DNA of 64,000 bases. Source: a virus. The position numbers and the translations under genes are program-made. Location: positions 46,938 to 110,937 of the IMG/VR virus record IMGVR_UViG_3300007512_000012; one strand, written 5' to 3'. How positions within the stretch are numbered: position 1 is the stretch's first letter; each line of letters opens with the position of its first letter. Positions 1 to 64,000 of this stretch are shown here, piece after piece. The notes beneath the pieces are model-generated. The model did not search any database. It saw nothing but the letters and a program-made list of their open reading frames with translations, and was not told the DNA's origin.

Positions 1-50
1 CGGGAGGGCAACTGGTGGAACGTCCACCCTGAAGCCCTGGAGCCGACCAC

Positions 51-965
51 ATGAGCCGGATCACGGCATCGCAAGCCCTGGAGCTTCAGCACGAGCAGTT
101 CGCCTTCGCACAGAGCCACAAGGGCCTGCGCTACTGGACGAGCTTCTCGAAGATGGACAGCGAGGACGAGGCCCGGCCGTTCCAAGCGGTCGAGGTCGTC
201 ACCTTGAAGCTGGCCCCCACCTACCTCGTCGCCGAGGAGATGTACCAGCTCGCCCTGCACGCCGCCCGGTCCATGCCCGACGTGCCCCTCGCCGAAGGCG
301 ACCTCCCCAGCCCCTCTGGCTTCTGCCTGCTGGAGCAGCCCATCGTGGCCCCGGACGTACACGGCAAGCTGGTGTCGATGGCCGGGTTCACCTGGCACAT
401 CGCCATCCAGGGGGGCAAGAAGGGCGTCTTCTGGACCATCTACAGTGACACCCGTGACCCCCGCGACGACTACTACGACGCCGAGCTGATCGAAGGGATG
501 CCACGCCTCCTCCCGGTGGGCCGCAACATGGAGCTGTTCGGCGACCTCTCCCTCACCCTGGAAGAAGTCCAGGCCCGCCAAGGCGGGAGCGAGGAGACGA
601 TTGCCGAGGCCATCCTGCACATGCGGACCCTGCCCCTGTGCATCTTCACCCTGATGCAGCAGACCATCGTGGTGCAGACGCCGGAGAAGCCCCGGCGGCA
701 CGTCCGGCGGCGGCTCAAGCGCAAGGACTCCCCGCTGCACGAGAAGATGGTCAAGATCGTCCGGCTGCGGAGGGTTCGGCACCGGGAGACGCCGAAGGGC
801 GAGTCACAGCCCGTGGACTGGTCGCACCGCTGGGTCGTGAGCGGCCACTGGCGGCTTCAGCCGACCAACCAGGGGGTGAAGCGCATTTACATCATGCCCT
901 TCGTGAAAGGGCCGGAGGACAAGCCGTTGTTGATCAAGGAGACGGTCCACGTCCTCGACCGCTAG
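51..965 (+). CDS. Hypothetical phage protein (C-terminal HRWxVxGHWR...FVKGP motif family)
   Basis: GGAG upstream of ATG; protein-like composition; basic C-terminal motif DWSHRWVVSGHWRLQP...RIYIMPFVKGP typical of a widespread uncharacterised phage family. Confidence 0.75.
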   Translation: MSRITASQALELQHEQFAFAQSHKGLRYWTSFSKMDSEDEARPFQAVEVVTLKLAPTYLVAEEMYQLALHAARSMPDVPLAEGDLPSPSGFCLLEQPIVAPDVHGKLVSMAGFTWHIAIQGGKKGVFWTIYSDTRDPRDDYYDAELIEGMPRLLPVGRNMELFGDLSLTLEEVQARQGGSEETIAEAILHMRTLPLCIFTLMQQTIVVQTPEKPRRHVRRRLKRKDSPLHEKMVKIVRLRRVRHRETPKGESQPVDWSHRWVVSGHWRLQPTNQGVKRIYIMPFVKGPEDKPLLIKETVHVLDR

Positions 966-1678
966 TCGAGGGGGGACGGCCCCATCACCTCGTCCGAGTC
1001 CTGGTAGTGGTGCCCCTTGCCGTGCCCGTAGAGGTCGTCCACTTCCAGCAGTGGGTCACGGTGCAGGGGCTCACCATCCTCCTGCCGCCCACCGGCATCG
1101 ACGTACTGCGGGTCCAGCTTGCAGATGTCGGCGATGAAGTTGCAGTCCACCCGGTTGTGGATGAGGTGGGCCAGCCCGGCACCCCAGGCCGGGGTGAAGT
1201 AGACCTGGAACAGCCGGTCGCCCGGACGCACCAGCACCGGCTCCGTCGCCTCGATCTCCAGCGTCCAGCGGCCGTGGAAGCCGTTGTCGCCGACGCCCGC
1301 CGTCTTGTGGGCCTCGATGGACAGCCGACCGCAGGTGGACCTCCCGTCCAGGTGGGGGACGACCCCCCGGCAGTACGTCTCCTCCAGCGTCACGCCCAGG
1401 TAGAACTGGCCGGGCACGAGCACCCAACAGTCCCGGTAGCCGTCCTTGTCCACCTTCGGCACGTCGATGAGCGGCGGTGGATTCTTGGGGTCGAGAGCCA
1501 TCTGCAAGCCCTCGTACACCGGGTCGAACACCGGCACCCGCCCCTCCTTGGGGTGGTACATCTTGAGCGAGTCGCCGAGGCGGAGGTCGATGCTGTTCGG
1601 CCCGATGTTCACCGGGGCCGGGCTCACCTTGATGAGCCGGGCCCCGATGAGGGTCTTGATGGCAGGTCGGGTGAGCAC
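962..1678 (-). CDS. dcd: dCTP deaminase
   Basis: C-terminal part of ORF 962..4009 from GTG at 1678: PNSIDLRLG, GRSTCGRL, AGVGDNGFHGRWTLEI, GDRLFQVYF, C-terminal YQ; starts right after the stop of the vWA gene. Confidence 0.9.
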   Translation of the reverse strand: MLTRPAIKTLIGARLIKVSPAPVNIGPNSIDLRLGDSLKMYHPKEGRVPVFDPVYEGLQMALDPKNPPPLIDVPKVDKDGYRDCWVLVPGQFYLGVTLEETYCRGVVPHLDGRSTCGRLSIEAHKTAGVGDNGFHGRWTLEIEATEPVLVRPGDRLFQVYFTPAWGAGLAHLIHNRVDCNFIADICKLDPQYVDAGGRQEDGEPLHRDPLLEVDDLYGHGKGHHYQDSDEVMGPSPLD

Positions 1679-1680
1679 GC

Positions 1681-4149
1681 CTACGCCTGGAGCGCCTTGG
1701 CGGCTTCCAGGCCACGCTCCGTCGAGAAGTGCTCGGCCTTGGTGAACACGCCGAGGATCATCCCGGTGCCCGGCACCTTGTAGAAGGTGCCCTCCTTCTC
1801 GGCCTTCGCCAGCTTGACGGCCGGGAACGCCTCGACGAGCTGGTCGGCGGTCATGGCCGAGCCGAAGCCCTCGGGCATGAGGCCGGTGGCCCCGATGTAG
1901 AAGGCCAGCGGGGTCAGGTGCTCGGCGTACAGGGCGTCGATGGCCGCGTTGACCTGGCCCAGGGCCGCCTTGAACACGCCCAGCGCCTCGTCGGCGTCCA
2001 TGCCGCCCGCGAGCACGTCCATGAAGGCGTCCACGTCGGCGTGGGCGGCCTCCAGGGCGTCGCGCAGGGCCGCGTCGCTGCCGGTGCGCAGGAAGCCCTC
2101 GTAGATGGGGAAGGACAGCTCGTCCACCGCGTCGAGCTTCGTCCGGGCGGACAGGCTCTTGAGGGACCAGGCGTTGCCGTCCGCCCACCAGTCGGAGAGC
2201 TTCGGCTTCTTGACCTTCGTGCCGTCGCTGGCCGTCAGGTCGAAGCGCCGCTGGAGGTAGGCGTTGCCGCTCTTCAGCTTGCCGACGTTGGTGATGTCGG
2301 GCGTGCCGAGCTTCACCTTGTAGGACAGCTTGGTGTCCACCTCGCCCGTCGCGAGCGCCTGCGCCAGGTCGGCGTAGGGGGTCGTCGTCGGCGGGGTGAA
2401 GTACATGGCCGGGCTGATGTAGCAGGCCTTGAGGTCGGCGATCTGCTCGGCCGTCAGGGCCTCCGACGTGCCCGCCGTCAGGCCGGACAGGAGCTTCTGG
2501 AGGACGGTCAGCTTGGCGATGTCCTCGAACAGGTCCGGCACCATGTCGCCGAACTCCTGGTCGTAGTCCACCAGCGGCATGTCGCCCAGCGGGATGCTGA
2601 TCTCCTGGTTGGGGTCGAAGTCGCCCTGGACCAGCCCCATCGTCTTGAGCGCGGCGAAGCACCGCTTGTCGCTCGTGCGGAAGGGCAGCACCGCCACGTT
2701 GATCGCACCGTCGCCGACCAGCGTGTAGTTGCGGTAGCTCTTGAGGTCCAGCTTGATGCCCGCGACCTCCCCCACCGGGTTGCCGGTGGCCGTCTCCATG
2801 AGCTTGCCGTCCTCGACGAGCCGGATGTTGGCCGTGGCCGTGTCCCGGTTGATGTCGAAGCCGGACACCGCGACCGCCGTGTTGTCGCGGGGCGTCTGGA
2901 GCTTGTGGGTGGGCGGCTCGATGACGCCCTGGTCGTTGCGCTTGCCGGGCACGCGCTTCAGGCCCCGGCGGGTGTAGCCGTTGGCGAGCTTCGCGACGTT
3001 GACCCGGAGGCTGCCCCGGTAGGTGTTGAGCACCGACAGCAGGTCGAGCACGGCCGGGCCGGTATCCCCGAGGCCGTAGCCCGTGGTCAGGCTCTCGCCC
3101 TTGTCGCCGAGCAGGTAGGCCTCGATGTCGGTCGCCATCGACGCGACCTCGGAGGCGACGAGCGCACGGGCGTTGCGGTGGATGAGGCCGCCGATGCGGG
3201 TGCTGACCATCGCGAACTTCGCGGTGTTCAGGTTGCCCAGCGCGATCTGCGCCTTCGCGAAGGCGAGCAGGGCGGTCGGCTCGGTGAGGCCGTCGCAGAT
3301 GGGGCCGGAGGCCGCGTTGTAGGCCGCCTCGTCCACCTCCTTGTAGCGGTAGACGGTCGCGTCGTCGTCGCCGGAGAGGCCGCGCACGGTCAGGGGCTTG
3401 GTGCTGCCGAGCACCTTGCCGCCCTTCTTGCTGACGAAGGTCATGAAGTCGAAGCCGCCGATGCCCGCCTCGATGACCGGCGACATCTGCCCGGCCAGGA
3501 GGGTCTGCGTGTCGTGCAGGGCCTTGTAGACCTCGCGGGCGTTGCTGGCCTGCATCGACTTGCCGGACAGCCGGTTGGCGATGGCCGCCAGCAGGGCGAA
3601 GTCGCACCAGGAGCGGTAGCCGACCGTGTTGCAGAAGACGTTGGGGTGCCGCTCGATGGCCTCGACCGCCGCGACGATGCTCTGGGCCTCGCGGTAGGGC
3701 GACGGGTCGTTGGCGTAGCCGTCCGTGTGGAGGCTGATGCAGGTGACCTCGGCGTCGTCGATGAGCTTCTCGGCCTCGACGAGCGCCTGGCTCATGCCGG
3801 TGAGGCCGCGCACGCGGAGGTTGCGGATCTCGGCCAGGTGCGGGCTGCCGGGGGCCATCACCTCCTCGACCGTCACCTTCTCGAAGTGGACCCGGCAGTC
3901 GCCGTTGGACGAGTAGGTGAGCAGGCTGATCTTCATCGACGGGTCGTTGAACTCCTCCGCCGTGAAGACCTTCTCGATGACCGACTTCACCTGGTCGAGG
4001 TCGCCCCACATGGAGCCGCTCACGTCGAGGACGGCGATGTGGTGGCTCGGGGCCGTGGCCCCCGCACTCGGGTCGGGCGTCACGTCCTGGGACTCGACGG
4101 TGAAGAAGCGGACGGGCTTGCCGCCGTAGTTGTGCAGGGCGAACTTCAT
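1681..4149 (-). CDS. vWA (MIDAS) domain protein, 822 aa
   Basis: VLDVSGSM (DxSxS), GLT, SLHTDG, TVGY motifs in the N-terminal ~210 aa; AGGAGG RBS; long unknown C-terminal region. Confidence 0.85.
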   Translation of the reverse strand: MKFALHNYGGKPVRFFTVESQDVTPDPSAGATAPSHHIAVLDVSGSMWGDLDQVKSVIEKVFTAEEFNDPSMKISLLTYSSNGDCRVHFEKVTVEEVMAPGSPHLAEIRNLRVRGLTGMSQALVEAEKLIDDAEVTCISLHTDGYANDPSPYREAQSIVAAVEAIERHPNVFCNTVGYRSWCDFALLAAIANRLSGKSMQASNAREVYKALHDTQTLLAGQMSPVIEAGIGGFDFMTFVSKKGGKVLGSTKPLTVRGLSGDDDATVYRYKEVDEAAYNAASGPICDGLTEPTALLAFAKAQIALGNLNTAKFAMVSTRIGGLIHRNARALVASEVASMATDIEAYLLGDKGESLTTGYGLGDTGPAVLDLLSVLNTYRGSLRVNVAKLANGYTRRGLKRVPGKRNDQGVIEPPTHKLQTPRDNTAVAVSGFDINRDTATANIRLVEDGKLMETATGNPVGEVAGIKLDLKSYRNYTLVGDGAINVAVLPFRTSDKRCFAALKTMGLVQGDFDPNQEISIPLGDMPLVDYDQEFGDMVPDLFEDIAKLTVLQKLLSGLTAGTSEALTAEQIADLKACYISPAMYFTPPTTTPYADLAQALATGEVDTKLSYKVKLGTPDITNVGKLKSGNAYLQRRFDLTASDGTKVKKPKLSDWWADGNAWSLKSLSARTKLDAVDELSFPIYEGFLRTGSDAALRDALEAAHADVDAFMDVLAGGMDADEALGVFKAALGQVNAAIDALYAEHLTPLAFYIGATGLMPEGFGSAMTADQLVEAFPAVKLAKAEKEGTFYKVPGTGMILGVFTKAEHFSTERGLEAAKALQA

Positions 4150-4209
4150 CTCGGGGAACCTCCTTGTGGTGCTGCCGGGTCTACTCGCTGGGGGCCAGAG
4201 CCGGTCCCC

Positions 4210-4593
4210 TCATCGACGAGCGCGCTTCGCCCGCTTCGCGGCCATCATCTCGTCGTGGACCTGCTCGAACCGCTTGACGCCGATGAGGTGCAGGCCGATC
4301 TCCTCCGCGTAGTTCTGGAGCATGTAGGGGCTCCAGGTGCCGCCGGGGATGCGCAGCCGCCGCGAGTCGATGACCTTCAGGTCGCCCTTGCGGCCCTCGA
4401 AGAAGATCGGGCTGCGGAAGATGAAGATCACCTGGTCGCCGCCCTTCGACAGGAACAGGAACGCCTCACCCTCCTCCAGGTCGCCGGGGTAGTGCCCCTC
4501 CTTGCTGAACAGGACCAGGTTCGTCGCCTCGCTGCGACTGAAGGAACAGCGGACCACGGCCTTCAGCCGCAGGCGCGTCTTGCCTTTGCTCAT
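4210..4593 (-). CDS. Hypothetical protein (MSKGKTRL..., weak resemblance to IS66 TnpB/Orf2)
   Basis: ATG at 4593 overlaps the upstream stop (ATGA); globular composition. Confidence 0.7.
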   Translation of the reverse strand: MSKGKTRLRLKAVVRCSFSRSEATNLVLFSKEGHYPGDLEEGEAFLFLSKGGDQVIFIFRSPIFFEGRKGDLKVIDSRRLRIPGGTWSPYMLQNYAEEIGLHLIGVKRFEQVHDEMMAAKRAKRARR

Positions 4594-5216
4594 TCGATGC
4601 CTCCGATGTCGAACTCGTGGCGGGCGAGGACAGAGAGCTTCCCCTCCCGCGTCAGGTGCAGCTCCACGGCGTCGATGTCCTGCATCCACGCCTGGAGTGC
4701 CTTCATGTTCTTGAGGGTGCCGTTGGGGCCGTGCGGGGCATGGACCACCAGGTCGTTGCCCCCTTCCACTGGCTCCAGCAGGTCTTCGGGGTCCTCGTGC
4801 AGCATCTCCGGCGGGAGAGCCACCGCCTCGATGGCGTCCTCGGGGTCGAGGTTCTGGCCCTCGGCCTCCAGCTCGGCCTTGACGGCCAGCAGGACTTCGT
4901 TGCCCACGCTGCCGCCGAGCTGCTCCTTGCACGCCTTGTTCGCGGCGTACCCGGTGCCCCCGGCAGACATCACCTCACGGACGAGCGCCCGCTTCTTCGC
5001 GGCCAGCTCCCGGCGGGCCTCGCCTCGGGCCGCCTTCGCCTCCCGCTCGGCCTCCCGCTCGGCGGCCAGCTTCCGGGCCTTCGTCCCTTGCCGCCACTCA
5101 CCGAACTTCCGGGTGGCGACCCCGGAGCCGTACTCCTCGCGGAGAGTCGCGTTGATCTCCGCATTCGTCCGACCCTCATCGACCAGCTCGATTGCTCGCT
5201 GCCACTTCTCGTTCAA
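4590..5216 (-). CDS. Putative HTH DNA-binding protein
   Basis: AAGGAGG RBS before TTG at 5216; N-terminal RAIELVDEGRTNAEINATLREEYG helix-turn-helix-like segment. Confidence 0.6.
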   Translation of the reverse strand: MNEKWQRAIELVDEGRTNAEINATLREEYGSGVATRKFGEWRQGTKARKLAAEREAEREAKAARGEARRELAAKKRALVREVMSAGGTGYAANKACKEQLGGSVGNEVLLAVKAELEAEGQNLDPEDAIEAVALPPEMLHEDPEDLLEPVEGGNDLVVHAPHGPNGTLKNMKALQAWMQDIDAVELHLTREGKLSVLARHEFDIGGIE

Positions 5217-5257
5217 CGGACACCTCCTTGCCGCACCGTTTACCCGGTAGACGCAGA

Positions 5258-5288
5258 AGTGTATCCCCCGAAAATCGGGGGGTGTCAA
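5258..5288 (-). promoter_or_regulatory. Sigma70-like promoter TTGACA-N19-TACACT with a dyad in the spacer
   Basis: Minus strand ttgaca ccccccgattttcggggga tacact; inverted repeat cccccga/tcggggg inside the spacer. Confidence 0.45.
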
Positions 5289-5297
5289 ATCGAAGGG

Positions 5298-5627
5298 CTA
5301 GTCCTGGCTGATTTTCGGGTCCTCGAAGGCCCACTTCTCGAAGATGTCGTCCTGCCGGATCGTGGGTCGCTTGCCCGTCAGGAGCCAGCGCAGCAGGTGG
5401 TACTCGCAGGGGACGTAGCCCTGCTGGTCCTGCTCGGAGAACCGGCGGCGGGGGTCGTACTTGAAGACGTTGATCCGGTGGGAGAGCCGCAGACCCGTGC
5501 GTGTCCAGTACAGGGGCTTGGGGCGAGCTGCGCTGATACCGAACCGGATGCCGCAGCAGGTGGGGATGCCGTGCTTGTGGCCTTCCTCGGCCCACGACCA
5601 CACTTCTCGCAGAAAGCTCATTCCCAC
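5298..5627 (-). CDS. Hypothetical Cys/His protein (GIPxCC...GYVPCxxH)
   Basis: GIPTCCGIRF and GYVPCEYH motifs suggest a small metal-binding phage protein. Confidence 0.6.
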   Translation of the reverse strand: MGMSFLREVWSWAEEGHKHGIPTCCGIRFGISAARPKPLYWTRTGLRLSHRINVFKYDPRRRFSEQDQQGYVPCEYHLLRWLLTGKRPTIRQDDIFEKWAFEDPKISQD

Positions 5628-5682
5628 CTGTCCGGTTCGCTGGTCCTCCTGCGTCTACCCCCTGAACGCGATGGAGGACCCC

Positions 5683-5832
5683 ATGAACGACGAGGACGTG
5701 CAGCCGCCGTCAGACGACCTGCTGGAGCGGGCTGTGGACTGGTTGCAGGACAACCGCGAGAGGCTGCCGGACGAGCTGGCCGAAGCGTTGATCGACCTGT
5801 GGATCGACCACCAGCACCCGCCGGACCCCTAG
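5683..5832 (+). CDS. Small acidic hypothetical protein
   Basis: GGAGG RBS before ATG 5683; helical acidic 49-aa product; fills the gap between minus-strand genes. Confidence 0.5.
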   Translation: MNDEDVQPPSDDLLERAVDWLQDNRERLPDELAEALIDLWIDHQHPPDP

Positions 5833-6176
5833 ATGTTCCAGGCCAGGGGCTTCGTGTAGGGGTCGCACTGGACCGAGTAGAACTCGGGAGGCGGGCGCAC
5901 CACCGCGTCGGCCGTGGCGATGTTGATCTCGCCCCCGTCCACCGGGGAGCCGTCCGGCTCGACCAGGCGGAAGATGTGCCCCTTCTTGAGCTGACCCCAC
6001 TCGGCCTTCGCCCACCCGGACATAGTGAACACCTGCACCTTCCGCAGCTCCGGGTCCGCGAGCACGGTGCGGGGGATGTCGAGGGACAGGGGCGGGGTCG
6101 AAGCCAGGCCGGTCGCGGGGACGGCGGCGGCGACCAGAGTTGCTGCGCTGGTGAGGATGAAGTCGCGTCGGTTCAC
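5829..6176 (-). CDS. Protein with a twin-arginine (Tat) signal peptide
   Basis: AGGAGG RBS, GTG 6176, NRRDFILTSAATLVAAAVPATGLA matches the RRxFL consensus plus an h-region. Confidence 0.75.
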   Translation of the reverse strand: MNRRDFILTSAATLVAAAVPATGLASTPPLSLDIPRTVLADPELRKVQVFTMSGWAKAEWGQLKKGHIFRLVEPDGSPVDGGEINIATADAVVRPPPEFYSVQCDPYTKPLAWNI

Positions 6177-6204
6177 GGGCACCTCCTGTGAGCACCCTAC
6201 CCGG

Positions 6205-7098
6205 CTACAGGAAGTTCCGGGGCGAGAGGACGCCACGACCGACGCGGGGACCGAAGGCCGAGCGGATGCCGATGCCGTAGCGGGGCTGCTGGAGCCCCCG
6301 GATGAACTTCACGGTCCGCTGCTTCGCCTCGGTGGCCTTGTCGAACTGCCCCTCGGCGTTCGACTTGAGGCTCTCGTACTTCGACGACTTCTCGATGGAG
6401 AGGCTGACGCCGCCGATGGAGTAGTCGAACTCCTCGTGGACCCAGTTGATGGCGAGGGCCATGAGGGCGAACATCATCGCCCCGTAGTGGATGGCGGTCT
6501 GCCAGTCGTTGCTGCCGCTCATCAGGCAGTCCAGGTCGCTGATGCCCGTCCGGGGCGGGAACATATTCCACCAGTCCAGAGCGCGCTCCAGGTAGGTGAA
6601 CAGCTCCTCGTCGGTCCAGACGTAGCCGAAGACCCGGTTGTACTCGCCGATGTCGCACTCGTGCTCGGGCGGGCGGAAGTGGTAGTTCCGGTCCGGGTTG
6701 TTGTCCCGCAGCATGATCCGCAGCGTGTTGATGAGCTGCTGCTCGACATCGCTGTACGGGCTCGCCGCGATCTCCGTGTCGGTGATGACCGCGAACTCCT
6801 GAACCACCTGCATGAGCGGGGTGCCCACGGCCTCGCGGATCGTCCACCGGATGCGGTAGGTCCCGACCGTCGCGTTCGCCGGGACCATCAGGGCCGCGTA
6901 GAACTCGCCCACGGCCGGGTTCTCGGGCACCCGGTCGGCCAGGCCGATGAGCACCTCCAGCTCGGGCGGGCCGGGGTCCACGTAGAAGATCGAGTAGGTG
7001 ATCTCCGCCGGGTTGATGGGGGCCTGGCTGGAGTCCTTGATGAAGATGTCCAGGTCGCCCCGGCCAATCTCATCGCCTCGGTGGAATGCGACGGCCAT
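6205..7098 (-). CDS. Virion structural protein (Ig-like N-domain plus helical head-completion/neck-like domain)
   Basis: Beta-rich N-terminus, then helical domain with FDYSIGGVSLSIEKS; lies downstream of a late-promoter motif. Confidence 0.6.
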   Translation of the reverse strand: MAVAFHRGDEIGRGDLDIFIKDSSQAPINPAEITYSIFYVDPGPPELEVLIGLADRVPENPAVGEFYAALMVPANATVGTYRIRWTIREAVGTPLMQVVQEFAVITDTEIAASPYSDVEQQLINTLRIMLRDNNPDRNYHFRPPEHECDIGEYNRVFGYVWTDEELFTYLERALDWWNMFPPRTGISDLDCLMSGSNDWQTAIHYGAMMFALMALAINWVHEEFDYSIGGVSLSIEKSSKYESLKSNAEGQFDKATEAKQRTVKFIRGLQQPRYGIGIRSAFGPRVGRGVLSPRNFL

Positions 7099-7376
7099 CA
7101 GTTCACCTGCACGTCTTCGGGCCAGACGATGGTGAGGCCCTCGCTCGGGGCCTCGATGAGGTCCACGGAGAGCCGGTCCCGAATCGACTCCAGGGCATCT
7201 TCATGCACCCGGAGCCGACAGACCACCTCGGCCATCAGGCGTGCCGGGGAGTAGTGGATGAAGTCGAGGAAGTAGGAGCGCCCCGTGTCCGCCAGCACCC
7301 GGAAGGCGTTCACCTCCTCGGACACCTCGGGGGGATCGTCCACCACGACCGGACAGTTCACGCGATGGTCGGCCAA
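7098..7376 (-). CDS. Hypothetical protein, paralog of 18789..19064 (DUF3467-like)
   Basis: GGAGG before TTG 7376; shares RVxCxVVVD...NAFR...LxFxxYS...VVxR...IRD with 18789..19064. Confidence 0.7.
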   Translation of the reverse strand: MADHRVNCPVVVDDPPEVSEEVNAFRVLADTGRSYFLDFIHYSPARLMAEVVCRLRVHEDALESIRDRLSVDLIEAPSEGLTIVWPEDVQVN

Positions 7377-7424
7377 CGCTCTGCCTCCACTACCCAGATC
7401 CCATCGAAGCATCACCGGACCCCC

Positions 7425-7790
7425 TTACGGCACGAACTCGATGATGAGCCCCGTCGTGAAGGTCCCCGACCTGGTGGCGGCGATGAGGACGACCTCGTCG
7501 GCCTGCACGAGCAGGTTGCCTCCGCCGTCTTCCCCGTTCACCTCGTAGTACAGCATGTCGCCGTCCGTGAAGGTGTCGGGGATGGAGTAGACGTAGGTGA
7601 ACCGACCGACCTCGGCCGGGGTCACTGCGACCATCGCGGCGGCGTTCACGAGGACGTTCTTCGCCCCCGCCAGGCTGAAGGAGAAGATGGTGATCGTCGG
7701 GCCGACCGTGGGGTCGAACGGCGTGTTCGTCCCGTCCAAGAACCTGGCCTGGAAGGTGAAGTCGGTGTCGATGACCGCCTGCTTGCCCAC
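7425..7790 (-). CDS. Ig-like virion protein
   Basis: Beta-strand pattern similar to the N-domain of 6205..7098 (VGRFTY vs VGEFYA). Confidence 0.6.
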   Translation of the reverse strand: MGKQAVIDTDFTFQARFLDGTNTPFDPTVGPTITIFSFSLAGAKNVLVNAAAMVAVTPAEVGRFTYVYSIPDTFTDGDMLYYEVNGEDGGGNLLVQADEVVLIAATRSGTFTTGLIIEFVP

Positions 7791-7791
7791 G

Positions 7792-8037
7792 TCAGTCCTC
7801 CATGTGCGTCAGGGTCTTGAGGGCCTTGATCTCGTCAGCGTAGGTCATGGCCGCGACCTTCGCTCGACGGGTGAAGAACTGGTTCTTCAGGTCGCGGATG
7901 TTGTCGGGCTTGGTGAAGACGAACACCGTCCGGTCCCCATCCTTCTCCGTCCCCAGGAACTCCACGGCCGCCGTCTTGAGGAAGGCTGCGTAGTAGAGGT
8001 CGGCGGTCTTGTACTTGCCGTCGTTGGGCGTGCTCAT
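7792..8037 (-). CDS. DUF5659-like small protein
   Basis: TADLYYAAFL...VFVF...FF...V...Y...IKALK pattern of that phage family; AGGAG RBS. Confidence 0.65.
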   Translation of the reverse strand: MSTPNDGKYKTADLYYAAFLKTAAVEFLGTEKDGDRTVFVFTKPDNIRDLKNQFFTRRAKVAAMTYADEIKALKTLTHMED

Positions 8038-8086
8038 GTCGTGCTCCTGCATCGTCCATCCCCGATCGCGGGGAGGTAGTTCAGCT

Positions 8087-8107
8087 CTACCCACCGGAGG
8101 CTATAGG
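8087..8107 (-). promoter_or_regulatory. Putative phage late promoter (CCTAT-N12-GTAG)
   Basis: One of 8 intergenic copies with identical spacing. Confidence 0.7.
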
Positions 8108-8124
8108 CAGACGACCGCAGGACC

Positions 8125-8168
8125 AGAAACGCAACGACCCGCAGACCGGGCAGGCCTGCGGGTCGTCA
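8125..8168 (-). terminator. Intrinsic terminator-like hairpin
   Basis: acgacccgcag...ctgcgggtcgt stem followed by tgcgtttct on the minus strand, just after the 8201 stop. Confidence 0.65.
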
Positions 8169-8200
8169 CATGGAGGAGCGGGATGGCGACCCGCTGTCGA

Positions 8201-9169
8201 TCAGGCGAGGTTGTTGCCGAGGTGGTCGTAGGCCGCGATGGCCGGGGCGATGCCCGTGGCCGGGACGACGGTCTGATCCAGGTACGTCGCGCGGGGCCGC
8301 CAGGCCAGCACGTCGGCCGCCGCGTAGGCGTGGTTGTTGGTGTTCAGCAGCGTGATGCCCGGAGCCGCCGCGAGGCCCGAGATGACGCCCGAGGCCACCG
8401 ACAGGTTGAACGCCCCGGTCCGCACCAGGGTCGGCCGGGCCTGGTAGCCCGCGTCGTCCGCCGCGAGGAAGTCCCCGGAGGCGTAGAACTGGCCGTAGGT
8501 GGTCACGTCCGTCACGAGCTGCGCCGCGACGATGGCCTGCCGGGCCACGAGGCCGAGGAAGTCCGACGTGCCGCCCGTGTCGTCACCGACGATGGTCAGG
8601 AGCGGGACCCGGTAGATCTCGCCCGCCAGGATGCGCAGGATGTCCTCGACCGACCCGAAGGAGTCGGAGGTGGCCGCCGCCCCGTCCAGGTCGGTGTTCG
8701 CCACGACCGCCGACAGGATGACGTTGATCGCCGCCAGGGTGAGCGCGTTGCCCGCCGCAGCCGCCTGCATGATGTCGATGGCGAGCGCGTTGGCGTTGGC
8801 GAACGCGATCGGGTTGGTGCCCGCACCACCCGCACCACCGGGGTCGATGCGGTCCATGATGTAGGCCGCCAGGCCGAAGGCCGTCTGCTGGGTGGCCTGC
8901 ACGTTGTTGCCGCCTGCGGCGACGGACGTGCGGTCGTCGATGAAGTTGTGGGCGGCGGCCAAGGTGGTCTCCTTGGAGCCGCTCACGTAGGCCAGGCCGT
9001 TGACGACGGTCGCCCCCGGAACGCCGATCATCTCCGCGAGATAGACGTTCTGGTGCGTGCCGTCGTAGACGCCGTTCTTCTGGCCCGCGTTGGGGTGAAG
9101 ATCGTTGAGGTGAATCCCCACGCCGACGAGATCGTTCCGCCGAGGGATGATGAAGACGCGATTCGCCAT
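8201..9169 (-). CDS. Virion protein family A, paralog 3
   Basis: Shares DLxPN..Q, GLxAY..D, DLxG...SxGxV...LxxLAG and C-terminal YDxxG with 9193..10119 and 10135..11481. Confidence 0.75.
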   Translation of the reverse strand: MANRVFIIPRRNDLVGVGIHLNDLHPNAGQKNGVYDGTHQNVYLAEMIGVPGATVVNGLAYVSGSKETTLAAAHNFIDDRTSVAAGGNNVQATQQTAFGLAAYIMDRIDPGGAGGAGTNPIAFANANALAIDIMQAAAAGNALTLAAINVILSAVVANTDLDGAAATSDSFGSVEDILRILAGEIYRVPLLTIVGDDTGGTSDFLGLVARQAIVAAQLVTDVTTYGQFYASGDFLAADDAGYQARPTLVRTGAFNLSVASGVISGLAAAPGITLLNTNNHAYAAADVLAWRPRATYLDQTVVPATGIAPAIAAYDHLGNNLA

Positions 9170-9192
9170 TGTGAAGTTCCTCCGGGTTCAGC

Positions 9193-10119
9193 TCAGATGA
9201 CGTTGCCGAGCACGTCGTACACGACGACGGCCCGTGCGACACCCGTCGCGGGGACGTTGGCGGCAGCGATGGTCTGCGCCGGGGTAGCACCACCGCCGTA
9301 GGTGAACGCCGGGTTCAGGAACGTGAAGGTGGCGTCCTTCAGCTCGGCCAGCACCCCGTCCGTCGCGGACAGGTGCAGGTGGCCCGTGTCCACCACCTGG
9401 CGCACGTCGTTGAAGTTCGTGTCCTGAAGGCCCGTCTGCACGGCCGCCTGGCGGGGCTCGCCGGGGCGGATGTACGGGAAGGGCGACGTGGACGACCGGC
9501 CGCGCAGGGCACGAGCGGCCGTCTGCGTCGTGCGGACGCTGTCGGGCAGCTCGACGTTGGCGGCCGTGACGAACGCGCCCCGGACCACCGCGTCGAACAG
9601 ACCGGGGTTCGTCCGAACCTGCGACGCCGCCGGGAGACGCCACCGCTCACCCGCCAGGATGCGCAGGATCTCCTCGACCGTGCCGGTCGAGTTGCCGAGC
9701 GTGCCGTCGAGGTCGGAGCCCGCGACGCCCGCCGGGTTGTTGATGTGGACGTTGATCCGGGCCAGCGTCAGCGCGACACCGGCCGCCACGTCCGCCTCGA
9801 TGAGGCCGGAGATCGCCACCGCCTCGGCCGCCGTCAGCGACTCGTTGCCGCCCGTGTCCTCGACGTGGTCGAGGAGGTAGGCCGACAGGCCGTAGGTCAC
9901 GGCGGCGGTGTCGAGAGACGCACCACCGCCCGCACCGGCCACCGTCGCGACGGCGGCGTTCACGCCGTCGAGCAGGTAGTGCGTCGAGTAGTGCGTCTGC
10001 ACGTTGTCCTGCCCGTCGTAGGCGGGCGAGAACTGCGAGGCGTTCGGGCGAAGGTCGAGCACCTGGAGGAGGGAGTCGTCCAGGTCGTTCCGTGCGAGCA
10101 CGATGTAGGCGCGGGCCAT
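9193..10119 (-). CDS. Virion protein family A, paralog 2
   Basis: Same motif set; Ala/Gly/Thr-rich. Confidence 0.75.
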   Translation of the reverse strand: MARAYIVLARNDLDDSLLQVLDLRPNASQFSPAYDGQDNVQTHYSTHYLLDGVNAAVATVAGAGGGASLDTAAVTYGLSAYLLDHVEDTGGNESLTAAEAVAISGLIEADVAAGVALTLARINVHINNPAGVAGSDLDGTLGNSTGTVEEILRILAGERWRLPAASQVRTNPGLFDAVVRGAFVTAANVELPDSVRTTQTAARALRGRSSTSPFPYIRPGEPRQAAVQTGLQDTNFNDVRQVVDTGHLHLSATDGVLAELKDATFTFLNPAFTYGGGATPAQTIAAANVPATGVARAVVVYDVLGNVI

Positions 10120-10134
10120 CAGGGTCCTCCAGAG

Positions 10135-11481
10135 TCAGACGAGAAGCGTGCCGTCATCGTCGTAGACGGTGACGAGACGCTGGTTGAGCAGCGGTGCCTG
10201 CCGCTGGAGCGCGAGCGGGCTCAGGGCCGAGCGACGGTCCACGAAGGCCTGCACGTCGGGGTCGGGGAACAGGTTGACGCCCGCCGCGAACTGGGCGAGC
10301 TGCCCGGTGTTGATCGACGCCTGGAAGTGGGTCGAGTCCAGCGTGTCGCGAGCATCGCCGATCTCGTTGTTCACCACGTCGCCGCCGCCGCCCGCGTTGA
10401 AGATCGGCTTGTTGTTGCCGCCGCTGGTCTTCAGCCACTTCACGTCGGCGGTCGTGGCCCCCCACTCCCCGGAATCCATGTCGGTGTCCCAGGTGGTGTT
10501 GGGCGTGGTGAAGCTGCCGCGCAGCGTGTTCGACCAGATGTGGGCCTGGTCGGGGGCCGTGACGGCCGTGAACTTCAGCCCCGCCGCCGGGAGGCGGTAG
10601 GTGCGGCCCGCGAGCACCGAGAGGAACTCCAGCACCGTGCCGACCGAGCCGCTCGTGGCCGCCGCGCCCGTCAGGTCCGCCCCGGCGTTCGCCGTGAGCA
10701 GCGCGACGATGGCCGCCAGGTTCATGTTGGCCGTGCCCGCGTCCACCGCCGCCATGATGGCCGCCGTGGTCGCGGCGATGTTCGCCGCCGTCCAGGCCTC
10801 GTTGGTCCGGGCCAGCCGGTTCGGGACCGGCAGGGTGATCCGGGTGGCCGCACCGACGCCCGCCAGGGCGAGGGTCAGGTCACCCGTGTTGCCGAGCTGG
10901 TTGTTCTCACCGCCGCCCGTGTCGAACACCGCGTCGAGCTGGACGACACCGGCACCCGGAGCCGTGCCGAGGACGTAGATGTTGCCGTTGAGGCCGCGCA
11001 TCGTGACCTTGGCCGCCGCCGCGTTGATCACGTTGTTGACCAGCTCGACCGCCGTGAGGGCCGCCGTGCCCTGGATCTGGCAGATGAAGGGGTCGCCCAC
11101 GGTTCCGGCCGTGGTCGCGTCCGTCGCGCCCGCCGAGAACTCGATGTAGATCACGCCGTCGATGACGATGCGGTCGAGGGCGTTCGGGTTCACCGCGAGG
11201 GTGATGTTCGCCGTCGCCTGCTCCAGCGCCCCCGGCTCGACCTTGTCCACCAGGTAGGCCCCGAGGCCGTCGAAGTTCTGGAGGTTGGCGACCGCCGGAG
11301 CACCCGCCACGACCCCCGTCACCAGATGGACCGCCGGGGCGTCCAGCACCGGACGCCGCAGGTAGCGGTTCTGCCCGGCCGGGAAGGTCGGGTTGTTGTG
11401 CTGCGACACGTTCGGCCACAGGTCCGTGATCTGGAGGACGCCCTCGGGGACGTTTGCGTTTGCCAGGCAGATGAACGGCAT
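10135..11481 (-). CDS. Virion protein family A, paralog 1, with inserted beta-sandwich-like domain
   Basis: Same motif set plus an insertion starting ATANITLAVNP; first gene after a late-promoter motif. Confidence 0.75.
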   Translation of the reverse strand: MPFICLANANVPEGVLQITDLWPNVSQHNNPTFPAGQNRYLRRPVLDAPAVHLVTGVVAGAPAVANLQNFDGLGAYLVDKVEPGALEQATANITLAVNPNALDRIVIDGVIYIEFSAGATDATTAGTVGDPFICQIQGTAALTAVELVNNVINAAAAKVTMRGLNGNIYVLGTAPGAGVVQLDAVFDTGGGENNQLGNTGDLTLALAGVGAATRITLPVPNRLARTNEAWTAANIAATTAAIMAAVDAGTANMNLAAIVALLTANAGADLTGAAATSGSVGTVLEFLSVLAGRTYRLPAAGLKFTAVTAPDQAHIWSNTLRGSFTTPNTTWDTDMDSGEWGATTADVKWLKTSGGNNKPIFNAGGGGDVVNNEIGDARDTLDSTHFQASINTGQLAQFAAGVNLFPDPDVQAFVDRRSALSPLALQRQAPLLNQRLVTVYDDDGTLLV

Positions 11482-11533
11482 GATCGACTCTCCGTGTGGG
11501 CTCCAGAACCAGTCGCAGGCAGAGCACCCTCGC

Positions 11534-11554
11534 CTACTTCTCCCCGGCTATAGA
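11534..11554 (-). promoter_or_regulatory. Putative phage late promoter (TCTAT-N12-GTAG)
   Basis: Copy of the 8-copy motif. Confidence 0.65.
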
Positions 11555-11562
11555 GGAACTAT

Positions 11563-12345
11563 TCAACCTCGGCCCAGAACTCCGTGGATCGAGTACGGAC
11601 AGCCACCGGCCGCCGCTGTGGCAAGGACCACGCCCTTCGTGGACCCCGAGTAGATCTGCACCTCATCACCCGCAGCGACCGTCTGCATGATCTGGTTCGG
11701 GCCGAGGGCGACGAGAAGATCCTTCGCCCCGTCCAGGTTGCGGAGCGTGAACTCCACCATCGGGACGGGGAAGACCAGGTAGAGCGGGCGGGGTGCCGCC
11801 GTCGTCAGGTCTTCGTCGAAGGGGGGCACGGCACCCGCCGCAACACCGACCACCGCCGAGGGGGCGATCCCCTGGAGGGTGAAGGTCGGCTTCGGCAGGG
11901 CGTGCATCGCAGCGGGAGGAACGACGTAGATCGCCCCGAGCACCGGGAGCGGACCAGGAACGGTCAGCAGCCCGACGCCGTTGCGGTTCTCCTGCACGCG
12001 CAAGAACAACCACCCCTCGTCCGGCGGGAGCCCGCCAGCGGGGGCGACGTAGTCGTCCATGTCGAACATCGCGTGCGTGGTTCCGCGAAGGTTCTCATCC
12101 ACCCGGCCCAGGCCCCTGCGTCGCAGGGCGGGCGAGATGAACTTCGTGTCGCGGTTCACCGTGAACATCGCGTTCGCACCACCACCACCCACGCCGCTCG
12201 CCGCCGGGTTGCCGTAGGCGTCGTCGGGGGTCTGTGCGCCCCAGAACTGGTAGGCCACGACCGCCGGGTCATTGGGCAGGTACGTGTGGATCAGGTGTGG
12301 AGCCCGCTCCAGCAGCCCTGCGTAGTTGTGGAAGGGATTCGCCAT
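11563..12345 (-). CDS. Virion protein family B, paralog 2
   Basis: HxYAGLLER, YQFWGA, AYGxP, WxFLRxQENRNGxGLL, LQGxAPS shared with 12345..13556. Confidence 0.75.
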   Translation of the reverse strand: MANPFHNYAGLLERAPHLIHTYLPNDPAVVAYQFWGAQTPDDAYGNPAASGVGGGGANAMFTVNRDTKFISPALRRRGLGRVDENLRGTTHAMFDMDDYVAPAGGLPPDEGWLFLRVQENRNGVGLLTVPGPLPVLGAIYVVPPAAMHALPKPTFTLQGIAPSAVVGVAAGAVPPFDEDLTTAAPRPLYLVFPVPMVEFTLRNLDGAKDLLVALGPNQIMQTVAAGDEVQIYSGSTKGVVLATAAAGGCPYSIHGVLGRG

Positions 12346-13556
12346 CAGACCGACTCCCCGGCGACCACGCCGTGCAGCGAGAAGGCAGCTCCGGCCACTC
12401 CGTCAGGGCAGGCCAGGCACACGAACTTCGTGGTCCCGTCCATCAGCGTGAGGAAGTCACCGGCCGGGATGTTGCGCATCATCTGGTACGGACCGAAGGA
12501 GACGAGCAGGTTCACCGCCGACAGGTTGCGGACGGCCAGCTCCTTGAGCTGCTTCGGGAACACCAGGAACAGAGCCCTCGGCCCGGCCAGCGTCAGATCC
12601 TCGCTGAGGTCCGGCGGAGCGCCTGCGACACTCGCTGTGCTTGAAGGCGCGGTGCCCTGGAGCGAGAAGCTCGGCTCGCGGGTGCCGAAGAAGGCTGCCG
12701 GGGGGACGCAGTAGACCGGCCCGAGGACCGGGTCGTTCGCGTTGGCGACCGCCACCAGCGTCCCGGCTGCCACCGAGGCGGCGTCCAGGGCGATGCGCGG
12801 GGCGTCGGCCGTCGTGATCGTGAAGGCCGCCACGCTGCCGGGCACCAGGGCCGGGGTCCCGTCCTCCGGCTGGATGACCACCACCGCCGAGGGCGCACCG
12901 GGGTTCGTCGCGAAGGTGTGGTAGCCCGCCGGGGCTGCCAGGTCGAGCTGCGCACCGACATCGGCCGCGTCGTTCAAGGCCGCCGTCAGGTTCGCTGCCG
13001 CGTCGTTGTCGCCCGCACCGAGCCCGATGATGAACTCGTCGGCCGGGACACCCGTCCGACCCGCGATGTTGTTGGCCCCGGCCTGGAACTGGAAGATCAG
13101 GCCCTTGATGACCAGCTCGTCCCCGGCCCCCACGGCGGCCAGCGTGACCGTCGTCTCGGGGATGCCGAGGTTCTGGAGGAGGCCGATGCCGTTCCGGTTC
13201 TCCTGCGCCCGCAGGAACATCCAGCCGGTGTCGGGCTCCAGGGGAACGCCCGCACCGATGTAGTCCTCCACGTCGTACAGCAGGTGGGTCGTGCCCCGCC
13301 TGACCTCCTCGATGAGGCCGAGCCGCTTGCGGCGGAGGGTGGGCGAGCGGAAGCTCGCTCCCCGGTTGACCGTGAACAGGGCCGCCCGACCCGTGCCGCC
13401 CACACCGCTGTCCAGCGGGTCGCCGTAGGCGTTGTCCACCGTGTCGGCACCCCAGAACTGGTAGCCCACCACCTCCGCCTGGTCGCGCACGTAGGCGTGG
13501 ACGAGGTTCTTCGACCTCTCCAGCAGACCGGCGTAGGTGTGGAGGGGCGAACTCAT
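12345..13556 (-). CDS. Virion protein family B, paralog 1, with inserted domain
   Basis: As above plus a ~140-aa insertion. Confidence 0.75.
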   Translation of the reverse strand: MSSPLHTYAGLLERSKNLVHAYVRDQAEVVGYQFWGADTVDNAYGDPLDSGVGGTGRAALFTVNRGASFRSPTLRRKRLGLIEEVRRGTTHLLYDVEDYIGAGVPLEPDTGWMFLRAQENRNGIGLLQNLGIPETTVTLAAVGAGDELVIKGLIFQFQAGANNIAGRTGVPADEFIIGLGAGDNDAAANLTAALNDAADVGAQLDLAAPAGYHTFATNPGAPSAVVVIQPEDGTPALVPGSVAAFTITTADAPRIALDAASVAAGTLVAVANANDPVLGPVYCVPPAAFFGTREPSFSLQGTAPSSTASVAGAPPDLSEDLTLAGPRALFLVFPKQLKELAVRNLSAVNLLVSFGPYQMMRNIPAGDFLTLMDGTTKFVCLACPDGVAGAAFSLHGVVAGESV

Positions 13557-13954
13557 GCGCGCTTACCCCGGTTCTTCGCCGCGCGAGCACGCTTGTCGTA
13601 CTCGGTGGTGTCCTTGCCCTTCGAGGCGGCCAGCTTCCCGGCCTCGGTCCAGTTGTCCACCCGCTCGCCTTCGACGTTGGGGGCCAGGCCGAACTGCGGG
13701 CCGTCCATCTTGAGCTGGTGCTCGCGCTGTCCGACCCGAGCACGCCGCTCGGCCATCTGGCGCTTCACCTGGATGTTCTTGCCGGGCCACACGTCGCCCC
13801 GCAGGACTCCGCCGACGCCGGGGGCGATCTTCTTCTCGGCCGGGGCCTCGCAGTCCGGGCACACCTGCGGGGCGTTCCGGTTCGTGATGGACAGGGTTCG
13901 GAAGAAGGCGGTCCCGCACTCCTTGTCGCTGCACTCGTAGGCGTAGTCAGGCAT
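13553..13954 (-). CDS. FmdB-family zinc-ribbon protein
   Basis: MPxYxYxC...CG...F...CPxC; AGGAGG RBS. Confidence 0.85.
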   Translation of the reverse strand: MPDYAYECSDKECGTAFFRTLSITNRNAPQVCPDCEAPAEKKIAPGVGGVLRGDVWPGKNIQVKRQMAERRARVGQREHQLKMDGPQFGLAPNVEGERVDNWTEAGKLAASKGKDTTEYDKRARAAKNRGKRA

Positions 13955-16838
13955 CTCGTAGCACCTCCTGTGCTGCAAGATACCGAGCTGCCACGCGACG
14001 ACTGCTCTGCTCGAACTCGGGGTGCTCTGCGATCATCTCACCCAGACGCAGAGTATCGGCTAGATAGTGGAGATCGGGGCCGTCCCGGCCCTCGCTCCCC
14101 ATCCGCTTGCGGAACTTCGGGATGTCCCACCGCTTCGAGACGACGTGGTCGAACACCGCCAGGACGTGCTTGCAGGCCCGGTGCTGGCCGCTCGGGTCCT
14201 TCACCTTGGGCTTCGTCGCCAGGCCACGAGCCCGCCCGTAGAGGTAGTCGCCCTGCTTCGCGTGGAACTCCGGCCCCTGCCACTGCCAGAAGGGGCATGA
14301 GCAGCTCACCTTGACGTGGGCCTTCCGCATGTCGCGGACGTTGCCCTTGCGCAGCGCCTTGAGGCGGACCCGGTGTGCGCCCTTCGACCCCTGCACGTCG
14401 AACAGCCACACGGCGTTCTTCGAGTCCACGCGGGCGAGCCTGAGCTTGATGCCCCGGCTGCGGGCCACCAGGTCGGGGCCGCAGCCCTCGCGGATGTCGC
14501 GGATGAGGGCCGCCTGCCGCTGGATGTGCCCGGCCTCTTCACCAGGCAGGACCCGGCTGCCGGGCTCGCCCTTGACCTGGTCCTCGTGCGGGCCGAGCAG
14601 GCCGGGGTCGCCCGGCTTCTTCTTGCGGTCCCGCTTGCCCTTGCTCTTCGGCGTGCCCCGGTCGTACTTCGTGTCCGGGTCCATGTCCGGGGGCCGCTGC
14701 TCGCGGAAGAAGGTGGCGAGCACCTCGGAGGCGAGCTTGTTGACCGCCCCGTAGTAGAAGTCGTCGTCCTCGGGGTCGATGAGCTGGTCGTCGAGGGGCT
14801 CGTCTCCCCACCGCTTGTCGGTCGGGTGCATGAACTCCGACTCGATGGTGTAGAGGTTGACCAGGCTGTCGCCGATCTCCTCCGGGTCGCCATACGCCTC
14901 GATGCCGACCTCGGCGTCGATGAGGCCGAACATGGCGTCCTCGTCCTCCTCCGAGAGGAACCCGGCCACCACCAGGAACTCGCGCACGGGCATCGAGCGC
15001 AACATCCGGCTGCCAGGCTCCACCAGGTAGAAGTGGACCAGTCCGGTCATGCCGCTGATGTTGCGGACGTAGCCGAGCACCAGGTTGCCGTCTTCGGGTG
15101 CATCCGTCCGCACGAAGTCGCCCCCGAGGCCGATCTCCAGCACGAACGCGATGTCCGGGGCGGTGAGCACCTCACCGAGCCGCATCTTGAACCGCTCGGG
15201 GTGCTTGCGGCGAATCTGCTGCTGCTTCTTGAACTGCGGGTTCCGCTTGAGCCGCTTGTACCGCTTGCGCGACTGCTGCCGCGACTTCATCCGGTTGCGC
15301 TTGTAGCGCATCTTTGCCCGGATCTTGTCGATGCCTCGCTGCTTGCGACGCCGCTTGGTCGGCCGCCGCTTGAGCCGGAAGCCCGCGTAGGCCAGCCGGG
15401 TCAGCCAGGTGTCGAACAGGTCGTCGTCCTCGACGATGGGATCGTCCTCGCCGCCCTCGAACTCGAACACCTGGTCGAGGTAGGCGAACAGCTCGTCGGG
15501 GTCTTCGACGACGGCCTCGTCGAGGAACGTCCCGAGGCTCGCCGTGTCCCGGTCACCGTCGTCCCACTCGATGTGGACGGTGCCGAGCGGGCTCACCTCG
15601 ATGATCTCGCCCCACTCCTCCGTGGGGAAGTGCAGGAACGGGATCTCGACGGTGGCGTATGCCCTCTTCTTCGCCTTCTCCCGCTGCCGCTTGCTGCGCT
15701 CGGCGATGTTCCGGGCTCCGCCGCCAGGCCGCCGCTTGTGCCGCTGCGGCAGCTCCTCCCGCCACTCCTTGCGCTGGTTCCACATCCCGTGGTTGCGGAG
15801 CTGCCGCTGGCGGAGCTTCACCTTGCGGAGCTTCGGCCCCCGGTGCGTCCGATACCACTTGCGGTCGTACCGGGCGACCTGTGCCTTCTGCTCTCGCTCC
15901 CGCTGCTGGCCGGAGGGGTGGGGCGAGCGGTAGCGGGGCTTGTAGCTGATGGCCTCGCGGAACAACCACTCGTCGTCGAACTCGTCGAACTCGCCCTCGG
16001 CCGTCATGCCGGGCCGCCGGACAGGGCCTTCCGTCCGGGCCGGGGTCGTCGGGTGGGTCTTGCCGCCGTCGTACTGACCGCCAGGCACGCCCTTCGTCCG
16101 GGCCTTGTCCTTGTGGATCGAGCCGCCGGAGTCACTGCCGGACTCGCCAGGCACGTTGAAGGTCACGGGGCCTTCGACCGGCTTCTTGCGCGACCAGGGC
16201 GGGGAGGGCAGGCCACGGGTCGGGTACTTGCCCGTCCCCGAGGTGTCGCCCGTGTCGGACTTCGTGGGGGACGGGGTCTTCGTCCACGTCTGGACCCCGA
16301 ACTCCTTCTCCGGCTGGATGCCCGCATGTCGCGGGTGCAGGCCGCACATCTCCGGCCGGGGGTCCTTCATCCCCTTCCAGAACGTCGAGACGATACGGGC
16401 GACGCCCCGGTCGTTGACGAAGACCACCTGGAGGTCGCCGATGGTCTTGTCCACCCACTCGACGGGCTCGCCGTAGTTGGTGGCCCGCTGAAAGTCGTTC
16501 CACTGCCAGGACTTCTGCGACTTCCAGTCGTTGAGCTTCTTGCTGAAGTTCCGCAGGGCGACCCGCAGGTCACCGACCGTGATGCCCCGCTGGTCCATCC
16601 GGTACTGCGCGTGGGGCGTGATCTGCATCTGCTTGAAGATGCCGCCGCCCTTCTCGCGCTCCAGGTCGTAGACCTTGCGGGCCTCGGGGTTCGTGAGCTT
16701 GCGGCCGTGCTCGACCTTCTCGGCCAGGTCGTGCTTCAGCCGGGGGCTGCGCACCTCGTCCTCGATGCGCTCGACGACCTGGCAAGGGCCACCGGGCCAG
16801 CCGAGGCTCGGGCTGAGGTCTGCGGCACGCTCCCCCAT
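13947..16838 (-). CDS. Modular 963-aa late protein: DUF4258/RelE-like domain, two basic plus beta-barrel repeats, SWIM zinc finger
   Basis: ITPHAQYRMDQRGI...IVSTF; two Arg/Lys-rich tracts; VSCSCPFW...CKHVLAV; C-terminal RVAARY. Confidence 0.75.
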   Translation of the reverse strand: MGERAADLSPSLGWPGGPCQVVERIEDEVRSPRLKHDLAEKVEHGRKLTNPEARKVYDLEREKGGGIFKQMQITPHAQYRMDQRGITVGDLRVALRNFSKKLNDWKSQKSWQWNDFQRATNYGEPVEWVDKTIGDLQVVFVNDRGVARIVSTFWKGMKDPRPEMCGLHPRHAGIQPEKEFGVQTWTKTPSPTKSDTGDTSGTGKYPTRGLPSPPWSRKKPVEGPVTFNVPGESGSDSGGSIHKDKARTKGVPGGQYDGGKTHPTTPARTEGPVRRPGMTAEGEFDEFDDEWLFREAISYKPRYRSPHPSGQQREREQKAQVARYDRKWYRTHRGPKLRKVKLRQRQLRNHGMWNQRKEWREELPQRHKRRPGGGARNIAERSKRQREKAKKRAYATVEIPFLHFPTEEWGEIIEVSPLGTVHIEWDDGDRDTASLGTFLDEAVVEDPDELFAYLDQVFEFEGGEDDPIVEDDDLFDTWLTRLAYAGFRLKRRPTKRRRKQRGIDKIRAKMRYKRNRMKSRQQSRKRYKRLKRNPQFKKQQQIRRKHPERFKMRLGEVLTAPDIAFVLEIGLGGDFVRTDAPEDGNLVLGYVRNISGMTGLVHFYLVEPGSRMLRSMPVREFLVVAGFLSEEDEDAMFGLIDAEVGIEAYGDPEEIGDSLVNLYTIESEFMHPTDKRWGDEPLDDQLIDPEDDDFYYGAVNKLASEVLATFFREQRPPDMDPDTKYDRGTPKSKGKRDRKKKPGDPGLLGPHEDQVKGEPGSRVLPGEEAGHIQRQAALIRDIREGCGPDLVARSRGIKLRLARVDSKNAVWLFDVQGSKGAHRVRLKALRKGNVRDMRKAHVKVSCSCPFWQWQGPEFHAKQGDYLYGRARGLATKPKVKDPSGQHRACKHVLAVFDHVVSKRWDIPKFRKRMGSEGRDGPDLHYLADTLRLGEMIAEHPEFEQSSRRVAARYLAAQEVLRDA

Positions 16839-16840
16839 CG

Positions 16841-17248
16841 TCAGCTCCCCTTGAGCTGCGCCAGCAAGTAGCGGACGGCCACTCGGTCCATGACCAGGGC
16901 CTCGTGGGAGGCGTAGCGGTGCGCTCCGCCGCCGAAGGCGGGAAGGACCGCCTCGTCCACCTGGGTCTTGTCGTGAAGGGGCAGCCGGGCTTCGAGGAAC
17001 TTCTCGCCCATCTTCGTCAGGGCGAGCGACGTGCGGTCGAGGTCCAGCTCCAGCTTCTCCAGGCGACGGGGGGCCGCCTGGATGAGGTCGCCTGCCACCT
17101 GGTGCAGGTGGTCGGTGTGCTCAGACTGCTCGACGAGCTTCATCGCCCGGTTGACCAGGTGCTTGAGCCGGTGGGCCTCCACACGCGCAGCCACCACGCC
17201 CTCGGTGATGAGAGCCCAGGCTGCCTGGCTGCTCGCTGTCTTCGACAC
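16841..17248 (-). CDS. Helical hypothetical late protein
   Basis: GGAGGAG RBS; N-terminal KTA, C-terminal RVAVRY. Confidence 0.75.
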   Translation of the reverse strand: MSKTASSQAAWALITEGVVAARVEAHRLKHLVNRAMKLVEQSEHTDHLHQVAGDLIQAAPRRLEKLELDLDRTSLALTKMGEKFLEARLPLHDKTQVDEAVLPAFGGGAHRYASHEALVMDRVAVRYLLAQLKGS

Positions 17249-17278
17249 GGGGGCTCCTCCGGTAGGCCGGTTCGGCTT

Positions 17279-17299
17279 CTACCTTCCGCCCCTCATAGG
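17279..17299 (-). promoter_or_regulatory. Putative phage late promoter (CCTAT-N12-GTAG)
   Basis: Copy of the 8-copy motif. Confidence 0.7.
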
Positions 17300-17316
17300 A
17301 GGACTAGCGCCCTCGG

Positions 17317-18720
17317 TCAGGCGCGCTTCTCGGCCGCTGCCGCCTGCTTGGTCAGCTTGCTGCGGATCTGCGCGGCGACCTTCGGCGACTCCTTGTCGCA
17401 GATGGCCTCGATGGCCTCGGGCCAGTCGCCGTAGAAGTCCACGGCCTCCTCCACCCGCTTGTGCCAGTTGCGGCGGGTGGACCAGCCCTCGACGATCTCG
17501 GCGATCTCCTCGTCCTCGGTCTTCGCCGGGGGCGGGGCCGGTCGCGTGCGGCCCGCGACGGCGGCGTCCGGCAGCAGGGCGGCCAGGTCGTCTCCGGCCG
17601 TCGTGACCTCGACATCGCCCGTCGCCCCGCCCTCGCCGACGTGGTCGATGCCGACGTTGCCCTCGGCCGGGACCTGCGTGGAGCCCTGGCCCCGGACCGC
17701 CTGCGCCTGGTGGGTCTGCGTGTCGTCGGGGACGACCACCGCACCGGCCTCGCGGTTCTGCGGGGTCTTCGCGACCGCCCGACCGACCTGCACCGGCTGA
17801 CGCCGGGCGGCCTTCGTGACGTTCACGGCCTTGACCTCGCCCGCCTCGACGACGCCGTCGCCGACCGTGGCACCGGACGAGAACTTGTACTCCTTGCCCA
17901 CCGGGACGCCCCCGGCGTCGTCGGCGATGACCTGGTACTTGCCGCCCTTGCCCGCCCGGCGACCACCCTGGTCGGCCGTGTCGTGCCGCGTGCCGCCCAT
18001 CTCATCCCGCGTCTTCGCGGGGTCGGCCTCCTCCAGGGCGGCCTGCCTCGCTGCGATGCGGTCGCGGTTGATGCGCTCGGCTCGGGCCACCTCCGCCCGC
18101 TCGGACGGCGACGCGGCCGGGGCGTTGCCCGTGCCCGCCTGGTGGACCGGGGTGGCCTTCACGAACTGCTGCTCCTTCTCGGCGTCCTCCATGAAGATGT
18201 CCTCGACATCCGGGGACACCTCGGCAGCGTGCTCGGCTCCCGACGCGCTCATGTCCACGTCCAGGGCCTCGGTCGGCTCGGCGGCGGCGGCGGTGATGCC
18301 GAGGTCGGCCTTCCGCTGTGCCCGCTGCGCACGCAGCTCGGCCAGGCGGTTGCGGTCGCCCGAAGACGCGGCCTCGCGGATCTGCTTGGCCTCGCCCATC
18401 GTGCCGATGACCGCCTCCTCCTCGGCCGCCTCGCCCATCTCGAAGGTGTCCCCGCGCTCGCGGGCCTCCGGGGTCGCGTGGCTGACCTGCACCCCGGCGG
18501 GCTTCGCCTGGTAGGTGGTGGTCTGGTCTTCCGCGACGACGAACCAGTCGCCCAGGAGGCTCTGGAGCTGCGGGACCGCGTACTCGACGCCCGCGTAGCG
18601 CACGGTCTGGCCGTCGTAGTCGAACTCATCGGCCTCGGCGATGTCCATTTCGTACTTGCCGACGTGGATCTTGTTCGTCGCCCGGTACGTCTTGAACTGG
18701 CCTCGCTTGAACTTGCTCAT
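17317..18720 (-). CDS. Hypothetical protein, largely low-complexity
   Basis: GGAGG RBS; folded-looking termini and an Ala/Glu/Gly-rich centre. Confidence 0.75.
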   Translation of the reverse strand: MSKFKRGQFKTYRATNKIHVGKYEMDIAEADEFDYDGQTVRYAGVEYAVPQLQSLLGDWFVVAEDQTTTYQAKPAGVQVSHATPEARERGDTFEMGEAAEEEAVIGTMGEAKQIREAASSGDRNRLAELRAQRAQRKADLGITAAAAEPTEALDVDMSASGAEHAAEVSPDVEDIFMEDAEKEQQFVKATPVHQAGTGNAPAASPSERAEVARAERINRDRIAARQAALEEADPAKTRDEMGGTRHDTADQGGRRAGKGGKYQVIADDAGGVPVGKEYKFSSGATVGDGVVEAGEVKAVNVTKAARRQPVQVGRAVAKTPQNREAGAVVVPDDTQTHQAQAVRGQGSTQVPAEGNVGIDHVGEGGATGDVEVTTAGDDLAALLPDAAVAGRTRPAPPPAKTEDEEIAEIVEGWSTRRNWHKRVEEAVDFYGDWPEAIEAICDKESPKVAAQIRSKLTKQAAAAEKRA

Positions 18721-18788
18721 CTAGATCGTCCTCCGCCTGGAGTATGGCCCCATGAACGGGGTGGAACCTGTGAACCCTACCCGGCCAC

Positions 18789-19064
18789 TCACAGACCTTC
18801 CTCGCGAGCAGCAGAAACGCTACCCGCCTGGATGTCTGCTTCCAGCGCACCACTGATCTTGTCGCGGATGACGGGCAAGAAGACCTTGCGGACCGGGACC
18901 CTCGCAACGACCTTCGCCTGCCGCTCACTGGCCGAGTAGACCAGGAACTCCAGCAGGCACCGGCCATCCGCCGTGTCGTTGAACCGGAAGGCGTTGGCGA
19001 ACACACCGAAGGCCAGGCGGGGGTCCACAACCACCTCGCAGACGACCCGATCCTGTCTCGGCAT
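18789..19064 (-). CDS. Hypothetical protein, paralog of 7098..7376
   Basis: Colinear motif similarity (NAFR, LEFLVYS, VVARV, IRD). Confidence 0.7.
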   Translation of the reverse strand: MPRQDRVVCEVVVDPRLAFGVFANAFRFNDTADGRCLLEFLVYSASERQAKVVARVPVRKVFLPVIRDKISGALEADIQAGSVSAAREEGL

Positions 19065-19076
19065 GTCGGCTCCCGG

Positions 19077-19766
19077 CTACTGGGCCTCCTTCCACTCCGC
19101 CAGAGCCTCCGCCAGATCATCCGATCCGTCCGGGGGGCTGTCCGCGTCGAGCAGGAAGCCTTCAGCCTCCTGCACTACCCGCAGAAGTCGGTCCATCTTG
19201 CGGCTGGTCTCCTCGATGTGGTCGCCCGTCAGGCTCTCGTCCAGCCGCCGCAGGACATCGACGACATCGCGGGGCGCTCCGTCCGAAGGCATCTCGCGAA
19301 GAACCGCCAGCGTCTCGCGCGCAGCGACCAGGTGGTCCCTCGGGGCCAGCAGGAGCCCCAGCCGCCTGTTGATGCCGTCGAGGACTTTGCTGTGCTCCGC
19401 GATGAGGGCCGTCAGGTGCTCCCTCTGCTTCTGGTGCTCGGCCTCCAGCTCGTCCTTCGTCTTGCGGAACTCCAGCTCCATCTGGCGGGCACGCTCCTCC
19501 CGAGCGTTCGCCTGCTGCCAGAGCTGCTGCTTGATGTCGCCCGCGAGCGATGCCGTGGTGTCGAGGTTGTCGGCGAAATCGCCCAAGCTCGACAGGAGCT
19601 TCCCAAGCGCCCCTGCCCCGTCCTGAACGTCACGCGGCAGGGTGACGTTCCCGCTGTACTGCGCATTCGTCAGGGCTTCACCGAGATCCCGCATCATCGT
19701 GCCGAAGTCGCTCACGGGTTGCCCCTCCGATGTCTGATTGAACGCGGTCGTTCCGAGCATGGGCAT
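19077..19766 (-). CDS. Coiled-coil hypothetical protein
   Basis: Heptad-rich helical composition. Confidence 0.6.
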   Translation of the reverse strand: MPMLGTTAFNQTSEGQPVSDFGTMMRDLGEALTNAQYSGNVTLPRDVQDGAGALGKLLSSLGDFADNLDTTASLAGDIKQQLWQQANAREERARQMELEFRKTKDELEAEHQKQREHLTALIAEHSKVLDGINRRLGLLLAPRDHLVAARETLAVLREMPSDGAPRDVVDVLRRLDESLTGDHIEETSRKMDRLLRVVQEAEGFLLDADSPPDGSDDLAEALAEWKEAQ

Positions 19767-19833
19767 GGGCCATCTACTCCCTGCCCCGCCTCACGGAACC
19801 CCCTGGCCGGGTAGAACAAGGCAGGAGAACACC

Positions 19834-20436
19834 ATGACCAAGCCCCACGAACTCGTCGCCCTCATCGACATGGACGGCACCGTCGCCGACTTCGACGGAG
19901 CCATGCGACGGGACCTCGCCACCCTCACCAGCCCCGGCGAGCAGGTGATCGCCGCCGGACCGGACGACTCCGACGAGCCGCTCTGGCTGAAGGCCCGCAA
20001 GAAGCTCACCAAGACCCAGCCGGGCTGGTGGCGGAACCTGCCCGTGTACGGCATCGGGATGGCGGCCTACACCCACCTGCGCGTCGGGGATGTGCTCGCG
20101 GCACCACTCGACCTTCTCGGTCCACGCCTGCGTGCTGCGGTACGGCCCCTTGGTCAGGACCATCATCGTGAAGCCCGCGTCGCGCAGGTGACCATCACCG
20201 AGGACAAGGGCCTGGTCTACGGCAAGGTGCTGGTAGACGACTGGCCCGCCTACGGCATCCGCTGGTTGGAGTGGCGGCCTCGTGGCCTGCTGGTGGTCCC
20301 GGCCTGGCCCTGGAACACGCTCGACCAGTACCCCGAGCACCTACACCCGAACATCATCCGGCTCACCGGGGACTGGCCCACGGAGCTTCCCCTGCTGCTG
20401 GAGCGCATCGCGGCCATCAAGGAGAGCGCACGCTGA
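19834..20436 (+). CDS. HAD-family 5'(3')-deoxyribonucleotidase (NT5C-like) with an internally inverted segment
   Basis: IDMDGTVADF, WWRNLP, K...LVDD, PWN motifs; motif II and the WxEKxxW segment are encoded on the opposite strand at 20084..20180. Confidence 0.85.
   Translation: MTKPHELVALIDMDGTVADFDGAMRRDLATLTSPGEQVIAAGPDDSDEPLWLKARKKLTKTQPGWWRNLPVYGIGMAAYTHLRVGDVLAAPLDLLGPRLRAAVRPLGQDHHREARVAQVTITEDKGLVYGKVLVDDWPAYGIRWLEWRPRGLLVVPAWPWNTLDQYPEHLHPNIIRLTGDWPTELPLLLERIAAIKESAR
20074..20190. repeat. Perfect 10-bp inverted repeat bounding a 97-bp inverted segment
   Basis: cacctgcgcg (20074-20083) and cgcgcaggtg (20181-20190). Confidence 0.9.
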
Positions 20437-20448
20437 TCGGGGCGTCTT

Positions 20449-20490
20449 AAACGACGAAACCCACCGGCCTCCCGAAGGGGCTACGGTGGG
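20449..20490 (-). terminator. Terminator hairpin at the 3' end of the candidate ncRNA
   Basis: cccaccg tagcccc ttcg ggaggc cggtggg followed by tttcgtcgttt on the minus strand. Confidence 0.7.
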
Positions 20491-20921
20491 TCCGCAGATG
20501 ACTGTCACCGGCTGCGGCCTTGTGGGGCCGTTCCCGATGTTGTCCCCGTCCTCCCTTGGGAGGCCGACTTCCGCAACCGCTCTCGCGGGCTGCTTCCGCC
20601 AGACCGAGTCAGGTGAAGGTGATGGTCCCTTCTTCCTCGGCGTGGGTTTCGACCGGAGTTTCCTCCAGCCAGGTATTGGGCTTGAACCCCTCTACCCTGA
20701 CCCCTTGTTCAAGAGGGGTCCCATCGTTGAGGCCAGCGGCTAACTGACCCCCTACTCTGCCGCCTGCTCCCCTTGCCACGGGGTCGGCCTGCGGTAGAGG
20801 CCCCGCCGGGTTTCCCCTTTGGAGCGCGCCAGGATGGCTGTCCTGGCTTCCGGTTCGGGGTGACTGCGGTGCCTAGTCCCGTCTGCCTCGAACCGTGCCG
20901 CTCGGGTCTCCCCGTGCAGCG
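20449..20921 (-). ncRNA. Candidate large structured ncRNA (~470 nt), family unassigned
   Basis: No convincing ORF; dense hairpins capped by GAGA, GAAA, GCAA and UUCG loops on the minus strand; upstream promoter and a 3' terminator hairpin. Confidence 0.7.
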
Positions 20922-20927
20922 AGGGAG

Positions 20928-20956
20928 GTTCTAAACGACCTGGACTCGGGGGTCAA
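20928..20956 (-). promoter_or_regulatory. Sigma70-like promoter TTGACC-N17-TAGAAC with an upstream A-tract
   Basis: Exact 17-bp spacer; gaaaaaa tract ~15-20 bp upstream of -35. Confidence 0.65.
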
Positions 20957-20977
20957 GCGGTTCCCGAACTTTTTTCG

Positions 20978-21190
20978 TCAGCGACGAGTTCGGCGGGTGC
21001 GTGCCCGGAGGATTCGGTCAGCGTGTGCCTCGATGGCCCGGTTGATCCGGTTGTCGCTGAAGAAGGGGATCGGCTCTCCCCGGAGCATCCGGTGGGCCAG
21101 GGTCTTGATCTTCCCGAAGCGCATCATCCCGTCCAATCAGTTGTCGATGATGAGGGCGGCCAGCAGGTAGGTGATCGTGCGCGTCGTCAT
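20978..21190 (-). pseudogene. Small 70-codon ORF interrupted by an in-frame TGA (or a 49-aa ORF from ATG 21127)
   Basis: GGAG RBS; MTTRTITYLLAALIIDN*LDGMMRFGKIKTLAHRMLRGEPIPFFSDNRINRAIEAHADRILRARTRRTRR. Confidence 0.4.
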
Positions 21191-21454
21191 GCTCGGGTTC
21201 TCCAATCCGTTCTGCCCCTACTACTGGCCTGCTCCGGCGGCTGAGCCCCGAGATCGAAAAAAGTTCGAGGGCTCAGAAAAAGCCGCTGGTCGGTGGTGAT
21301 GGTGAAGGCAGGAAGCGAGGCCCCGACAGCCCTTCCCCTCCTGCCGCCACGACGAAGGAGGCCGGATGAAGTGACGACCGATGCGACAGAATCCATTCCG
21401 TCTGACGGCCCCCGGTAGTACCCCTGCCGGGGTGTCCGTCGTTGTGGGGAGCCG

Positions 21455-21494
21455 AAACGACAGCACCCCCGGAGGCCGAAGCCGCCGGGGGTGC
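21455..21494 (-). terminator. Terminator downstream of the major capsid gene
   Basis: gcacccccgg cggc ttcg gcct ccgggggtgc followed by tgtcgttt on the minus strand. Confidence 0.7.
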
Positions 21495-21552
21495 GTCGAG
21501 TGGTGTCCCGAAGGAGCGGCCGGGTCACCGACCGCTCCTCACCGGCCCGCTA

Positions 21553-22425
21553 CTAGCGGGTGACGGTCAGGCGGGCGAGGCCGCGCGGGTTGTAGGCCCC
21601 GAGGCCCAGGTTCTCGAAGATCGAGAAGCCGATCATCCGGCGCTTCGGGTCGTCGGCCGACAGGACCGTCAGCTCGGTGCGGACCGGGATGCGGCCGAAC
21701 ATCTCCGGCTCGCAGCACAGGTACACCGTGCCGTTGGGCACGAGGCGGCTGGTGACGACGTTGGCCCCGTAGATGACCCCCTGGAGGCCCGTCTTCAGGA
21801 GCGTCGCCTGCGACTCGATGTCGAGGATGTCGCGGCCGAACTTGCGGATGTCCGCGTAGTCCCGCGCGTTCATGTAGATGCGGGCGACCCGGAGGTCGTG
21901 CCGCTCGATGAGCGCGAAGGCGTCCGCCAGCACCGCGCCCGAGATCGGGGCGATGACGGGGATGTCGGCGTTGAGCTGACCCGGCAGGGAGTCGAAGCCC
22001 GCCGTGGCGACGGCGTCGAGGACGGCGAAGACGCGCTCGTCCTCGGCGGCCTGGATCTGCGCCCGGCCGAGGTCCTGGGACCGCTCGATCAGGTCGAAGC
22101 GGCGCTCCTTGATCTGGGTGAGCGGGATCTCCGGGTTCGACGCGATCTCGAAGAGCGGGAAGATCACCCGGCGCGGCTTGGTGACCGCGAGGATGTTCTG
22201 GCCCTCTTCGCCGACCACGTAGGCGGTGATGTCGGGGTCCTTGTCGTAGATGGGCAGCGCACCGTCGGGGAGCTGCTCGACCAGGAAGGTCTTGCGGCCC
22301 ACGGCGGCGTAGTCCCGCCGCGTGCGGAGGGGCTGCGTCATCGACGCGGCGAGCTTGGCGCGACCCTGCGGGGTCTTGATGTACTCGCCGATGATCTTCT
22401 GCTTGACGGCGTTGGTGGCGTTCAT
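21553..22425 (-). CDS. Major capsid protein (HK97 fold)
   Basis: Follows protease, scaffold and decoration genes; strong RBS and codon bias; GRAKLAASMTQPLR..DY..VGRK.FLVEQLPDGALPIY, IQAAED, GxIYGANVVTSRLVP, final NPRG. Confidence 0.88.
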   Translation of the reverse strand: MNATNAVKQKIIGEYIKTPQGRAKLAASMTQPLRTRRDYAAVGRKTFLVEQLPDGALPIYDKDPDITAYVVGEEGQNILAVTKPRRVIFPLFEIASNPEIPLTQIKERRFDLIERSQDLGRAQIQAAEDERVFAVLDAVATAGFDSLPGQLNADIPVIAPISGAVLADAFALIERHDLRVARIYMNARDYADIRKFGRDILDIESQATLLKTGLQGVIYGANVVTSRLVPNGTVYLCCEPEMFGRIPVRTELTVLSADDPKRRMIGFSIFENLGLGAYNPRGLARLTVTR

Positions 22426-22438
22426 GTCCTGGTCCTCC

Positions 22439-23128
22439 TCAGATGCGCTGGTCGTAGACCAGGTCGCCCTGGACGGCGTCGGGGACCATCTTCACGGTCC
22501 CGATGACGGTGGGAAGGGACATCGCGCCTCCGGCAGCGATGACGGGGGCGGCCAGCGCGGCGAAGTTCGCCAGCATGTCCACACCCTCCCACGTCTGCTC
22601 CGTCGAGACGGCGGCGTAGTCGGCGGCGATGATGTTGGTCAGGTAGCCGTTCCGCGAGGCGAAGAGGGCCTGGCCGACGTTGTAGGCGGTGAGCGCGTTG
22701 CCCAGGTTCAAGCCCGTCAGGACGGAGTCCTCGAACAGCGTGTTGCCGAACGTGCCCTGCCCCGAGACGTAGGGACCCTTGCCGGACGCGGTGCCGGGGG
22801 TGTTCTCGAAGGCGTTGCCGTTCGCGCTGTTGATGAAGACGCCGAGGATGCCGACGTTCGCGGTGCCGACCGCCGCCGGTCCGCCGATGAAGTTGGACCC
22901 GCCGCCCGCGTCACCGCGCGAGAAGCACACGGAGCCGGAGAGGACGCCCGTGAGGGTCTGGTCCACCTGGGCCGTGATGGTCGCCACGGCGACGACCTGG
23001 GGGGGGTTGGTCTGGGTGAACGAGTCGTCGGTCAGGACGCCGATGCTGTTCGCGATCCCGAGGTTCAGGATGCGCAGCGCGCTGCTCGACTCCGTCCATC
23101 CACCGCTTGCCTGTCCGAGCAGAGGCAT
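22439..23128 (-). CDS. Putative capsid decoration/cement protein
   Basis: Directly upstream of the MCP; Gly/Ala/beta-rich; SGKGPY, YNVGQALFAS..GYLT motifs. Confidence 0.65.
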   Translation of the reverse strand: MPLLGQASGGWTESSSALRILNLGIANSIGVLTDDSFTQTNPPQVVAVATITAQVDQTLTGVLSGSVCFSRGDAGGGSNFIGGPAAVGTANVGILGVFINSANGNAFENTPGTASGKGPYVSGQGTFGNTLFEDSVLTGLNLGNALTAYNVGQALFASRNGYLTNIIAADYAAVSTEQTWEGVDMLANFAALAAPVIAAGGAMSLPTVIGTVKMVPDAVQGDLVYDQRI

Positions 23129-23239
23129 GATGCCCTCCTACTCCCTGTTTCCAGGGCTGGGTTTCTGGATGACCCACCCGCCAGGCGGTTGAGCCTCGAA
23201 GTTCGGCCGAGACGCCACCGTGGCGACGCGACCTCTTGT

Positions 23240-23260
23240 CTATATGCAGCGGGGTATCGG
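23240..23260 (-). promoter_or_regulatory. Putative phage late promoter variant (CCGAT-N12-ATAG)
   Basis: Variant copy upstream of the decoration and MCP genes. Confidence 0.55.
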
Positions 23261-23351
23261 CTAAATAGTGGGGGTTCCTCGAAGAAACCCCCTTTGCCAC
23301 CCACCTCCCCCCGATTCACGGGAGGAGGTGGGGGAGGGGTTCAGCGACCGA

Positions 23352-24869
23352 TCAGGAGAAGCTGCCGCTCACGTCCGGGTCGGAGGCCCAGAGGTTCGAC
23401 AGCTCGGCGATCTCGTTGCCGCCGCTGGAGGCGACCTTCGGGACCTGGCCGACCGACTTGACGCCCTTGGACGCCTTGCGGGCCTGCGGCTGGAGGATGG
23501 CCGCGAGGCTGGCCTCCTTGTCGCTGCCCTCGTCGTCGCCCTCGTCCTCGTCCTCGGAGCCGAAGACCTCGTTGAAGGCGGCCTTGTCGGCGGCCGTCAG
23601 CTCGGTCCCGTCCGAGAGGCCCATCGGGTCGAAGCCGGTGGCGAAGAACTCGGCGTCGGAGGCCTCCTTGTCGGAGCCGCCCTCGTCCTCGTCGTCGTCG
23701 CCGCCCTCGTCGTCGGAGCCCTCGTCGTCACCGCCCTCGTCGTCGGAGCCCTCGTCCTCGTCGTCCTCGGACTTCTTGGCGGCCTCCTTGTCGGAGCCCT
23801 CCTCGTCGTCCTCGTCGTCGGAGGCGTTCTTCGAGGCCATCACGTCGCCGCAGGCGATCTCGCCGTCGTCCACCAGCTCGTCGTCCATGCCGTACTGCAT
23901 GGCCTGGAGCATCTCCAGCTCGTCGTCGTCGAACTCGGCGACGTGGCCGAAGGCGGTCTTGTCGGACGCCTCCTTGTCGGAGCCCTCGTCGTCGTCGGAC
24001 TCGTCCTCGGAGCCCTCCTTCTTCTTGGCCTCGCACATCTCCTGCATCTTGCCGTCGAGCTTCTCGCAGCCCGCGAGGACCTCGGCCCGAGCGATGATGC
24101 CGTCGTTGTCGGTGTCGAGGGACGCGAACATGGCGCGGGGGCCGGTCCAGTCCTCGGCCGTCACGAAGCCGTCGCCGTCCAGGTCGAAGGCGTCGAACAT
24201 CGCCATGACGGGGTTCGCGGCCTTGTCCGAGACGGCCGCCTCTTCCTTCTTCGCCTCCTGCTCGGACTTGCCGGAGGTGCCGAGGGTCTCGCCGCCGGGG
24301 TCGTTCTGGTCGGCGCTCTTGAGCGCCTTCAGCTCGGCCTCCATCGCGGCCAGGCGGGCCTCCATCGGGTCCAGGGCCGGGGCCTCGTCCTCGGGGAACA
24401 TCCCGAGCAGCTCCTCCTCCATCGAGAGGAAGTCGCCGCCGAGGCGCTCGACCGAGGCCTCCAGGGCGGTGTCGTCCATGCTCATGTAGCCGAACGCCTG
24501 GTTCTCGATGTCGTCCCACGACGCGGTCTTGCCGAGCGTGGCCCGCGCGAGCACGAGGCACTTGGCCGACTTGCGCCGGACGAGCTGCATCAGGTTGGCC
24601 TGGCGGCCGACCTGCCCGGTGTGGGCCGGGTGGTCCTGGTCCTCGACCCCGTAGCCGGGCGTCGCGGGCGGGCCGCTGTCCCCGTAGGGCGGCGGGTGAA
24701 CGTCCTCGGCGAACTCCGAGGGGCCGCCGATGTTGTAGTCGTCCTTGCCCGGATCGTCCTGGGTGTGGGCCGGGTGGTCCTGGTCCTCGACTCCGTAGCC
24801 GGGGGTTGCGGGGGGAGCAGCCGCCTCACGGTCGAGGGCCGCCCACGTCATGCGCTGACGAGTGCTCAT
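23352..24869 (-). CDS. Putative capsid scaffolding protein, very acidic, with an EF-hand pair
   Basis: Between protease and capsid genes; Asp/Glu-rich repeats, repeated GSDKEA; loops DLDGDGFVTAED and DTDNDGIIARAE. Confidence 0.72.
   Translation of the reverse strand: MSTRQRMTWAALDREAAAPPATPGYGVEDQDHPAHTQDDPGKDDYNIGGPSEFAEDVHPPPYGDSGPPATPGYGVEDQDHPAHTGQVGRQANLMQLVRRKSAKCLVLARATLGKTASWDDIENQAFGYMSMDDTALEASVERLGGDFLSMEEELLGMFPEDEAPALDPMEARLAAMEAELKALKSADQNDPGGETLGTSGKSEQEAKKEEAAVSDKAANPVMAMFDAFDLDGDGFVTAEDWTGPRAMFASLDTDNDGIIARAEVLAGCEKLDGKMQEMCEAKKKEGSEDESDDDEGSDKEASDKTAFGHVAEFDDDELEMLQAMQYGMDDELVDDGEIACGDVMASKNASDDEDDEEGSDKEAAKKSEDDEDEGSDDEGGDDEGSDDEGGDDDEDEGGSDKEASDAEFFATGFDPMGLSDGTELTAADKAAFNEVFGSEDEDEGDDEGSDKEASLAAILQPQARKASKGVKSVGQVPKVASSGGNEIAELSNLWASDPDVSGSFS
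24618..24815 (-). repeat. Two 54-bp direct repeats encoding PPATPGYGVEDQDHPAHT
   Basis: 24618-24671 and 24762-24815; identical peptide with synonymous differences. Confidence 0.9.
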
Positions 24870-26332
24870 CGCTTCGTCTCCTTGCCTGTGGCGACTGCCA
24901 GGGATGGGTTCCTGCTCCCGTTGCGATCCTGGCCTCGCCGCGAGATGAGCTTGCCGAGCTTGATCAAGGTCTGTGCCTCGGCGGTTGTGGGCTTGCGGCC
25001 GAGCGCCGCTCGACAAGCCCGGAGGAATTGACTCGACGAGCTGTACTCGCCGATGTCGCCGAGCTGCGCAGCAGCCCGGTACACAGGCACGGGGATCTCC
25101 ACCCCGTACTCCGCGTGCAGTAGGGCCACCTTGTCCATCAGGTCGGTGTCGCTCGAAGCGTGCCGACAGAGGAAAGCCACAGTGGCGTCGTACACCGCCG
25201 CCTGCTTGACCACGTTGTCGTTGGGAGCCGCCGAAGACTCCTCGGGACCGAGGGCCTCGTCGAGGTCCTTCTGGTCCATGTCCTTCTTGAGCTTCTTCTT
25301 GACCCGATCCCGCATGTGATCGGTCAGCTCACGTTCCATGTCGTCGAACGGGCCGCCCTCGTCCTTCTTCTCGGCCGGGGCGTCCACGTCGTCGTCTTCG
25401 TCGCCCCACCCGGCCATGAAGTGGTCGCCGCCGAAGGCGAGGGCAGCGGCCTTGCGGCGGGTGCCCTTCGTCCACTCCTCCGGGGGAGTCGCGAGGATGG
25501 CCGAGGCGGCCTTGCCGAGCTTGTCGCCCTGGTGGATGGCGAGCACGTTGCGGAGGACCGCGCCCGTGAAGGCGGGGGTGCCGACCCAGGACGCCTCGAT
25601 GAAGTGGACGCCGCCGGTCGGGTCGAGGCTCGGGTGACCGCACAGCTCCGCGACGCGGTGCTGACGCCCCTGCTCGTCGAAGAAGACGTTCCCCTTCTCG
25701 TACTTGATGTGGGGGCACATCTCCGTCTCGTCGGCGGCCCAGTGCCCGCACTTCGTGCAGATGGTGCCATCGACGGTGCAGCCCATCGACAGGGTGCCCA
25801 TCTTGCCGGACTCGATGGCCTCGACCAGGTCCGCGTGCTTGCGGTCCGTGGCGATGAGGATGTCCACGTAGACCGAGTCGCCGATGTCGCGAGCGACCGC
25901 GTCGATGACCCGGCCCTTCGACAGCTCCTCGACCTGGACGTGCTCGACGAAGTTCTGCGCCCCGATGAAGGTCCGGTAGCTCTTGAGCAGAACGTCCCGG
26001 TCCCAGGCGTCGAGGTTGTTGTTGATGAACTTGTCGCAGCCGAGCTTGACCCGGAACTTGCCGTACTTCCGGTTGATCCTGAAGCCGCCCTCGGAGTGCT
26101 TGCCGAGCTTCGTGTTCGGCGGCTCGAAGGTGTCCACCGACGCCACGATGGTCGCGTGGGTCAGCAGGTAGTCGCTCGGGTTGAAGGGCTTGCCGAAGAT
26201 CTCCGACGCGCGGTCGATGAGGTTCTCCGACACCTCCGCAGCGGCCTTGGCGGCCGTGCGAACCTTCGCCCAGCCCGCACGTCCGACGTGCGGGGTGACG
26301 ACCTCAGCCCTGGCGTACTTCAGGAAGGCCAT
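24866..26332 (-). CDS. Prohead (maturation) protease with Cys-rich insertion
   Basis: NNNLDAW, TFIGAQNFVEH (His), KGRVIDA, LSMGC (Ser), CTKCGH...CPH, FIEASWVGTPA; fits HK97/assemblin-type protease motifs. Confidence 0.82.
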   Translation of the reverse strand: MAFLKYARAEVVTPHVGRAGWAKVRTAAKAAAEVSENLIDRASEIFGKPFNPSDYLLTHATIVASVDTFEPPNTKLGKHSEGGFRINRKYGKFRVKLGCDKFINNNLDAWDRDVLLKSYRTFIGAQNFVEHVQVEELSKGRVIDAVARDIGDSVYVDILIATDRKHADLVEAIESGKMGTLSMGCTVDGTICTKCGHWAADETEMCPHIKYEKGNVFFDEQGRQHRVAELCGHPSLDPTGGVHFIEASWVGTPAFTGAVLRNVLAIHQGDKLGKAASAILATPPEEWTKGTRRKAAALAFGGDHFMAGWGDEDDDVDAPAEKKDEGGPFDDMERELTDHMRDRVKKKLKKDMDQKDLDEALGPEESSAAPNDNVVKQAAVYDATVAFLCRHASSDTDLMDKVALLHAEYGVEIPVPVYRAAAQLGDIGEYSSSSQFLRACRAALGRKPTTAEAQTLIKLGKLISRRGQDRNGSRNPSLAVATGKETKR

Positions 26333-27234
26333 CAGGCAGCCTCCACCGGGTTGCCGTCGAGGTCGCAGGCCAGGACTCGGTCGCTGCCGTCACCGTCGAA
26401 GCCGAAGCTCTTGCGGTACTCGGAGTCGTCCGGGTCCACCACGATCTCGAAGCTGTGCCCGACACCACCGATCTTGCCGATGTACGCGAGCATCCGGGCC
26501 ATCGACTCGGCCCCGTCGCCGTTGCCGCTGAACTTCACCGTGAGGGTGCGCTCGTCGGCTGCCGACTTCACCTGCTGGACCAGGTCGAACCCCTGGTCCA
26601 TCGTGCCGTCCCACTCCGCCTGCAAGTCGTTCTGCTGGCCGTCGTCGTTGGGCTCGTAGGCCGGGTCGCCGATGATCTGGTCCCGCTTGATGAGGAACAT
26701 GCAGTGCGGGCACCCGAGCAGGCGGTGGCTCTGGCCGTCCACCCGCTTGTAGTTCGCCGGGCGGAGGTGGATGGGGTTGCCCTCGTCGTCGGCCTTGCAC
26801 TTCGGGCAGGCGTACTTCCCGCCGTCCAGTTCGGCCTTCGTGCCCCGGTAGTGGCGGTCCTTGCTGGCCCAGTAGAGGGCCGACTTGATCCAGGCGTGGC
26901 TGATCCGGTCGATGGACAGGCGGGCAGCCGACTTCGCCACAGGCCCACCAGGCACGCTCACGGTCCCCGCCCCGCCGGGAACCGTGCTGTGCTCTGGATC
27001 GGGCGTCTTCGTGATGATGTCGGTCACCCTCTGCACGTCTTCGACCGGGTAGCGGCCGGAACCCCACGGGAAGTCGATGTCCACCTGGCCGATGCCAGGC
27101 CACACCGCAGTCACCGTCCCCGCCTGCGACTCGTCCGTCGCTCCACCCGCAAGCGGGTACGCCAGGTCACCAACAGCGAACTCGGAGGCCCGCTGCTGGT
27201 AATCGACGAAGACGGTGGCGTGGCGATTCCCCAC
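26332..27234 (-). CDS. Modular hypothetical head-region protein with a zinc ribbon
   Basis: CPKC...CPHC; segments separated by three KSA motifs. Confidence 0.7.
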   Translation of the reverse strand: MGNRHATVFVDYQQRASEFAVGDLAYPLAGGATDESQAGTVTAVWPGIGQVDIDFPWGSGRYPVEDVQRVTDIITKTPDPEHSTVPGGAGTVSVPGGPVAKSAARLSIDRISHAWIKSALYWASKDRHYRGTKAELDGGKYACPKCKADDEGNPIHLRPANYKRVDGQSHRLLGCPHCMFLIKRDQIIGDPAYEPNDDGQQNDLQAEWDGTMDQGFDLVQQVKSAADERTLTVKFSGNGDGAESMARMLAYIGKIGGVGHSFEIVVDPDDSEYRKSFGFDGDGSDRVLACDLDGNPVEAA

Positions 27235-27260
27235 GGTACGACCTCCTGGTCCGAGGCCGG

Positions 27261-27995
27261 TCAGGCCGCCTTCGCGATCCCCGCGACGATGTCGGCCATC
27301 TTGGCGAGCTTGTCGGCGGCGGCCGGGGGCACGTCGCCCGCGAGGTGCGGCATGACGTGCGCGGCGGCCCGCGTCAGCGTGGCGAGGCGCTCGGCGTCCT
27401 CGGAGCCCTCCAGCAGCCGGGTCTGGAACTGGAGCACGTCGAGTCCGGCGGCGGCCAGCCGCTCGCCGAGGGTCTTGACGGCCTCGTGATCGCTGGCGGC
27501 GCAGCGGGTCGCGGCACCGTTGATGTCCATGTAGAGCGCGGCGAGCTTCTTGCCGTTCTCCAGGGCCGCCTGCACGCCGGGCCGGGCCGTCTGCCGGTCG
27601 GAGCCGCCGGGCAGCTCGCCGCCCTCCTGCTTCTCGCGCAGCTCGCGGTTCTCCTGCTGGCTGAAGTGGCCGCCCATGTAGGACTCGTCGGCCTCCTGCT
27701 CCTTCGGGCCGGACTTCTCCTCGCCGATCTGCTCGGGGTCCTCGCCGATGTGCTTGCCCTCGTCGAACACGTCGTCACCCGTGAGGGCGGTCTTGCGCTC
27801 GGTGGCGAGCTTCTCGATGTCGATCTCGGCCCGCTTGGCGATGTGGTCCGACAGGAGGTCGCACTGGAAGCCGAACTTCTGCGCGATCTCCGGCTTGATG
27901 CCGAAGGACTCGGCGTTCTTCTGGATGAGATCCGCTGCCTTGTCGAGGATGTTCCCCGCGTCGAGCGCGGCCTGCTTGCTGAGCTTCTGGGCCAT
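27261..27995 (-). CDS. Hypothetical head-region protein
   Basis: GGAGG RBS; KQA and KTA motifs; follows a late-promoter motif. Confidence 0.75.
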   Translation of the reverse strand: MAQKLSKQAALDAGNILDKAADLIQKNAESFGIKPEIAQKFGFQCDLLSDHIAKRAEIDIEKLATERKTALTGDDVFDEGKHIGEDPEQIGEEKSGPKEQEADESYMGGHFSQQENRELREKQEGGELPGGSDRQTARPGVQAALENGKKLAALYMDINGAATRCAASDHEAVKTLGERLAAAGLDVLQFQTRLLEGSEDAERLATLTRAAAHVMPHLAGDVPPAAADKLAKMADIVAGIAKAA

Positions 27996-28057
27996 GTCGG
28001 TGTTTCCTCCGTGTCCGAAACGGGGTGGACAGCACAGGGCGCACGGTCGGCCCTTCG

Positions 28058-28078
28058 CTATAACCCTCCCCGTATAGG
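28058..28078 (-). promoter_or_regulatory. Putative phage late promoter (CCTAT-N12-ATAG)
   Basis: Copy of the 8-copy motif. Confidence 0.7.
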
Positions 28079-28109
28079 AGAAAGATTGAAAAAACTCCCT
28101 GGGTGGTTC

Positions 28110-31100
28110 TCAGGCCACCAGGTCTTGCTCGTCCTCCGAAAGAACCGCTTTTTCCATCGCCGTGAACTCATCAGGCGACATCTGCTCGATTCTTTTTCGC
28201 TCGGCGGGGTCCTTCACATTTTCGAGAAAGTCCCGCTTCCGCTCCTCGGGCGACCGCTCCGGTCGCACTGAAGGGTCGTCCAGCAGCGAGAGGTCTGCCC
28301 CACCGGCCACGGCCCGCAGCACTGCAACCGCCGTGTCCTGCGCGTCGGGCTCCACGTCCATGTCGTCGATGGCGTCGGCCGTCGCCTCGGCCTGTGCCCG
28401 GACCACAGCTTCCCGCGACCGCTTCATGCACTCGGCCTGCGTCTTGCCCTCCTCCAGGCACGCCTGGAGGGCCTCATCGACCGCCGAATCCACGGCCTCG
28501 CGGGTCTTGTCCTCCACCTCGTCCGCCGTCTGGTCGAACAGCTCGGGGAGGTTGGCGGGGTCCCGCTTCTTCCTGGTGATGGCCGCCGCGACGCCCTGCA
28601 CGGTGGTCATGTGCATCACGCCCATGTCGCGGATCATGGCCCGCAGGTACTCCTGCACCTCGGGAGCCATGTCCGGGTTGTCGGCGAGCGCCTTGACCAG
28701 CGGCTCCCACGAGGTGCCCTCGGAGATCGCCGCCAGGCCCTCGTCGTCGAGCTTGCCCATCGCGTCGCGGACAGCCGCCCGGCCCTCCGCCGCGTAGACC
28801 TTCGACGAGTCCTTCAGGAACAACACCTCGGCGTTGCCCTGCTTGACCATCTGCTTGAGCACCAGCTTGAGCTTGCTGTTGAGCGGCTCCCGCACCAGGC
28901 GGCCGTCCGGGTGCTTCGCGTCGAAGTCCTCGTCGTTGAGCACCGCCGCCGCGTGGATGCCGTCGATGATCGCGTTCAGCTCGTCGTGCTCGGGGCTGCC
29001 CTTCTCGAAGTCACCGAGCTTCGCCGCCGCGTCCTCGGCCACCTGCCTTCGCTGGTCCGGGCTCACCCGCCGGTAGAGCTTCATCGCCTGCATCGCCCGT
29101 TCGGTCCGGGCGTCATCGTCGAGCTGCTCGGAGGAGAGGGGCTGGCCGCCGACGTTGGTGGGGTCGAGCAGCAGGGCCTCCTGGGCCTTCGCCTGGACCA
29201 CGGCCTCGGCCAGCTCGTCGATGTCGTCCCCGTCCACGCCCTTGAAGGGGTCCTTCGCGATGTCCTTCATCGCCGACACCGTCACGCCGAAGTCGTCGAA
29301 CAGCTCGCGGAGCTGCTTCATCTCCGCCTTGTACGCCGCATGGAACTCGGCCGAGTCGGCCTTCTCCATGAGCAGCAGAGCCGTCTCCTCCGTGATGACC
29401 TTGTCCCCGTAGAGCTTCTCGGCCAGGTCGGTGATCTCGGCCGTGAACTTCTCCTTGTCGGCCTTCGCCTGCTCCTTCTTCTTGGCCTCGTCCTCCTTGG
29501 CCTTCTCGGCCACGGCTTCCTCGGCCTCCTCCGGGGAGTCGGCGTCGCCCTTCGCGTAGGCCTCGGCCTTCGCCTTCGAGTCCTTGTCCTTGCCGAAGTC
29601 GTTGCGCACCTGGCCCTTCGCGTTCATCGCGTTCCAGGTGCCGTCGTCGGACGGCCACACGTCGCCGGGCTTGCGCTTCTGGCTCGGCTCGCCCTCGGCC
29701 ATCAGCCAGCGGAGAGCGACGCGGTTGGCGGCCAGGGTCGCCCGCTTCTTGTAGTTGTTGCTCAGGTCCCGGTCGCCGTCCGCCCCGAAGCCCTCGATGT
29801 CCGGGTCGTCCTCCTTCATCCGGTTCCGGCGGAGATCGCGACGCGGGGGCTTCTTCGTGGGGTTGCGGCGGTTGAGGCGCTCGACCTCCTCCTCTTCCTT
29901 CTCGGCCTTCGACTTCGTGGCCCGCCGGGTCATCAGGGTGTGCCCCTGCTCCCGACCTGTCTCCACGAACCCTCGCTGCTTGAGCATCCGAACCGCGTGC
30001 GGGTTCACCGCATCGAGGCAGAACTGGATGTCGGGGAACGGCTCGACCAGGTCGTCGTACTGGCTGATGGCGATGTCCATCAGCTTCCCTCCGAGCCCCC
30101 TTCGCTGCCAGCCATCCGGGTCCACGACGATGTCGAAGGCGTAGCACTCCTGGTCACCCGAATCCGACGAGTCGAACAAGGCAGCCACGAGCTTGCCCCC
30201 GGCCTCGTACCCCGCCACGAAGTCCATGTGCGACAAGATGTTGATCCCGGCCTTCTGTGCCAGCTTCCACGGGTCGGAACCTCGCGGAGCCCGCCAGACC
30301 AGGCGGGGAGACGCCCCCTCGACGAACCACCTGGCGGCCAGGCGACGGGTGGCCTGCTTGTAGAGCTGCCGCTTGCCGATGAGCTGCCAGGACAGGCCGA
30401 TCTTCCCGTCCTCTGCGTTGCCGAGGTAGCCCGCCCCCTGAAGCTCGGTGACCACGTCGGGCATCACCGGGTAGCCCCGCCAGGTGAACGTGCCGTCGTC
30501 CGCCACCAGGATGTGCTCGGCACCCCCGGCGGCCCGGTCCATGTCGTTGATGAGCGCCCACTCGTAGGCGGTCAGGCTGGAGATCAGCCCCTCGAAGCCC
30601 ACCAGGCTGACCAGCGGGTCCGGGCTGGTGTAGCCCACCTCCTCCGGCCAGGCGTTGTAGATGGAGATGATGGCGACCTTGTCGGCCGCGAGGCGCATCG
30701 GGTGACGAAGACCGTAGACGCCGTGCGCCCGGTTCCGCCGCTTCTCCGACTGCATCGAGCCCTTCGCCATGCTGTACCACTGGCGGCCGGTCCGCCAGAC
30801 GTAGCCGATGAGCCCGCCGCCGAGGTCCTTCTCGGGGTCCTCGTTCACGCTGGTCATCTCGGACTCGCCCCACCCGAAGACCGCGACGATCTCGTCGGCT
30901 CGGCCGAGGATCTGCCGCAGGCCCCACGAGAGCCGCCCCTGCTTGTCGAGCTTCTCCTTGACCGTGCCGTCCCGCATGAAGGTGTCTTCGAGGCCCGGCA
31001 CGAGGTACTGGCTGCGGAGCGTGCTGGCCTCGTGCCCCACCTCCTTGGCCGCCTCATCGAGCGCCTGCTGGAACTCCTTCTTGAGCTTCTGCTCCCGCTC

Positions 31101-34100
31101 CTTCTTGTCGGTCGGGAGCTTGCCGCCCTTGCCCCGGATGGCCTTGAGCCGGGTCTGGACTTCGCGGTTGGCGTGCAGCCCCCGGATGTCCTTCGCGGTG
31201 ATGCCGTGGGGCTTCAGGTAGGCGTTCACGTCGCCTGCCTCGACGCCCTCGAACACGGGGTCGGTGCCGGACTTGCCCTTCAGGGCCTCGCGGAGCCCGC
31301 TGACCAGGCCGGAGTCGCTGGTGGTCTTCGTCTGGCTCACCCCGGACTTGCCGACGTACTTGATGGTCGCCTTGCCGCCGGAGAGGGTGACGTGCTTCGC
31401 CTGCCAGCCGGTGACCCCGAAGTGGCCGTCCTTCGCCGAACCGGGGTTGCCGACCCGCTCGTAGGTGTCGTTCATCAGGCCCACGGCCAGGGCGCACAGC
31501 CGGGTCTTCTCGTCCTTCGACTTGAGGTCCTTGCCGATCTGGCCGCGCAGCTTGTCGAGGTTCTGCCGGAGCTTCTCGACCTTCTTCGCCTTCTCGCGGT
31601 TGCGGTGCTGGACCTGGCCCTCGCTGTACTCGTAGACCGTGACCTGCTCGCCCTTCTGGTTCTTGACCTTCTTCTTCGTGCCCTTGGCCGCCGTCTTCAG
31701 GCCGCCGGGCAGGGTCGGTGCCCGGAGCACGGCGATGACGTTGCCGGAGGAGGGGAAGTCGCGCGCGAGGCTCTTCCACACCCGCCCGGCAGCGGTGCTG
31801 GTGCCGGAGCCGCCGGAGCACTCGTAGGGCATGAACAGGAAGGGGCCGACCTTCTTGAACCACTCGACCATGACGGCCAGGTACATCGCCTTGCCGATGC
31901 CGAGGCCCTGCTTGCTCTCGTCGGTGATGAACGCCTTGTAGACCTGGAGGGCTCGGGTGTTCGTCCGCTCCTCCCCGTCGCTCGCCACCCACCGAGGTCG
32001 GCTGGTGTCCTCGACCTGCGGGTACTTCGCCAGCAGCTTCAGGACATCCCGCCCACACGTCTCCCGCTCGGGGTAGCGCATCACGCTGGCGTGGAGCCCG
32101 CCGATGGGGGCTCGGCCGTAGTAGACGCCTGCGAGGATGGCGTCGCTGTCGGACTTGACCCGGTACTTGACCTTGTTGCCCTCGTGCTCCATCAGCGGGG
32201 TGTTCGGGCCGAACCGCTGCGCGTACCGGGAGGCCACCCGGTCCACGAGCATCCTGTGGATCTCGACCTCGCCCGCTTCACCGCGAGGCAGGGCCGGGCG
32301 GCCCTGGCCGTAGAGCGGCATCGTGCTGTCCACCGGAGACGGCTGCGTCTCGGCCAGCAGGTGCAACGGAACGATCGTCTCCTCCTCCCCGGACGCCTGC
32401 ACGGCGTCGGCGAACTGCCTGTTGAACAGCAGGGCGAGGGAGTCGATGGGGACGCTCTTCGTGATGTCGTCGGCACCGACTTCGAGGACGACGCGGTGCA
32501 TGGTCGCCTGGTTGTAGCGGTCGCACAGCCGCCGGATGGCCGCGTTGGCCTCCTTCGACTGCCCCACAGCGTCCACAGCCTCGTTGAGCGAGTCCTGCAC
32601 CATCTGCGCGAGGGCGTCCTCGGTCAGCTCGCCGCCCACCTTGCTGACGCCGAACCGGGCTTCGAGCTTCTTGTCGAGCAGCTTGGTGGCCTCGGCGACC
32701 ACCTTCTTCGCGAAGATGTAGCCGGGCGGGGGCGGGATCGCGACGTACATGGCGGCGTTGATGCCGCCCTTCATCACCTCGCGGATGAGCAGCCGAGCGA
32801 TGCGGGCACGCTCCTTCGGGTCTGGCACGTCGCCCTTGAGGAGCTTCGCCACCCCGGAGGCCACGTCCTTGCCCCGCTCGACCTTCCGCTTGATGACCTT
32901 CTTCGCGATAGCCGCTGCACCGCTGACGGCCGACCGCAGCTTCCCGCGCTTCGGCTTGTCATCCTCGGCCTCGGGCGCGTCGTCGGTGACGGTGTGGTTC
33001 TTCGGGTCAGCTCCAGGGTGCTCCCGCAGGTACTCCTTGCGGGCCTCGTCCGTGCCGAACTCACGAGCGGACTTCTCCGCCTTGTCGCGGGCGGCCTGGT
33101 CCTTGTCGTAACGGACCTTGAAGAGCTTGACCTCCTTCTTGGCCCCCTGCCCGCCCTGGTCCTTCTTCGGACGCTTGCGAACGATGACCGTGGGGTCGCC
33201 CTTCTCGTTCTCGCCGAAACCCTCGATGCGGCCGGGGCTGTTGAGGTACTTGCCCGTGAACAGCGGGTCGCCGATCTCCAGCTCGAACTTCTTCGCCGTG
33301 CGGGACAGCGGGTACGTCTCGGGCTTCGCCATCCCCCACACCGCCAGGCCCTCGACCGTCCACGAACCCGTGGGCACCTGGCCCTCGTACTTCGAGTCGA
33401 GCCCGTCCAGGTAGGCGAGGGTGATGTGCGGGTTGTAGATGAGGAGCGAGCGGTCCTTCAGGGCGAACCCGGCATCGGTCAGCCGAACCCGGATGCCGTC
33501 TCGAAGCTGGTCCATGTACCCGTCGAACCGCACCGGGCAGTACGCCACTCGGCGTTCCTTCTCCGGGTGCTCGAAGTAGTCGAGGGGCTGGATGGTGGCC
33601 CGCATCGGCCGGTACTGGCTGGCCTCGGCCTGCACGGCTGCCAGGAACTCGGCCTCTCGCCCGCGCACGTCCCCCACGTAGAGCAGCGTGCAGTGGGGCG
33701 GGCTGTCGTCCTCGTCGCCGAGGCTCGGGAACTTCGCGGCCAACTCCTCCGGCAGCGGGAGCATCAGCCCCACCTTCGCCCCGGAGCCCTTCACGGCCGC
33801 CGTGCGAGCTGCCTTCCAGCCCTGGCTCCGCCGCTCGTCGGTCGGCAGGCCGACCTCCTGGCCGGAGTCGAAGCCGATGTAGGCCCACCCGTCGCCCGCC
33901 TCGATGCTCGTCACCTGGTCGCCCTCATCGGGGAACCAGGTCGGGGCCATCGCCGCCGTGCGGCCACCCTGAAGGTCGAGCCTGACGCGCTGCGTCAGCC
34001 GCCGCTTGTCGGTCACGAGGGACGGACTGTCGAGCAGGTGACGGCGAGCCAGGTCGGTGACCTGGCTGATCTGGCCGCCCCGGAGCCCGAACTCCTTGAT

Positions 34101-36527
34101 GAGCGACCGCATGTCCAGCACCTTGCCGGGCTGCTTGAGGGCCGCGATGAACTGGTCGGTGGCGTCAAACGACAGGTCCACCGCGATCTCCCGCAGGCGG
34201 GCGACCTGGTAGCGGTCGAGGAACCCGAGCCGCTTCCCGCTCGGGAGCCCCATGTCCATCATCGCGAACAGGGCATCCGAGCGCGTCTCATCGGCCACGT
34301 TGAACAGGGCGTTCGCCATCGCCCCGTTGCTCTGCGCGATGTCCTTGATCTCGTCGAGCAGCCCGAGCCGCTGCATCTCCTCCAGAGCCTTCTTCGCAGT
34401 GGGCTCCCGCAGGAGATCGACGAGCATGGTGCTCAGGTGGCCCGGCTTGATGTTCTTGAGCTTGCCCTTGTGCCGCCGGATGGCCGCCTCGGTGTCGGGC
34501 GTCAGCTTGAAGCCGTACTTCACGATGAACTTGATGGCCCGGACCATGCGGGTCGCGTCGTCGGTGAAGGTCTTGTCCGGGCTGGACGGGCACTTCATCG
34601 AGCCCGCCGCCAGGTCGGCGAGCCCGCACCCGGTCAGGTCGATGATCTCGGCCTTGTCCGGGCCGTTCGCCAGGTCTTGCAGCCGCCACATCAGCGTGTT
34701 GTGGACCACCACCCCGTTCGCCACGAAAGCAGGCTCGACCCCCTCGCCCATCGAGATGTCGAATACGTCCTGCTGCCCCGCATCCTCAACCGACGTGACC
34801 TCGACGTACTGGTAACCGAGGTCGAACAACCGCTGGAGCTTGGCAAACTCGTCCGGGCTGATGGCCTTGAGGCTCGCCAGGAACCCGTCGAAACCCCCTC
34901 GGGCATGAGCATCGTGGAGAAGCCGCTGAACCTTCCGAACAGGCTCATGGACATCGGGGAGGGTTCTGAACCCATCCCCGTCCGTGGCGTAGACGGCCCG
35001 GCTGGTGTCCTGCTTCCGCCCGGCAAGGAACCCCCGAATGTACTCTGCGGGGATGCCGTAGCGGTTGCGGGCTTTGTTGTCCCGCCGGGTGTAATCGAAC
35101 CCCTTGGTGACCATCCACGGTTGGATTTTCTCCCACAGGAGAGCCGAATCCACAGCGTTGATGTAGACGAACCTGCCCTTCACCTTGCTCAAAATGCCGT
35201 GAGCACCGAGAAGCACCTGCAACTGCTGGCGAACATGGGGGGACGCCGAGCAGTAGGTGATACGCCCCGTCTCGGGCCGGATCGAGCCGTCACCCTCCAG
35301 ATAGGCCGCAAGAAACGCCCACTGACTTCGCTCGTCAGCTTGCAGGATGGACCACGGGACGATCTTGTGGTGGGAGGCTGACTTGCCGTCCTTGGACCCC
35401 CCGCAGTACAGGCCGAGGTCTTCCAGCCATCCGACCACGGCCTTGCTGTCGGCGTAGATGTCGTAGCCGTCTGCGCTGGCGACAAACTCCACCCCACGCA
35501 AGATGCGGACGGACCCCTTCTCGACCACCTTGTTGCGGGAGGGCTGGAACCCGAAGGTGGCGTGGAAGCACTCGACGTAGTGGGAGATGAGGGCTGGATC
35601 AGAGTTGCTGAACGACACCCGCTTGTGGGTGTTCGACCCCTCGGCCACGATGCACCCGATCAGGAACGCCAGTTCGGGCGTCATCCTCTCAGGCTTGCGG
35701 ACATCCTTGAGTCGCCCACGCTTGGGCTGTACCGGATCGGGCAGGTCGAGAGCAAGGGGCGTCCGCCTCGCCACCTGCCGCACGGGCACACAGAGCAGGT
35801 CACCTTCCTCAAGCTGGTCCGCCTGAACCCACTCGTGGTCGTGGCCCCGAAGGACCAGAACCGGATGGTGGGGCGTGCAGGAGAAAGAATGACCCCACTC
35901 AGTCGTCACCCGCAGGGTGGGGGCGTAGCCGCTGTACTGCCACCCCACAGCAGTCGAAGGGCCGTCCTGCCCCGCCACGGTCAACCGGATGTCCTGATGA
36001 TCCCCCCCGTCACGAGAGGCGATCTGGTCGATGCGGAGGATGCCCTTCTCAGTAGGGATTAGGGTGTCCCCGGCCATGCAGTTGAAGGTGAACTCGCGGC
36101 GACGGGCGTCGTCCTCGATGGTCGCCTTCTCGACGTGCGTGGGCTTGTACCCGCCGTCCGTGTAGGACTCGATGCGGGCGTTGGCGATCTCGATGTCCTC
36201 GCCCTGGAGGTTCTCCTCCCCGAGCATCCAGTCGCCCACGATGTGCAGCAGGGCGACGCCGTAGTCGTTGGTCTGGATGCGGGTCTTCGCGGGGATGGCC
36301 TTGGCGACCTCCTTGGCGAACCAGTCGGAGTCCTTGCCGCGCAGGGCCACCGAGTCGATGACCACGTCGATGTCCTTGATCGGGCGGCGGATGACGAAGT
36401 TGCGGACGGCCCCGCCCACGACGTAGACGTGCCTGCCGACCCCCAGGCGCTTCGCCAGGTCCGACAAGAACTTCATCAGCGCCAGGGACGCCGAGCTGCT
36501 CATCGCGATGTGGGTCGGCACTGCCAC
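28110..36527 (-). CDS. 2805-aa multi-enzyme polyprotein: CCA-type nucleotidyltransferase with intein, 2H phosphoesterase, GNAT, topoisomerase IB, GNAT and unknown domains
   Basis: VGGAVRN/KDIDV/RRREFTFN/DDATRMVRAIKF; HCTL and HITL; KQGLGIG; ERVGN/GKSG/KDIR/VGH/RSQY; QRRGLGG. Confidence 0.88.
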   Translation of the reverse strand: MAVPTHIAMSSSASLALMKFLSDLAKRLGVGRHVYVVGGAVRNFVIRRPIKDIDVVIDSVALRGKDSDWFAKEVAKAIPAKTRIQTNDYGVALLHIVGDWMLGEENLQGEDIEIANARIESYTDGGYKPTHVEKATIEDDARRREFTFNCMAGDTLIPTEKGILRIDQIASRDGGDHQDIRLTVAGQDGPSTAVGWQYSGYAPTLRVTTEWGHSFSCTPHHPVLVLRGHDHEWVQADQLEEGDLLCVPVRQVARRTPLALDLPDPVQPKRGRLKDVRKPERMTPELAFLIGCIVAEGSNTHKRVSFSNSDPALISHYVECFHATFGFQPSRNKVVEKGSVRILRGVEFVASADGYDIYADSKAVVGWLEDLGLYCGGSKDGKSASHHKIVPWSILQADERSQWAFLAAYLEGDGSIRPETGRITYCSASPHVRQQLQVLLGAHGILSKVKGRFVYINAVDSALLWEKIQPWMVTKGFDYTRRDNKARNRYGIPAEYIRGFLAGRKQDTSRAVYATDGDGFRTLPDVHEPVRKVQRLLHDAHARGGFDGFLASLKAISPDEFAKLQRLFDLGYQYVEVTSVEDAGQQDVFDISMGEGVEPAFVANGVVVHNTLMWRLQDLANGPDKAEIIDLTGCGLADLAAGSMKCPSSPDKTFTDDATRMVRAIKFIVKYGFKLTPDTEAAIRRHKGKLKNIKPGHLSTMLVDLLREPTAKKALEEMQRLGLLDEIKDIAQSNGAMANALFNVADETRSDALFAMMDMGLPSGKRLGFLDRYQVARLREIAVDLSFDATDQFIAALKQPGKVLDMRSLIKEFGLRGGQISQVTDLARRHLLDSPSLVTDKRRLTQRVRLDLQGGRTAAMAPTWFPDEGDQVTSIEAGDGWAYIGFDSGQEVGLPTDERRSQGWKAARTAAVKGSGAKVGLMLPLPEELAAKFPSLGDEDDSPPHCTLLYVGDVRGREAEFLAAVQAEASQYRPMRATIQPLDYFEHPEKERRVAYCPVRFDGYMDQLRDGIRVRLTDAGFALKDRSLLIYNPHITLAYLDGLDSKYEGQVPTGSWTVEGLAVWGMAKPETYPLSRTAKKFELEIGDPLFTGKYLNSPGRIEGFGENEKGDPTVIVRKRPKKDQGGQGAKKEVKLFKVRYDKDQAARDKAEKSAREFGTDEARKEYLREHPGADPKNHTVTDDAPEAEDDKPKRGKLRSAVSGAAAIAKKVIKRKVERGKDVASGVAKLLKGDVPDPKERARIARLLIREVMKGGINAAMYVAIPPPPGYIFAKKVVAEATKLLDKKLEARFGVSKVGGELTEDALAQMVQDSLNEAVDAVGQSKEANAAIRRLCDRYNQATMHRVVLEVGADDITKSVPIDSLALLFNRQFADAVQASGEEETIVPLHLLAETQPSPVDSTMPLYGQGRPALPRGEAGEVEIHRMLVDRVASRYAQRFGPNTPLMEHEGNKVKYRVKSDSDAILAGVYYGRAPIGGLHASVMRYPERETCGRDVLKLLAKYPQVEDTSRPRWVASDGEERTNTRALQVYKAFITDESKQGLGIGKAMYLAVMVEWFKKVGPFLFMPYECSGGSGTSTAAGRVWKSLARDFPSSGNVIAVLRAPTLPGGLKTAAKGTKKKVKNQKGEQVTVYEYSEGQVQHRNREKAKKVEKLRQNLDKLRGQIGKDLKSKDEKTRLCALAVGLMNDTYERVGNPGSAKDGHFGVTGWQAKHVTLSGGKATIKYVGKSGVSQTKTTSDSGLVSGLREALKGKSGTDPVFEGVEAGDVNAYLKPHGITAKDIRGLHANREVQTRLKAIRGKGGKLPTDKKEREQKLKKEFQQALDEAAKEVGHEASTLRSQYLVPGLEDTFMRDGTVKEKLDKQGRLSWGLRQILGRADEIVAVFGWGESEMTSVNEDPEKDLGGGLIGYVWRTGRQWYSMAKGSMQSEKRRNRAHGVYGLRHPMRLAADKVAIISIYNAWPEEVGYTSPDPLVSLVGFEGLISSLTAYEWALINDMDRAAGGAEHILVADDGTFTWRGYPVMPDVVTELQGAGYLGNAEDGKIGLSWQLIGKRQLYKQATRRLAARWFVEGASPRLVWRAPRGSDPWKLAQKAGINILSHMDFVAGYEAGGKLVAALFDSSDSGDQECYAFDIVVDPDGWQRRGLGGKLMDIAISQYDDLVEPFPDIQFCLDAVNPHAVRMLKQRGFVETGREQGHTLMTRRATKSKAEKEEEEVERLNRRNPTKKPPRRDLRRNRMKEDDPDIEGFGADGDRDLSNNYKKRATLAANRVALRWLMAEGEPSQKRKPGDVWPSDDGTWNAMNAKGQVRNDFGKDKDSKAKAEAYAKGDADSPEEAEEAVAEKAKEDEAKKKEQAKADKEKFTAEITDLAEKLYGDKVITEETALLLMEKADSAEFHAAYKAEMKQLRELFDDFGVTVSAMKDIAKDPFKGVDGDDIDELAEAVVQAKAQEALLLDPTNVGGQPLSSEQLDDDARTERAMQAMKLYRRVSPDQRRQVAEDAAAKLGDFEKGSPEHDELNAIIDGIHAAAVLNDEDFDAKHPDGRLVREPLNSKLKLVLKQMVKQGNAEVLFLKDSSKVYAAEGRAAVRDAMGKLDDEGLAAISEGTSWEPLVKALADNPDMAPEVQEYLRAMIRDMGVMHMTTVQGVAAAITRKKRDPANLPELFDQTADEVEDKTREAVDSAVDEALQACLEEGKTQAECMKRSREAVVRAQAEATADAIDDMDVEPDAQDTAVAVLRAVAGGADLSLLDDPSVRPERSPEERKRDFLENVKDPAERKRIEQMSPDEFTAMEKAVLSEDEQDLVA
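34698..36080 (-). mobile_element. Intein (461 aa) with LAGLIDADG homing endonuclease
   Basis: Starts CMAGDT, block B TPHHPV, LIGCIVAEGS and LAAYLEGDGS, ends FVANGVVVHN followed by Thr; more A/T at third codon positions than the flanks. Confidence 0.93.
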
Positions 36528-36545
36528 CAGTCGCTCCTACGTCTT

Positions 36546-36566
36546 CTGTCGAAGACGGTTCATAGG
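36546..36566 (-). promoter_or_regulatory. Putative phage late promoter variant (CCTAT-N12-ACAG)
   Basis: Copy directly upstream of the polyprotein; upstream gcggtcgtttg nearly identical to the 8087 copy. Confidence 0.6.
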
Positions 36567-36581
36567 CAAACGACCGCCCGC

Positions 36582-38297
36582 CTACCCGAACCGGCCGCCG
36601 CCCTCTTCCTGTGGCTTCTCGTACTTCAGCCCGAGGTACTCGGCGATCTTCTCGGCGAAGTCGCTGTTCTCCGCCAGGGCGTCGCCGACCCGCGAGTAGA
36701 GGCCACGGAACAGCTCGTTGAACGTCGCGTCCTGCACGGTGCCCACGTCCTGCATGAGCTTCTCGCGCACCGTCACCGGGTCGAGGTTCAGGTGTTCGAG
36801 GATCGTGTCGATGTCCAGCGAGCCCTTCTGGTAGAGGTTCATCAGGGCGTCGAACGTCTCGGTGTTGTCGCGGAACGACAGCCGGGTGAACGACAAGCGG
36901 GGGACGATGACCTGGAGGTTGCCGTCCTCGTCTTCCTCGACGAACCCCATGCGGGCGCACATCGGCCGGAAGAACTGCTCCTCCACCAACCCCTGCAACG
37001 TCTCCCGGTTGAGCATGAACCGCTGGTTGATGACCTCCAGGTTGATGCGGTCACCGGAGTAGCTGGACTCGCCGGAGAGCAGGCTCTCGGTGACCCCGAG
37101 GCCCGCGTACATCTGGCGGTCGGTGAAGTCGAAGACCCACGACCAGTCGGGGAGCCGCTGGTCCGCCCCCATCTCCTCCCACGTCACCTGGAAGTTGGTG
37201 ATGATGGAGAAGTCGGGGTCCTGAAGGGCCAGGTCCACCTGCTCGCGGAGGTCCTCGGTCTGCTCCGCGTTCATGTCCTCGGCGTAGATGAGCCGGTAGG
37301 GCGTCATGTGCCGCGAGGCGATGGACGTGAGGCTCTGGCGGACCTTGTCGCGGAAGACGAGCGTCCGCAGGCAGCGGAGCAGGATGCTCTTGCCACGGGG
37401 CTCATACTGCGACTTCTTGCGGGCCATCAGGTAGTAGAACGACCCCGCCTCCGGGTCCGTGTTCAGCGGGATGTTCTGCCCCTCGGCGATGGCCGCCACC
37501 ACGTCCTCGGGCATCGAGTTCACGACGCGGGCCGCGTGGGGGTCCCCGGAGGCTGCTCGGTTGATGACCGCCTTCGTCTTCGAGTCGGGGATCAGCTCGA
37601 TGAGCTTCTCGTCCGTGAAGGGGAAGCTCTCGACGTGGATCTGCTCGGGGGGCAGGCAGCGGATGGCCGTCCAGCCCTTGTAGTTCTTCTTGAGCCAGGC
37701 CGCCATGCGCTCGTTGGCGTCCTCGTGCCGGACCTTGCGCTCGACGATCTCACCGTCCTTGGTGATCTCGCGGACGATCTCGAACTCGATGTCCTCCGGC
37801 ATGTCCGGCGAGGTGTCCTCGCAGAAGATGTGGGCCTCGCCGAGCAGGTTCCACTCGTGGTTGATCTCCATCAGCCGGTGAAGGAGCCCCTGCCGCTTCG
37901 CCCAGTTCTCGCAGAAGCGAAGCGACGCAGAGGCGAGCTTCTCGTTGCGGGCCTTCGGCTTGCGGAGGCGGACCTTCGAGAGCGGCAGCTCGTCGAGCAG
38001 GTCGATGGCCTGGCCGACGAAGGGGTCGTGGTCGTAGAAGAAGCGGTAGAAGTTGCGCTTCTCGTCGTCGCTCTGCGGCAGTTCGAGGAAGTCGGTGGAC
38101 AGCTCGGGCGAGTAGAAGTTGCCGCCCGCCCCCATCATGGAGCCGCCCGCAGCACCGCCGTAGCCGCCGCCGACACCGCACGCGGCGGCCTTCATCGACG
38201 ACGTGACGATCTTCGTGGGCTTGCCCACCGTCACACCCTTCCGGTCTGCCACCTTGCGGACGACCGTCGTGTCGTCGGGGTCGTTCGACCTAGCCAT
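36582..38297 (-). CDS. Portal protein
   Basis: Downstream of terminase; RFFY..DPFVGQAIDL...P, EWNLLGEAH, RGKSILLRCL, GLGVTESLLSGE; size fits. Confidence 0.82.
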   Translation of the reverse strand: MARSNDPDDTTVVRKVADRKGVTVGKPTKIVTSSMKAAACGVGGGYGGAAGGSMMGAGGNFYSPELSTDFLELPQSDDEKRNFYRFFYDHDPFVGQAIDLLDELPLSKVRLRKPKARNEKLASASLRFCENWAKRQGLLHRLMEINHEWNLLGEAHIFCEDTSPDMPEDIEFEIVREITKDGEIVERKVRHEDANERMAAWLKKNYKGWTAIRCLPPEQIHVESFPFTDEKLIELIPDSKTKAVINRAASGDPHAARVVNSMPEDVVAAIAEGQNIPLNTDPEAGSFYYLMARKKSQYEPRGKSILLRCLRTLVFRDKVRQSLTSIASRHMTPYRLIYAEDMNAEQTEDLREQVDLALQDPDFSIITNFQVTWEEMGADQRLPDWSWVFDFTDRQMYAGLGVTESLLSGESSYSGDRINLEVINQRFMLNRETLQGLVEEQFFRPMCARMGFVEEDEDGNLQVIVPRLSFTRLSFRDNTETFDALMNLYQKGSLDIDTILEHLNLDPVTVREKLMQDVGTVQDATFNELFRGLYSRVGDALAENSDFAEKIAEYLGLKYEKPQEEGGGRFG

Positions 38298-38838
38298 CGC
38301 TCACCTCGCGTGCGAGCCGCAAGAAGATGGTCTGGACGTAGGCGTCGTTGTCCGCCTCACCCTGCTGGCGAGCCAGCTCGACCGCTCGCCGCCACAGTTC
38401 ACCTTCAGCCGACTGCTCTGGAGCTTCCGGCTCCACCTTCTGCTGCACAGGCTCCTCGTCTTCCAGGTTGACGGTGCGGCCCTCCAGAAAGCCGAGGACG
38501 GCCGCCAGCCGCTCCTGGTACTCCCGCCCCCGCCGCCTGGTCCGGGTGACGCCACCCGAACGCTCTCGGCCTTCGAGCCAGGAGCAGAGTGCGCGAGCCT
38601 CCTGCCTGATGTCCACGTCGCTCGCGTAGCCGTCCAGGTGTCCGATGGAGCGGAGGAGCCTCTCGGCTCGGGCCAGGCGGTCCTGCTTCTCCCTGAACAG
38701 CTCCGCGTCGGGGTTCCGCCGCCTGGCGGCCCTCCCGCACACGTCCAGCGCCGCCCGAACCGAGCCGACAGCCCGCTTCAGGTGCGTGTTCAGGTCCCGG
38801 TCGGCAGCCGTCCGGGCAGTGGCTCGCAGGCCGGGCAT
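38290..38838 (-). CDS. Hypothetical protein
   Basis: Fills the operon between terminase and portal; N-terminal RTAA. Confidence 0.6.
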   Translation of the reverse strand: MPGLRATARTAADRDLNTHLKRAVGSVRAALDVCGRAARRRNPDAELFREKQDRLARAERLLRSIGHLDGYASDVDIRQEARALCSWLEGRERSGGVTRTRRRGREYQERLAAVLGFLEGRTVNLEDEEPVQQKVEPEAPEQSAEGELWRRAVELARQQGEADNDAYVQTIFLRLAREVSDG

Positions 38839-39093
38839 CTAGCTCCACTTCTCCTTCTTCGTCAGGTAGCCGTGCTTGAGCGCCACCTTCATCACGGTCT
38901 TCAGGAGGTTGATGTCCTCCACCGAGCCGTTGAACACGCTCTTCCACGAGCCACCAGCTCTTGAGAATACCCGTGCAACGCGGTCGAACTCCTCCGGCCG
39001 GGGGCTGGCCTTCCCGCCGAGCGCGACCGTCACCAGCTTCATCATGAAGCGGTGGTCAGCCCGGAGCGGCCACGAGGGGTTGGGGTTGGGCAC
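38839..39093 (-). CDS. Small hypothetical protein
   Basis: Abuts its neighbours; helical basic product. Confidence 0.65.
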   Translation of the reverse strand: MPNPNPSWPLRADHRFMMKLVTVALGGKASPRPEEFDRVARVFSRAGGSWKSVFNGSVEDINLLKTVMKVALKHGYLTKKEKWS

Positions 39094-39096
39094 GAG

Positions 39097-41151
39097 TCAC
39101 CTCCCTCCCCGGCCGCGTGAGCGACCCCGGATCAGGGACCGCTGGCGGTCGGGGCTCGAACCACCGAGCCGAGAGCGGGCCATCGCCTTGCGCCGGGCCT
39201 TCGCCAGCTCGGTCGGCGACGCCTGGCCCTTGTGGCGGCCCTTCTTGCGCGAGGTGCCCGCGATGTACTTCCGCTTGCCCATGTGCTGGGTGGCCTCCCA
39301 CACCATGCGGACCAGGGCGTCGGAGTAGTCGTCGTACTTGTCGGGCTGGTTGGGGGCCTCGACCGTCACGATGTACTTGCTGTGCGTCTCCGCCTGAAGC
39401 TCCAGCAGCTCCTCGATGTAGTCGGCGTGGGCGTTCGGGTTCTCCGGGTTGGGCTGGTCGAACAGCACCAGCTTTTGCTCGAACATCAGGGTCTTGAAGT
39501 TGGCGAAGATCTGGCTGGTGAGCTGCTTCGTGAAGAAGACCGACTCGCACTGCGTCAGGCCGCGCTTGTGCAAGGCCGTCTCGAAGGGGATGCCCGCCCA
39601 CTGGTCGAACATGCCCTTCTCGATGTAGAAGCGGCGGCTCAGGGCGTACAGCCAGGCGGTGATGTCGTCGAAGGACAGCCGCTCCAGGTCTTCGTAGTCG
39701 CCCTCACCTGCCCGGATGCGCTCGATGTAGTCGAGGACGATCCGGTGCTCCTCGTCGATGTGGCCGATGGCGACCGCGCAGTAGTCGCCGTCCACCAGGC
39801 CCGCCGAGATGTCGATGCCCATGAAGTGCGGGGCACGCAGCGGGGCCTTCTGCGCGGGCCGGAGCATCGGGTCCACGCAACGCAGCAGCGGCCCCGGCTT
39901 CAGCCAGCCCTTCGTCCGGTCCGTGAACTCGGCCCCGAACTCCGTGAAGAAGCTGTCCGGGTCGGTGGCGTACTCCTCCGCGAGGAACGTCGCCTCGACC
40001 GTGGGGTTCACCTCCCACGTCGGGGCCTGGATGCAGAGCATGTTCCGCGACTCCAGGCCGCCGGAGTAGCCCTGCCTGAACTTGCGGAAGAAGAAGCCCT
40101 GCTTCCCGAGGGGGGACGAGATCGAGAGGATGCGCCCCTCGACCTTGCCGATGGCCCGCCGCCGGTTGCGGGGGTCCTTCGGCGAGAAGGCCGCCAGCGA
40201 CGGCTTGACGGCCCGGTAGATCGTGAGCGCGTCGCTCTGGCCCACGTCGTTGAAGTGAGCCAGCTCGTCGAGGATGATGACGATGTTGCCTGCACCGCGC
40301 AGGCCCTTCGCCACGCACGACTTGAAGCTGACCTTGATGGTCGCCTTGGCCGTGGGGTCGTCCACGTACCGGCCGAACCGGCTGATGTCCTCCGGCGACT
40401 GGAACTTCGCGTAGGACATCGTGTTGTTGGCGGTGTAGGGCTTGTAGAAGGCGCAGTTCGAGAAGTGGCCGCTGGCCTCGTTGTAGAGCAGACCCGCCTG
40501 GTCCTTGTCCGTCGCCACGCTGATGAGCTGGATGACGTTGGTCTTCGGGATGCCGTAGTACCGCTGCGGGTTGTCCTTGAGGATGAGCTTGTAGACCTCG
40601 TAGGCCATCACGCAGGCGCAGATGAAGGTCTTGCCGGAACGACGGCCGATGGAGAGCACCAGCTCGCGGCGCTCCCGGCCAGGCACCACCTCCTTGATGT
40701 TGCTGCGGCCCTCGGCGTACAGGAACCGGAGGTACTCGGCCTCCGTCATGTAGCGGGGGTTCTCCCGCCGCCAGTCGGTGATCTTGACCCGGAACTTGTA
40801 GAAGCCGGTCTCGTCCTCCATCGCGTCCGGGTAGTCGAGCGGCTCCTCCGGCTCGACTTCATCGGGCAGGAGATCGATCAGCTCGCCGGGCTCGTCCTCA
40901 TCCTCGTCGTCCGGCAGGAACGCGATCTCGTCGTAGTTCGGGTGGTCGGACGGGACCTTCTTCGTGAGGTCCAGGCCCCACGGGTTGTCGTCGAGGGGGA
41001 TGCCGTAGTGGGCCTTCAGGATGACCCGCTGCACGGGATACAAGGGGATGTTGAGTCCCCAGGACGACTCCACGAACTCGATGATGTTCGCTGGCTGCTG
41101 CCCTGTTCGCTCTTGCTTTCCCGCTGCGAGGGCGATGTCCGCCAAGCTCAT
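39097..41151 (-). CDS. terL: Terminase large subunit
   Basis: PVQ adenine motif, GRRSGKT Walker A, IILDE Walker B, ISSP, RNase H MGID...FDQW...DDYSDA. Confidence 0.93.
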   Translation of the reverse strand: MSLADIALAAGKQERTGQQPANIIEFVESSWGLNIPLYPVQRVILKAHYGIPLDDNPWGLDLTKKVPSDHPNYDEIAFLPDDEDEDEPGELIDLLPDEVEPEEPLDYPDAMEDETGFYKFRVKITDWRRENPRYMTEAEYLRFLYAEGRSNIKEVVPGRERRELVLSIGRRSGKTFICACVMAYEVYKLILKDNPQRYYGIPKTNVIQLISVATDKDQAGLLYNEASGHFSNCAFYKPYTANNTMSYAKFQSPEDISRFGRYVDDPTAKATIKVSFKSCVAKGLRGAGNIVIILDELAHFNDVGQSDALTIYRAVKPSLAAFSPKDPRNRRRAIGKVEGRILSISSPLGKQGFFFRKFRQGYSGGLESRNMLCIQAPTWEVNPTVEATFLAEEYATDPDSFFTEFGAEFTDRTKGWLKPGPLLRCVDPMLRPAQKAPLRAPHFMGIDISAGLVDGDYCAVAIGHIDEEHRIVLDYIERIRAGEGDYEDLERLSFDDITAWLYALSRRFYIEKGMFDQWAGIPFETALHKRGLTQCESVFFTKQLTSQIFANFKTLMFEQKLVLFDQPNPENPNAHADYIEELLELQAETHSKYIVTVEAPNQPDKYDDYSDALVRMVWEATQHMGKRKYIAGTSRKKGRHKGQASPTELAKARRKAMARSRLGGSSPDRQRSLIRGRSRGRGGR

Positions 41152-41164
41152 GGCGTGCCCCCTC

Positions 41165-41845
41165 CTAGACGGATCGCTTCATCCGGGTCTTCGCTTCGTT
41201 CTTCCAGTCCTCATCCACCATCGAGGAGAACTTCGCGAAGACCGTCTCCACCTGCTCAGGGCGCAGACGAGCGGCGTTCATGGACTCCCTGAAGGTGTCC
41301 ATGATCATCTTGAACAGGACCGCGAAGCCGGGCGACTCCAGGTCGATCGTGCGGCTGGTGAGCTGGTCCTTGCGCTTGAGCCACGTCTCGGCCGTGGCCC
41401 GGAGGGCCTGGACTCGCTTCGACGAGAGCCCCGAGGTGTCCTTGCCCTCGCGGGCAGCTTCCTCGCGCTCGAACTTCAGGCTGGCCTGCTCCTCGCCGAG
41501 ACCGACGATGATGGCCTGGAGCAGGTCGGTGGACTCGGGGTCGGCCCGCATCTGCGCGAGGATGTCGTCGGCGTCCATCGCCGACTGCTTGCGCTGAAGG
41601 ATGGCGGCGACGGTCGCGTTGGCGGGGCCGACGTTGGTGGCCGAGGGCTTGCCCGGCTTCCCCTTCATCACGATGGGGTCGCCGTTCTTCTTCGTCTGGA
41701 TCTGGTCGGTGTCGGCCAGGTCGGCGATGGCCTTGTACTTCGTCTCGCCCTTCGCCGTGAGGACGCGGACGCGAGTGGCGCTCGGCGGGATCTTCGCCAG
41801 AAGGTCCGCCCGCCGCTGCTTGTCGGTCTTGCTCTTGCGCGGCAT
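41165..41845 (-). CDS. Putative terminase small subunit
   Basis: Immediately upstream of terL; helical oligomerisation-like C-half; assignment is positional. Confidence 0.5.
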   Translation of the reverse strand: MPRKSKTDKQRRADLLAKIPPSATRVRVLTAKGETKYKAIADLADTDQIQTKKNGDPIVMKGKPGKPSATNVGPANATVAAILQRKQSAMDADDILAQMRADPESTDLLQAIIVGLGEEQASLKFEREEAAREGKDTSGLSSKRVQALRATAETWLKRKDQLTSRTIDLESPGFAVLFKMIMDTFRESMNAARLRPEQVETVFAKFSSMVDEDWKNEAKTRMKRSV

Positions 41846-41853
41846 GGGGACTC

Positions 41854-42399
41854 CTACGTGAACACAGGCTCATCGGGGTGGGGGTCGCCCCGATCCATGA
41901 AGCCCGCGTTGTTCAGGGCACCCAGGGTGAACGCGCTCGCGGCTCCCCACTCGACCACCTCGATGCGGTGGTCATCCCCGTGGCCGGAGTTCGTGGTGAC
42001 GGTCACGGTGTCCACACCGTCCGACGTGCCAGTGTACCCCGGCAGGGCGGTGATGGCCCCGGCCAGGTTGGCCGCCAGGGCGATGTCGTTGGCCCCCACG
42101 AGGAAGTCCACGCCTGGCCGCAGCTCGGCCTCGCCGACCCGGATGAGGTGGAAGCCAGGCGTGCAGTTGGCCTGGACGACCGTGATGTCGGCGGTGGCCT
42201 GGAGGACCGTGAGGCCGTCGTTGTCCATGCGCCCGACGAGCCCGGAGCCGTTGCCCCGCGTGATCCACTGGAACTCCTTGGACTCGCGGATCGGAAGCGG
42301 CTGCCCGATGGCCTTGATGTTGTGGCTCGGGTCGGTCCCACCCGGATGCACGGGGACGTGAACCTGGAAGGCCGGGCCGGTCCTGAACTTGTCCGCCAT
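41854..42399 (-). CDS. Virion protein with a sheath-insert-like beta-sandwich domain
   Basis: ATADITV...DFLVGANDIALAANLAGAI...TVTVT, like the insertions in 10135..11481 and 12345..13556. Confidence 0.6.
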   Translation of the reverse strand: MADKFRTGPAFQVHVPVHPGGTDPSHNIKAIGQPLPIRESKEFQWITRGNGSGLVGRMDNDGLTVLQATADITVVQANCTPGFHLIRVGEAELRPGVDFLVGANDIALAANLAGAITALPGYTGTSDGVDTVTVTTNSGHGDDHRIEVVEWGAASAFTLGALNNAGFMDRGDPHPDEPVFT

Positions 42400-42408
42400 C
42401 TCGACCTC

Positions 42409-44655
42409 CTACAGGTGCAGCCCGCCGAACAACACGTCGCCGATGTCCTCGGTGATGGCCGGTTCGTCCACCTCGACGCTCATGCTCCCGTCGAGGTTGA
42501 ACTCGCCGGGGTTGAACAGCGACGCGGTGATCTCGTGGTCGGGCGCGTTGGCGACCTGGATCATCTGCTGCTTGAAGGTCGCCGCGTCGGCGGGGAGCTG
42601 GTGCATCAGCTCCTTGCCGTACTTCGTGCAGACGCCGTTGGCGTTCGCCAGGGCGCAGCCCGAGCAGCGGCTCATCGCCTTCACGAAGGGCACCTGGTTG
42701 GCCCGGTGGGCCGCCGCCGCCTTCTCGCAGCCCTTCGTGCCGGTCTTCGAGGCGTAGGCCGCCGCGTCCACGTACAGGTGCCCGGCCAGGCCCTCGTGCT
42801 CCTCCCGCAGCATCGCGATGAGGCCCTCGCCTGCCGCCCGGAGGGGGCTGGCGAACCGGACGTGCATCAGGGCGGTCAGGTCGTCCCCGGTCAGCCCCTC
42901 CGACATCTTCTGCCGGACCCAGCGGGCCATCGAGCGGAACTCGGCGACCTTGATGCCGCTGGCTGCCGACGCCTGGCGCATGGCCTCCTCGTCGGCCGCG
43001 AGCTTCTTGGTCGCCACCCGCTGCTGGAGAGCTGCCGTGCGGACGGCCCCGCCGTACTCCTTCGCGGGCTTCGCGGCGGCCATCTTGACCTTGCGGGTGC
43101 CCGAGGCGTTGGCGTAGGCCGTGGCGACCTTGAGCACCATCTCGGGCGTCGCCTCGGCTGCCGCCGTGCGGGCCTCGTCCACGGTGATCTGGCCCGCCTG
43201 CGCCATCCTCGCGACGGTGGCGTGGGCCTTCTTCATCTGCGCGGCGGCCAGTTCGGCCTGCTTGAGCTGCGCCCAGGCCGCGTCACGGCCCGCCTGGCGG
43301 TGAGCCGTCACCTGCGTCCCGACGCCGCCGTACATGGCCTCTCGGGGCATCTGGTTGGCCCTGGCGAGCTTCTCGGCCGCCTTGCGGAGGTCGGCCGGGT
43401 TGGCGTCGGACTTCGCGATGCGCAGGGCGTCCTGCTTCGAGATGAGCCCGGCGTCGGCCGCCTTCTTCACGAGCTTCAGGGCCGCCGTGCGGGCCTTCGC
43501 CTGGTCGTCGCGGGCGATGACCTGCTGCACCTGGCGGGGAGCCTTCGCAGCGGCCTGCTTGGCCTCGGCGAGGGTCACCCGGTCGGCCGGGGGGGTGTGG
43601 ACCGGCTTCGTGGCGACCACCGGAGCGGCCTCCTTCGGGCCGGTCAGGAAGGCGAGCTGGAGGGTCTTCTTCGGGTCGTCTCCGACGCTGGCGACCTTGT
43701 AGCCCGCCGCCCGCAGGTGCGGGAGGTACTGGCGCAGGGCCTTCCGCCACGGGACCTCGCTGACCATCTGCATCGAGAGCTTCGAGGCGATGCGCGGGTT
43801 GTCGGTGATGACGTACCGGGCGGTGCGGGCGAGCTTCTTCAGCTCCTTCGCCCACTTGCCGTTGTGCAGGCCGGGGAAGGCGGAGGCCCGCACGAAGACC
43901 TTGCCCGCGACCCCGTGCTCCTCGGCGATGCGGGTCGTCGCCTGCTCGGCGGCCTGCTTCGGCAGGTGGGCGTGCAGGTAGCGGCTGATCTCGGTCATCG
44001 ACCGGCCGTAGTGCGACAGGCGCACGGCCTTCTTGATGTGCCAGGCAGCTTCAGCGGCGGACTTCTCGACGCCTGGCGTCGCCGGGACCCCGCTCTCGAT
44101 GGACTTCTCGTAGTCGGCGACGGCCTTGTCCCGGTTCGGGACCAGGGCCAGGCCATCGGTGCGCCGGTTGACGCCCCACGCCTCCTCCAGCTCCAGGGTG
44201 GACTTCAGCGGGGGCTTGTCGGGCCGAAGCTCCTTCGGCAGCCGCTCCGGGTCCTGCTCCTGAGTGGGGTCGAGCCAGGCCAGGTCCGCCATGCTCGCCG
44301 CCTGGCGGACGTTCTCGGCCATGTGCAGGGCACCCTCCTCCGGGGAGAGCATCTGCGAGAGGTCGAAATCGCCCTCGTCGTCCACGAAGGACAGGCCGAG
44401 CCCGTCGTCCGCGCTCTTGCTGTCGGACACGAGACCGTCCGGCAGGGCGGACATGCCGGTGGACTGCGCGGGGGTGATCGGGCCGGACATGCCGGACTGG
44501 TCGCCTCGGCTCCGGGTGCCCTCGCCGAGCGTCTGGTCGTGGTGGAAGCCGTCGAGCCCGTAGTTGGAGCCCTCGGTCCAGGTGAACTCGTCCGCCGGAA
44601 GGTCGGAGTCGGCCATGATGATGTCGGCCCAGGAGGCCAGCTTCTTGTTGCTCAT
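42409..44655 (-). CDS. Large Ala-rich putative internal head protein with a C-terminal Cys cluster
   Basis: Many [KR]xA motifs; duplicated EEH(E)GxAGxxxVxAxA; C...CSGC...CTKY. Confidence 0.72.
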   Translation of the reverse strand: MSNKKLASWADIIMADSDLPADEFTWTEGSNYGLDGFHHDQTLGEGTRSRGDQSGMSGPITPAQSTGMSALPDGLVSDSKSADDGLGLSFVDDEGDFDLSQMLSPEEGALHMAENVRQAASMADLAWLDPTQEQDPERLPKELRPDKPPLKSTLELEEAWGVNRRTDGLALVPNRDKAVADYEKSIESGVPATPGVEKSAAEAAWHIKKAVRLSHYGRSMTEISRYLHAHLPKQAAEQATTRIAEEHGVAGKVFVRASAFPGLHNGKWAKELKKLARTARYVITDNPRIASKLSMQMVSEVPWRKALRQYLPHLRAAGYKVASVGDDPKKTLQLAFLTGPKEAAPVVATKPVHTPPADRVTLAEAKQAAAKAPRQVQQVIARDDQAKARTAALKLVKKAADAGLISKQDALRIAKSDANPADLRKAAEKLARANQMPREAMYGGVGTQVTAHRQAGRDAAWAQLKQAELAAAQMKKAHATVARMAQAGQITVDEARTAAAEATPEMVLKVATAYANASGTRKVKMAAAKPAKEYGGAVRTAALQQRVATKKLAADEEAMRQASAASGIKVAEFRSMARWVRQKMSEGLTGDDLTALMHVRFASPLRAAGEGLIAMLREEHEGLAGHLYVDAAAYASKTGTKGCEKAAAAHRANQVPFVKAMSRCSGCALANANGVCTKYGKELMHQLPADAATFKQQMIQVANAPDHEITASLFNPGEFNLDGSMSVEVDEPAITEDIGDVLFGGLHL

Positions 44656-45239
44656 GGGGAGCCTCCGTCGTCCATCTCGGCTTCCTCGCCCTCGGCCCAC
44701 TCCTCCGGGTCCTCTCGGATCTCGTCCACGTCGTCCATGATCTGCTTGACCTCGCCGCGCTCACGCGGGTTGCCACCAGAGTCATCGACATCCGGGTGCC
44801 AGTGGACCGCCTGCATCTCGTCGTAGATGGTGTCGGTCACGGCCGAGAGGGCCTCGTCGCAGTTGGCGAGCTGCTTGCGGATGTCCTTGATGGGCATCAC
44901 GTAGCCCTTGCCGCCCAGGTTGCCGTCCGGGCTGATGCGCTGCGAGCGGATCTTCGTGAACGTGGATCGGGCCGTCTGGATGTGCCCGAGGGCCATCAGG
45001 GCGGAGCGGAGCACCTTCGCCAGCGGCTTGAGGTGCTTCGCGTTGAAGGCGTAGTCCGGGTCGATGCTGCGCTCGGACGCCTGCGGCGGGTTCCAGCCCC
45101 ACTCGTTGTGGTCGCCTCCCCGGTCCTTGATGAACCGGACCTCGCCCGCCGTCTTCGTCCGAGCCGTCCGCACGGACGCCCGCACGTACCGACGAGCCAG
45201 CCGGTCGATGGCTTCCTTCATCTGGCGGTTGTCGGACAC
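44652..45239 (-). CDS. Hypothetical late protein
   Basis: GGAGG RBS, GTG 45239; N-terminal RLARRY followed by RTARTKTA. Confidence 0.72.
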   Translation of the reverse strand: MSDNRQMKEAIDRLARRYVRASVRTARTKTAGEVRFIKDRGGDHNEWGWNPPQASERSIDPDYAFNAKHLKPLAKVLRSALMALGHIQTARSTFTKIRSQRISPDGNLGGKGYVMPIKDIRKQLANCDEALSAVTDTIYDEMQAVHWHPDVDDSGGNPRERGEVKQIMDDVDEIREDPEEWAEGEEAEMDDGGSP

Positions 45240-45259
45240 GAGCGGCTCACCTCCGGCTT

Positions 45260-45280
45260 CTACAGGACTCGGGATATAGG
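45260..45280 (-). promoter_or_regulatory. Putative phage late promoter (CCTAT-N12-GTAG)
   Basis: Copy of the 8-copy motif. Confidence 0.7.
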
Positions 45281-45295
45281 CTGGATACCAGCGGC

Positions 45296-45928
45296 CTACA
45301 CCTTCAGCGGGTTGCCGTCCTCCGAGAACAGGCGCTCGATGACGAACTCCCCGTCGCTCTCCTTGAAGGACCACAGATCCTTCGTCGCCTTGTGGACCAG
45401 GTCGTCCGACCCGTTCTTCGCCTGCTCGAACAGCGACGACAGGTCGCCGAACGAGACGAAGCTCATCCGCACCGCACCGGCCCGCTTCTTGTTCACCCCC
45501 GCCAGGCGGAGGTGCTCGGGGTGGACCGGCAGGAAGATGCCGTCGTCCCAGGCGACCATGACCATGCCGTCGTGCGCGGTCACGTCGCCGTTGGCCGAGC
45601 GGACGGTGACCACCGTGCCCTCGTCCGCCGGGACGGTGGCGTAGGCCAGCACCGAGCCGAGGTTGTGCTTGAAGGCCACCCGCGTCCCGGCCTCGACCGG
45701 GAGCTTCAGGGCGTTGGCCGCCCGCGAGGCGTCGGTCAGCTCGCGGAGAGCTGTCGTCGAGGCACCCTCGATGGTCCGGCCCTGGAGCACATGGTCGATG
45801 GCCCCGGTGTCGCCCCAGTGGATGTCGCCACCCACCTCGTCGCGGCCCGGCAAGAAGCTCGCGTGAGCCTCCTTGCGCACCTTGGTCGGGAGCTGCTCAT
45901 CGTCGGGGAGGAAGTCTGTCAAGTCCAC
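45296..45928 (-). CDS. Hypothetical protein with an SH3-like central domain
   Basis: GTRV...EGTVV...VMVAWDDG; C-terminal LVHKATKDLWS. Confidence 0.7.
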   Translation of the reverse strand: MDLTDFLPDDEQLPTKVRKEAHASFLPGRDEVGGDIHWGDTGAIDHVLQGRTIEGASTTALRELTDASRAANALKLPVEAGTRVAFKHNLGSVLAYATVPADEGTVVTVRSANGDVTAHDGMVMVAWDDGIFLPVHPEHLRLAGVNKKRAGAVRMSFVSFGDLSSLFEQAKNGSDDLVHKATKDLWSFKESDGEFVIERLFSEDGNPLKV

Positions 45929-45936
45929 GAGTCACC

Positions 45937-47208
45937 TCACACGTCGATGCGGATGGCCGTCCAGCCGACCGTCATGGTCTGGTTGGTGGCGAAGTTGATG
46001 CGGAAGCCCGTGACGGCCTTGAGCGTGATCCAGGGCGTCTCGTCGTTGGCGGGCTGCGATGGAACTTCGAGGAAGACCTGGAAGCTGGCGTCGCTCATCG
46101 GGATGTCGAAGGTCACGTCCGCCGTCGTCGCGGCAGCGAACGCGATGGTCCCCTGGAGCTTCGGCAGGTCGAGCACCGCTCCCGCGTTGGCGGCGGTGAT
46201 GGCCTTGACCAGGGTGTTCTCGGCCCCGACCGTGACCGTCTCCTGAACGTCGAGTTCCTCCACGGCGCAGTTGCGGAAGATCGCCGCCTGGTCGCCGGAG
46301 AGGACCGTCGCGGGCAGGGAGCAGCCCTCGAACAGCAGCGAGCCGTCGCCGTCCAGGTCCACCTGCACCGGGGTCGCCAGCAGCGTCGTCGCGGCGATGG
46401 GGCCGCAGTCGATGAACCTGTAGGCGTTGCCCGTGTTCACCGGCTCGTCGTTGGCGTCGTCGTACCGCAGGCTGATGGCCCCCAGGAGCCGGACGCCCTT
46501 CGCCTGGAACCAGGACACCTCTTCGAGCAGGAGCAGGCCGAGGTTGGTGCTCTCGGTCCACTGGCCGCCGACCACCTCGACGTTGTTGACCGCCGTGGCC
46601 CACAGCGTCCGGTTGCCCGCCGCCGCGTTGGGGTTCAGGTCGCAGTCGATGAGCGAGAGCATCGAGCTGCCGACCGTCGAGCCCGCCGCCCCCACGATAC
46701 GGACGCACGCCTTGTTGGTGTGCGCGTTCGTGATGGTGAAGCCCTGGATGATCGTCGAGAGCGGGATCGTGCCGAGCTGCGCGGAGATGATGACTGTGTG
46801 GTCGTTGCCGACCGCGTCGGGCGTGGCTTCGAGGGCCGAACGGATGGTGGGCTTGCCGATGCCGACCAGGCGCACACCGTCGCGGACGATGTTGACGGTC
46901 TCGTCGTACACGCCCGGCAGGACCAGGACGATGTACGGGTTCGCCGCACTCGCGGCTGCGGGCACTGCGTCCAGGGCGTCCTGAATCGCGGTCGCCCCGG
47001 TGTAGGCCGCACCTGCCCCGCTCGTGCCCACGATGAGCACGTTGGGGATGTTCCGCAGCCCGGCGAGCTGCGACAGGGTGAGCGGGGTCGTGACCACGGC
47101 GTCCTGAAACGCCAGGCCGTCCGTGGCCGCGTCGCGATTGATCCTCCGAGTCCCGGCTGCGCTGGGCTCGATGTCGATCTGGTCGATGAGGAAGGGATCT
47201 TGCGCCAT
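45937..47208 (-). CDS. Pectin-lyase-like beta-helix fibre/spike protein
   Basis: TAIQDALDA...IVLVLPGVYDE...VRLVG cap motif; C-terminal lectin-like domain. Confidence 0.72.
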   Translation of the reverse strand: MAQDPFLIDQIDIEPSAAGTRRINRDAATDGLAFQDAVVTTPLTLSQLAGLRNIPNVLIVGTSGAGAAYTGATAIQDALDAVPAAASAANPYIVLVLPGVYDETVNIVRDGVRLVGIGKPTIRSALEATPDAVGNDHTVIISAQLGTIPLSTIIQGFTITNAHTNKACVRIVGAAGSTVGSSMLSLIDCDLNPNAAAGNRTLWATAVNNVEVVGGQWTESTNLGLLLLEEVSWFQAKGVRLLGAISLRYDDANDEPVNTGNAYRFIDCGPIAATTLLATPVQVDLDGDGSLLFEGCSLPATVLSGDQAAIFRNCAVEELDVQETVTVGAENTLVKAITAANAGAVLDLPKLQGTIAFAAATTADVTFDIPMSDASFQVFLEVPSQPANDETPWITLKAVTGFRINFATNQTMTVGWTAIRIDV

Positions 47209-47216
47209 CGTCTACC

Positions 47217-47906
47217 TCACACGAACACGTCGTAGCCGACATCGGCATCCGCCCCGACTGCGGGGACGTGGCCGAGTTCGATGGTGAACCCCGTCTTGAG
47301 CTTGAGGGCCGTGGGGACGTGGGCGTCGAAGAACCCGCGAGGCTCCAGCAGGACGCGGTAGGCAGCCGTCGAGAGCGGTGTGGTGAAGACCACCGCCAGC
47401 GAGCCGCCGTCCGCGTTCGTGATGGTGACGACCCCGGAGAGGTCGCTCGTCTGACCCGTCTTGACCAGCACCGAGTAGCCGACCGTCTTCGGATCAGCGA
47501 GGGTCCCGTAGGTGGTCGCGGCCGTAGCCGTGAACCCGGTGGTGGTCTTCGCCGCCGCTTCGAGGACGGTGGCATCCGGGGTGGTGAACACGACGCGGTA
47601 GTTCGTGTTGTTCAGCACCCCGCCGGGGATGACGACCGCCTGCGTGGTCTGGCCGGTGAAGACGACGTTGCCGCTGTCCACCTCGGTCTCCTGCTGGAGC
47701 AGAGCCACCAGCTCGGTCGCCTCCTTCACGTCGTCCATCACAGCCTGGGGCATGGCTGTGAACGGATCGCAGATCCCGCCGGTCGGCGTGCGGAAGTTCC
47801 GCACGCTCACGACACCCTGGGCGTCCACCACCACGTCGAAGTAGTAGGTCTGCCCGCCCGAGCTGGACGAGTAGGTGTGGACGGACTGCTGGCGGGTCAA
47901 CGCCAT
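47217..47906 (-). CDS. Virion fibre-associated protein with two tandem lectin-like repeats
   Basis: Two copies of G...YRV...KxxTGFT...VGY, similar to the C-terminus of 45937..47208. Confidence 0.65.
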   Translation of the reverse strand: MALTRQQSVHTYSSSSGGQTYYFDVVVDAQGVVSVRNFRTPTGGICDPFTAMPQAVMDDVKEATELVALLQQETEVDSGNVVFTGQTTQAVVIPGGVLNNTNYRVVFTTPDATVLEAAAKTTTGFTATAATTYGTLADPKTVGYSVLVKTGQTSDLSGVVTITNADGGSLAVVFTTPLSTAAYRVLLEPRGFFDAHVPTALKLKTGFTIELGHVPAVGADADVGYDVFV

Positions 47907-47920
47907 CGCGGGCTACCTCC

Positions 47921-48397
47921 TCAGGCGCTCGCCCGCAGGGCTCGCAGCTCGGCCAGGCGCTCCGCCTGGTACTCCTCCAGCGAGCTGTACTTGCTGCGGT
48001 CCACGCCGTCCGGCCACCGCTGCTGGATGTACTTCTTGTTGTACTCGGACTTGTTCTTGGCGGAGCCGGTGTCGGGCTTCTTCTGGCCGCCGGGGCCGCC
48101 GTTCGTCGTGACGTAGCAGCGGTCCGCCTCGTTGCCCGTCTCGTAGAAGCACTTGCCCTTGCCCTTGTTGTCGCCGAGCCACTTGCCGGGGTCCTTGACG
48201 TTCTTGGCGTAGTCCGGGTTCGTCTTCGGGTTGTGCGGGTTGAACTGCCGCCCGGCGAACATCTCGTCCAGGTCCCCTGCGAGCATCTCGTCGCCGCAGG
48301 CGCAGGAGGCGTGCCGCCGCAGGAGGGGGACGATGAAGGGCCGCGTCTCGGGAACCTCCGAGGCGATGCGCTTGAGGGTCTGCTTGATCGTGCTCAT
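47921..48397 (-). CDS. Hypothetical late protein
   Basis: AAGGAG RBS; LKRIASE...PLLRRHA leader followed by a hydrophilic region. Confidence 0.7.
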   Translation of the reverse strand: MSTIKQTLKRIASEVPETRPFIVPLLRRHASCACGDEMLAGDLDEMFAGRQFNPHNPKTNPDYAKNVKDPGKWLGDNKGKGKCFYETGNEADRCYVTTNGGPGGQKKPDTGSAKNKSEYNKKYIQQRWPDGVDRSKYSSLEEYQAERLAELRALRASA

Positions 48398-48411
48398 GTG
48401 TGCTCGCTCCT

Positions 48412-48723
48412 TCACCAGATTCCGGTGGTCTCGAAGCCCCGCTTCTCGAACCACTCGCCGAGGGCCTTCAAACCGTCGTGATCTCGGGACCAGAGTTCCA
48501 GTCCGTCGAAGTCGGCCTTGATGCCGAGGTCGGCCACTCGGGGAACCCCCTTCATGGCGACCTTGCCATCACGGAACGAGTACAGGAGGTTCGCGATGTT
48601 GCGGATCTCCTTCGCGCCGTAGAGCACCCTGATCCGATATTCGGGGAAGGAGACGGCACGGAGCCACCGCTGGGCGACCCGCTTCGTCATCAACACCCGC
48701 TTGTCGGAACTGGCCTTGGTCAT
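48412..48723 (-). CDS. Hypothetical late protein
   Basis: AGGAGG RBS; N-terminal RVAQRW. Confidence 0.72.
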   Translation of the reverse strand: MTKASSDKRVLMTKRVAQRWLRAVSFPEYRIRVLYGAKEIRNIANLLYSFRDGKVAMKGVPRVADLGIKADFDGLELWSRDHDGLKALGEWFEKRGFETTGIW

Positions 48724-48744
48724 GGGCTGACGCCCTCCTATGCT

Positions 48745-48765
48745 CTACCTGACCGGCGGCATAGG
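48745..48765 (-). promoter_or_regulatory. Putative phage late promoter (CCTAT-N12-GTAG) at the start of the structural region
   Basis: Copy of the 8-copy motif. Confidence 0.7.
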
Positions 48766-48786
48766 CGAACTAACGCCGAGGCCCGG

Positions 48787-49389
48787 CTAGTCGATGACGT
48801 GCGTCCACCGGCCGTCCCAGGCCGGGCGCTTGACCTCGCGGAGGATGTTCAGGTTCGCGGCGATGGTGTCGAACATCGCGGCCAGGTCGGCCAGGTCGTC
48901 GTGGGTCTTCATCCGCTTGACCGCCCGGATGAAGCGGTGCCGCACGAGGCCCTGCGTGACGCCGAGGCGCTTGGCGACCTCGCTCTGGCAGGTCGTCTCC
49001 CACATGAGGACCATGATCTTCGCGTCGAGCGGGTCGGGGAGGAAGCCGGTCATGGCCTCCTCCAGCTCGGGCTTCGTGATGTCGGGGAGGCGGAGGAGGA
49101 ACTGGATGCGGTCGGTCGCGCGCTTGAGCCGGTAGCAGACCGTGGGCTGGCTGACGCCGAAGATGTTGGCGATGTCGGTCTGGTTCAGGTGCCGGAAGTA
49201 GTACAGGTCCACGAAGTCCGCTTCGCGCGGCGGGAGCTGGTCGAGCAACGCCCGGACCCGCTCGATCTTCGCCAGGGACTCCTCGTCGGGCTCGGTGAAG
49301 ACCGACGCCATGTGCGACATCGAGTCCTCGTTCGAGAAGCGGGTCTCGATGTCATTGGGGTCGATCATCTGATGCCCGGACCAGGCCAT
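48787..49389 (-). CDS. Sigma70 region-4-like protein with two tandem HTH domains
   Basis: LDQLPPRE...LYY...QTDIANIFGVSQPTVCYRLKRA and QSEVAKRLGVTQGLVRHRFIRA. Confidence 0.8.
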   Translation of the reverse strand: MAWSGHQMIDPNDIETRFSNEDSMSHMASVFTEPDEESLAKIERVRALLDQLPPREADFVDLYYFRHLNQTDIANIFGVSQPTVCYRLKRATDRIQFLLRLPDITKPELEEAMTGFLPDPLDAKIMVLMWETTCQSEVAKRLGVTQGLVRHRFIRAVKRMKTHDDLADLAAMFDTIAANLNILREVKRPAWDGRWTHVID

Positions 49390-49466
49390 GCTACTCCACG
49401 AGGTCAAAAGCTCAGATCCAGAAGCACCAGCAGACCCTTACTATACCAAAACCCCCCGTTGGTCTA

Positions 49467-50009
49467 TCAATCCCCCACTTGTTCCTCGATGAAGATGCGG
49501 GGAACGGTGGCTACAACCTCCAGGGATCGCAGCCGGATTCGGATGAAGGCGTTGTCCTCGTCCAGGCCGCACACCCGCCCTTCGAGTCCACGGTAGGCCC
49601 CCTGGGTGATGTTCACCATCGCGTGCAGCGGGACCTCGGCCGTGACCATCCTGCGCAGCTCGTCGCGCATGGCCTCGACCTGGAAGTTCGGGACCACGGA
49701 GAGGCACCGCATCCGGTGTGGACCCGTCCGGCTGCTCATCACCTGGTTGATGTAGGGCTCCCGCTCCAGGGCGTAGTACGCCACGTCGTCGAGCCCGGAG
49801 GCCACGAAGGCGTAGCCCTCGACCAGGTGGATCGGGACGACTCGGTTGTTCTTGCGGAACAGGGCGACGGGGACGAAGACCTCGTGGTCCTCGTCCACCT
49901 GGAGATCCCGGCGGATGTGCGCGGCGAGGGTGCCCTCTACCGCGTAGACCTCCCCGCTGCGAGCCAGTTCGAGCGTGACCCACGTCCTCTCGTCACGGCG
50001 ATCTCCCAT
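49467..50009 (-). CDS. NusG-family transcription elongation/antitermination factor
   Basis: NGN-like VFVP...LVEGYAFV and KOW VNITQGAYRGLEGRV. Confidence 0.82.
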   Translation of the reverse strand: MGDRRDERTWVTLELARSGEVYAVEGTLAAHIRRDLQVDEDHEVFVPVALFRKNNRVVPIHLVEGYAFVASGLDDVAYYALEREPYINQVMSSRTGPHRMRCLSVVPNFQVEAMRDELRRMVTAEVPLHAMVNITQGAYRGLEGRVCGLDEDNAFIRIRLRSLEVVATVPRIFIEEQVGD

Positions 50010-51408
50010 CACCGGACTCCAGGTCGGTGAGGGTTCGGCCGAGAAGCCGGGCGAACTCGTTGGGCTTGAGGGCGGATGATTCGGGACTCCCGGTCGTTTC
50101 CTTGGCGGTACGCTCACGCTTCACCGCTGCGGGTCCACGCATCGCAGACACCCACAGATGATCCTGCTCGGGGATCGTACCGTCCTGGGCCGTCCCCTCC
50201 CGCACCGTAGGTGAAACCGCCATCGACCCGGAAGACTCAGCCGCCTTCGGCATCTTCGGCGGCGGGGCCGCCGCCTGTGTAGGGGGGACCGGGGGCGCGG
50301 CACCTCCGACCGCCTGGACCTGGAGAACCGCCTGCGGCTGGCTCACCGAGCCGCCGACGTGGTGCAGGTGGCCGATGTCCATGAGCAGCATCGAGGGGGT
50401 CGGGCGGCCAGGCCGCGAGGCGAACCGGCTCGCGTACCCGAGCAGGGCAGCCCCCTTGGAGGCCCCCAGGGCCGCCAGGCGCTCCTTGCCCCAGTAGCCG
50501 GGCACCTTCTCCCCGAGGGAGGCCCGGAAGGCCAGCATGGCCGCCTCAGACAGCTTCCGGTAGCAGGAGACGGGGGAGGCCCGCGTCATGATCTTCTTCG
50601 CGGCCTCGAAGGCGGCGGGGAGGTCGGAGCCGATGGCCTCCAGCAGGTCGATGTAGGCGGCGTTCAGGTCGAGGTGCAGGTAGGCGGCGACGTTGTCCTT
50701 CGTCACCCCGCCGAGCATGGAGACGCCCTCGATGGCCTTGAGCGCGTCGCGGATGTGGCACTCGGTGATCTCCGCGACGAGGGTGAGCATGTCCGGCTCG
50801 AACTCGATCTCCTCCTGCTCGCAGACGAACTGGAGCCGGGTGGCGATCACGTCGGGCGGCTGCGGCTGGACCACGAAGGCGGGGGCGCACCGGGACAGGA
50901 CCGTCGCCCGCATCTTCTCGGGCTCGGTCGTACAGAAGATGCAGGTGAGCTGCTTGTCCTCGCTGCCGGGCAGGTTGTCTTCCAGCGGCTTCAGCAGGGC
51001 GTCCAGGGCGTCCTTCGAGAGCTGGTGGGACTCGTCGAACAGGTAGATCCGCCGCTTGCCGCTGATGGTGGCGTACTGGATCTCGTCGGTGATCGCAGTC
51101 ACGTCCGCCTTGCCGGAGTTGGTCGCGGCATCGACCTCGGTGAAGTCCGCCGACGAGTCGTCGGCCAGCAGGCCGAGGCAGGACTGGCACTCGTTGCAGG
51201 GGTTCCCCTCTCGCGGCTCCTCGCACAGCAGCGCACGAGCGAGGATGCGGCCGAGGGTGGTCTTGCCGGAGCCGTGGCCGCCGCAGAACAGGTAGCTCTG
51301 CCGGAAGCCCCGGCCCTGTGCGACGTACTGCCGCAAGATGGCGATGTTGGCGTCCTGCCCGAGCACGTCGTCGTAGTTCTTCGGGCGGTACTTGATGTCC
51401 AGGCTCAC
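49993..51408 (-). CDS. dnaX: DNA polymerase III gamma/tau-like clamp loader
   Basis: KYRP...DVLGQ, GGHGSGKTT, PCNECQSC, EVDAA, DESHQL, LLKPLE, TVLSRC. Confidence 0.93.
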   Translation of the reverse strand: MSLDIKYRPKNYDDVLGQDANIAILRQYVAQGRGFRQSYLFCGGHGSGKTTLGRILARALLCEEPREGNPCNECQSCLGLLADDSSADFTEVDAATNSGKADVTAITDEIQYATISGKRRIYLFDESHQLSKDALDALLKPLEDNLPGSEDKQLTCIFCTTEPEKMRATVLSRCAPAFVVQPQPPDVIATRLQFVCEQEEIEFEPDMLTLVAEITECHIRDALKAIEGVSMLGGVTKDNVAAYLHLDLNAAYIDLLEAIGSDLPAAFEAAKKIMTRASPVSCYRKLSEAAMLAFRASLGEKVPGYWGKERLAALGASKGAALLGYASRFASRPGRPTPSMLLMDIGHLHHVGGSVSQPQAVLQVQAVGGAAPPVPPTQAAAPPPKMPKAAESSGSMAVSPTVREGTAQDGTIPEQDHLWVSAMRGPAAVKRERTAKETTGSPESSALKPNEFARLLGRTLTDLESGDGRSP

Positions 51409-51429
51409 GGCTGTCCTCCTGTGCCCCGT

Positions 51430-51804
51430 CTACCCCGTGAAGGGGTCGGCAGAGCCCTCCTTCCACACGCCGATGTACGCCTGGAACTGTCCGTGCTCGG
51501 TGATCCCGAGCAGCACCGGCCCGTACTGCTCGGTCAGGTCGATGAGCTTCTGCTTGAGCTGCTCCCGCGACAGAGCCGGTTCGTCGTCTCGCCCGAAGCC
51601 GCTGGTGTCCACGAACAACGTGGTGATGCGGTAGAGCCGCTGGTCGAAGTCGGTCTTCGCGTCCCCGACGAACGGCACCTGTGCATCTTCAGGCGGCCAC
51701 GCGAAGTCGGACCCCGCCGCCACTCGGAGCAGCGGGGTCCGATCGCGTCGAGTCGCCTGTGCGGCCTCGGCATTCATCTGGATGATGGTGTCGAGGTCCC
51801 ACAT
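51430..51804 (-). CDS. Hypothetical protein
   Basis: LFVDTSGFG..DEPAL, GITEHGQFQAYI phage-family-like motifs. Confidence 0.7.
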   Translation of the reverse strand: MWDLDTIIQMNAEAAQATRRDRTPLLRVAAGSDFAWPPEDAQVPFVGDAKTDFDQRLYRITTLFVDTSGFGRDDEPALSREQLKQKLIDLTEQYGPVLLGITEHGQFQAYIGVWKEGSADPFTG

Positions 51805-51807
51805 AGG

Positions 51808-52278
51808 TCAGGGCGACGACTCGCCGAACAGCTCCTCGATCAGGTTGGGCTCGGGCGTGGAGCCGCTCGTCCGCCAGAAGCCGTAGTTCTCGACCTCCTC
51901 GCGGAAGAAGCTCACGTCCGGCAGGCGGACCGAGCACTTCGTCTTGCCGGACTCGGGGTTCTCCTCCACCCGGCAGGCGCAGAGATGGTGGAACAGCAGG
52001 GCCTCCTGCTCCGAGGCCCCCATCGCCTGCCACTGGTCGGCGGCGAGGGTGATGACGAACTTCCAGTCCTTCTCGCCGTCCACGACGCCGAGAAGGGCGT
52101 TGGCCTTGCTCGTCTTCCCGGCGATGACCTGCTCCCCGTTCACCGTCCCCTTCTCCTTGAAGACGATGAGGATCTCGTCGTCCACGAGGGCGAGATCGGA
52201 GAGGTTCGCGTTGTTGGCGATCAGGGTCTCCATCAGCTTGTAGACCTCGCCGCCAGCCTTCCAGGGTCCATCGGACAT
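51808..52278 (-). CDS. Phage metallopeptidase-like protein with degenerate HExxH
   Basis: FVITL...W......QEALLFHHLCAC...PDVSFF.E.V..YG.W. Confidence 0.65.
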   Translation of the reverse strand: MSDGPWKAGGEVYKLMETLIANNANLSDLALVDDEILIVFKEKGTVNGEQVIAGKTSKANALLGVVDGEKDWKFVITLAADQWQAMGASEQEALLFHHLCACRVEENPESGKTKCSVRLPDVSFFREEVENYGFWRTSGSTPEPNLIEELFGESSP

Positions 52279-52290
52279 CTCGTGCTCCTT

Positions 52291-53013
52291 CTACTGGAAG
52301 GCCCGCCGCACTCCTGCGACGCCTCCCTGGTTCCAGATTTCGCCGGGGTCCTTGCCCCGGTAGCGAATGCTCACCGCTTTCACATCTACCCGCTCAAGGC
52401 GCTTCAGGGCTCCCCACCGCTCCTTGCCGTTGTCGTCGATGAACCCGTGGGTGCCATGCTGCCCCGCCTCGTCGTTGTCGTACACCATCCGCACCCACCC
52501 TCGGCAGAAGCGGCGGAGGAACTCGACGTGCTTGTCGGTGAGCTTCGCCCGCAGGCTGGCGAGCACCACGTCGCTCTCGGGGATGACCCACTCCATCGCG
52601 AAGAGGTCGAAGAACCCCTCGACGATCCACACGTCCGCCCCGTCCCAGATGCGCTGCATCGTCTCCGGGGTCAGGCCGAGCCAGAGAGGGTGCCACCCGG
52701 CCTCGGGCAGCAGGTAGCGGGTGACCTTCTTCTCGGGGAGGCGGCGGCCCTCGAACCCGAGGATGCGGCCTCGGGCACTGAACAGCGGCCAGACGGCCCA
52801 GCCTTCCAGGTGCTCGCCGACGCCCTTGCCGCCGTACTCCAGGGACGAGTACCGCTCGCGGAACGTCGGGTCGGGGGAGGGCTCCGACAACACCTGCCAG
52901 GTCTTGATCCCGTGCCGGGCGATGGACTCCTCCGAGGCTCCCCGGCCGAGGAAGTACCCCTCGTGGGCTTCAGCCAGCGGGAGGTTCGGCAGGTGGTTCG
53001 TCAGCCAGGTCAT
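52291..53013 (-). CDS. DnaG-type primase core (TOPRIM), no zinc-binding domain
   Basis: GFEGR, IVEGFFD, YDNDEAG, GKDP. Confidence 0.85.
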   Translation of the reverse strand: MTWLTNHLPNLPLAEAHEGYFLGRGASEESIARHGIKTWQVLSEPSPDPTFRERYSSLEYGGKGVGEHLEGWAVWPLFSARGRILGFEGRRLPEKKVTRYLLPEAGWHPLWLGLTPETMQRIWDGADVWIVEGFFDLFAMEWVIPESDVVLASLRAKLTDKHVEFLRRFCRGWVRMVYDNDEAGQHGTHGFIDDNGKERWGALKRLERVDVKAVSIRYRGKDPGEIWNQGGVAGVRRAFQ

Positions 53014-53659
53014 CGGGGGCGGGTCCTCGGGCGATGGCGATGCCGCGTGCGGCGTTGTGGACCACCCCCGCGTACTGCTTCGTCGTCACCTGCACCACCA
53101 GCCCGACGAAGGAACGGTCCTTCGGCACCACGATGATCGTGTCGTCCGGCACCCACGAAGAAGGCCGGAACGGGAGGCCAGTGCTTTCGATGAGCGGGCG
53201 AAGCTCAGGCGGCATCAGGTCCACTGGCTCTACCCGCTGGCCGTCCTCCTCGACCCCCTCCCCTTCATCGGTGGGGTCGAGCAGTGCCACCTCGGTCGCC
53301 TGGTGGGCTCGGGGGGTCAGCAGCTCCAACGGCCCCAGCTCGTAGAACTCGACGTGCGCGATGGCCTCCCGCAGCCCCTCGATGGTCAGCGGGTGGGAGT
53401 TGCCCCACTGCTGCTGCCGACCCATCGCCTCCACGGCCTCGACGATCTCGGCGAAGAACGCCCCCACCGTCATGTTCCGCACGGCGGCCTTCACGACGGG
53501 TCCGGGGTGGGCCTCGTTGATCCACATGACCGAGGACGAGGACGACACCAGGTACGGGGCCGTCTCCTCTGCGACGGTGAACTCCAGCATCAGCGGGACG
53601 GTGCCCCGCCGCTTCATGGCCTGCGAGGCGAGTCGCTGGAACAACAGCAGGTGGCTCAT
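52970..53659 (-). CDS. Hypothetical protein
   Basis: Coupled to its neighbours; C-terminus faintly like the MCP C-terminus. Confidence 0.65.
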   Translation of the reverse strand: MSHLLLFQRLASQAMKRRGTVPLMLEFTVAEETAPYLVSSSSSVMWINEAHPGPVVKAAVRNMTVGAFFAEIVEAVEAMGRQQQWGNSHPLTIEGLREAIAHVEFYELGPLELLTPRAHQATEVALLDPTDEGEGVEEDGQRVEPVDLMPPELRPLIESTGLPFRPSSWVPDDTIIVVPKDRSFVGLVVQVTTKQYAGVVHNAARGIAIARGPAPDDLADEPPAEPPAG

Positions 53660-54147
53660 CAGCCCCCTCCCAACTTCTTGCGGAGCGACGGCCACCAACC
53701 TGACGGCTCGGAGTCCTCGTCGTCCTCAGCTTCTTCGAGGGCAGCCTCGACATCGGCCTCGCTGGGCATCTCGTCGGGGTCGTCGAGCACCCACATCAAG
53801 GCGGCCACGTCGGGGAAGCTCGCTGCGATGAGGCCCCTGTTGCCGGACTGCACGATGGCGTGGAACTCCGACTTCACCTGGGCCTTGGTCTTGAGCGGCT
53901 CCCACAGGGGGCACTCGCGGGCCATGTCGTCGCAGCCGGGGAGCCGGGAGTCGCAGGGGACCATGCGGGACTGACCGGAGGCGTTGAGGACCCCGCAGAG
54001 GTTGACGCACACGCCGTCCGCCAGCTCCCACTCCCGGTTGTGGCAGCAGGTGTCCGGGCGCTGCTTGAACAGCGCACGCAGCCGCTTCTGGAGGTGCCGG
54101 TAGGTCACCTGCTTGAGCTGATGTCGGATCTGGCTCTGTGACCGCAT
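53659..54147 (-). CDS. Cys-rich hypothetical protein
   Basis: PDTCCHN...CVNLC...PCD...CP. Confidence 0.7.
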   Translation of the reverse strand: MRSQSQIRHQLKQVTYRHLQKRLRALFKQRPDTCCHNREWELADGVCVNLCGVLNASGQSRMVPCDSRLPGCDDMARECPLWEPLKTKAQVKSEFHAIVQSGNRGLIAASFPDVAALMWVLDDPDEMPSEADVEAALEEAEDDEDSEPSGWWPSLRKKLGGG

Positions 54148-54176
54148 GGCCTTCCTATCCTCTGTGGCCCGTCACC

Positions 54177-54797
54177 CTACCCGCCGTCCTCGTCGAAGAG
54201 CCCGTCGATGGCGTCGAGTTCGTCCTGCACCGCCTCGACGGGGATGCCGGAGAAGGCCGCAGCCACCGTGTCCAGGTTCAGCACCGCCTCGATCTTGCCG
54301 AGGGTGTCGCTGTCGGCCTGGTCCACCAGCTTCTTGATCTTCGTCCGGCGGACGGCCAGGTCCGAGACGATGGGGTCCGGGCGGTTCTGGAACACCTTGT
54401 CGAGGATGCGCTGGGTGAGCGACGACCTGTCGAGCTGATACCACCAGATGCCGCCGTCGCCCCGCTCCTTCGTGTACCGGAGCGGCCCCCACACGTCACC
54501 CTGGAGTTCGCGCAGACGGCGGGTGCCCTCCTGGCCCCCACCACCCTCGGCGGGCGAGCGGTTGATCTGGACGTTGCTGTACTTCTTGCCGTCCAGGGTC
54601 AGCAGGAGCACCCGCTGACGGCTGTTGGAGAGCCGGTCGAAGTCGGTGGGGTGGCTGTAGGTCGAGCCGACGTTCAAGCCGAGGGGAGGGGGCGTCTGAG
54701 CCGTCACCTGCGAGGCGAGGGGCTTCTCCGGCGGCTTGGGGTCGTCGTCCTCGAACAGGAAGGCCAGATCGTCGTCATCGTCCCACAGCCCGCTCAT
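54177..54797 (-). CDS. Hypothetical protein with a possible winged-helix domain
   Basis: VLLLTLDGK...RRLREL...WWYQL. Confidence 0.6.
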   Translation of the reverse strand: MSGLWDDDDDLAFLFEDDDPKPPEKPLASQVTAQTPPPLGLNVGSTYSHPTDFDRLSNSRQRVLLLTLDGKKYSNVQINRSPAEGGGGQEGTRRLRELQGDVWGPLRYTKERGDGGIWWYQLDRSSLTQRILDKVFQNRPDPIVSDLAVRRTKIKKLVDQADSDTLGKIEAVLNLDTVAAAFSGIPVEAVQDELDAIDGLFDEDGG

Positions 54798-55432
54798 CGC
54801 ATCCTCTCGAACCGCGCCCCTGTCTTCGTCCGCACGATGCGGTAGGCCCGGTTCGAGGCATCCACCAGGGCCGGATTGTGGGTGACCAGCAGGATGTCGA
54901 TGTCCAGCCGCTCGCAGATGAGCTGGAGGAACTCGCCCATGTTCTGGACGTAGTTGCCGTCGAACGCGGGCAGGCTCTCGTCGAGCAGGAGCAGGGGCCG
55001 CAGCCCTCGCCGCTTCATCACGATGATGCGCAGGAGCACCGACATGACGGTGGCGACGGCTCCCCCGAAGGCGTCGTTGGGGACGCCCCGGATGATGGTG
55101 CCGTCCTGGCGTTCCTGCACCGTCACCAGGTCCACGCTGACCTTGCCCCGGAGGATGTTCACCTCGGACTCGACGGAGAGCTTCTGGTCGTGGAACACGG
55201 CCTGAAGGCCCTCGGTCATCAGCTTCTCGACGACCTCGACCCCGGCGGTGACCTCCTTGTCGATGAGGGTGCGCAGGATGCCCTGCACCAGAGCAAGAAG
55301 CTCTGCCTCGTCCTCCAAGTCCTTGATGGCCTTGCGGGTGTCGGCGACCCGCTGAACAGCGGCATCACGGGCACCAGCGAGCCGGTCCGCCTGCGAGCGC
55401 AGGCGGGTCACGTCGGGGAGAGGCTGAAGCAA
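54794..55432 (-). CDS. SbcC/Rad50 ABC-ATPase C-terminal half
   Basis: Coiled coil, FGGA signature variant, LLLLDE Walker B, VTHN H-loop; no Walker A. Confidence 0.85.
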   Translation of the reverse strand: MLQPLPDVTRLRSQADRLAGARDAAVQRVADTRKAIKDLEDEAELLALVQGILRTLIDKEVTAGVEVVEKLMTEGLQAVFHDQKLSVESEVNILRGKVSVDLVTVQERQDGTIIRGVPNDAFGGAVATVMSVLLRIIVMKRRGLRPLLLLDESLPAFDGNYVQNMGEFLQLICERLDIDILLVTHNPALVDASNRAYRIVRTKTGARFERMR

Positions 55433-55442
55433 GAGCCCTCCG

Positions 55443-56594
55443 TCAGCGCAGCCAGGCGAGGATGGTCAGGTAGTCCACCTCGTCGTGCGACGACTTGAAC
55501 TGGACGTAGCCCCGGTCGCCCCGGACGTTGAGGCCGAACTCGATCTCGTCGCCCTTCCACGAGCCCAGCACCTTCGACAGGCAGAAGTGGTCGAGCGCGA
55601 AGCCGGTGTCCGGCATGTCGTCGGCCCCGTCCGCCACCGACATCGAGACGCACTCGACGGGGAGCTTGGTCGCCTTCCCGGCCGTGGTCATCATCGACAG
55701 GACGACGGTGTTGTCCTCCTCGCCCTCGACGAACCGCAGCCGGTTGTCCTCCCACGAGGCCCCGGACACGAGGAAGCCGATGGCCTGCTCCACGTCCGCC
55801 TTGTTGAGCGTCCAGGTGCGCTGGTCCGGCTCGCCCATCTTGGCCTTGAGGCCGGGGAACGGCTTCTGGAACCGGCTCTCGCCGAAGACCGCCCCGTCGC
55901 CCCGGCGGAGGATGAGCATCCGCTCGTGCTCCAGCACCTCGACATCGGTGCCGTCGAAGGTGCCGAGGAACGCGAGGACGCCGTTCACGTCCTTCGTGTG
56001 GACCCGCATCTTCGACTCGTCGAGGCCCTCGACCTTGACGAGCGCGACGGACTTCTTGTCCGACGAGAACAGGATGCCCTTCTGCACCTCGCAGAGGCAC
56101 ATATCGGGCTTCTTCGCCTCGTCCGTGGACGCGAACAGCCGGGAGTAGCTCAGGGCCGACGCCAGCCGCTCGGCCGCCACGGTGGCGGTGAGCTTCGACT
56201 CCTCCAGCGTCTTCGACCAGGTGAACCGCTTGTCCGGCTGGAGGGTCTGGAAGAGCTGCTTGCCCTTCGGGGCCTTCGCGACCACCTCGCCCTCGTCCTC
56301 GTCGAAGCTGAAGGTCAGGGCCGCCTCGGTGACGTGGGAGAGCCACTGCTTGAGCCGCTTGCCCTCGATGGTGAACGTGCCCTTCTGACCGGGGTCCGCC
56401 ACCTTGCCCTTGATGGGGCAGGAGGAGAACACGCGGCCGGAGCAGGTGACCACCTCGACGCCATAGCCGTCCTTCTTCGTCCCCGTCCGCCGGAACACGT
56501 AGTGGGAGGTGATGTCCGTCCCGCTGCTGGACAGGCTCGGGGTCACGACCTGAAGGGCTGCTTCGAGGTCTTGCTTCGCCACCTGGAATCTCAT
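55443..56594 (-). CDS. dnaN: DNA sliding clamp (beta subunit-like)
   Basis: MRFQVAKQDLEAALQVV, 383 aa three-domain pattern, near dnaX. Confidence 0.78.
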   Translation of the reverse strand: MRFQVAKQDLEAALQVVTPSLSSSGTDITSHYVFRRTGTKKDGYGVEVVTCSGRVFSSCPIKGKVADPGQKGTFTIEGKRLKQWLSHVTEAALTFSFDEDEGEVVAKAPKGKQLFQTLQPDKRFTWSKTLEESKLTATVAAERLASALSYSRLFASTDEAKKPDMCLCEVQKGILFSSDKKSVALVKVEGLDESKMRVHTKDVNGVLAFLGTFDGTDVEVLEHERMLILRRGDGAVFGESRFQKPFPGLKAKMGEPDQRTWTLNKADVEQAIGFLVSGASWEDNRLRFVEGEEDNTVVLSMMTTAGKATKLPVECVSMSVADGADDMPDTGFALDHFCLSKVLGSWKGDEIEFGLNVRGDRGYVQFKSSHDEVDYLTILAWLR

Positions 56595-56604
56595 CGACGC
56601 ACTC

Positions 56605-56868
56605 CTACACGAACGGGGCGAGCTTGCCCTCGGCTGCTGTGATGTCCTTCTCGAACGCGGTCACGGCCTTGTCGTACCGCTTCTCCAACTGCGCGATGGC
56701 AGCATCGAGCTTGTCCGGGGGGACGCCCCGTTCGACGCACTCGGCCTCGACCGCTACCACGTCTTCCTGTGCCGCCGAGAGGCGACCCTGGAGACGCTGC
56801 ACCCTCTGGTTGGCCTCGTCTCGACGCTTGATGGCGGCCTGGAGCCGCTTGTGGTTGTGGTCGCTCAT
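56605..56868 (-). CDS. Small coiled-coil protein
   Basis: ATG 56868; two heptad helices around GVPPDKL. Confidence 0.7.
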   Translation of the reverse strand: MSDHNHKRLQAAIKRRDEANQRVQRLQGRLSAAQEDVVAVEAECVERGVPPDKLDAAIAQLEKRYDKAVTAFEKDITAAEGKLAPFV

Positions 56869-56875
56869 GGGCCTT

Positions 56876-57925
56876 CTACTCGTCGCTGGTGACGATGGAC
56901 CCCCCCGGACCCATGCCGAACTGGACGAAGCCGACCTGGCCGTCGAAGAAGGCCTCGCTGGACTTCTTGTTCCGGCGGTTCGCCTTCTTCTGCGCGATGC
57001 GCTCGGGGCAGACCGTCTCGAAGTCGCAGAAGCGGCACTGGCTCGGCACGGGGTTGGCCGGGAACTTCTCGCGCTGCATCCCCCGCAGAGCGTCCCGAGC
57101 CCGCGTCGCGATGCCCTTGAGGTCGTCGCGGTCGAACTCGATCCACTCGACCCCCTGCTCAATCTCGTTGGCCCCCGTGGGCATCCCGTCCTCCCCGATC
57201 TCGGGGATGGTCTCGCCGTCCACGTCGAGCTTCTCGGCCCCGTAGGGGTAGCGGAAGTAGATGAAGCCCAGCCGGTCGGGCATCCGGCGGTAGGACAGGT
57301 AGAAGCAGAGGGCGTACCAGCGGAGCTGGTCGGGGTCGGTGTACGTGATGAGCTTCTGGGGCTGGCCCTTGCGCTTCGGCCCCTTGTACCGGCGGCTGTT
57401 CTTGCCGTCGAGGATGCTGATCTCGTCCTTGCCGTCCACCGACCGGCGGATGATGAGGTCGGCCCGGCCGCCGATGGGCGTCCACTTGTTGACGTAGCAG
57501 GTGAGGTCCACCTCGGAGCGGGCGTAGGGGCCGAGCAGCCGGTGGTGCCGCATCGTCTTCAGGTAGCCCCGGATGCCCGCCTCGATGGTGTCCCACATCT
57601 CGTCACGAGGAGGAGCGAGCCGCCAGTCGATGTGCTTGCTGATGCACAGGCGGCTGAAGTCCTTGCGGGCCTTCTCCAGCAGGCGGTCCACCAGCCCGTG
57701 CTTGTGCTTCCACTCCTCGTCGTTGTAGAGCCACTCCCAGAAGTTCGCGAGCACGATGCCCATCACGGCGTGGTGCTCGGACCGCTTCACGGGCCTCTTC
57801 TTCGGCCGACCCGGTCCCTGACCGAGATCGATGGTGGGCCACCCTCGACCCCACAAGAACCCCTGCGGGCAGTTCTCGTAGGAGGTCATGCTCGACCAGT
57901 ACAGCGTGAATCGTCGCGTGCTCAT
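56876..57925 (-). CDS. PD-(D/E)xK nuclease, Cas4/RecB/AddB-like, with Fe-S cysteines
   Basis: SSMTSYENCP, GRADL, ILDGK, QLRWYA, CRFCDFETVC. Confidence 0.88.
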   Translation of the reverse strand: MSTRRFTLYWSSMTSYENCPQGFLWGRGWPTIDLGQGPGRPKKRPVKRSEHHAVMGIVLANFWEWLYNDEEWKHKHGLVDRLLEKARKDFSRLCISKHIDWRLAPPRDEMWDTIEAGIRGYLKTMRHHRLLGPYARSEVDLTCYVNKWTPIGGRADLIIRRSVDGKDEISILDGKNSRRYKGPKRKGQPQKLITYTDPDQLRWYALCFYLSYRRMPDRLGFIYFRYPYGAEKLDVDGETIPEIGEDGMPTGANEIEQGVEWIEFDRDDLKGIATRARDALRGMQREKFPANPVPSQCRFCDFETVCPERIAQKKANRRNKKSSEAFFDGQVGFVQFGMGPGGSIVTSDE

Positions 57926-57967
57926 CAACACCCCAGCGTCTCTCGTTCGTCTACCCGCTTGGGGCGA

Positions 57968-58744
57968 TCACGAACCCCGCCCGGCCTCCATCGCCTTGAA
58001 CTCGTCGAAGGTGGTGAACATCATCGCCATGTCCCCGTCCGAGGGCACCTGGACTGGGTACTCGCCGATCTCCGAGAAGACATCGAACCCGTCCGTGGCG
58101 ATGTGGCCGAACTGCGTCTTCTGATGGAACTCGCAGAGCAGCTCGACCCCGTTGTCCGTCCGGGGGACCCCGATGATGGGCGTGAGTACCACAGTCACCA
58201 GGGTCACGCCCGACCGTAGCTCGGGGTCGAGCAGCATGAACTTGCGGTCGCTGAACGCCTGGAACTTCGCGTGAAGCTCCTGCGCGCACCGCATGAACTC
58301 GGCCTGGCGGTTCTCCGCAGCGTCGAAGCCGGAGTGGAACAGGTACGAGGGGTTGCGGGGCATCGCCTGGCCGGGGAGATCGCCGGGCACCTGGTCCTTG
58401 ACCAGGCTGCTGACGATGACGCCCTCCTGCCGCCTGTAGCGGATGGCCTCGTCGTCGCCCCCGTCGCCGCGCTTCTGGCGGGCGTCGGCCTCGGCGAACA
58501 CCTGGCCTGCGTCCATCCCGTCATCGCTGCCCTGGACATCCACGTCACCGTGGCCTGCCCAGCCCATCGCCTTGCGCACGCTCTTCTTGAGCGTGTCCTT
58601 GACGACCAGGTGGCGGAGATCCTCGTCGATCTCCAGCCCCTCCATCATCTGCTGGCGGAGGCGACGCAGCTTCTCGGGGTCAACGTGCTCGACCAGAGCT
58701 TTGCGCTGGACGACGACATGGCGGTAGACGGGCCGGGCTTCCAT
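57968..58744 (-). CDS. Hypothetical protein
   Basis: AAGGAG RBS; protein-like composition. Confidence 0.7.
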   Translation of the reverse strand: MEARPVYRHVVVQRKALVEHVDPEKLRRLRQQMMEGLEIDEDLRHLVVKDTLKKSVRKAMGWAGHGDVDVQGSDDGMDAGQVFAEADARQKRGDGGDDEAIRYRRQEGVIVSSLVKDQVPGDLPGQAMPRNPSYLFHSGFDAAENRQAEFMRCAQELHAKFQAFSDRKFMLLDPELRSGVTLVTVVLTPIIGVPRTDNGVELLCEFHQKTQFGHIATDGFDVFSEIGEYPVQVPSDGDMAMMFTTFDEFKAMEAGRGS

Positions 58745-58788
58745 CGGGGCTCCTTTGCACGGAGCACCCTACCCACAAGCCCACCAGG

Positions 58789-59139
58789 TCAGTGCAGGAC
58801 GGGCTCGTCCTCGTCCTTCTTGCCGAAGATGCGGTCCCAGTTGGCCGCGAACTGCTCGTGCGACACCGACATCGGCTTCCGGCCGCCGCTGCCCTGGGGG
58901 GCCGGAGCCTCGTACAACGTCTCGCAGTCGAACGCGGGGCTGTCTTCGCGGGGCTTCATGTGGATGAGGTCGGCACCGGGCGGGAGAGGCACCCCGTCCT
59001 TCGCGGGCATCAGGACGCCGAGGGACGCCTCCTTCGGACCGGAGTCGTCGCCGCGAATGCGCAGCAGGTGGGGCCGTCCCTGGTCGTCGGGGGCGAGTGG
59101 GATGGCGATCTCGCGAGTTGTCTTGCTGTCATCGCTCAT
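58789..59139 (-). CDS. Hypothetical protein
   Basis: GGAGG RBS; C-terminal FAANWDRIFGKK motif common in small phage proteins. Confidence 0.7.
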   Translation of the reverse strand: MSDDSKTTREIAIPLAPDDQGRPHLLRIRGDDSGPKEASLGVLMPAKDGVPLPPGADLIHMKPREDSPAFDCETLYEAPAPQGSGGRKPMSVSHEQFAANWDRIFGKKDEDEPVLH

Positions 59140-59156
59140 GGGGCACCTCCCCCAGA

Positions 59157-59339
59157 CTACTCGGTCCCGCCTGCTCCTGAGCCCCTTTCCGCGTGGTAGG
59201 CCTTGCAGTTGCCGCAGTAGCGGTGGTCCACATCGTTACGGTTGTACGACTTCATGTCGCACCGCAAGCAGGTGATGGTGAACCCGCCAAGGGCCTTCTC
59301 GTCCGGTTCGATGACGTAGCCCTCGGTGATCTCGTCCAT
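59157..59339 (-). CDS. Small zinc-finger protein
   Basis: ITCLRC..KSYN.ND...RYCGNC..YH. Confidence 0.7.
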   Translation of the reverse strand: MDEITEGYVIEPDEKALGGFTITCLRCDMKSYNRNDVDHRYCGNCKAYHAERGSGAGGTE

Positions 59340-60337
59340 CAGGAGACACCCTCGGCTTCGAGGTAGAGCAGCGTCCGCTCACGCACCGGCTCGGGCATGT
59401 CCATCCCGCGCACCTCGTCGAGCAGGGGCGGGCGGGTCTTCTGCTCGAAGGTCGCCTTCACCGACTCGACGAAGGCGTCCACGGTCATCTCCCTGGCCTC
59501 CTGCCGGGTCCGGCCTTCCAGGTCGAACACCTCGTCGGCGGGCTGCACGTCCAGGGCACGCCGCTCGACGGTGAACCCCTTCTTGTCGAAGCGGAGGATC
59601 GCCACCTCGGGGACGCGGGCCACGTCGTCCTGCGACAACGCTCCTCGGGTCAGGCTCCCGATGTTGACGATGGCCTTGCGGCCCTTCTCGTAGACGCCCT
59701 GGTTCTTGTGCCAGTGGCCGAAGCACCACACGTCGGGGTCCAGGTTGAGGATGTCGGCGTAGCGCACGATGTCCTCGGAGCCGAACATCTCCCCGCCCGC
59801 CTGGCTGGCGAGCAGGTGGGCAGCCACCACCAGATGACGTTCCTTGCCCTTCGTGATGGTCGTCAGCCGGTTCATGTCGTAGCTCTTGCCGTGGTACGGC
59901 ACGCCGACGACCCGGACGCTGTTGACCCGGACGCTGGGCTCCCCATCCGGGTGCTCGAACTCCTCGAAGGTGTGGCCCTCATCCTCGTCGAGCAGCCGGA
60001 ACACGCCCGTCTCGAACAGGACGCCGAGCGGGGCCTCGTTGATGTAGTCCCCGTCGCCGTACTTCACGTCGTGGTTGCCGTTGCGCACGGCGTACACCGG
60101 GCAGGGGTACTCGGAGTGGACCGCCGCGACCCGCTGGATCAGCTCGTGGGACGTGCGGCTGGGCGTCTTGATGTGGAAGAAGTCTCCACCATCGAGGACG
60201 GCCGCAGCCCCCACCTCCCGAGCGATCTCGCCGACCTGGCGGAGCTTCCCGAGCACCGTCTCGGCCCAGTCATCGGTCCGAGACTGCGGCGACTTCACCG
60301 CCAGATGCACGTCCGTTCGCCAGACCAGCGTGATCAT
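59339..60337 (-). CDS. SbcD/Mre11-like metallophosphoesterase nuclease
   Basis: TDVH, GGDFFH, GNHD, AAH, GHWH, NIGSL.R. Confidence 0.9.
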   Translation of the reverse strand: MITLVWRTDVHLAVKSPQSRTDDWAETVLGKLRQVGEIAREVGAAAVLDGGDFFHIKTPSRTSHELIQRVAAVHSEYPCPVYAVRNGNHDVKYGDGDYINEAPLGVLFETGVFRLLDEDEGHTFEEFEHPDGEPSVRVNSVRVVGVPYHGKSYDMNRLTTITKGKERHLVVAAHLLASQAGGEMFGSEDIVRYADILNLDPDVWCFGHWHKNQGVYEKGRKAIVNIGSLTRGALSQDDVARVPEVAILRFDKKGFTVERRALDVQPADEVFDLEGRTRQEAREMTVDAFVESVKATFEQKTRPPLLDEVRGMDMPEPVRERTLLYLEAEGVS

Positions 60338-60340
60338 CGG

Positions 60341-60961
60341 CTACCCCTTCGCGGCCAGCGTGGTGTGCCGCTCGTAGCTCCGGCGGATGGACCGGATGAA
60401 CCCGCCCACCTTGGTCGCGTAGGTCGTCGAGCCGTTGTACTCGCGCAGCACCCGGCACATGGTCGGGGTCCGCCTCTGGCCCCACTTGCAGGCGTCCTTG
60501 CCCGTGTGCAGGCCCCAGTGGCGGCGGTGCTTCTTGAGCACCCGCGAGCGGGCGAGCCGGATGGCCCGGACCCCGGCTCTCTCCGGGTTGATGCAGCCGC
60601 CCTTGCCGTCGTCCAGGTCGCCGTAGGGCTTGCAGTGGTAGCCGGGGATGACCTGCATCCGGCCGACCTCCCCGTCCCCGCCCTTGCCGACGTTCTGGCG
60701 GAAGTTCGACTCGTTGTAGGCGATGGCGATGGACGCGAAGGTCACGTCCTCCCCGTGCGGGGCGGCCAGGGTCGCGATCTCGACGCACGAGGCGAGGCGT
60801 CGCTGGATCTTCGGGTGGCTGAAGTCGCCCTTCTCGGCGTACTTGCCCTCCACGTAGCGCATGTCCTTGAGGACCATCGAGGCAGCCTCGCAGGCCTCCT
60901 GCGGGTCCACAGCCTCGGGTGCGACGACGACCAGGGCGGCGAGCAGAATGGCGGACATCAT
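60341..60961 (-). CDS. SLT-type lytic transglycosylase with signal peptide
   Basis: Hydrophobic N-terminus; IAYNESNF, GEVGRMQV, YNG. Confidence 0.8.
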   Translation of the reverse strand: MMSAILLAALVVVAPEAVDPQEACEAASMVLKDMRYVEGKYAEKGDFSHPKIQRRLASCVEIATLAAPHGEDVTFASIAIAYNESNFRQNVGKGGDGEVGRMQVIPGYHCKPYGDLDDGKGGCINPERAGVRAIRLARSRVLKKHRRHWGLHTGKDACKWGQRRTPTMCRVLREYNGSTTYATKVGGFIRSIRRSYERHTTLAAKG

Positions 60962-62055
60962 GGCGTAGCTCCTTCTGCGGCTTCCTGCCGCATCTCCGTT
61001 CCACAGGTGGGGCACTGACCGATTTCCGCCAGAGCCGCACTCGCAGCGGTCGTGGCTTCTACCAGTTGTGCCTGCCCCTGATCCAAATCAGTCTGCCGAG
61101 CCACCACCGCGTTCTCCGCCTGCCTGAGCCTGTCGCGGAGCCCTTCGAGCACCTGAAGGGCTGCCAGCACGCGCTCGGGGCGGCTTTCGTCCACCTCCAC
61201 CAGCACGTCGTCGATGCCCGCGTACTTGTCCACCTCGGACCGAGCCGCGACCAGCCGGTCACGAAGCCCACGAAGGTCATCCAGCTCGTCCTGAAGCTCC
61301 AGCACCGATGAGGCGTCGGGAACCTCGATGTCGGCCACCGGCTCCAGCTTCTCGACCTCGGCACGGGCATCGACGAGCTTGTCGTTCAGGTGGACCAGCC
61401 GCTCCACCGCCCGGCGGACCGTCTCGACCTTCGTCCGCTTGGTCGCCAGGGCCTCCACAGCGACCAGGGCGTCGTCGAGGCCGTCGAACGCCTGCGCCTC
61501 GGCCTCGTGCTCCACCAGGTCGCTCGCCCGCACCTTGAGGGCAGCGGCGGCCTGGCGGCGGTCGCTCTCGGATGCACGGAGAGCCCGGTTGAGCTGGCCC
61601 ACCCGCTCCACGTCGGCGACGGCCTCGGCAACCGCCGACCCCGGCCGGTCGAGCAAGAACACCTGGCCGGTGAACTGCGGGGCGACGGTGGGCCACACGT
61701 CCTGGCCGCCCGCCTGGATGGGGACGACCCCGAACGCGGCCACCTCGTCGGGGACGGCCGAGCCAGGGTGGATCGGGTCGCCGTCGTTGATGACGTAGGT
61801 GGGCCGGTCGCGCTTGCCGGTCCCCTTCTCCCAGCGGACCTTGCCGTCCTCGCCGAAGTCCACCTCGACGGAGCACCGCTTCTCGCCGTGGCGGATGAAG
61901 GCGGTGCCCCCGGTGTTCTGGAAGACGCCTCGAACAGCCCGCTGGAGCGCAGTCTTGCCCGAGTTGTTCGTCCCGTGGACCGCCGTGAAGCGGGCCACTT
62001 CGACTTCAGCCTCTCGGATCGACTGGAAGTTCTGGACTCGGATCGTGACGGGCAT
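60958..62055 (-). CDS. SbcC/Rad50 N-terminal half ending at the zinc hook
   Basis: VQNFQS, GTNNSGKT Walker A, Q-loop, coiled coil, CPTCG at the C-terminus. Confidence 0.87.
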   Translation of the reverse strand: MPVTIRVQNFQSIREAEVEVARFTAVHGTNNSGKTALQRAVRGVFQNTGGTAFIRHGEKRCSVEVDFGEDGKVRWEKGTGKRDRPTYVINDGDPIHPGSAVPDEVAAFGVVPIQAGGQDVWPTVAPQFTGQVFLLDRPGSAVAEAVADVERVGQLNRALRASESDRRQAAAALKVRASDLVEHEAEAQAFDGLDDALVAVEALATKRTKVETVRRAVERLVHLNDKLVDARAEVEKLEPVADIEVPDASSVLELQDELDDLRGLRDRLVAARSEVDKYAGIDDVLVEVDESRPERVLAALQVLEGLRDRLRQAENAVVARQTDLDQGQAQLVEATTAASAALAEIGQCPTCGTEMRQEAAEGATP

Positions 62056-62072
62056 GGGTCACCCTACCCCCG

Positions 62073-63287
62073 TCAGTCGGTTACGAAGCCCAGGGCCTCA
62101 TCCACGTCGTCCTCGTCGTCCTGCACGGCCTTGACGGAGTTCTTGCCCCCGGCCCGGATGGCCGTGACCACCTTCTCGGCCAGCTCGTCGTAGGCCCCCG
62201 CCGTCGAGAGGATGTCCTCCTTGAAGTTCAGGGCACCCTGCGAGCGGACGGACGTGCCGTTGCCCATCTCGAAGGCGTACCAGGCCCCGCCCTTCACCAC
62301 GATGCCGTGGGCCACGCCGACCGCGATCAGGTCGCGGACGTTGTCGATGCCCTCGCCGAAGGTGATGTGGTACTCGGCCTCCCGCTGCTGGCTGTTGGAC
62401 ACCTTCGACTTCTTGATGGTGGCCTTGATGAGGGCCGACGTGGCCCGCTCGATCTGCTTGTGGGTCAGGGCGTCGTAGTCCTTCGACTTGAGGCTCTTCA
62501 CCCGGCGGAAGCTCACGCGGATGTTGCTGTAGAACTTCCACGCCTCGCCGCCCTGGTGGGTGCTGCCGTCACCGCCGTAGCCGCCCGTGTTGATCTTCTT
62601 GCGAAGCTGGGACAGGCCCATGATGTGGCTGCCGGACTCGGCGATGTCCCCGGCGAGCTGCGGCAGGACCAGGGACCACTTCGCGGCCACCAGCCCGACC
62701 CGGCCCATCTCGCCCTTGTCTTCGAGGGCCTGCTTGCGGATGGCCTTCGGCACCCCGGCACCCACGCTGTCGAGGATGATGAGGTCCACCCCGGCCCGAG
62801 CGCAGGCGAACAGGACGGAGAGCCCGGCCTCCAGCGTGTTCGGCTGGACCAGGTAGAAGCGGTCGGGGTCCTCCACCGGGCACCCGAGCGCGGAGGCGTA
62901 GTCGAGGCTGATGGCGTGCTCCCAGTCGATGAAGCACACCAGCCCACCGTTCGCACAGACAGCCGCAGCGGCCTCCAGGGCGACGGTGGTCTTGCCGCTC
63001 GACTCGTGGCCGAAGATGTTGCTGATCATCCCCTTCGGCCAGCCGGGGCACGGGGGGACGCCCTGCTTGTTGAGGGCTCCGCCGATGAGGTAGTCGAGCA
63101 CGACCGACCCGGAGGTGATGTGCGGGCGGCTCTCCGTGAGCTGGTTGCTGTCCACCGTGACGGTGGGGTCGTCGTCCTTGAGCACCTTCTTGACGACGGT
63201 GCGAACGGACGCCAGCGCGGAGGCCGAAGGCTTCGCCGACTTCTTCCGGGTCGCCTTCTTCCGGGTCGTGGTCTTCTTCTCAGCCAT
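62073..63287 (-). CDS. recA: RecA recombinase
   Basis: SGSVVLD, GHESSGKTT, FIDWEHA, ILDSV, SQLR.KI, GGEAWKFYS. Confidence 0.95.
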   Translation of the reverse strand: MAEKKTTTRKKATRKKSAKPSASALASVRTVVKKVLKDDDPTVTVDSNQLTESRPHITSGSVVLDYLIGGALNKQGVPPCPGWPKGMISNIFGHESSGKTTVALEAAAAVCANGGLVCFIDWEHAISLDYASALGCPVEDPDRFYLVQPNTLEAGLSVLFACARAGVDLIILDSVGAGVPKAIRKQALEDKGEMGRVGLVAAKWSLVLPQLAGDIAESGSHIMGLSQLRKKINTGGYGGDGSTHQGGEAWKFYSNIRVSFRRVKSLKSKDYDALTHKQIERATSALIKATIKKSKVSNSQQREAEYHITFGEGIDNVRDLIAVGVAHGIVVKGGAWYAFEMGNGTSVRSQGALNFKEDILSTAGAYDELAEKVVTAIRAGGKNSVKAVQDDEDDVDEALGFVTD

Positions 63288-63948
63288 CGTCGTCCTCGTC
63301 TCCTGCCCACCGGAAGAACCGCTCGTCCTCGCGGTAGAGGATGCCCTTCTTCTCGGTCTGGCCTGCACGCTTGCCGCGCTTGTAGGTGTGGATCTTCCTG
63401 AACTGCTTCCGCTCGGTTGGAGTCAGGTCTTGCTCACCGACTACCCCGTCCAGGTGCAACCAGAACCGGGCCGCCGAACGCGCAACCCAGTAGGCGTCTG
63501 CCTCGTTGTGGTTCCACCGGCCGACTCCTCCGGTCGCCTCCCGAGCCGCCTCCACCATGTCCGGCTTGCCCATGACCCAGAGCTTCCCGCCCGGCGACGG
63601 CCGGTCGAGGAAGGTGCGGGCGTGGGCCTTCACCTGCGGGGGCGCGAAGAACACGAGGTCCACCTTCGCCGCCCGCAGAGCCTCGCAGGTGTAGAGGAAC
63701 AACCCGTACATCCCTTCGGACCACAGGTCGTTGAAGATCGGGTATTCGCAGCCGACGCGCGTGACCCCGAGCCGCTCCACGAGGGCGGCTACGTTCGACC
63801 GCATCTCGATGTAGCGGTCGATGAACAACATCTTGGCGGAGGTCTGGAACCGCCCCCTCTCGGGGCACAGATCACGGCCCTCCGCCTCGGTGTCGTGAAC
63901 CGCCCACCCGAAGTTGGTGAGGGACGGGTCCAGCCCGAGCACGCGCAT
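63280..63948 (-). CDS. ruvC: RuvC-like Holliday junction resolvase
   Basis: MRVLGLDPSLTNFGW, GCE, PPQVK, NEADA. Confidence 0.87.
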   Translation of the reverse strand: MRVLGLDPSLTNFGWAVHDTEAEGRDLCPERGRFQTSAKMLFIDRYIEMRSNVAALVERLGVTRVGCEYPIFNDLWSEGMYGLFLYTCEALRAAKVDLVFFAPPQVKAHARTFLDRPSPGGKLWVMGKPDMVEAAREATGGVGRWNHNEADAYWVARSAARFWLHLDGVVGEQDLTPTERKQFRKIHTYKRGKRAGQTEKKGILYREDERFFRWAGDEDDDG

Positions 63949-64000
63949 GGGGATCTCCTCGACGCCTCGGGGGGCGGACCATCAGGCCCGCCCCCCGAGT

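Follow-up and report, generated by a model that had tools for sequence, protein, structure and literature searches.

A modular multi-enzyme polyprotein with a basic-x-Ala word at its joints, encoded between the portal and prohead protease genes of an uncultured phage

The window (the whole stretch of DNA analysed, 64,000 nucleotides) carries a very long gene on its minus strand, which is located among head and packaging genes, between those for the portal and the head protease, as is typical of polyvalent proteins. The gene order is TerL, portal, polyprotein, orf244, orf300, protease, scaffold, MCP. The polyprotein ORF starts with GTG, AGGAG is present 7 nt upstream, and the alignment of relatives begins at aa 8-9. 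A promoter-like word (CCTATG/CCTATA) precedes this ORF as well as many other genes, and judging from the sequence it is plausible that the polyprotein gene has its own promoter copy. The genes of this region that are considered here are:

36582..38297, minus strand: portal protein (phrog_16240, E 4e-30) with a variable N-terminal leader
28110..36527, minus strand: modular polyprotein ORF, 2805 aa, open throughout
27261..27995, minus strand: orf244, conserved helical head-region protein with the highest [KR]xA excess in the genome
26332..27234, minus strand: orf300, also conserved in the head region, carrying [KR]-x-A-T at aa 4-7; in relatives it is joined to large ORFs
24866..26332, minus strand: prohead protease; catalytic domain (aa 38-267), disordered linker and C-terminal helical domain
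23352..24869, minus strand: acidic scaffold-like protein with GSDKEA (four times), conserved LG[KR]xAS and KVASS, and an EF-hand

A megablast search of the polyprotein ORF against phage records gave no match, and matches in tblastn were limited to pieces of the intein and the topoisomerase IB. The phage most likely belongs to a clade of uncultured large phages that has LR745208.1 as a relative and Tunturi_5 and Bacillus phage G as more remote ones. Phage G and Tunturi_5 were considered as direct models of the polyprotein and rejected, since the genes in their post-portal slots are unrelated or short.

Pfam, reading of motifs and relatives place several unrelated enzyme domains in this one polypeptide, and comparison with relatives divides it into about 12 modules. 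From the N-terminus to the C-terminus the features are:

36081..36527, minus strand: CCA-adding enzyme, N-extein, aa 1-149, with GGAVRN, DID and RREFTFN motifs
34698..36080, minus strand: intein with LAGLIDADG endonuclease, 461 aa (C150...HN610, +1 Thr611), splitting the CCA enzyme
33963..34697, minus strand: CCA-adding enzyme, C-extein, aa 611-855, DDATRMVRAIKF, RNA-binding part
33954..33962, minus strand: joint RTA(A), aa 856-858, with 33 HSP borders clustered at aa 859
33807..33953, minus strand: module B, 49 aa, flanked by two RTAA words, elsewhere only in relative P0017
33798..33806, minus strand: joint RTA(A), aa 908-910, marked by HSP borders
33303..33797, minus strand: 2H phosphoesterase, HCTL at aa 945 and HITL at aa 1034
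33294..33302 (RTA), minus strand: joint RTA-KKF, aa 1076-1081, a complete six-residue word, 39 HSP borders
33075..33293, minus strand: module D, about 75 aa, FELxxGDP..., with 55 matches in relatives at varying positions
33066..33074, minus strand: joint KSA, aa 1152-1154, 24 HSP borders with the mode exactly at aa 1154
32289..33065, minus strand: modules E and F, aa 1155-1413, with KEA at aa 1325 and RLCDRY at aa 1333, few relatives
31698..32288, minus strand: module G, GNAT-like, aa 1414-1610, with RVASRY at aa 1430 and QGLGIGK at aa 1540
31689..31697, minus strand: joint KTA(A), aa 1611-1613, 31 HSP borders
30945..31688, minus strand: topoisomerase IB catalytic domain with R1691, K1727, R1782, H1832 and Y1841
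30936..30944, minus strand: joint KQG, aa 1862-1864, 32 HSP borders with the mode exactly at aa 1864
30360..30935, minus strand: modules I and J, split by RLA (aa 1945-1947), based on HSP borders and relatives
29928..30359, minus strand: joint KQA at aa 2057, RLAARW at aa 2062 and a GNAT domain (RRGLGGK at aa 2142), based on Pfam and HSP borders
29919..29927 (RRA), minus strand: joint RRA-TK, aa 2201-2205, 14 HSP borders
29739..29918, minus strand: L1, a charged 60-aa element with a nearly invariant PxxKPPRxDL and low pLDDT
28113..29738, minus strand: L2, conserved C-terminal helical domain, preceded by KRA at aa 2261 and RVALRW at aa 2269

The two exteins are, as predicted from their sequences, a class II CCA-adding enzyme composed of a Pol-beta head and a body with RNA-binding domain. 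PolyA_pol (PF01743, aa 34-154, 49.6 bits) and PolyA_pol_RNAbd (PF12627, aa 672-727, 27.4 bits) were both found above the Pfam cut-off, and the PDB search matched CCA enzymes at E of about 3e-9 to 1e-8. The intein was recognized by PF14890 (Intein_splicing) and PF14528 (LAGLIDADG_3) with 47 bits each, and relatives without the intein run contiguously across the insertion site. The predicted CCA-adding activity would depend on splicing of the intein. The 2H domain (PF13563, 2_5_RNA_ligase2, aa 941-1064, 42.8 bits) has both H-x-T/S motifs. Topoisom_I (PF01028) was found at aa 1640-1836 with 85.5 bits, PDB topoisomerase I structures were matched at E 1e-9, and the motifs ERVGN, GKSG, KDIRG, VGHE and RSQY follow each other in this order. 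The Arg-Lys-Arg-His-Tyr pentad of a type IB enzyme was assigned by resemblance of these motifs rather than by structural alignment. The GNAT domain at aa 2060-2203 reached 22.6 bits for PF00583 (cut-off 20.7) when scanned alone.

A preliminary description of this DNA had counted at least five enzyme domains with intact motifs. Pfam and the motifs bear this out for the CCA enzyme, the 2H domain, the topoisomerase IB and the second GNAT, whereas the region named as first GNAT (aa 1414-1613) had no Pfam match at E up to 5. The neighbours of this region in the protein-language-model search of the ESM Atlas are viral GNAT clusters (score 0.95), and it contains the QGLGIGK motif. The intein (C150-N610, 34698-36080) was missing from that list of domains. 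For modules E and F no Pfam match was obtained. Module D is widespread among the relatives. The C-terminal part (L1/L2) gave an AlphaFold2 model with mean pLDDT 87.4 and pTM 0.72, and searches with this model found no fold in PDB or BFVD with E of 0.001 or better; the best values were E 0.33 (Foldseek, PDB), E 0.17 (BFVD) and Z 6.9 (wide VIA search). A predicted complex of the portal and L1 had a score of 0.00, which speaks neither for binding nor against it.

The same modules recur in 38 giant relatives (1.6-3.1 kaa), where they are reordered and combined with other cargo, namely ART-PolyVal, NUDIX, ChaC, RNA ligase and tRNA-ligase CPD. ART-PolyVal (PF18760, 34.4 bits) was found in P0005 alone. 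With the portal as query, 79 related head loci were found, and their slots between portal and protease contain these modules too, either fused or each with a gene of its own; searches for related loci with the C-terminal part alone, or with modules E-G alone, yielded no relatives. The 2H module precedes the CCA module in many relatives, the order I-J is flipped to J-I in P0010, P0014 and P0022, and module B is flanked by LRLAA and KAAS in P0017. Fragments of the 2H domain and of module D show 40-50% identity by BLAST. L1 is the commonest module, and small post-portal proteins often end with it. The cargo ORF of at least 10 relatives runs on in frame, across the conserved promoter, the SD and the ATG, into domains like those of orf244 or orf300; in the phage studied here orf244 is not fused to the cargo ORF.

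The joint word is retained regardless of which module follows. Relatives close the CCA module with GG[KR]-[TVSQ]-A whatever comes next, and in fused relatives the word stands directly before the position that the start Met occupies where the CCA module is N-terminal. The topoisomerase module in relatives opens with [KR]-[VT]-A-A-[KR]-[YF], and [KR]-x-A-T-K is found at the RRA-TK joint behind differing upstream modules. Where relatives encode a module as a stand-alone gene, the word is likewise present at both termini. The G+C content of the relatives spans 32 to 68%, and the peptide word is retained throughout. Across the related loci, modules are shuffled, swapped, fused and split, and their borders fall on the motif more often than expected. 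Sequence comparison indirectly supports the view that exchangeable modules are strung together in the slot between portal and protease, with a conserved basic-x-Ala word at the joints.

Module borders were defined by BLAST against the relatives, independently of the motif. The twelve [KR]-x-[AG] motifs that the preliminary description had placed at domain borders are all in frame with the residues named there, and ten of them match BLAST borders, while KEA at aa 1325 is a weak case and KVG at aa 1296 has no support. Every border cluster with a support of at least 13 (8 of 8) has a motif within 4 aa. Considering all clusters in the polyprotein, a motif is at most 3 aa away in 8 of 14 (binomial p 3.5e-4), and in an all-against-all BLAST the motif was found at offset 0 of HSP starts 99 times and at offset -2 81 times (19 expected), and HSP ends fell on it 120 times (20 expected), so that similarity begins or ends on the motif 4-6 times above expectation; these enrichment figures overstate the significance, because HSP borders of related sequences are not independent. 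The position of joints relative to folded cores was examined for aa 2201-2283 and, via the Pfam extents, for the 2H, topoisomerase IB and GNAT domains. RVALRW falls within a helix of the L1/L2 model.

It is the position of the motif and not its frequency that stands out. The expectation that the motif as such would be commoner than chance had to be given up, since [KR]-x-[AG] occurs at 64 sites in the polyprotein, compared to 77±7 in shuffled sequences, and 2134 times in the family, where 2313±36 are expected (z -5). These counts rule out a general enrichment. For [KR]xA the polyprotein has 30 sites versus 43 expected, and its z of -2.4 is the lowest among genes of at least 300 aa, whereas scaffold (z 4.7) and protease (z 2.4) have more sites than expected. 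In the logo of the junctions, K or R (position 0) is followed by T, V or Q (+1) and then by A in 78% or G in 22% (+2); it shows no Glu word at the joints of the kind that the T4/phiKZ rule (Glu at P1) would demand. From the aligned sequences, the consensus of the joint reads [KR]-[TVQ]-A-[A/S/T/K]-[KR]-[FYW], and the three-residue motif as first written is too loose. This six-residue word was counted 85 times in the family (7.1 expected) and 9 times in the genome (1.7 expected), and R[VLI][ACVS]x[RK][YFW] 68 times in the family (2.6 expected). RTAA occurs 11 times in the genome versus 1.5 expected, often close to protein termini; PHROG scans of other proteins of the genome bearing RTAA or RVAxRY returned no annotation. 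RQAA, KQAA and ERLA are likewise over-represented, so some of the sites in the head region could be mere helix-typical sequence.

The protease matched phrog_18299 (E 3e-13). Its AlphaFold2 model was aligned to T4 gp21 (5jbl_B) with Z 9.0 and an rmsd of 3.1 A over 129 residues (Foldseek E 0.015), and to herpesvirus proteases with Z of 6-7.5. According to this model, the prohead protease has the T4 gp21/herpesvirus assemblin fold and is a suitable cognate protease. Three sites are kept in its orthologues: R-T/V-A (aa 25), K-x-A (around aa 285) and VKQA (around aa 375). All three are in low-pLDDT segments of the model that border folded domains. As claimed in the preliminary description, the scaffold repeats the motif (GSDKEA four times, KTA twice, KSA twice), and the two members of the scaffold pair, which are 35% identical, both retain LG[KR]xAS and KVASS. 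The portal leader has a K-A-A site ahead of the conserved core, and across leaders the motif peaks 15 aa before the core. Thus one short motif is common to protease, scaffold, portal and cargo, and it stands at termini and in linkers, as would be expected of substrates of one protease.

Based on sequence, the protease model and analogy to known systems, our preferred explanation, with a probability of roughly 0.55, is that the polyprotein is capsid-loaded cargo that is cut at its joints by the prohead protease. The precursor would be made late, together with the head proteins, and would enter the prohead via the conserved C-terminal part (L1/L2) or via scaffold-like neighbours. The gp21/assemblin-fold protease would cut behind the joint Ala, and its own chain, the scaffold and the portal leader would be cut likewise. 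The released enzymes would remain in the capsid and then enter the host with the DNA, where they may act in counter-defence. Cutting behind Ala is weakened by the fact that T4 gp21, the closest structural relative, cuts after Glu.

A role in cutting between domains does not by itself explain the word, because unfused genes also retain it at their ends; for the same reason a tag or a docking helix fits as well as a cut site. The word could accordingly be a linker or short helix for folding or docking, in a giant multi-enzyme protein that stays uncleaved, packaged or not. Other proteins of the genome also carry the word near their termini, RVALRW is helical in the L1/L2 model, and the N4 vRNAP is packaged unprocessed (PMC5512222), all of which would agree with an uncut chain. 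We nevertheless regard it as rather unlikely that the protein stays whole: the core word is conserved in the protease (in its disordered linkers), the scaffold and the portal leader, all of them typical positions of self-cleavage and substrate cleavage, and the motif is depleted within the cargo and in excess in the scaffold. Moreover, a chain of 300 kDa with about 12 independent enzymes would, if uncut, probably be hard to fit into the capsid or to eject from it. A more specific form of the preferred capsid-cargo reading, possible in our view though tentative, takes the six-residue word as address label and cut site in one. Any enzyme with the word on its flanks, whether part of a fusion or encoded separately, would be taken up by the prohead, and an Ala-cutting protease of the assemblin fold would set it free. 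The topoisomerase IB and L1 core would act on the packaged or ejected genome, and the remaining modules, tRNA repair among them, would be anti-defence additions that can be swapped.

The enzymes may also never be encapsidated and instead form a late cytoplasmic factory for RNA repair and DNA topology, whose place in the head operon reflects co-regulation and whose joints are uncut or cut by a host protease. CCA-adding and RNA-repair enzymes are common non-virion genes in jumbo phages (PMC7824862), and no MuF or other known packaging domain was found in the Pfam scans. Such a factory is improbable given that the portal-protease slot is kept across 79 loci, that relatives have in-frame fusions with scaffold-like head-region proteins, that protease, scaffold and portal have the word in common, and that PF18760 (ART-PolyVal), which Pfam defined on polyvalent proteins, is present in one relative. 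The heavily shuffled order of the modules and their sharp borders would further fit recombination scars, in which a short conserved linker DNA promotes shuffling and the word has no role at the protein level. We consider this very improbable, since the conserved unit is a degenerate peptide pattern (K/R; T/V/Q; A/G) and not DNA, the peptide word survives over the whole G+C range of the relatives, and it is also present in protease, scaffold and portal, which are not shuffled.

Taken as capsid-loaded cargo, the polyprotein is most likely a variant of the polyvalent proteins, which combine two to 15 unrelated catalytic or effector domains per polypeptide and have MuF, MPTase, DarA/B, N4 vRNAP, relaxase and a C-terminal assemblin-like peptidase as hallmarks (Iyer et al. 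2017, PMC5512222). Similarities are the unrelated effector-type domains in one giant chain near packaging genes, the extensive mosaicism, and the delivery with the DNA that is proposed for both. The 2H, GNAT and Pol-beta-fold nucleotidyltransferase domains are common to both, and so are ART-PolyVal, NUDIX and RNA ligase in the relatives. In the polyprotein, Pfam gave no match to MuF, MPTase, DarA/DarB, relaxase or another hallmark anchor at E up to 1-5. Unlike in polyvalent proteins, the assemblin-fold protease is encoded by a separate gene two genes downstream, so that cutting is proposed to occur at the joint word with no built-in peptidase, and the core cargo consists of topoisomerase IB and the CCA-adding enzyme; Iyer et al. 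2017 (PMC5512222) mention a topoisomerase once and CCA-adding enzymes never. An analogy to MuF-type proteins, which the preliminary description had drawn, came down to likeness of position. As in MuF/SPP1 gp7, the gene lies directly behind the portal and the enzymatic cargo is variable, but the conserved part is C-terminal (L1/L2) instead of N-terminal and has no fold match, and neither a match to the Phage_Mu_F/MuF family (Pfam, PHROG) nor a metallopeptidase domain was found.

T4 gp21 cuts by the rule [LI]-x-E. Systems of T4 (gp21 with IPs and Alt) and of phiKZ-like phages (gp175; SPN3US gp245) resemble the locus in having a head-module protease of the same fold and a motif that is common to scaffold, protease, portal and internal proteins. 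The sites, which are predicted ones in this locus, lie near termini and in long propeptides with several cuts, and the cargo would enter the host. Prohead proteases process internal or ejected head proteins at short motifs, as SPN3US gp245 does with the rule A/S/G-x-E (PMC10052503). The locus differs from these systems in its basic-x-Ala word, compared to Glu at P1, and in its chain of about 12 exchangeable enzymes, compared to single proteins with propeptides. Herpesvirus assemblin (pUL26/pUL26.5) has a related fold (Z 6-7.5), and herpesvirus enzymes of this kind cut after Ala, e.g., at YLQA|T and VQA|S in PrV (PMC4498786). Ala at P1 and Ser/Thr/Ala at P1' would be shared with the cut predicted here. 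The arrangement of protease, linker with site and C-terminal scaffold-type domain is also alike, and the nested in-frame long and short gene products of the relatives resemble herpes UL26/UL26.5. Differences from assemblin are the basic instead of hydrophobic P3 and the enzyme cargo among the substrates. The relationship to assemblin is a remote one in evolutionary terms, and it is drawn from a predicted model.

In the literature searched, with its incomplete coverage, we found no account of a CCA/topoisomerase IB protein family or of a basic-x-Ala rule, and no phage for which this cutting rule is described. If the joints are protease sites, the phage would have a capsid protease with a basic-x-Ala rule that has more in common with herpesvirus assemblin than with cutting after Glu as in T4 and phiKZ, and this rule would bear on a common ancestry of capsid maturation in tailed phages and herpesviruses. 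The claim is open to testing with recombinant proteins, without culture of the phage. If true, a sequence rule would predict mature virion proteins and cargo in genomes of uncultured phages, and it may offer a handle for loading foreign proteins into capsids as a plug-and-play cargo system. For huge phages it would show a route to deliver a rapidly exchangeable enzyme kit together with the DNA. This kit would comprise tRNA 3'-end repair, hydrolysis of 2',3'-cyclic or 2'-5' phosphodiesters, DNA relaxation and acetylation, and in the relatives also ADP-ribosylation, NUDIX and RNA ligase functions.

The window is the final 64 kb of one phage-like contig of 110,937 bp with 68% G+C. Its head genes are arranged in the following order:

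39097..41151 (-), large terminase, first in the head-gene order
36582..38297 (-), Mu-type portal (phrog_16240, E 4e-30)
28110..36527 (-), polyprotein ORF of 2805 aa, between portal and orf244
27261..27995 (-), orf244, conserved gene with no assigned function
26332..27234 (-), orf300, conserved gene with no assigned function
24866..26332 (-), head maturation protease (phrog_18299, E 3e-13)
23352..24869 (-), acidic scaffold-like protein with EF-hand (calcium-binding loop at aa 271-290 of the listed ORF, PF00036, E 7e-9)
between the scaffold-like and major capsid protein genes (-), 229-aa protein
21553..22425 (-), major capsid protein (phrog_2522, E 4e-48)

The closest record is LR745208.1, an unannotated uncultured phage of 485 kb (portal 66%, major capsid protein 84% identical), followed by Tunturiibacter phage Tunturi_5 and Bacillus phage G. 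Because these are the nearest records, the contig probably stems from the genome of a large or huge phage. Pfam assigned these domains to the polyprotein, all above Pfam's own cut-offs:

aa 34-154, poly(A) polymerase/CCA head domain
between the CCA head and RNA-binding parts, intein splicing domain and LAGLIDADG endonuclease
aa 672-727, RNA-binding part of the CCA enzyme
aa 941-1064, 2H phosphoesterase
aa 1640-1836, topoisomerase IB core

A PDB sequence search matched the CCA enzyme and topoisomerase I assignments, and the C-terminal GNAT (aa 2060-2203) exceeded the PF00583 cut-off when this segment was scanned alone. The module at aa 1414-1613 may be GNAT-like, as a language model suggested. 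All catalytic motifs named in the preliminary description were found, and about 40% of the polyprotein, lying outside the matched domains, had no family match. AlphaFold2 gave a confident model for the last 600 aa (mean pLDDT 87.4), with low confidence at aa 2204-2283 and a helical fold at aa 2284-2800 that had matches in neither PDB nor BFVD.

The CCA-adding enzyme is broken directly after RREFTFN by the 461-aa intein with its LAGLIDADG endonuclease (C150 to N610, followed by Thr611; window 34698-36080, minus strand). Some relatives also bear this intein, and in those without it the sequence runs unbroken through the insertion site. In loci L008, L050 and L051 the intein is 75-92% identical, its flanks about 50-65%. 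Insertions between conserved halves were also seen in the portal genes of loci L067-L077 (~520 aa) and the protease genes of L007 and L056 (~390 aa), and these are probably further inteins.

The preliminary description proposed that a loose motif, [KR]-x-[AG], marks the domain boundaries. This motif is not enriched in the polyprotein (64 copies versus 77±7 in shuffles), and its density of one site per 44 residues means that any border would have a site nearby. Module borders in relatives provided the decisive test. Among 5.8 billion proteins searched, 38 giants of 1.6-3.1 kaa share the CCA and Topo IB modules. BLAST showed that module order differs among them: 2H stands before or after CCA, modules I and J are inverted, and module D occurs at several positions. 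ART-PolyVal, NUDIX, ChaC, RNA ligase and tRNA-ligase CPD are exchanged as cargo. In an all-against-all comparison, the motif started exactly at the starts of BLAST-aligned segments 99 times and two residues before them 81 times (expected 19), and ended such segments 120 times (expected 20). These counts come from related and thus non-independent sequences, yet the pattern holds evenly among proteins sharing 25-85% identity. Polyprotein borders derived without reference to the motif formed 14 clusters, and in eight of them a motif was no more than 3 residues away (binomial p 3.5e-4 at a background of 0.15). For clusters with support of at least 13 (aa 859, 905, 1074, 1154, 1612, 1864, 1947 and 2200), it lay within 4 residues in 8 of 8. 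Ten of the twelve sites originally listed fall at borders; KEA at aa 1325 is weak and KVG at aa 1296 is unsupported.

The word is kept regardless of the module that follows, as at the end of the CCA module, which is followed by ...GG[KR]-[TVSQ]-A. Where relatives carry CCA internally, the word stands right before the position at which an N-terminal copy of this module has its start Met. The junction logo reads K/R, T/V/Q, A (78%) or G (22%), then A/K/S/T, K/R and F/Y. The six-residue word [KR]-[TVQ]-A-x-[KR]-[FYW] occurs 85 times in the polyprotein family (7.1 expected) and 9 times in the studied genome (1.7 expected), and R[VLI][ACVS]x[RK][YFW] 68 times in the family (2.6 expected). RTAA, specific for R and T, has 11 copies in the genome versus 1.5 expected, several of them no further than 30 residues from a protein terminus. 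Further long-word copies in the polyprotein are RVASRY (aa 1430), RLAARW (aa 2062) and RVALRW (aa 2269). The motif observation thus holds in a sharpened form, as a longer word at border positions, but not as an enrichment of the loose form.

The word is also found in the first 6-12 and last 10-25 residues of stand-alone module genes, and RVAxR[YW] lies near the C- or N-terminus of four further unannotated proteins (13947-16838, 16841-17248, 44652-45374 and 48412-48723, all minus strand). A pure separator role is therefore insufficient; the word may in addition serve as a docking helix or as an address tag comparable to the capsid-targeting sequence of T4.

The protease conserves sites of this kind at three places across 19 orthologues: at aa 25 (R-[TV]-A-[AS]), in the variable linker behind the catalytic domain (K-x-A), and ahead of the C-terminal domain (ND..[IV]K[QE][AG]). 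AlphaFold2 modelled each of them within segments of low confidence (aa 1-36, aa 265-375) that flank folded parts. The catalytic domain (aa 38-267) best matches T4 gp21 (Z 9.0, rmsd 3.1 Å, 129 residues), followed by herpesvirus proteases (Z 6-7.5), with weak Foldseek E-values (0.015). An invariant Cys/His cluster inserted in this gp21/assemblin-type fold (aa 185-233: C185, C192, C195, C206, C231, H233) may be a zinc site. The scaffold holds 17 [KR]xA versus 6.1 expected (z 4.7), and an orthologue of 35% identity has LG[KR]xAS and KVASS in common with it; no gene of the genome exceeds orf244 in [KR]xA excess. The motif also peaks in portal leaders (40 of 53 versus 46% of shuffles), 15 residues ahead of the conserved core. 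The polyprotein is the most [KR]xA-depleted among genes of at least 300 aa (30 versus 43, z -2.4), as selection against sites within folded cargo would predict. Upstream of the terminase, a 763-aa Ala/Lys-rich protein (42409-44700, minus strand) has 41 [KR]xA versus 17.6 expected (z 6.8), three RTAA words and no PHROG match; it may be another processed virion protein.

Comparison of 79 IMG/VR loci retrieved through the portal showed that the portal-to-protease slot is hypervariable, with one giant ORF or the same modules split over two to four ORFs. LR745208.1 has a minimal 508-aa homologue (8202-9728, minus strand) made up of HAD-like phosphatase, Topo IB and L1; its slot also contains a duplicated orf244 and an inserted GIY-YIG-like gene. 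The parts that vary least across loci, and are for this reason taken to be the core, are Topo IB and L1, an element of 60 aa (window 29739-29918, minus strand; nearly invariant PxxKPPRxDL). In many relatives small post-portal proteins of 195-300 aa end in L1, a candidate peptide for binding the portal or the capsid.

In at least ten loci the frame of the cargo ORF stays open into a domain like orf244 or orf300; on the way it passes through a promoter-like word that is conserved (TTCAATCTT..CTATAC), through a Shine-Dalgarno sequence and through an ATG. The form TTCAATCTT-N-CTATAC is conserved among phages of 42-68% G+C (the window; loci L010, L017, L049, L050 and L062), and in several relatives lies inside an ORF spanning the cargo gene into orf244. 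It also precedes orf244 in the window (27996-28109), where polyprotein, orf244 and orf300 are separate genes. The nested fusions resemble the long/short design of herpes UL26/UL26.5 and suggest that these neighbours bring cargo into the prohead.

In class, the polyprotein falls with what Iyer et al. 2017 (PMC5512222) described as polyvalent proteins, multi-effector proteins that adjoin packaging genes and were proposed to enter the host. Processing was proposed there by built-in metallopeptidases, with rare C-terminal assemblin-like peptidases (PMC5512222), whereas here the cuts are proposed to be made at a defined word by the prohead protease, the product of another gene, and the core cargo is Topo IB and a CCA-adding enzyme. 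No built-in peptidase or MuF domain was found in the polyprotein. Prohead proteases of T4 and phiKZ-like phages process internal head proteins with Glu at P1 (PMC10052503), and herpesvirus assemblins cleave after Ala (PrV examples YLQA|T and VQA|S; PMC4498786); the papers searched describe no basic-x-Ala rule. The interpretation in the preliminary description is partly supported. With module joints on the motif, and the word common to protease, scaffold and portal, we consider cleavage of the joints by the neighbouring protease the best explanation, at a probability of roughly 0.55. The polyprotein is further inferred to be packaged, to be ejected and to act in counter-defence.
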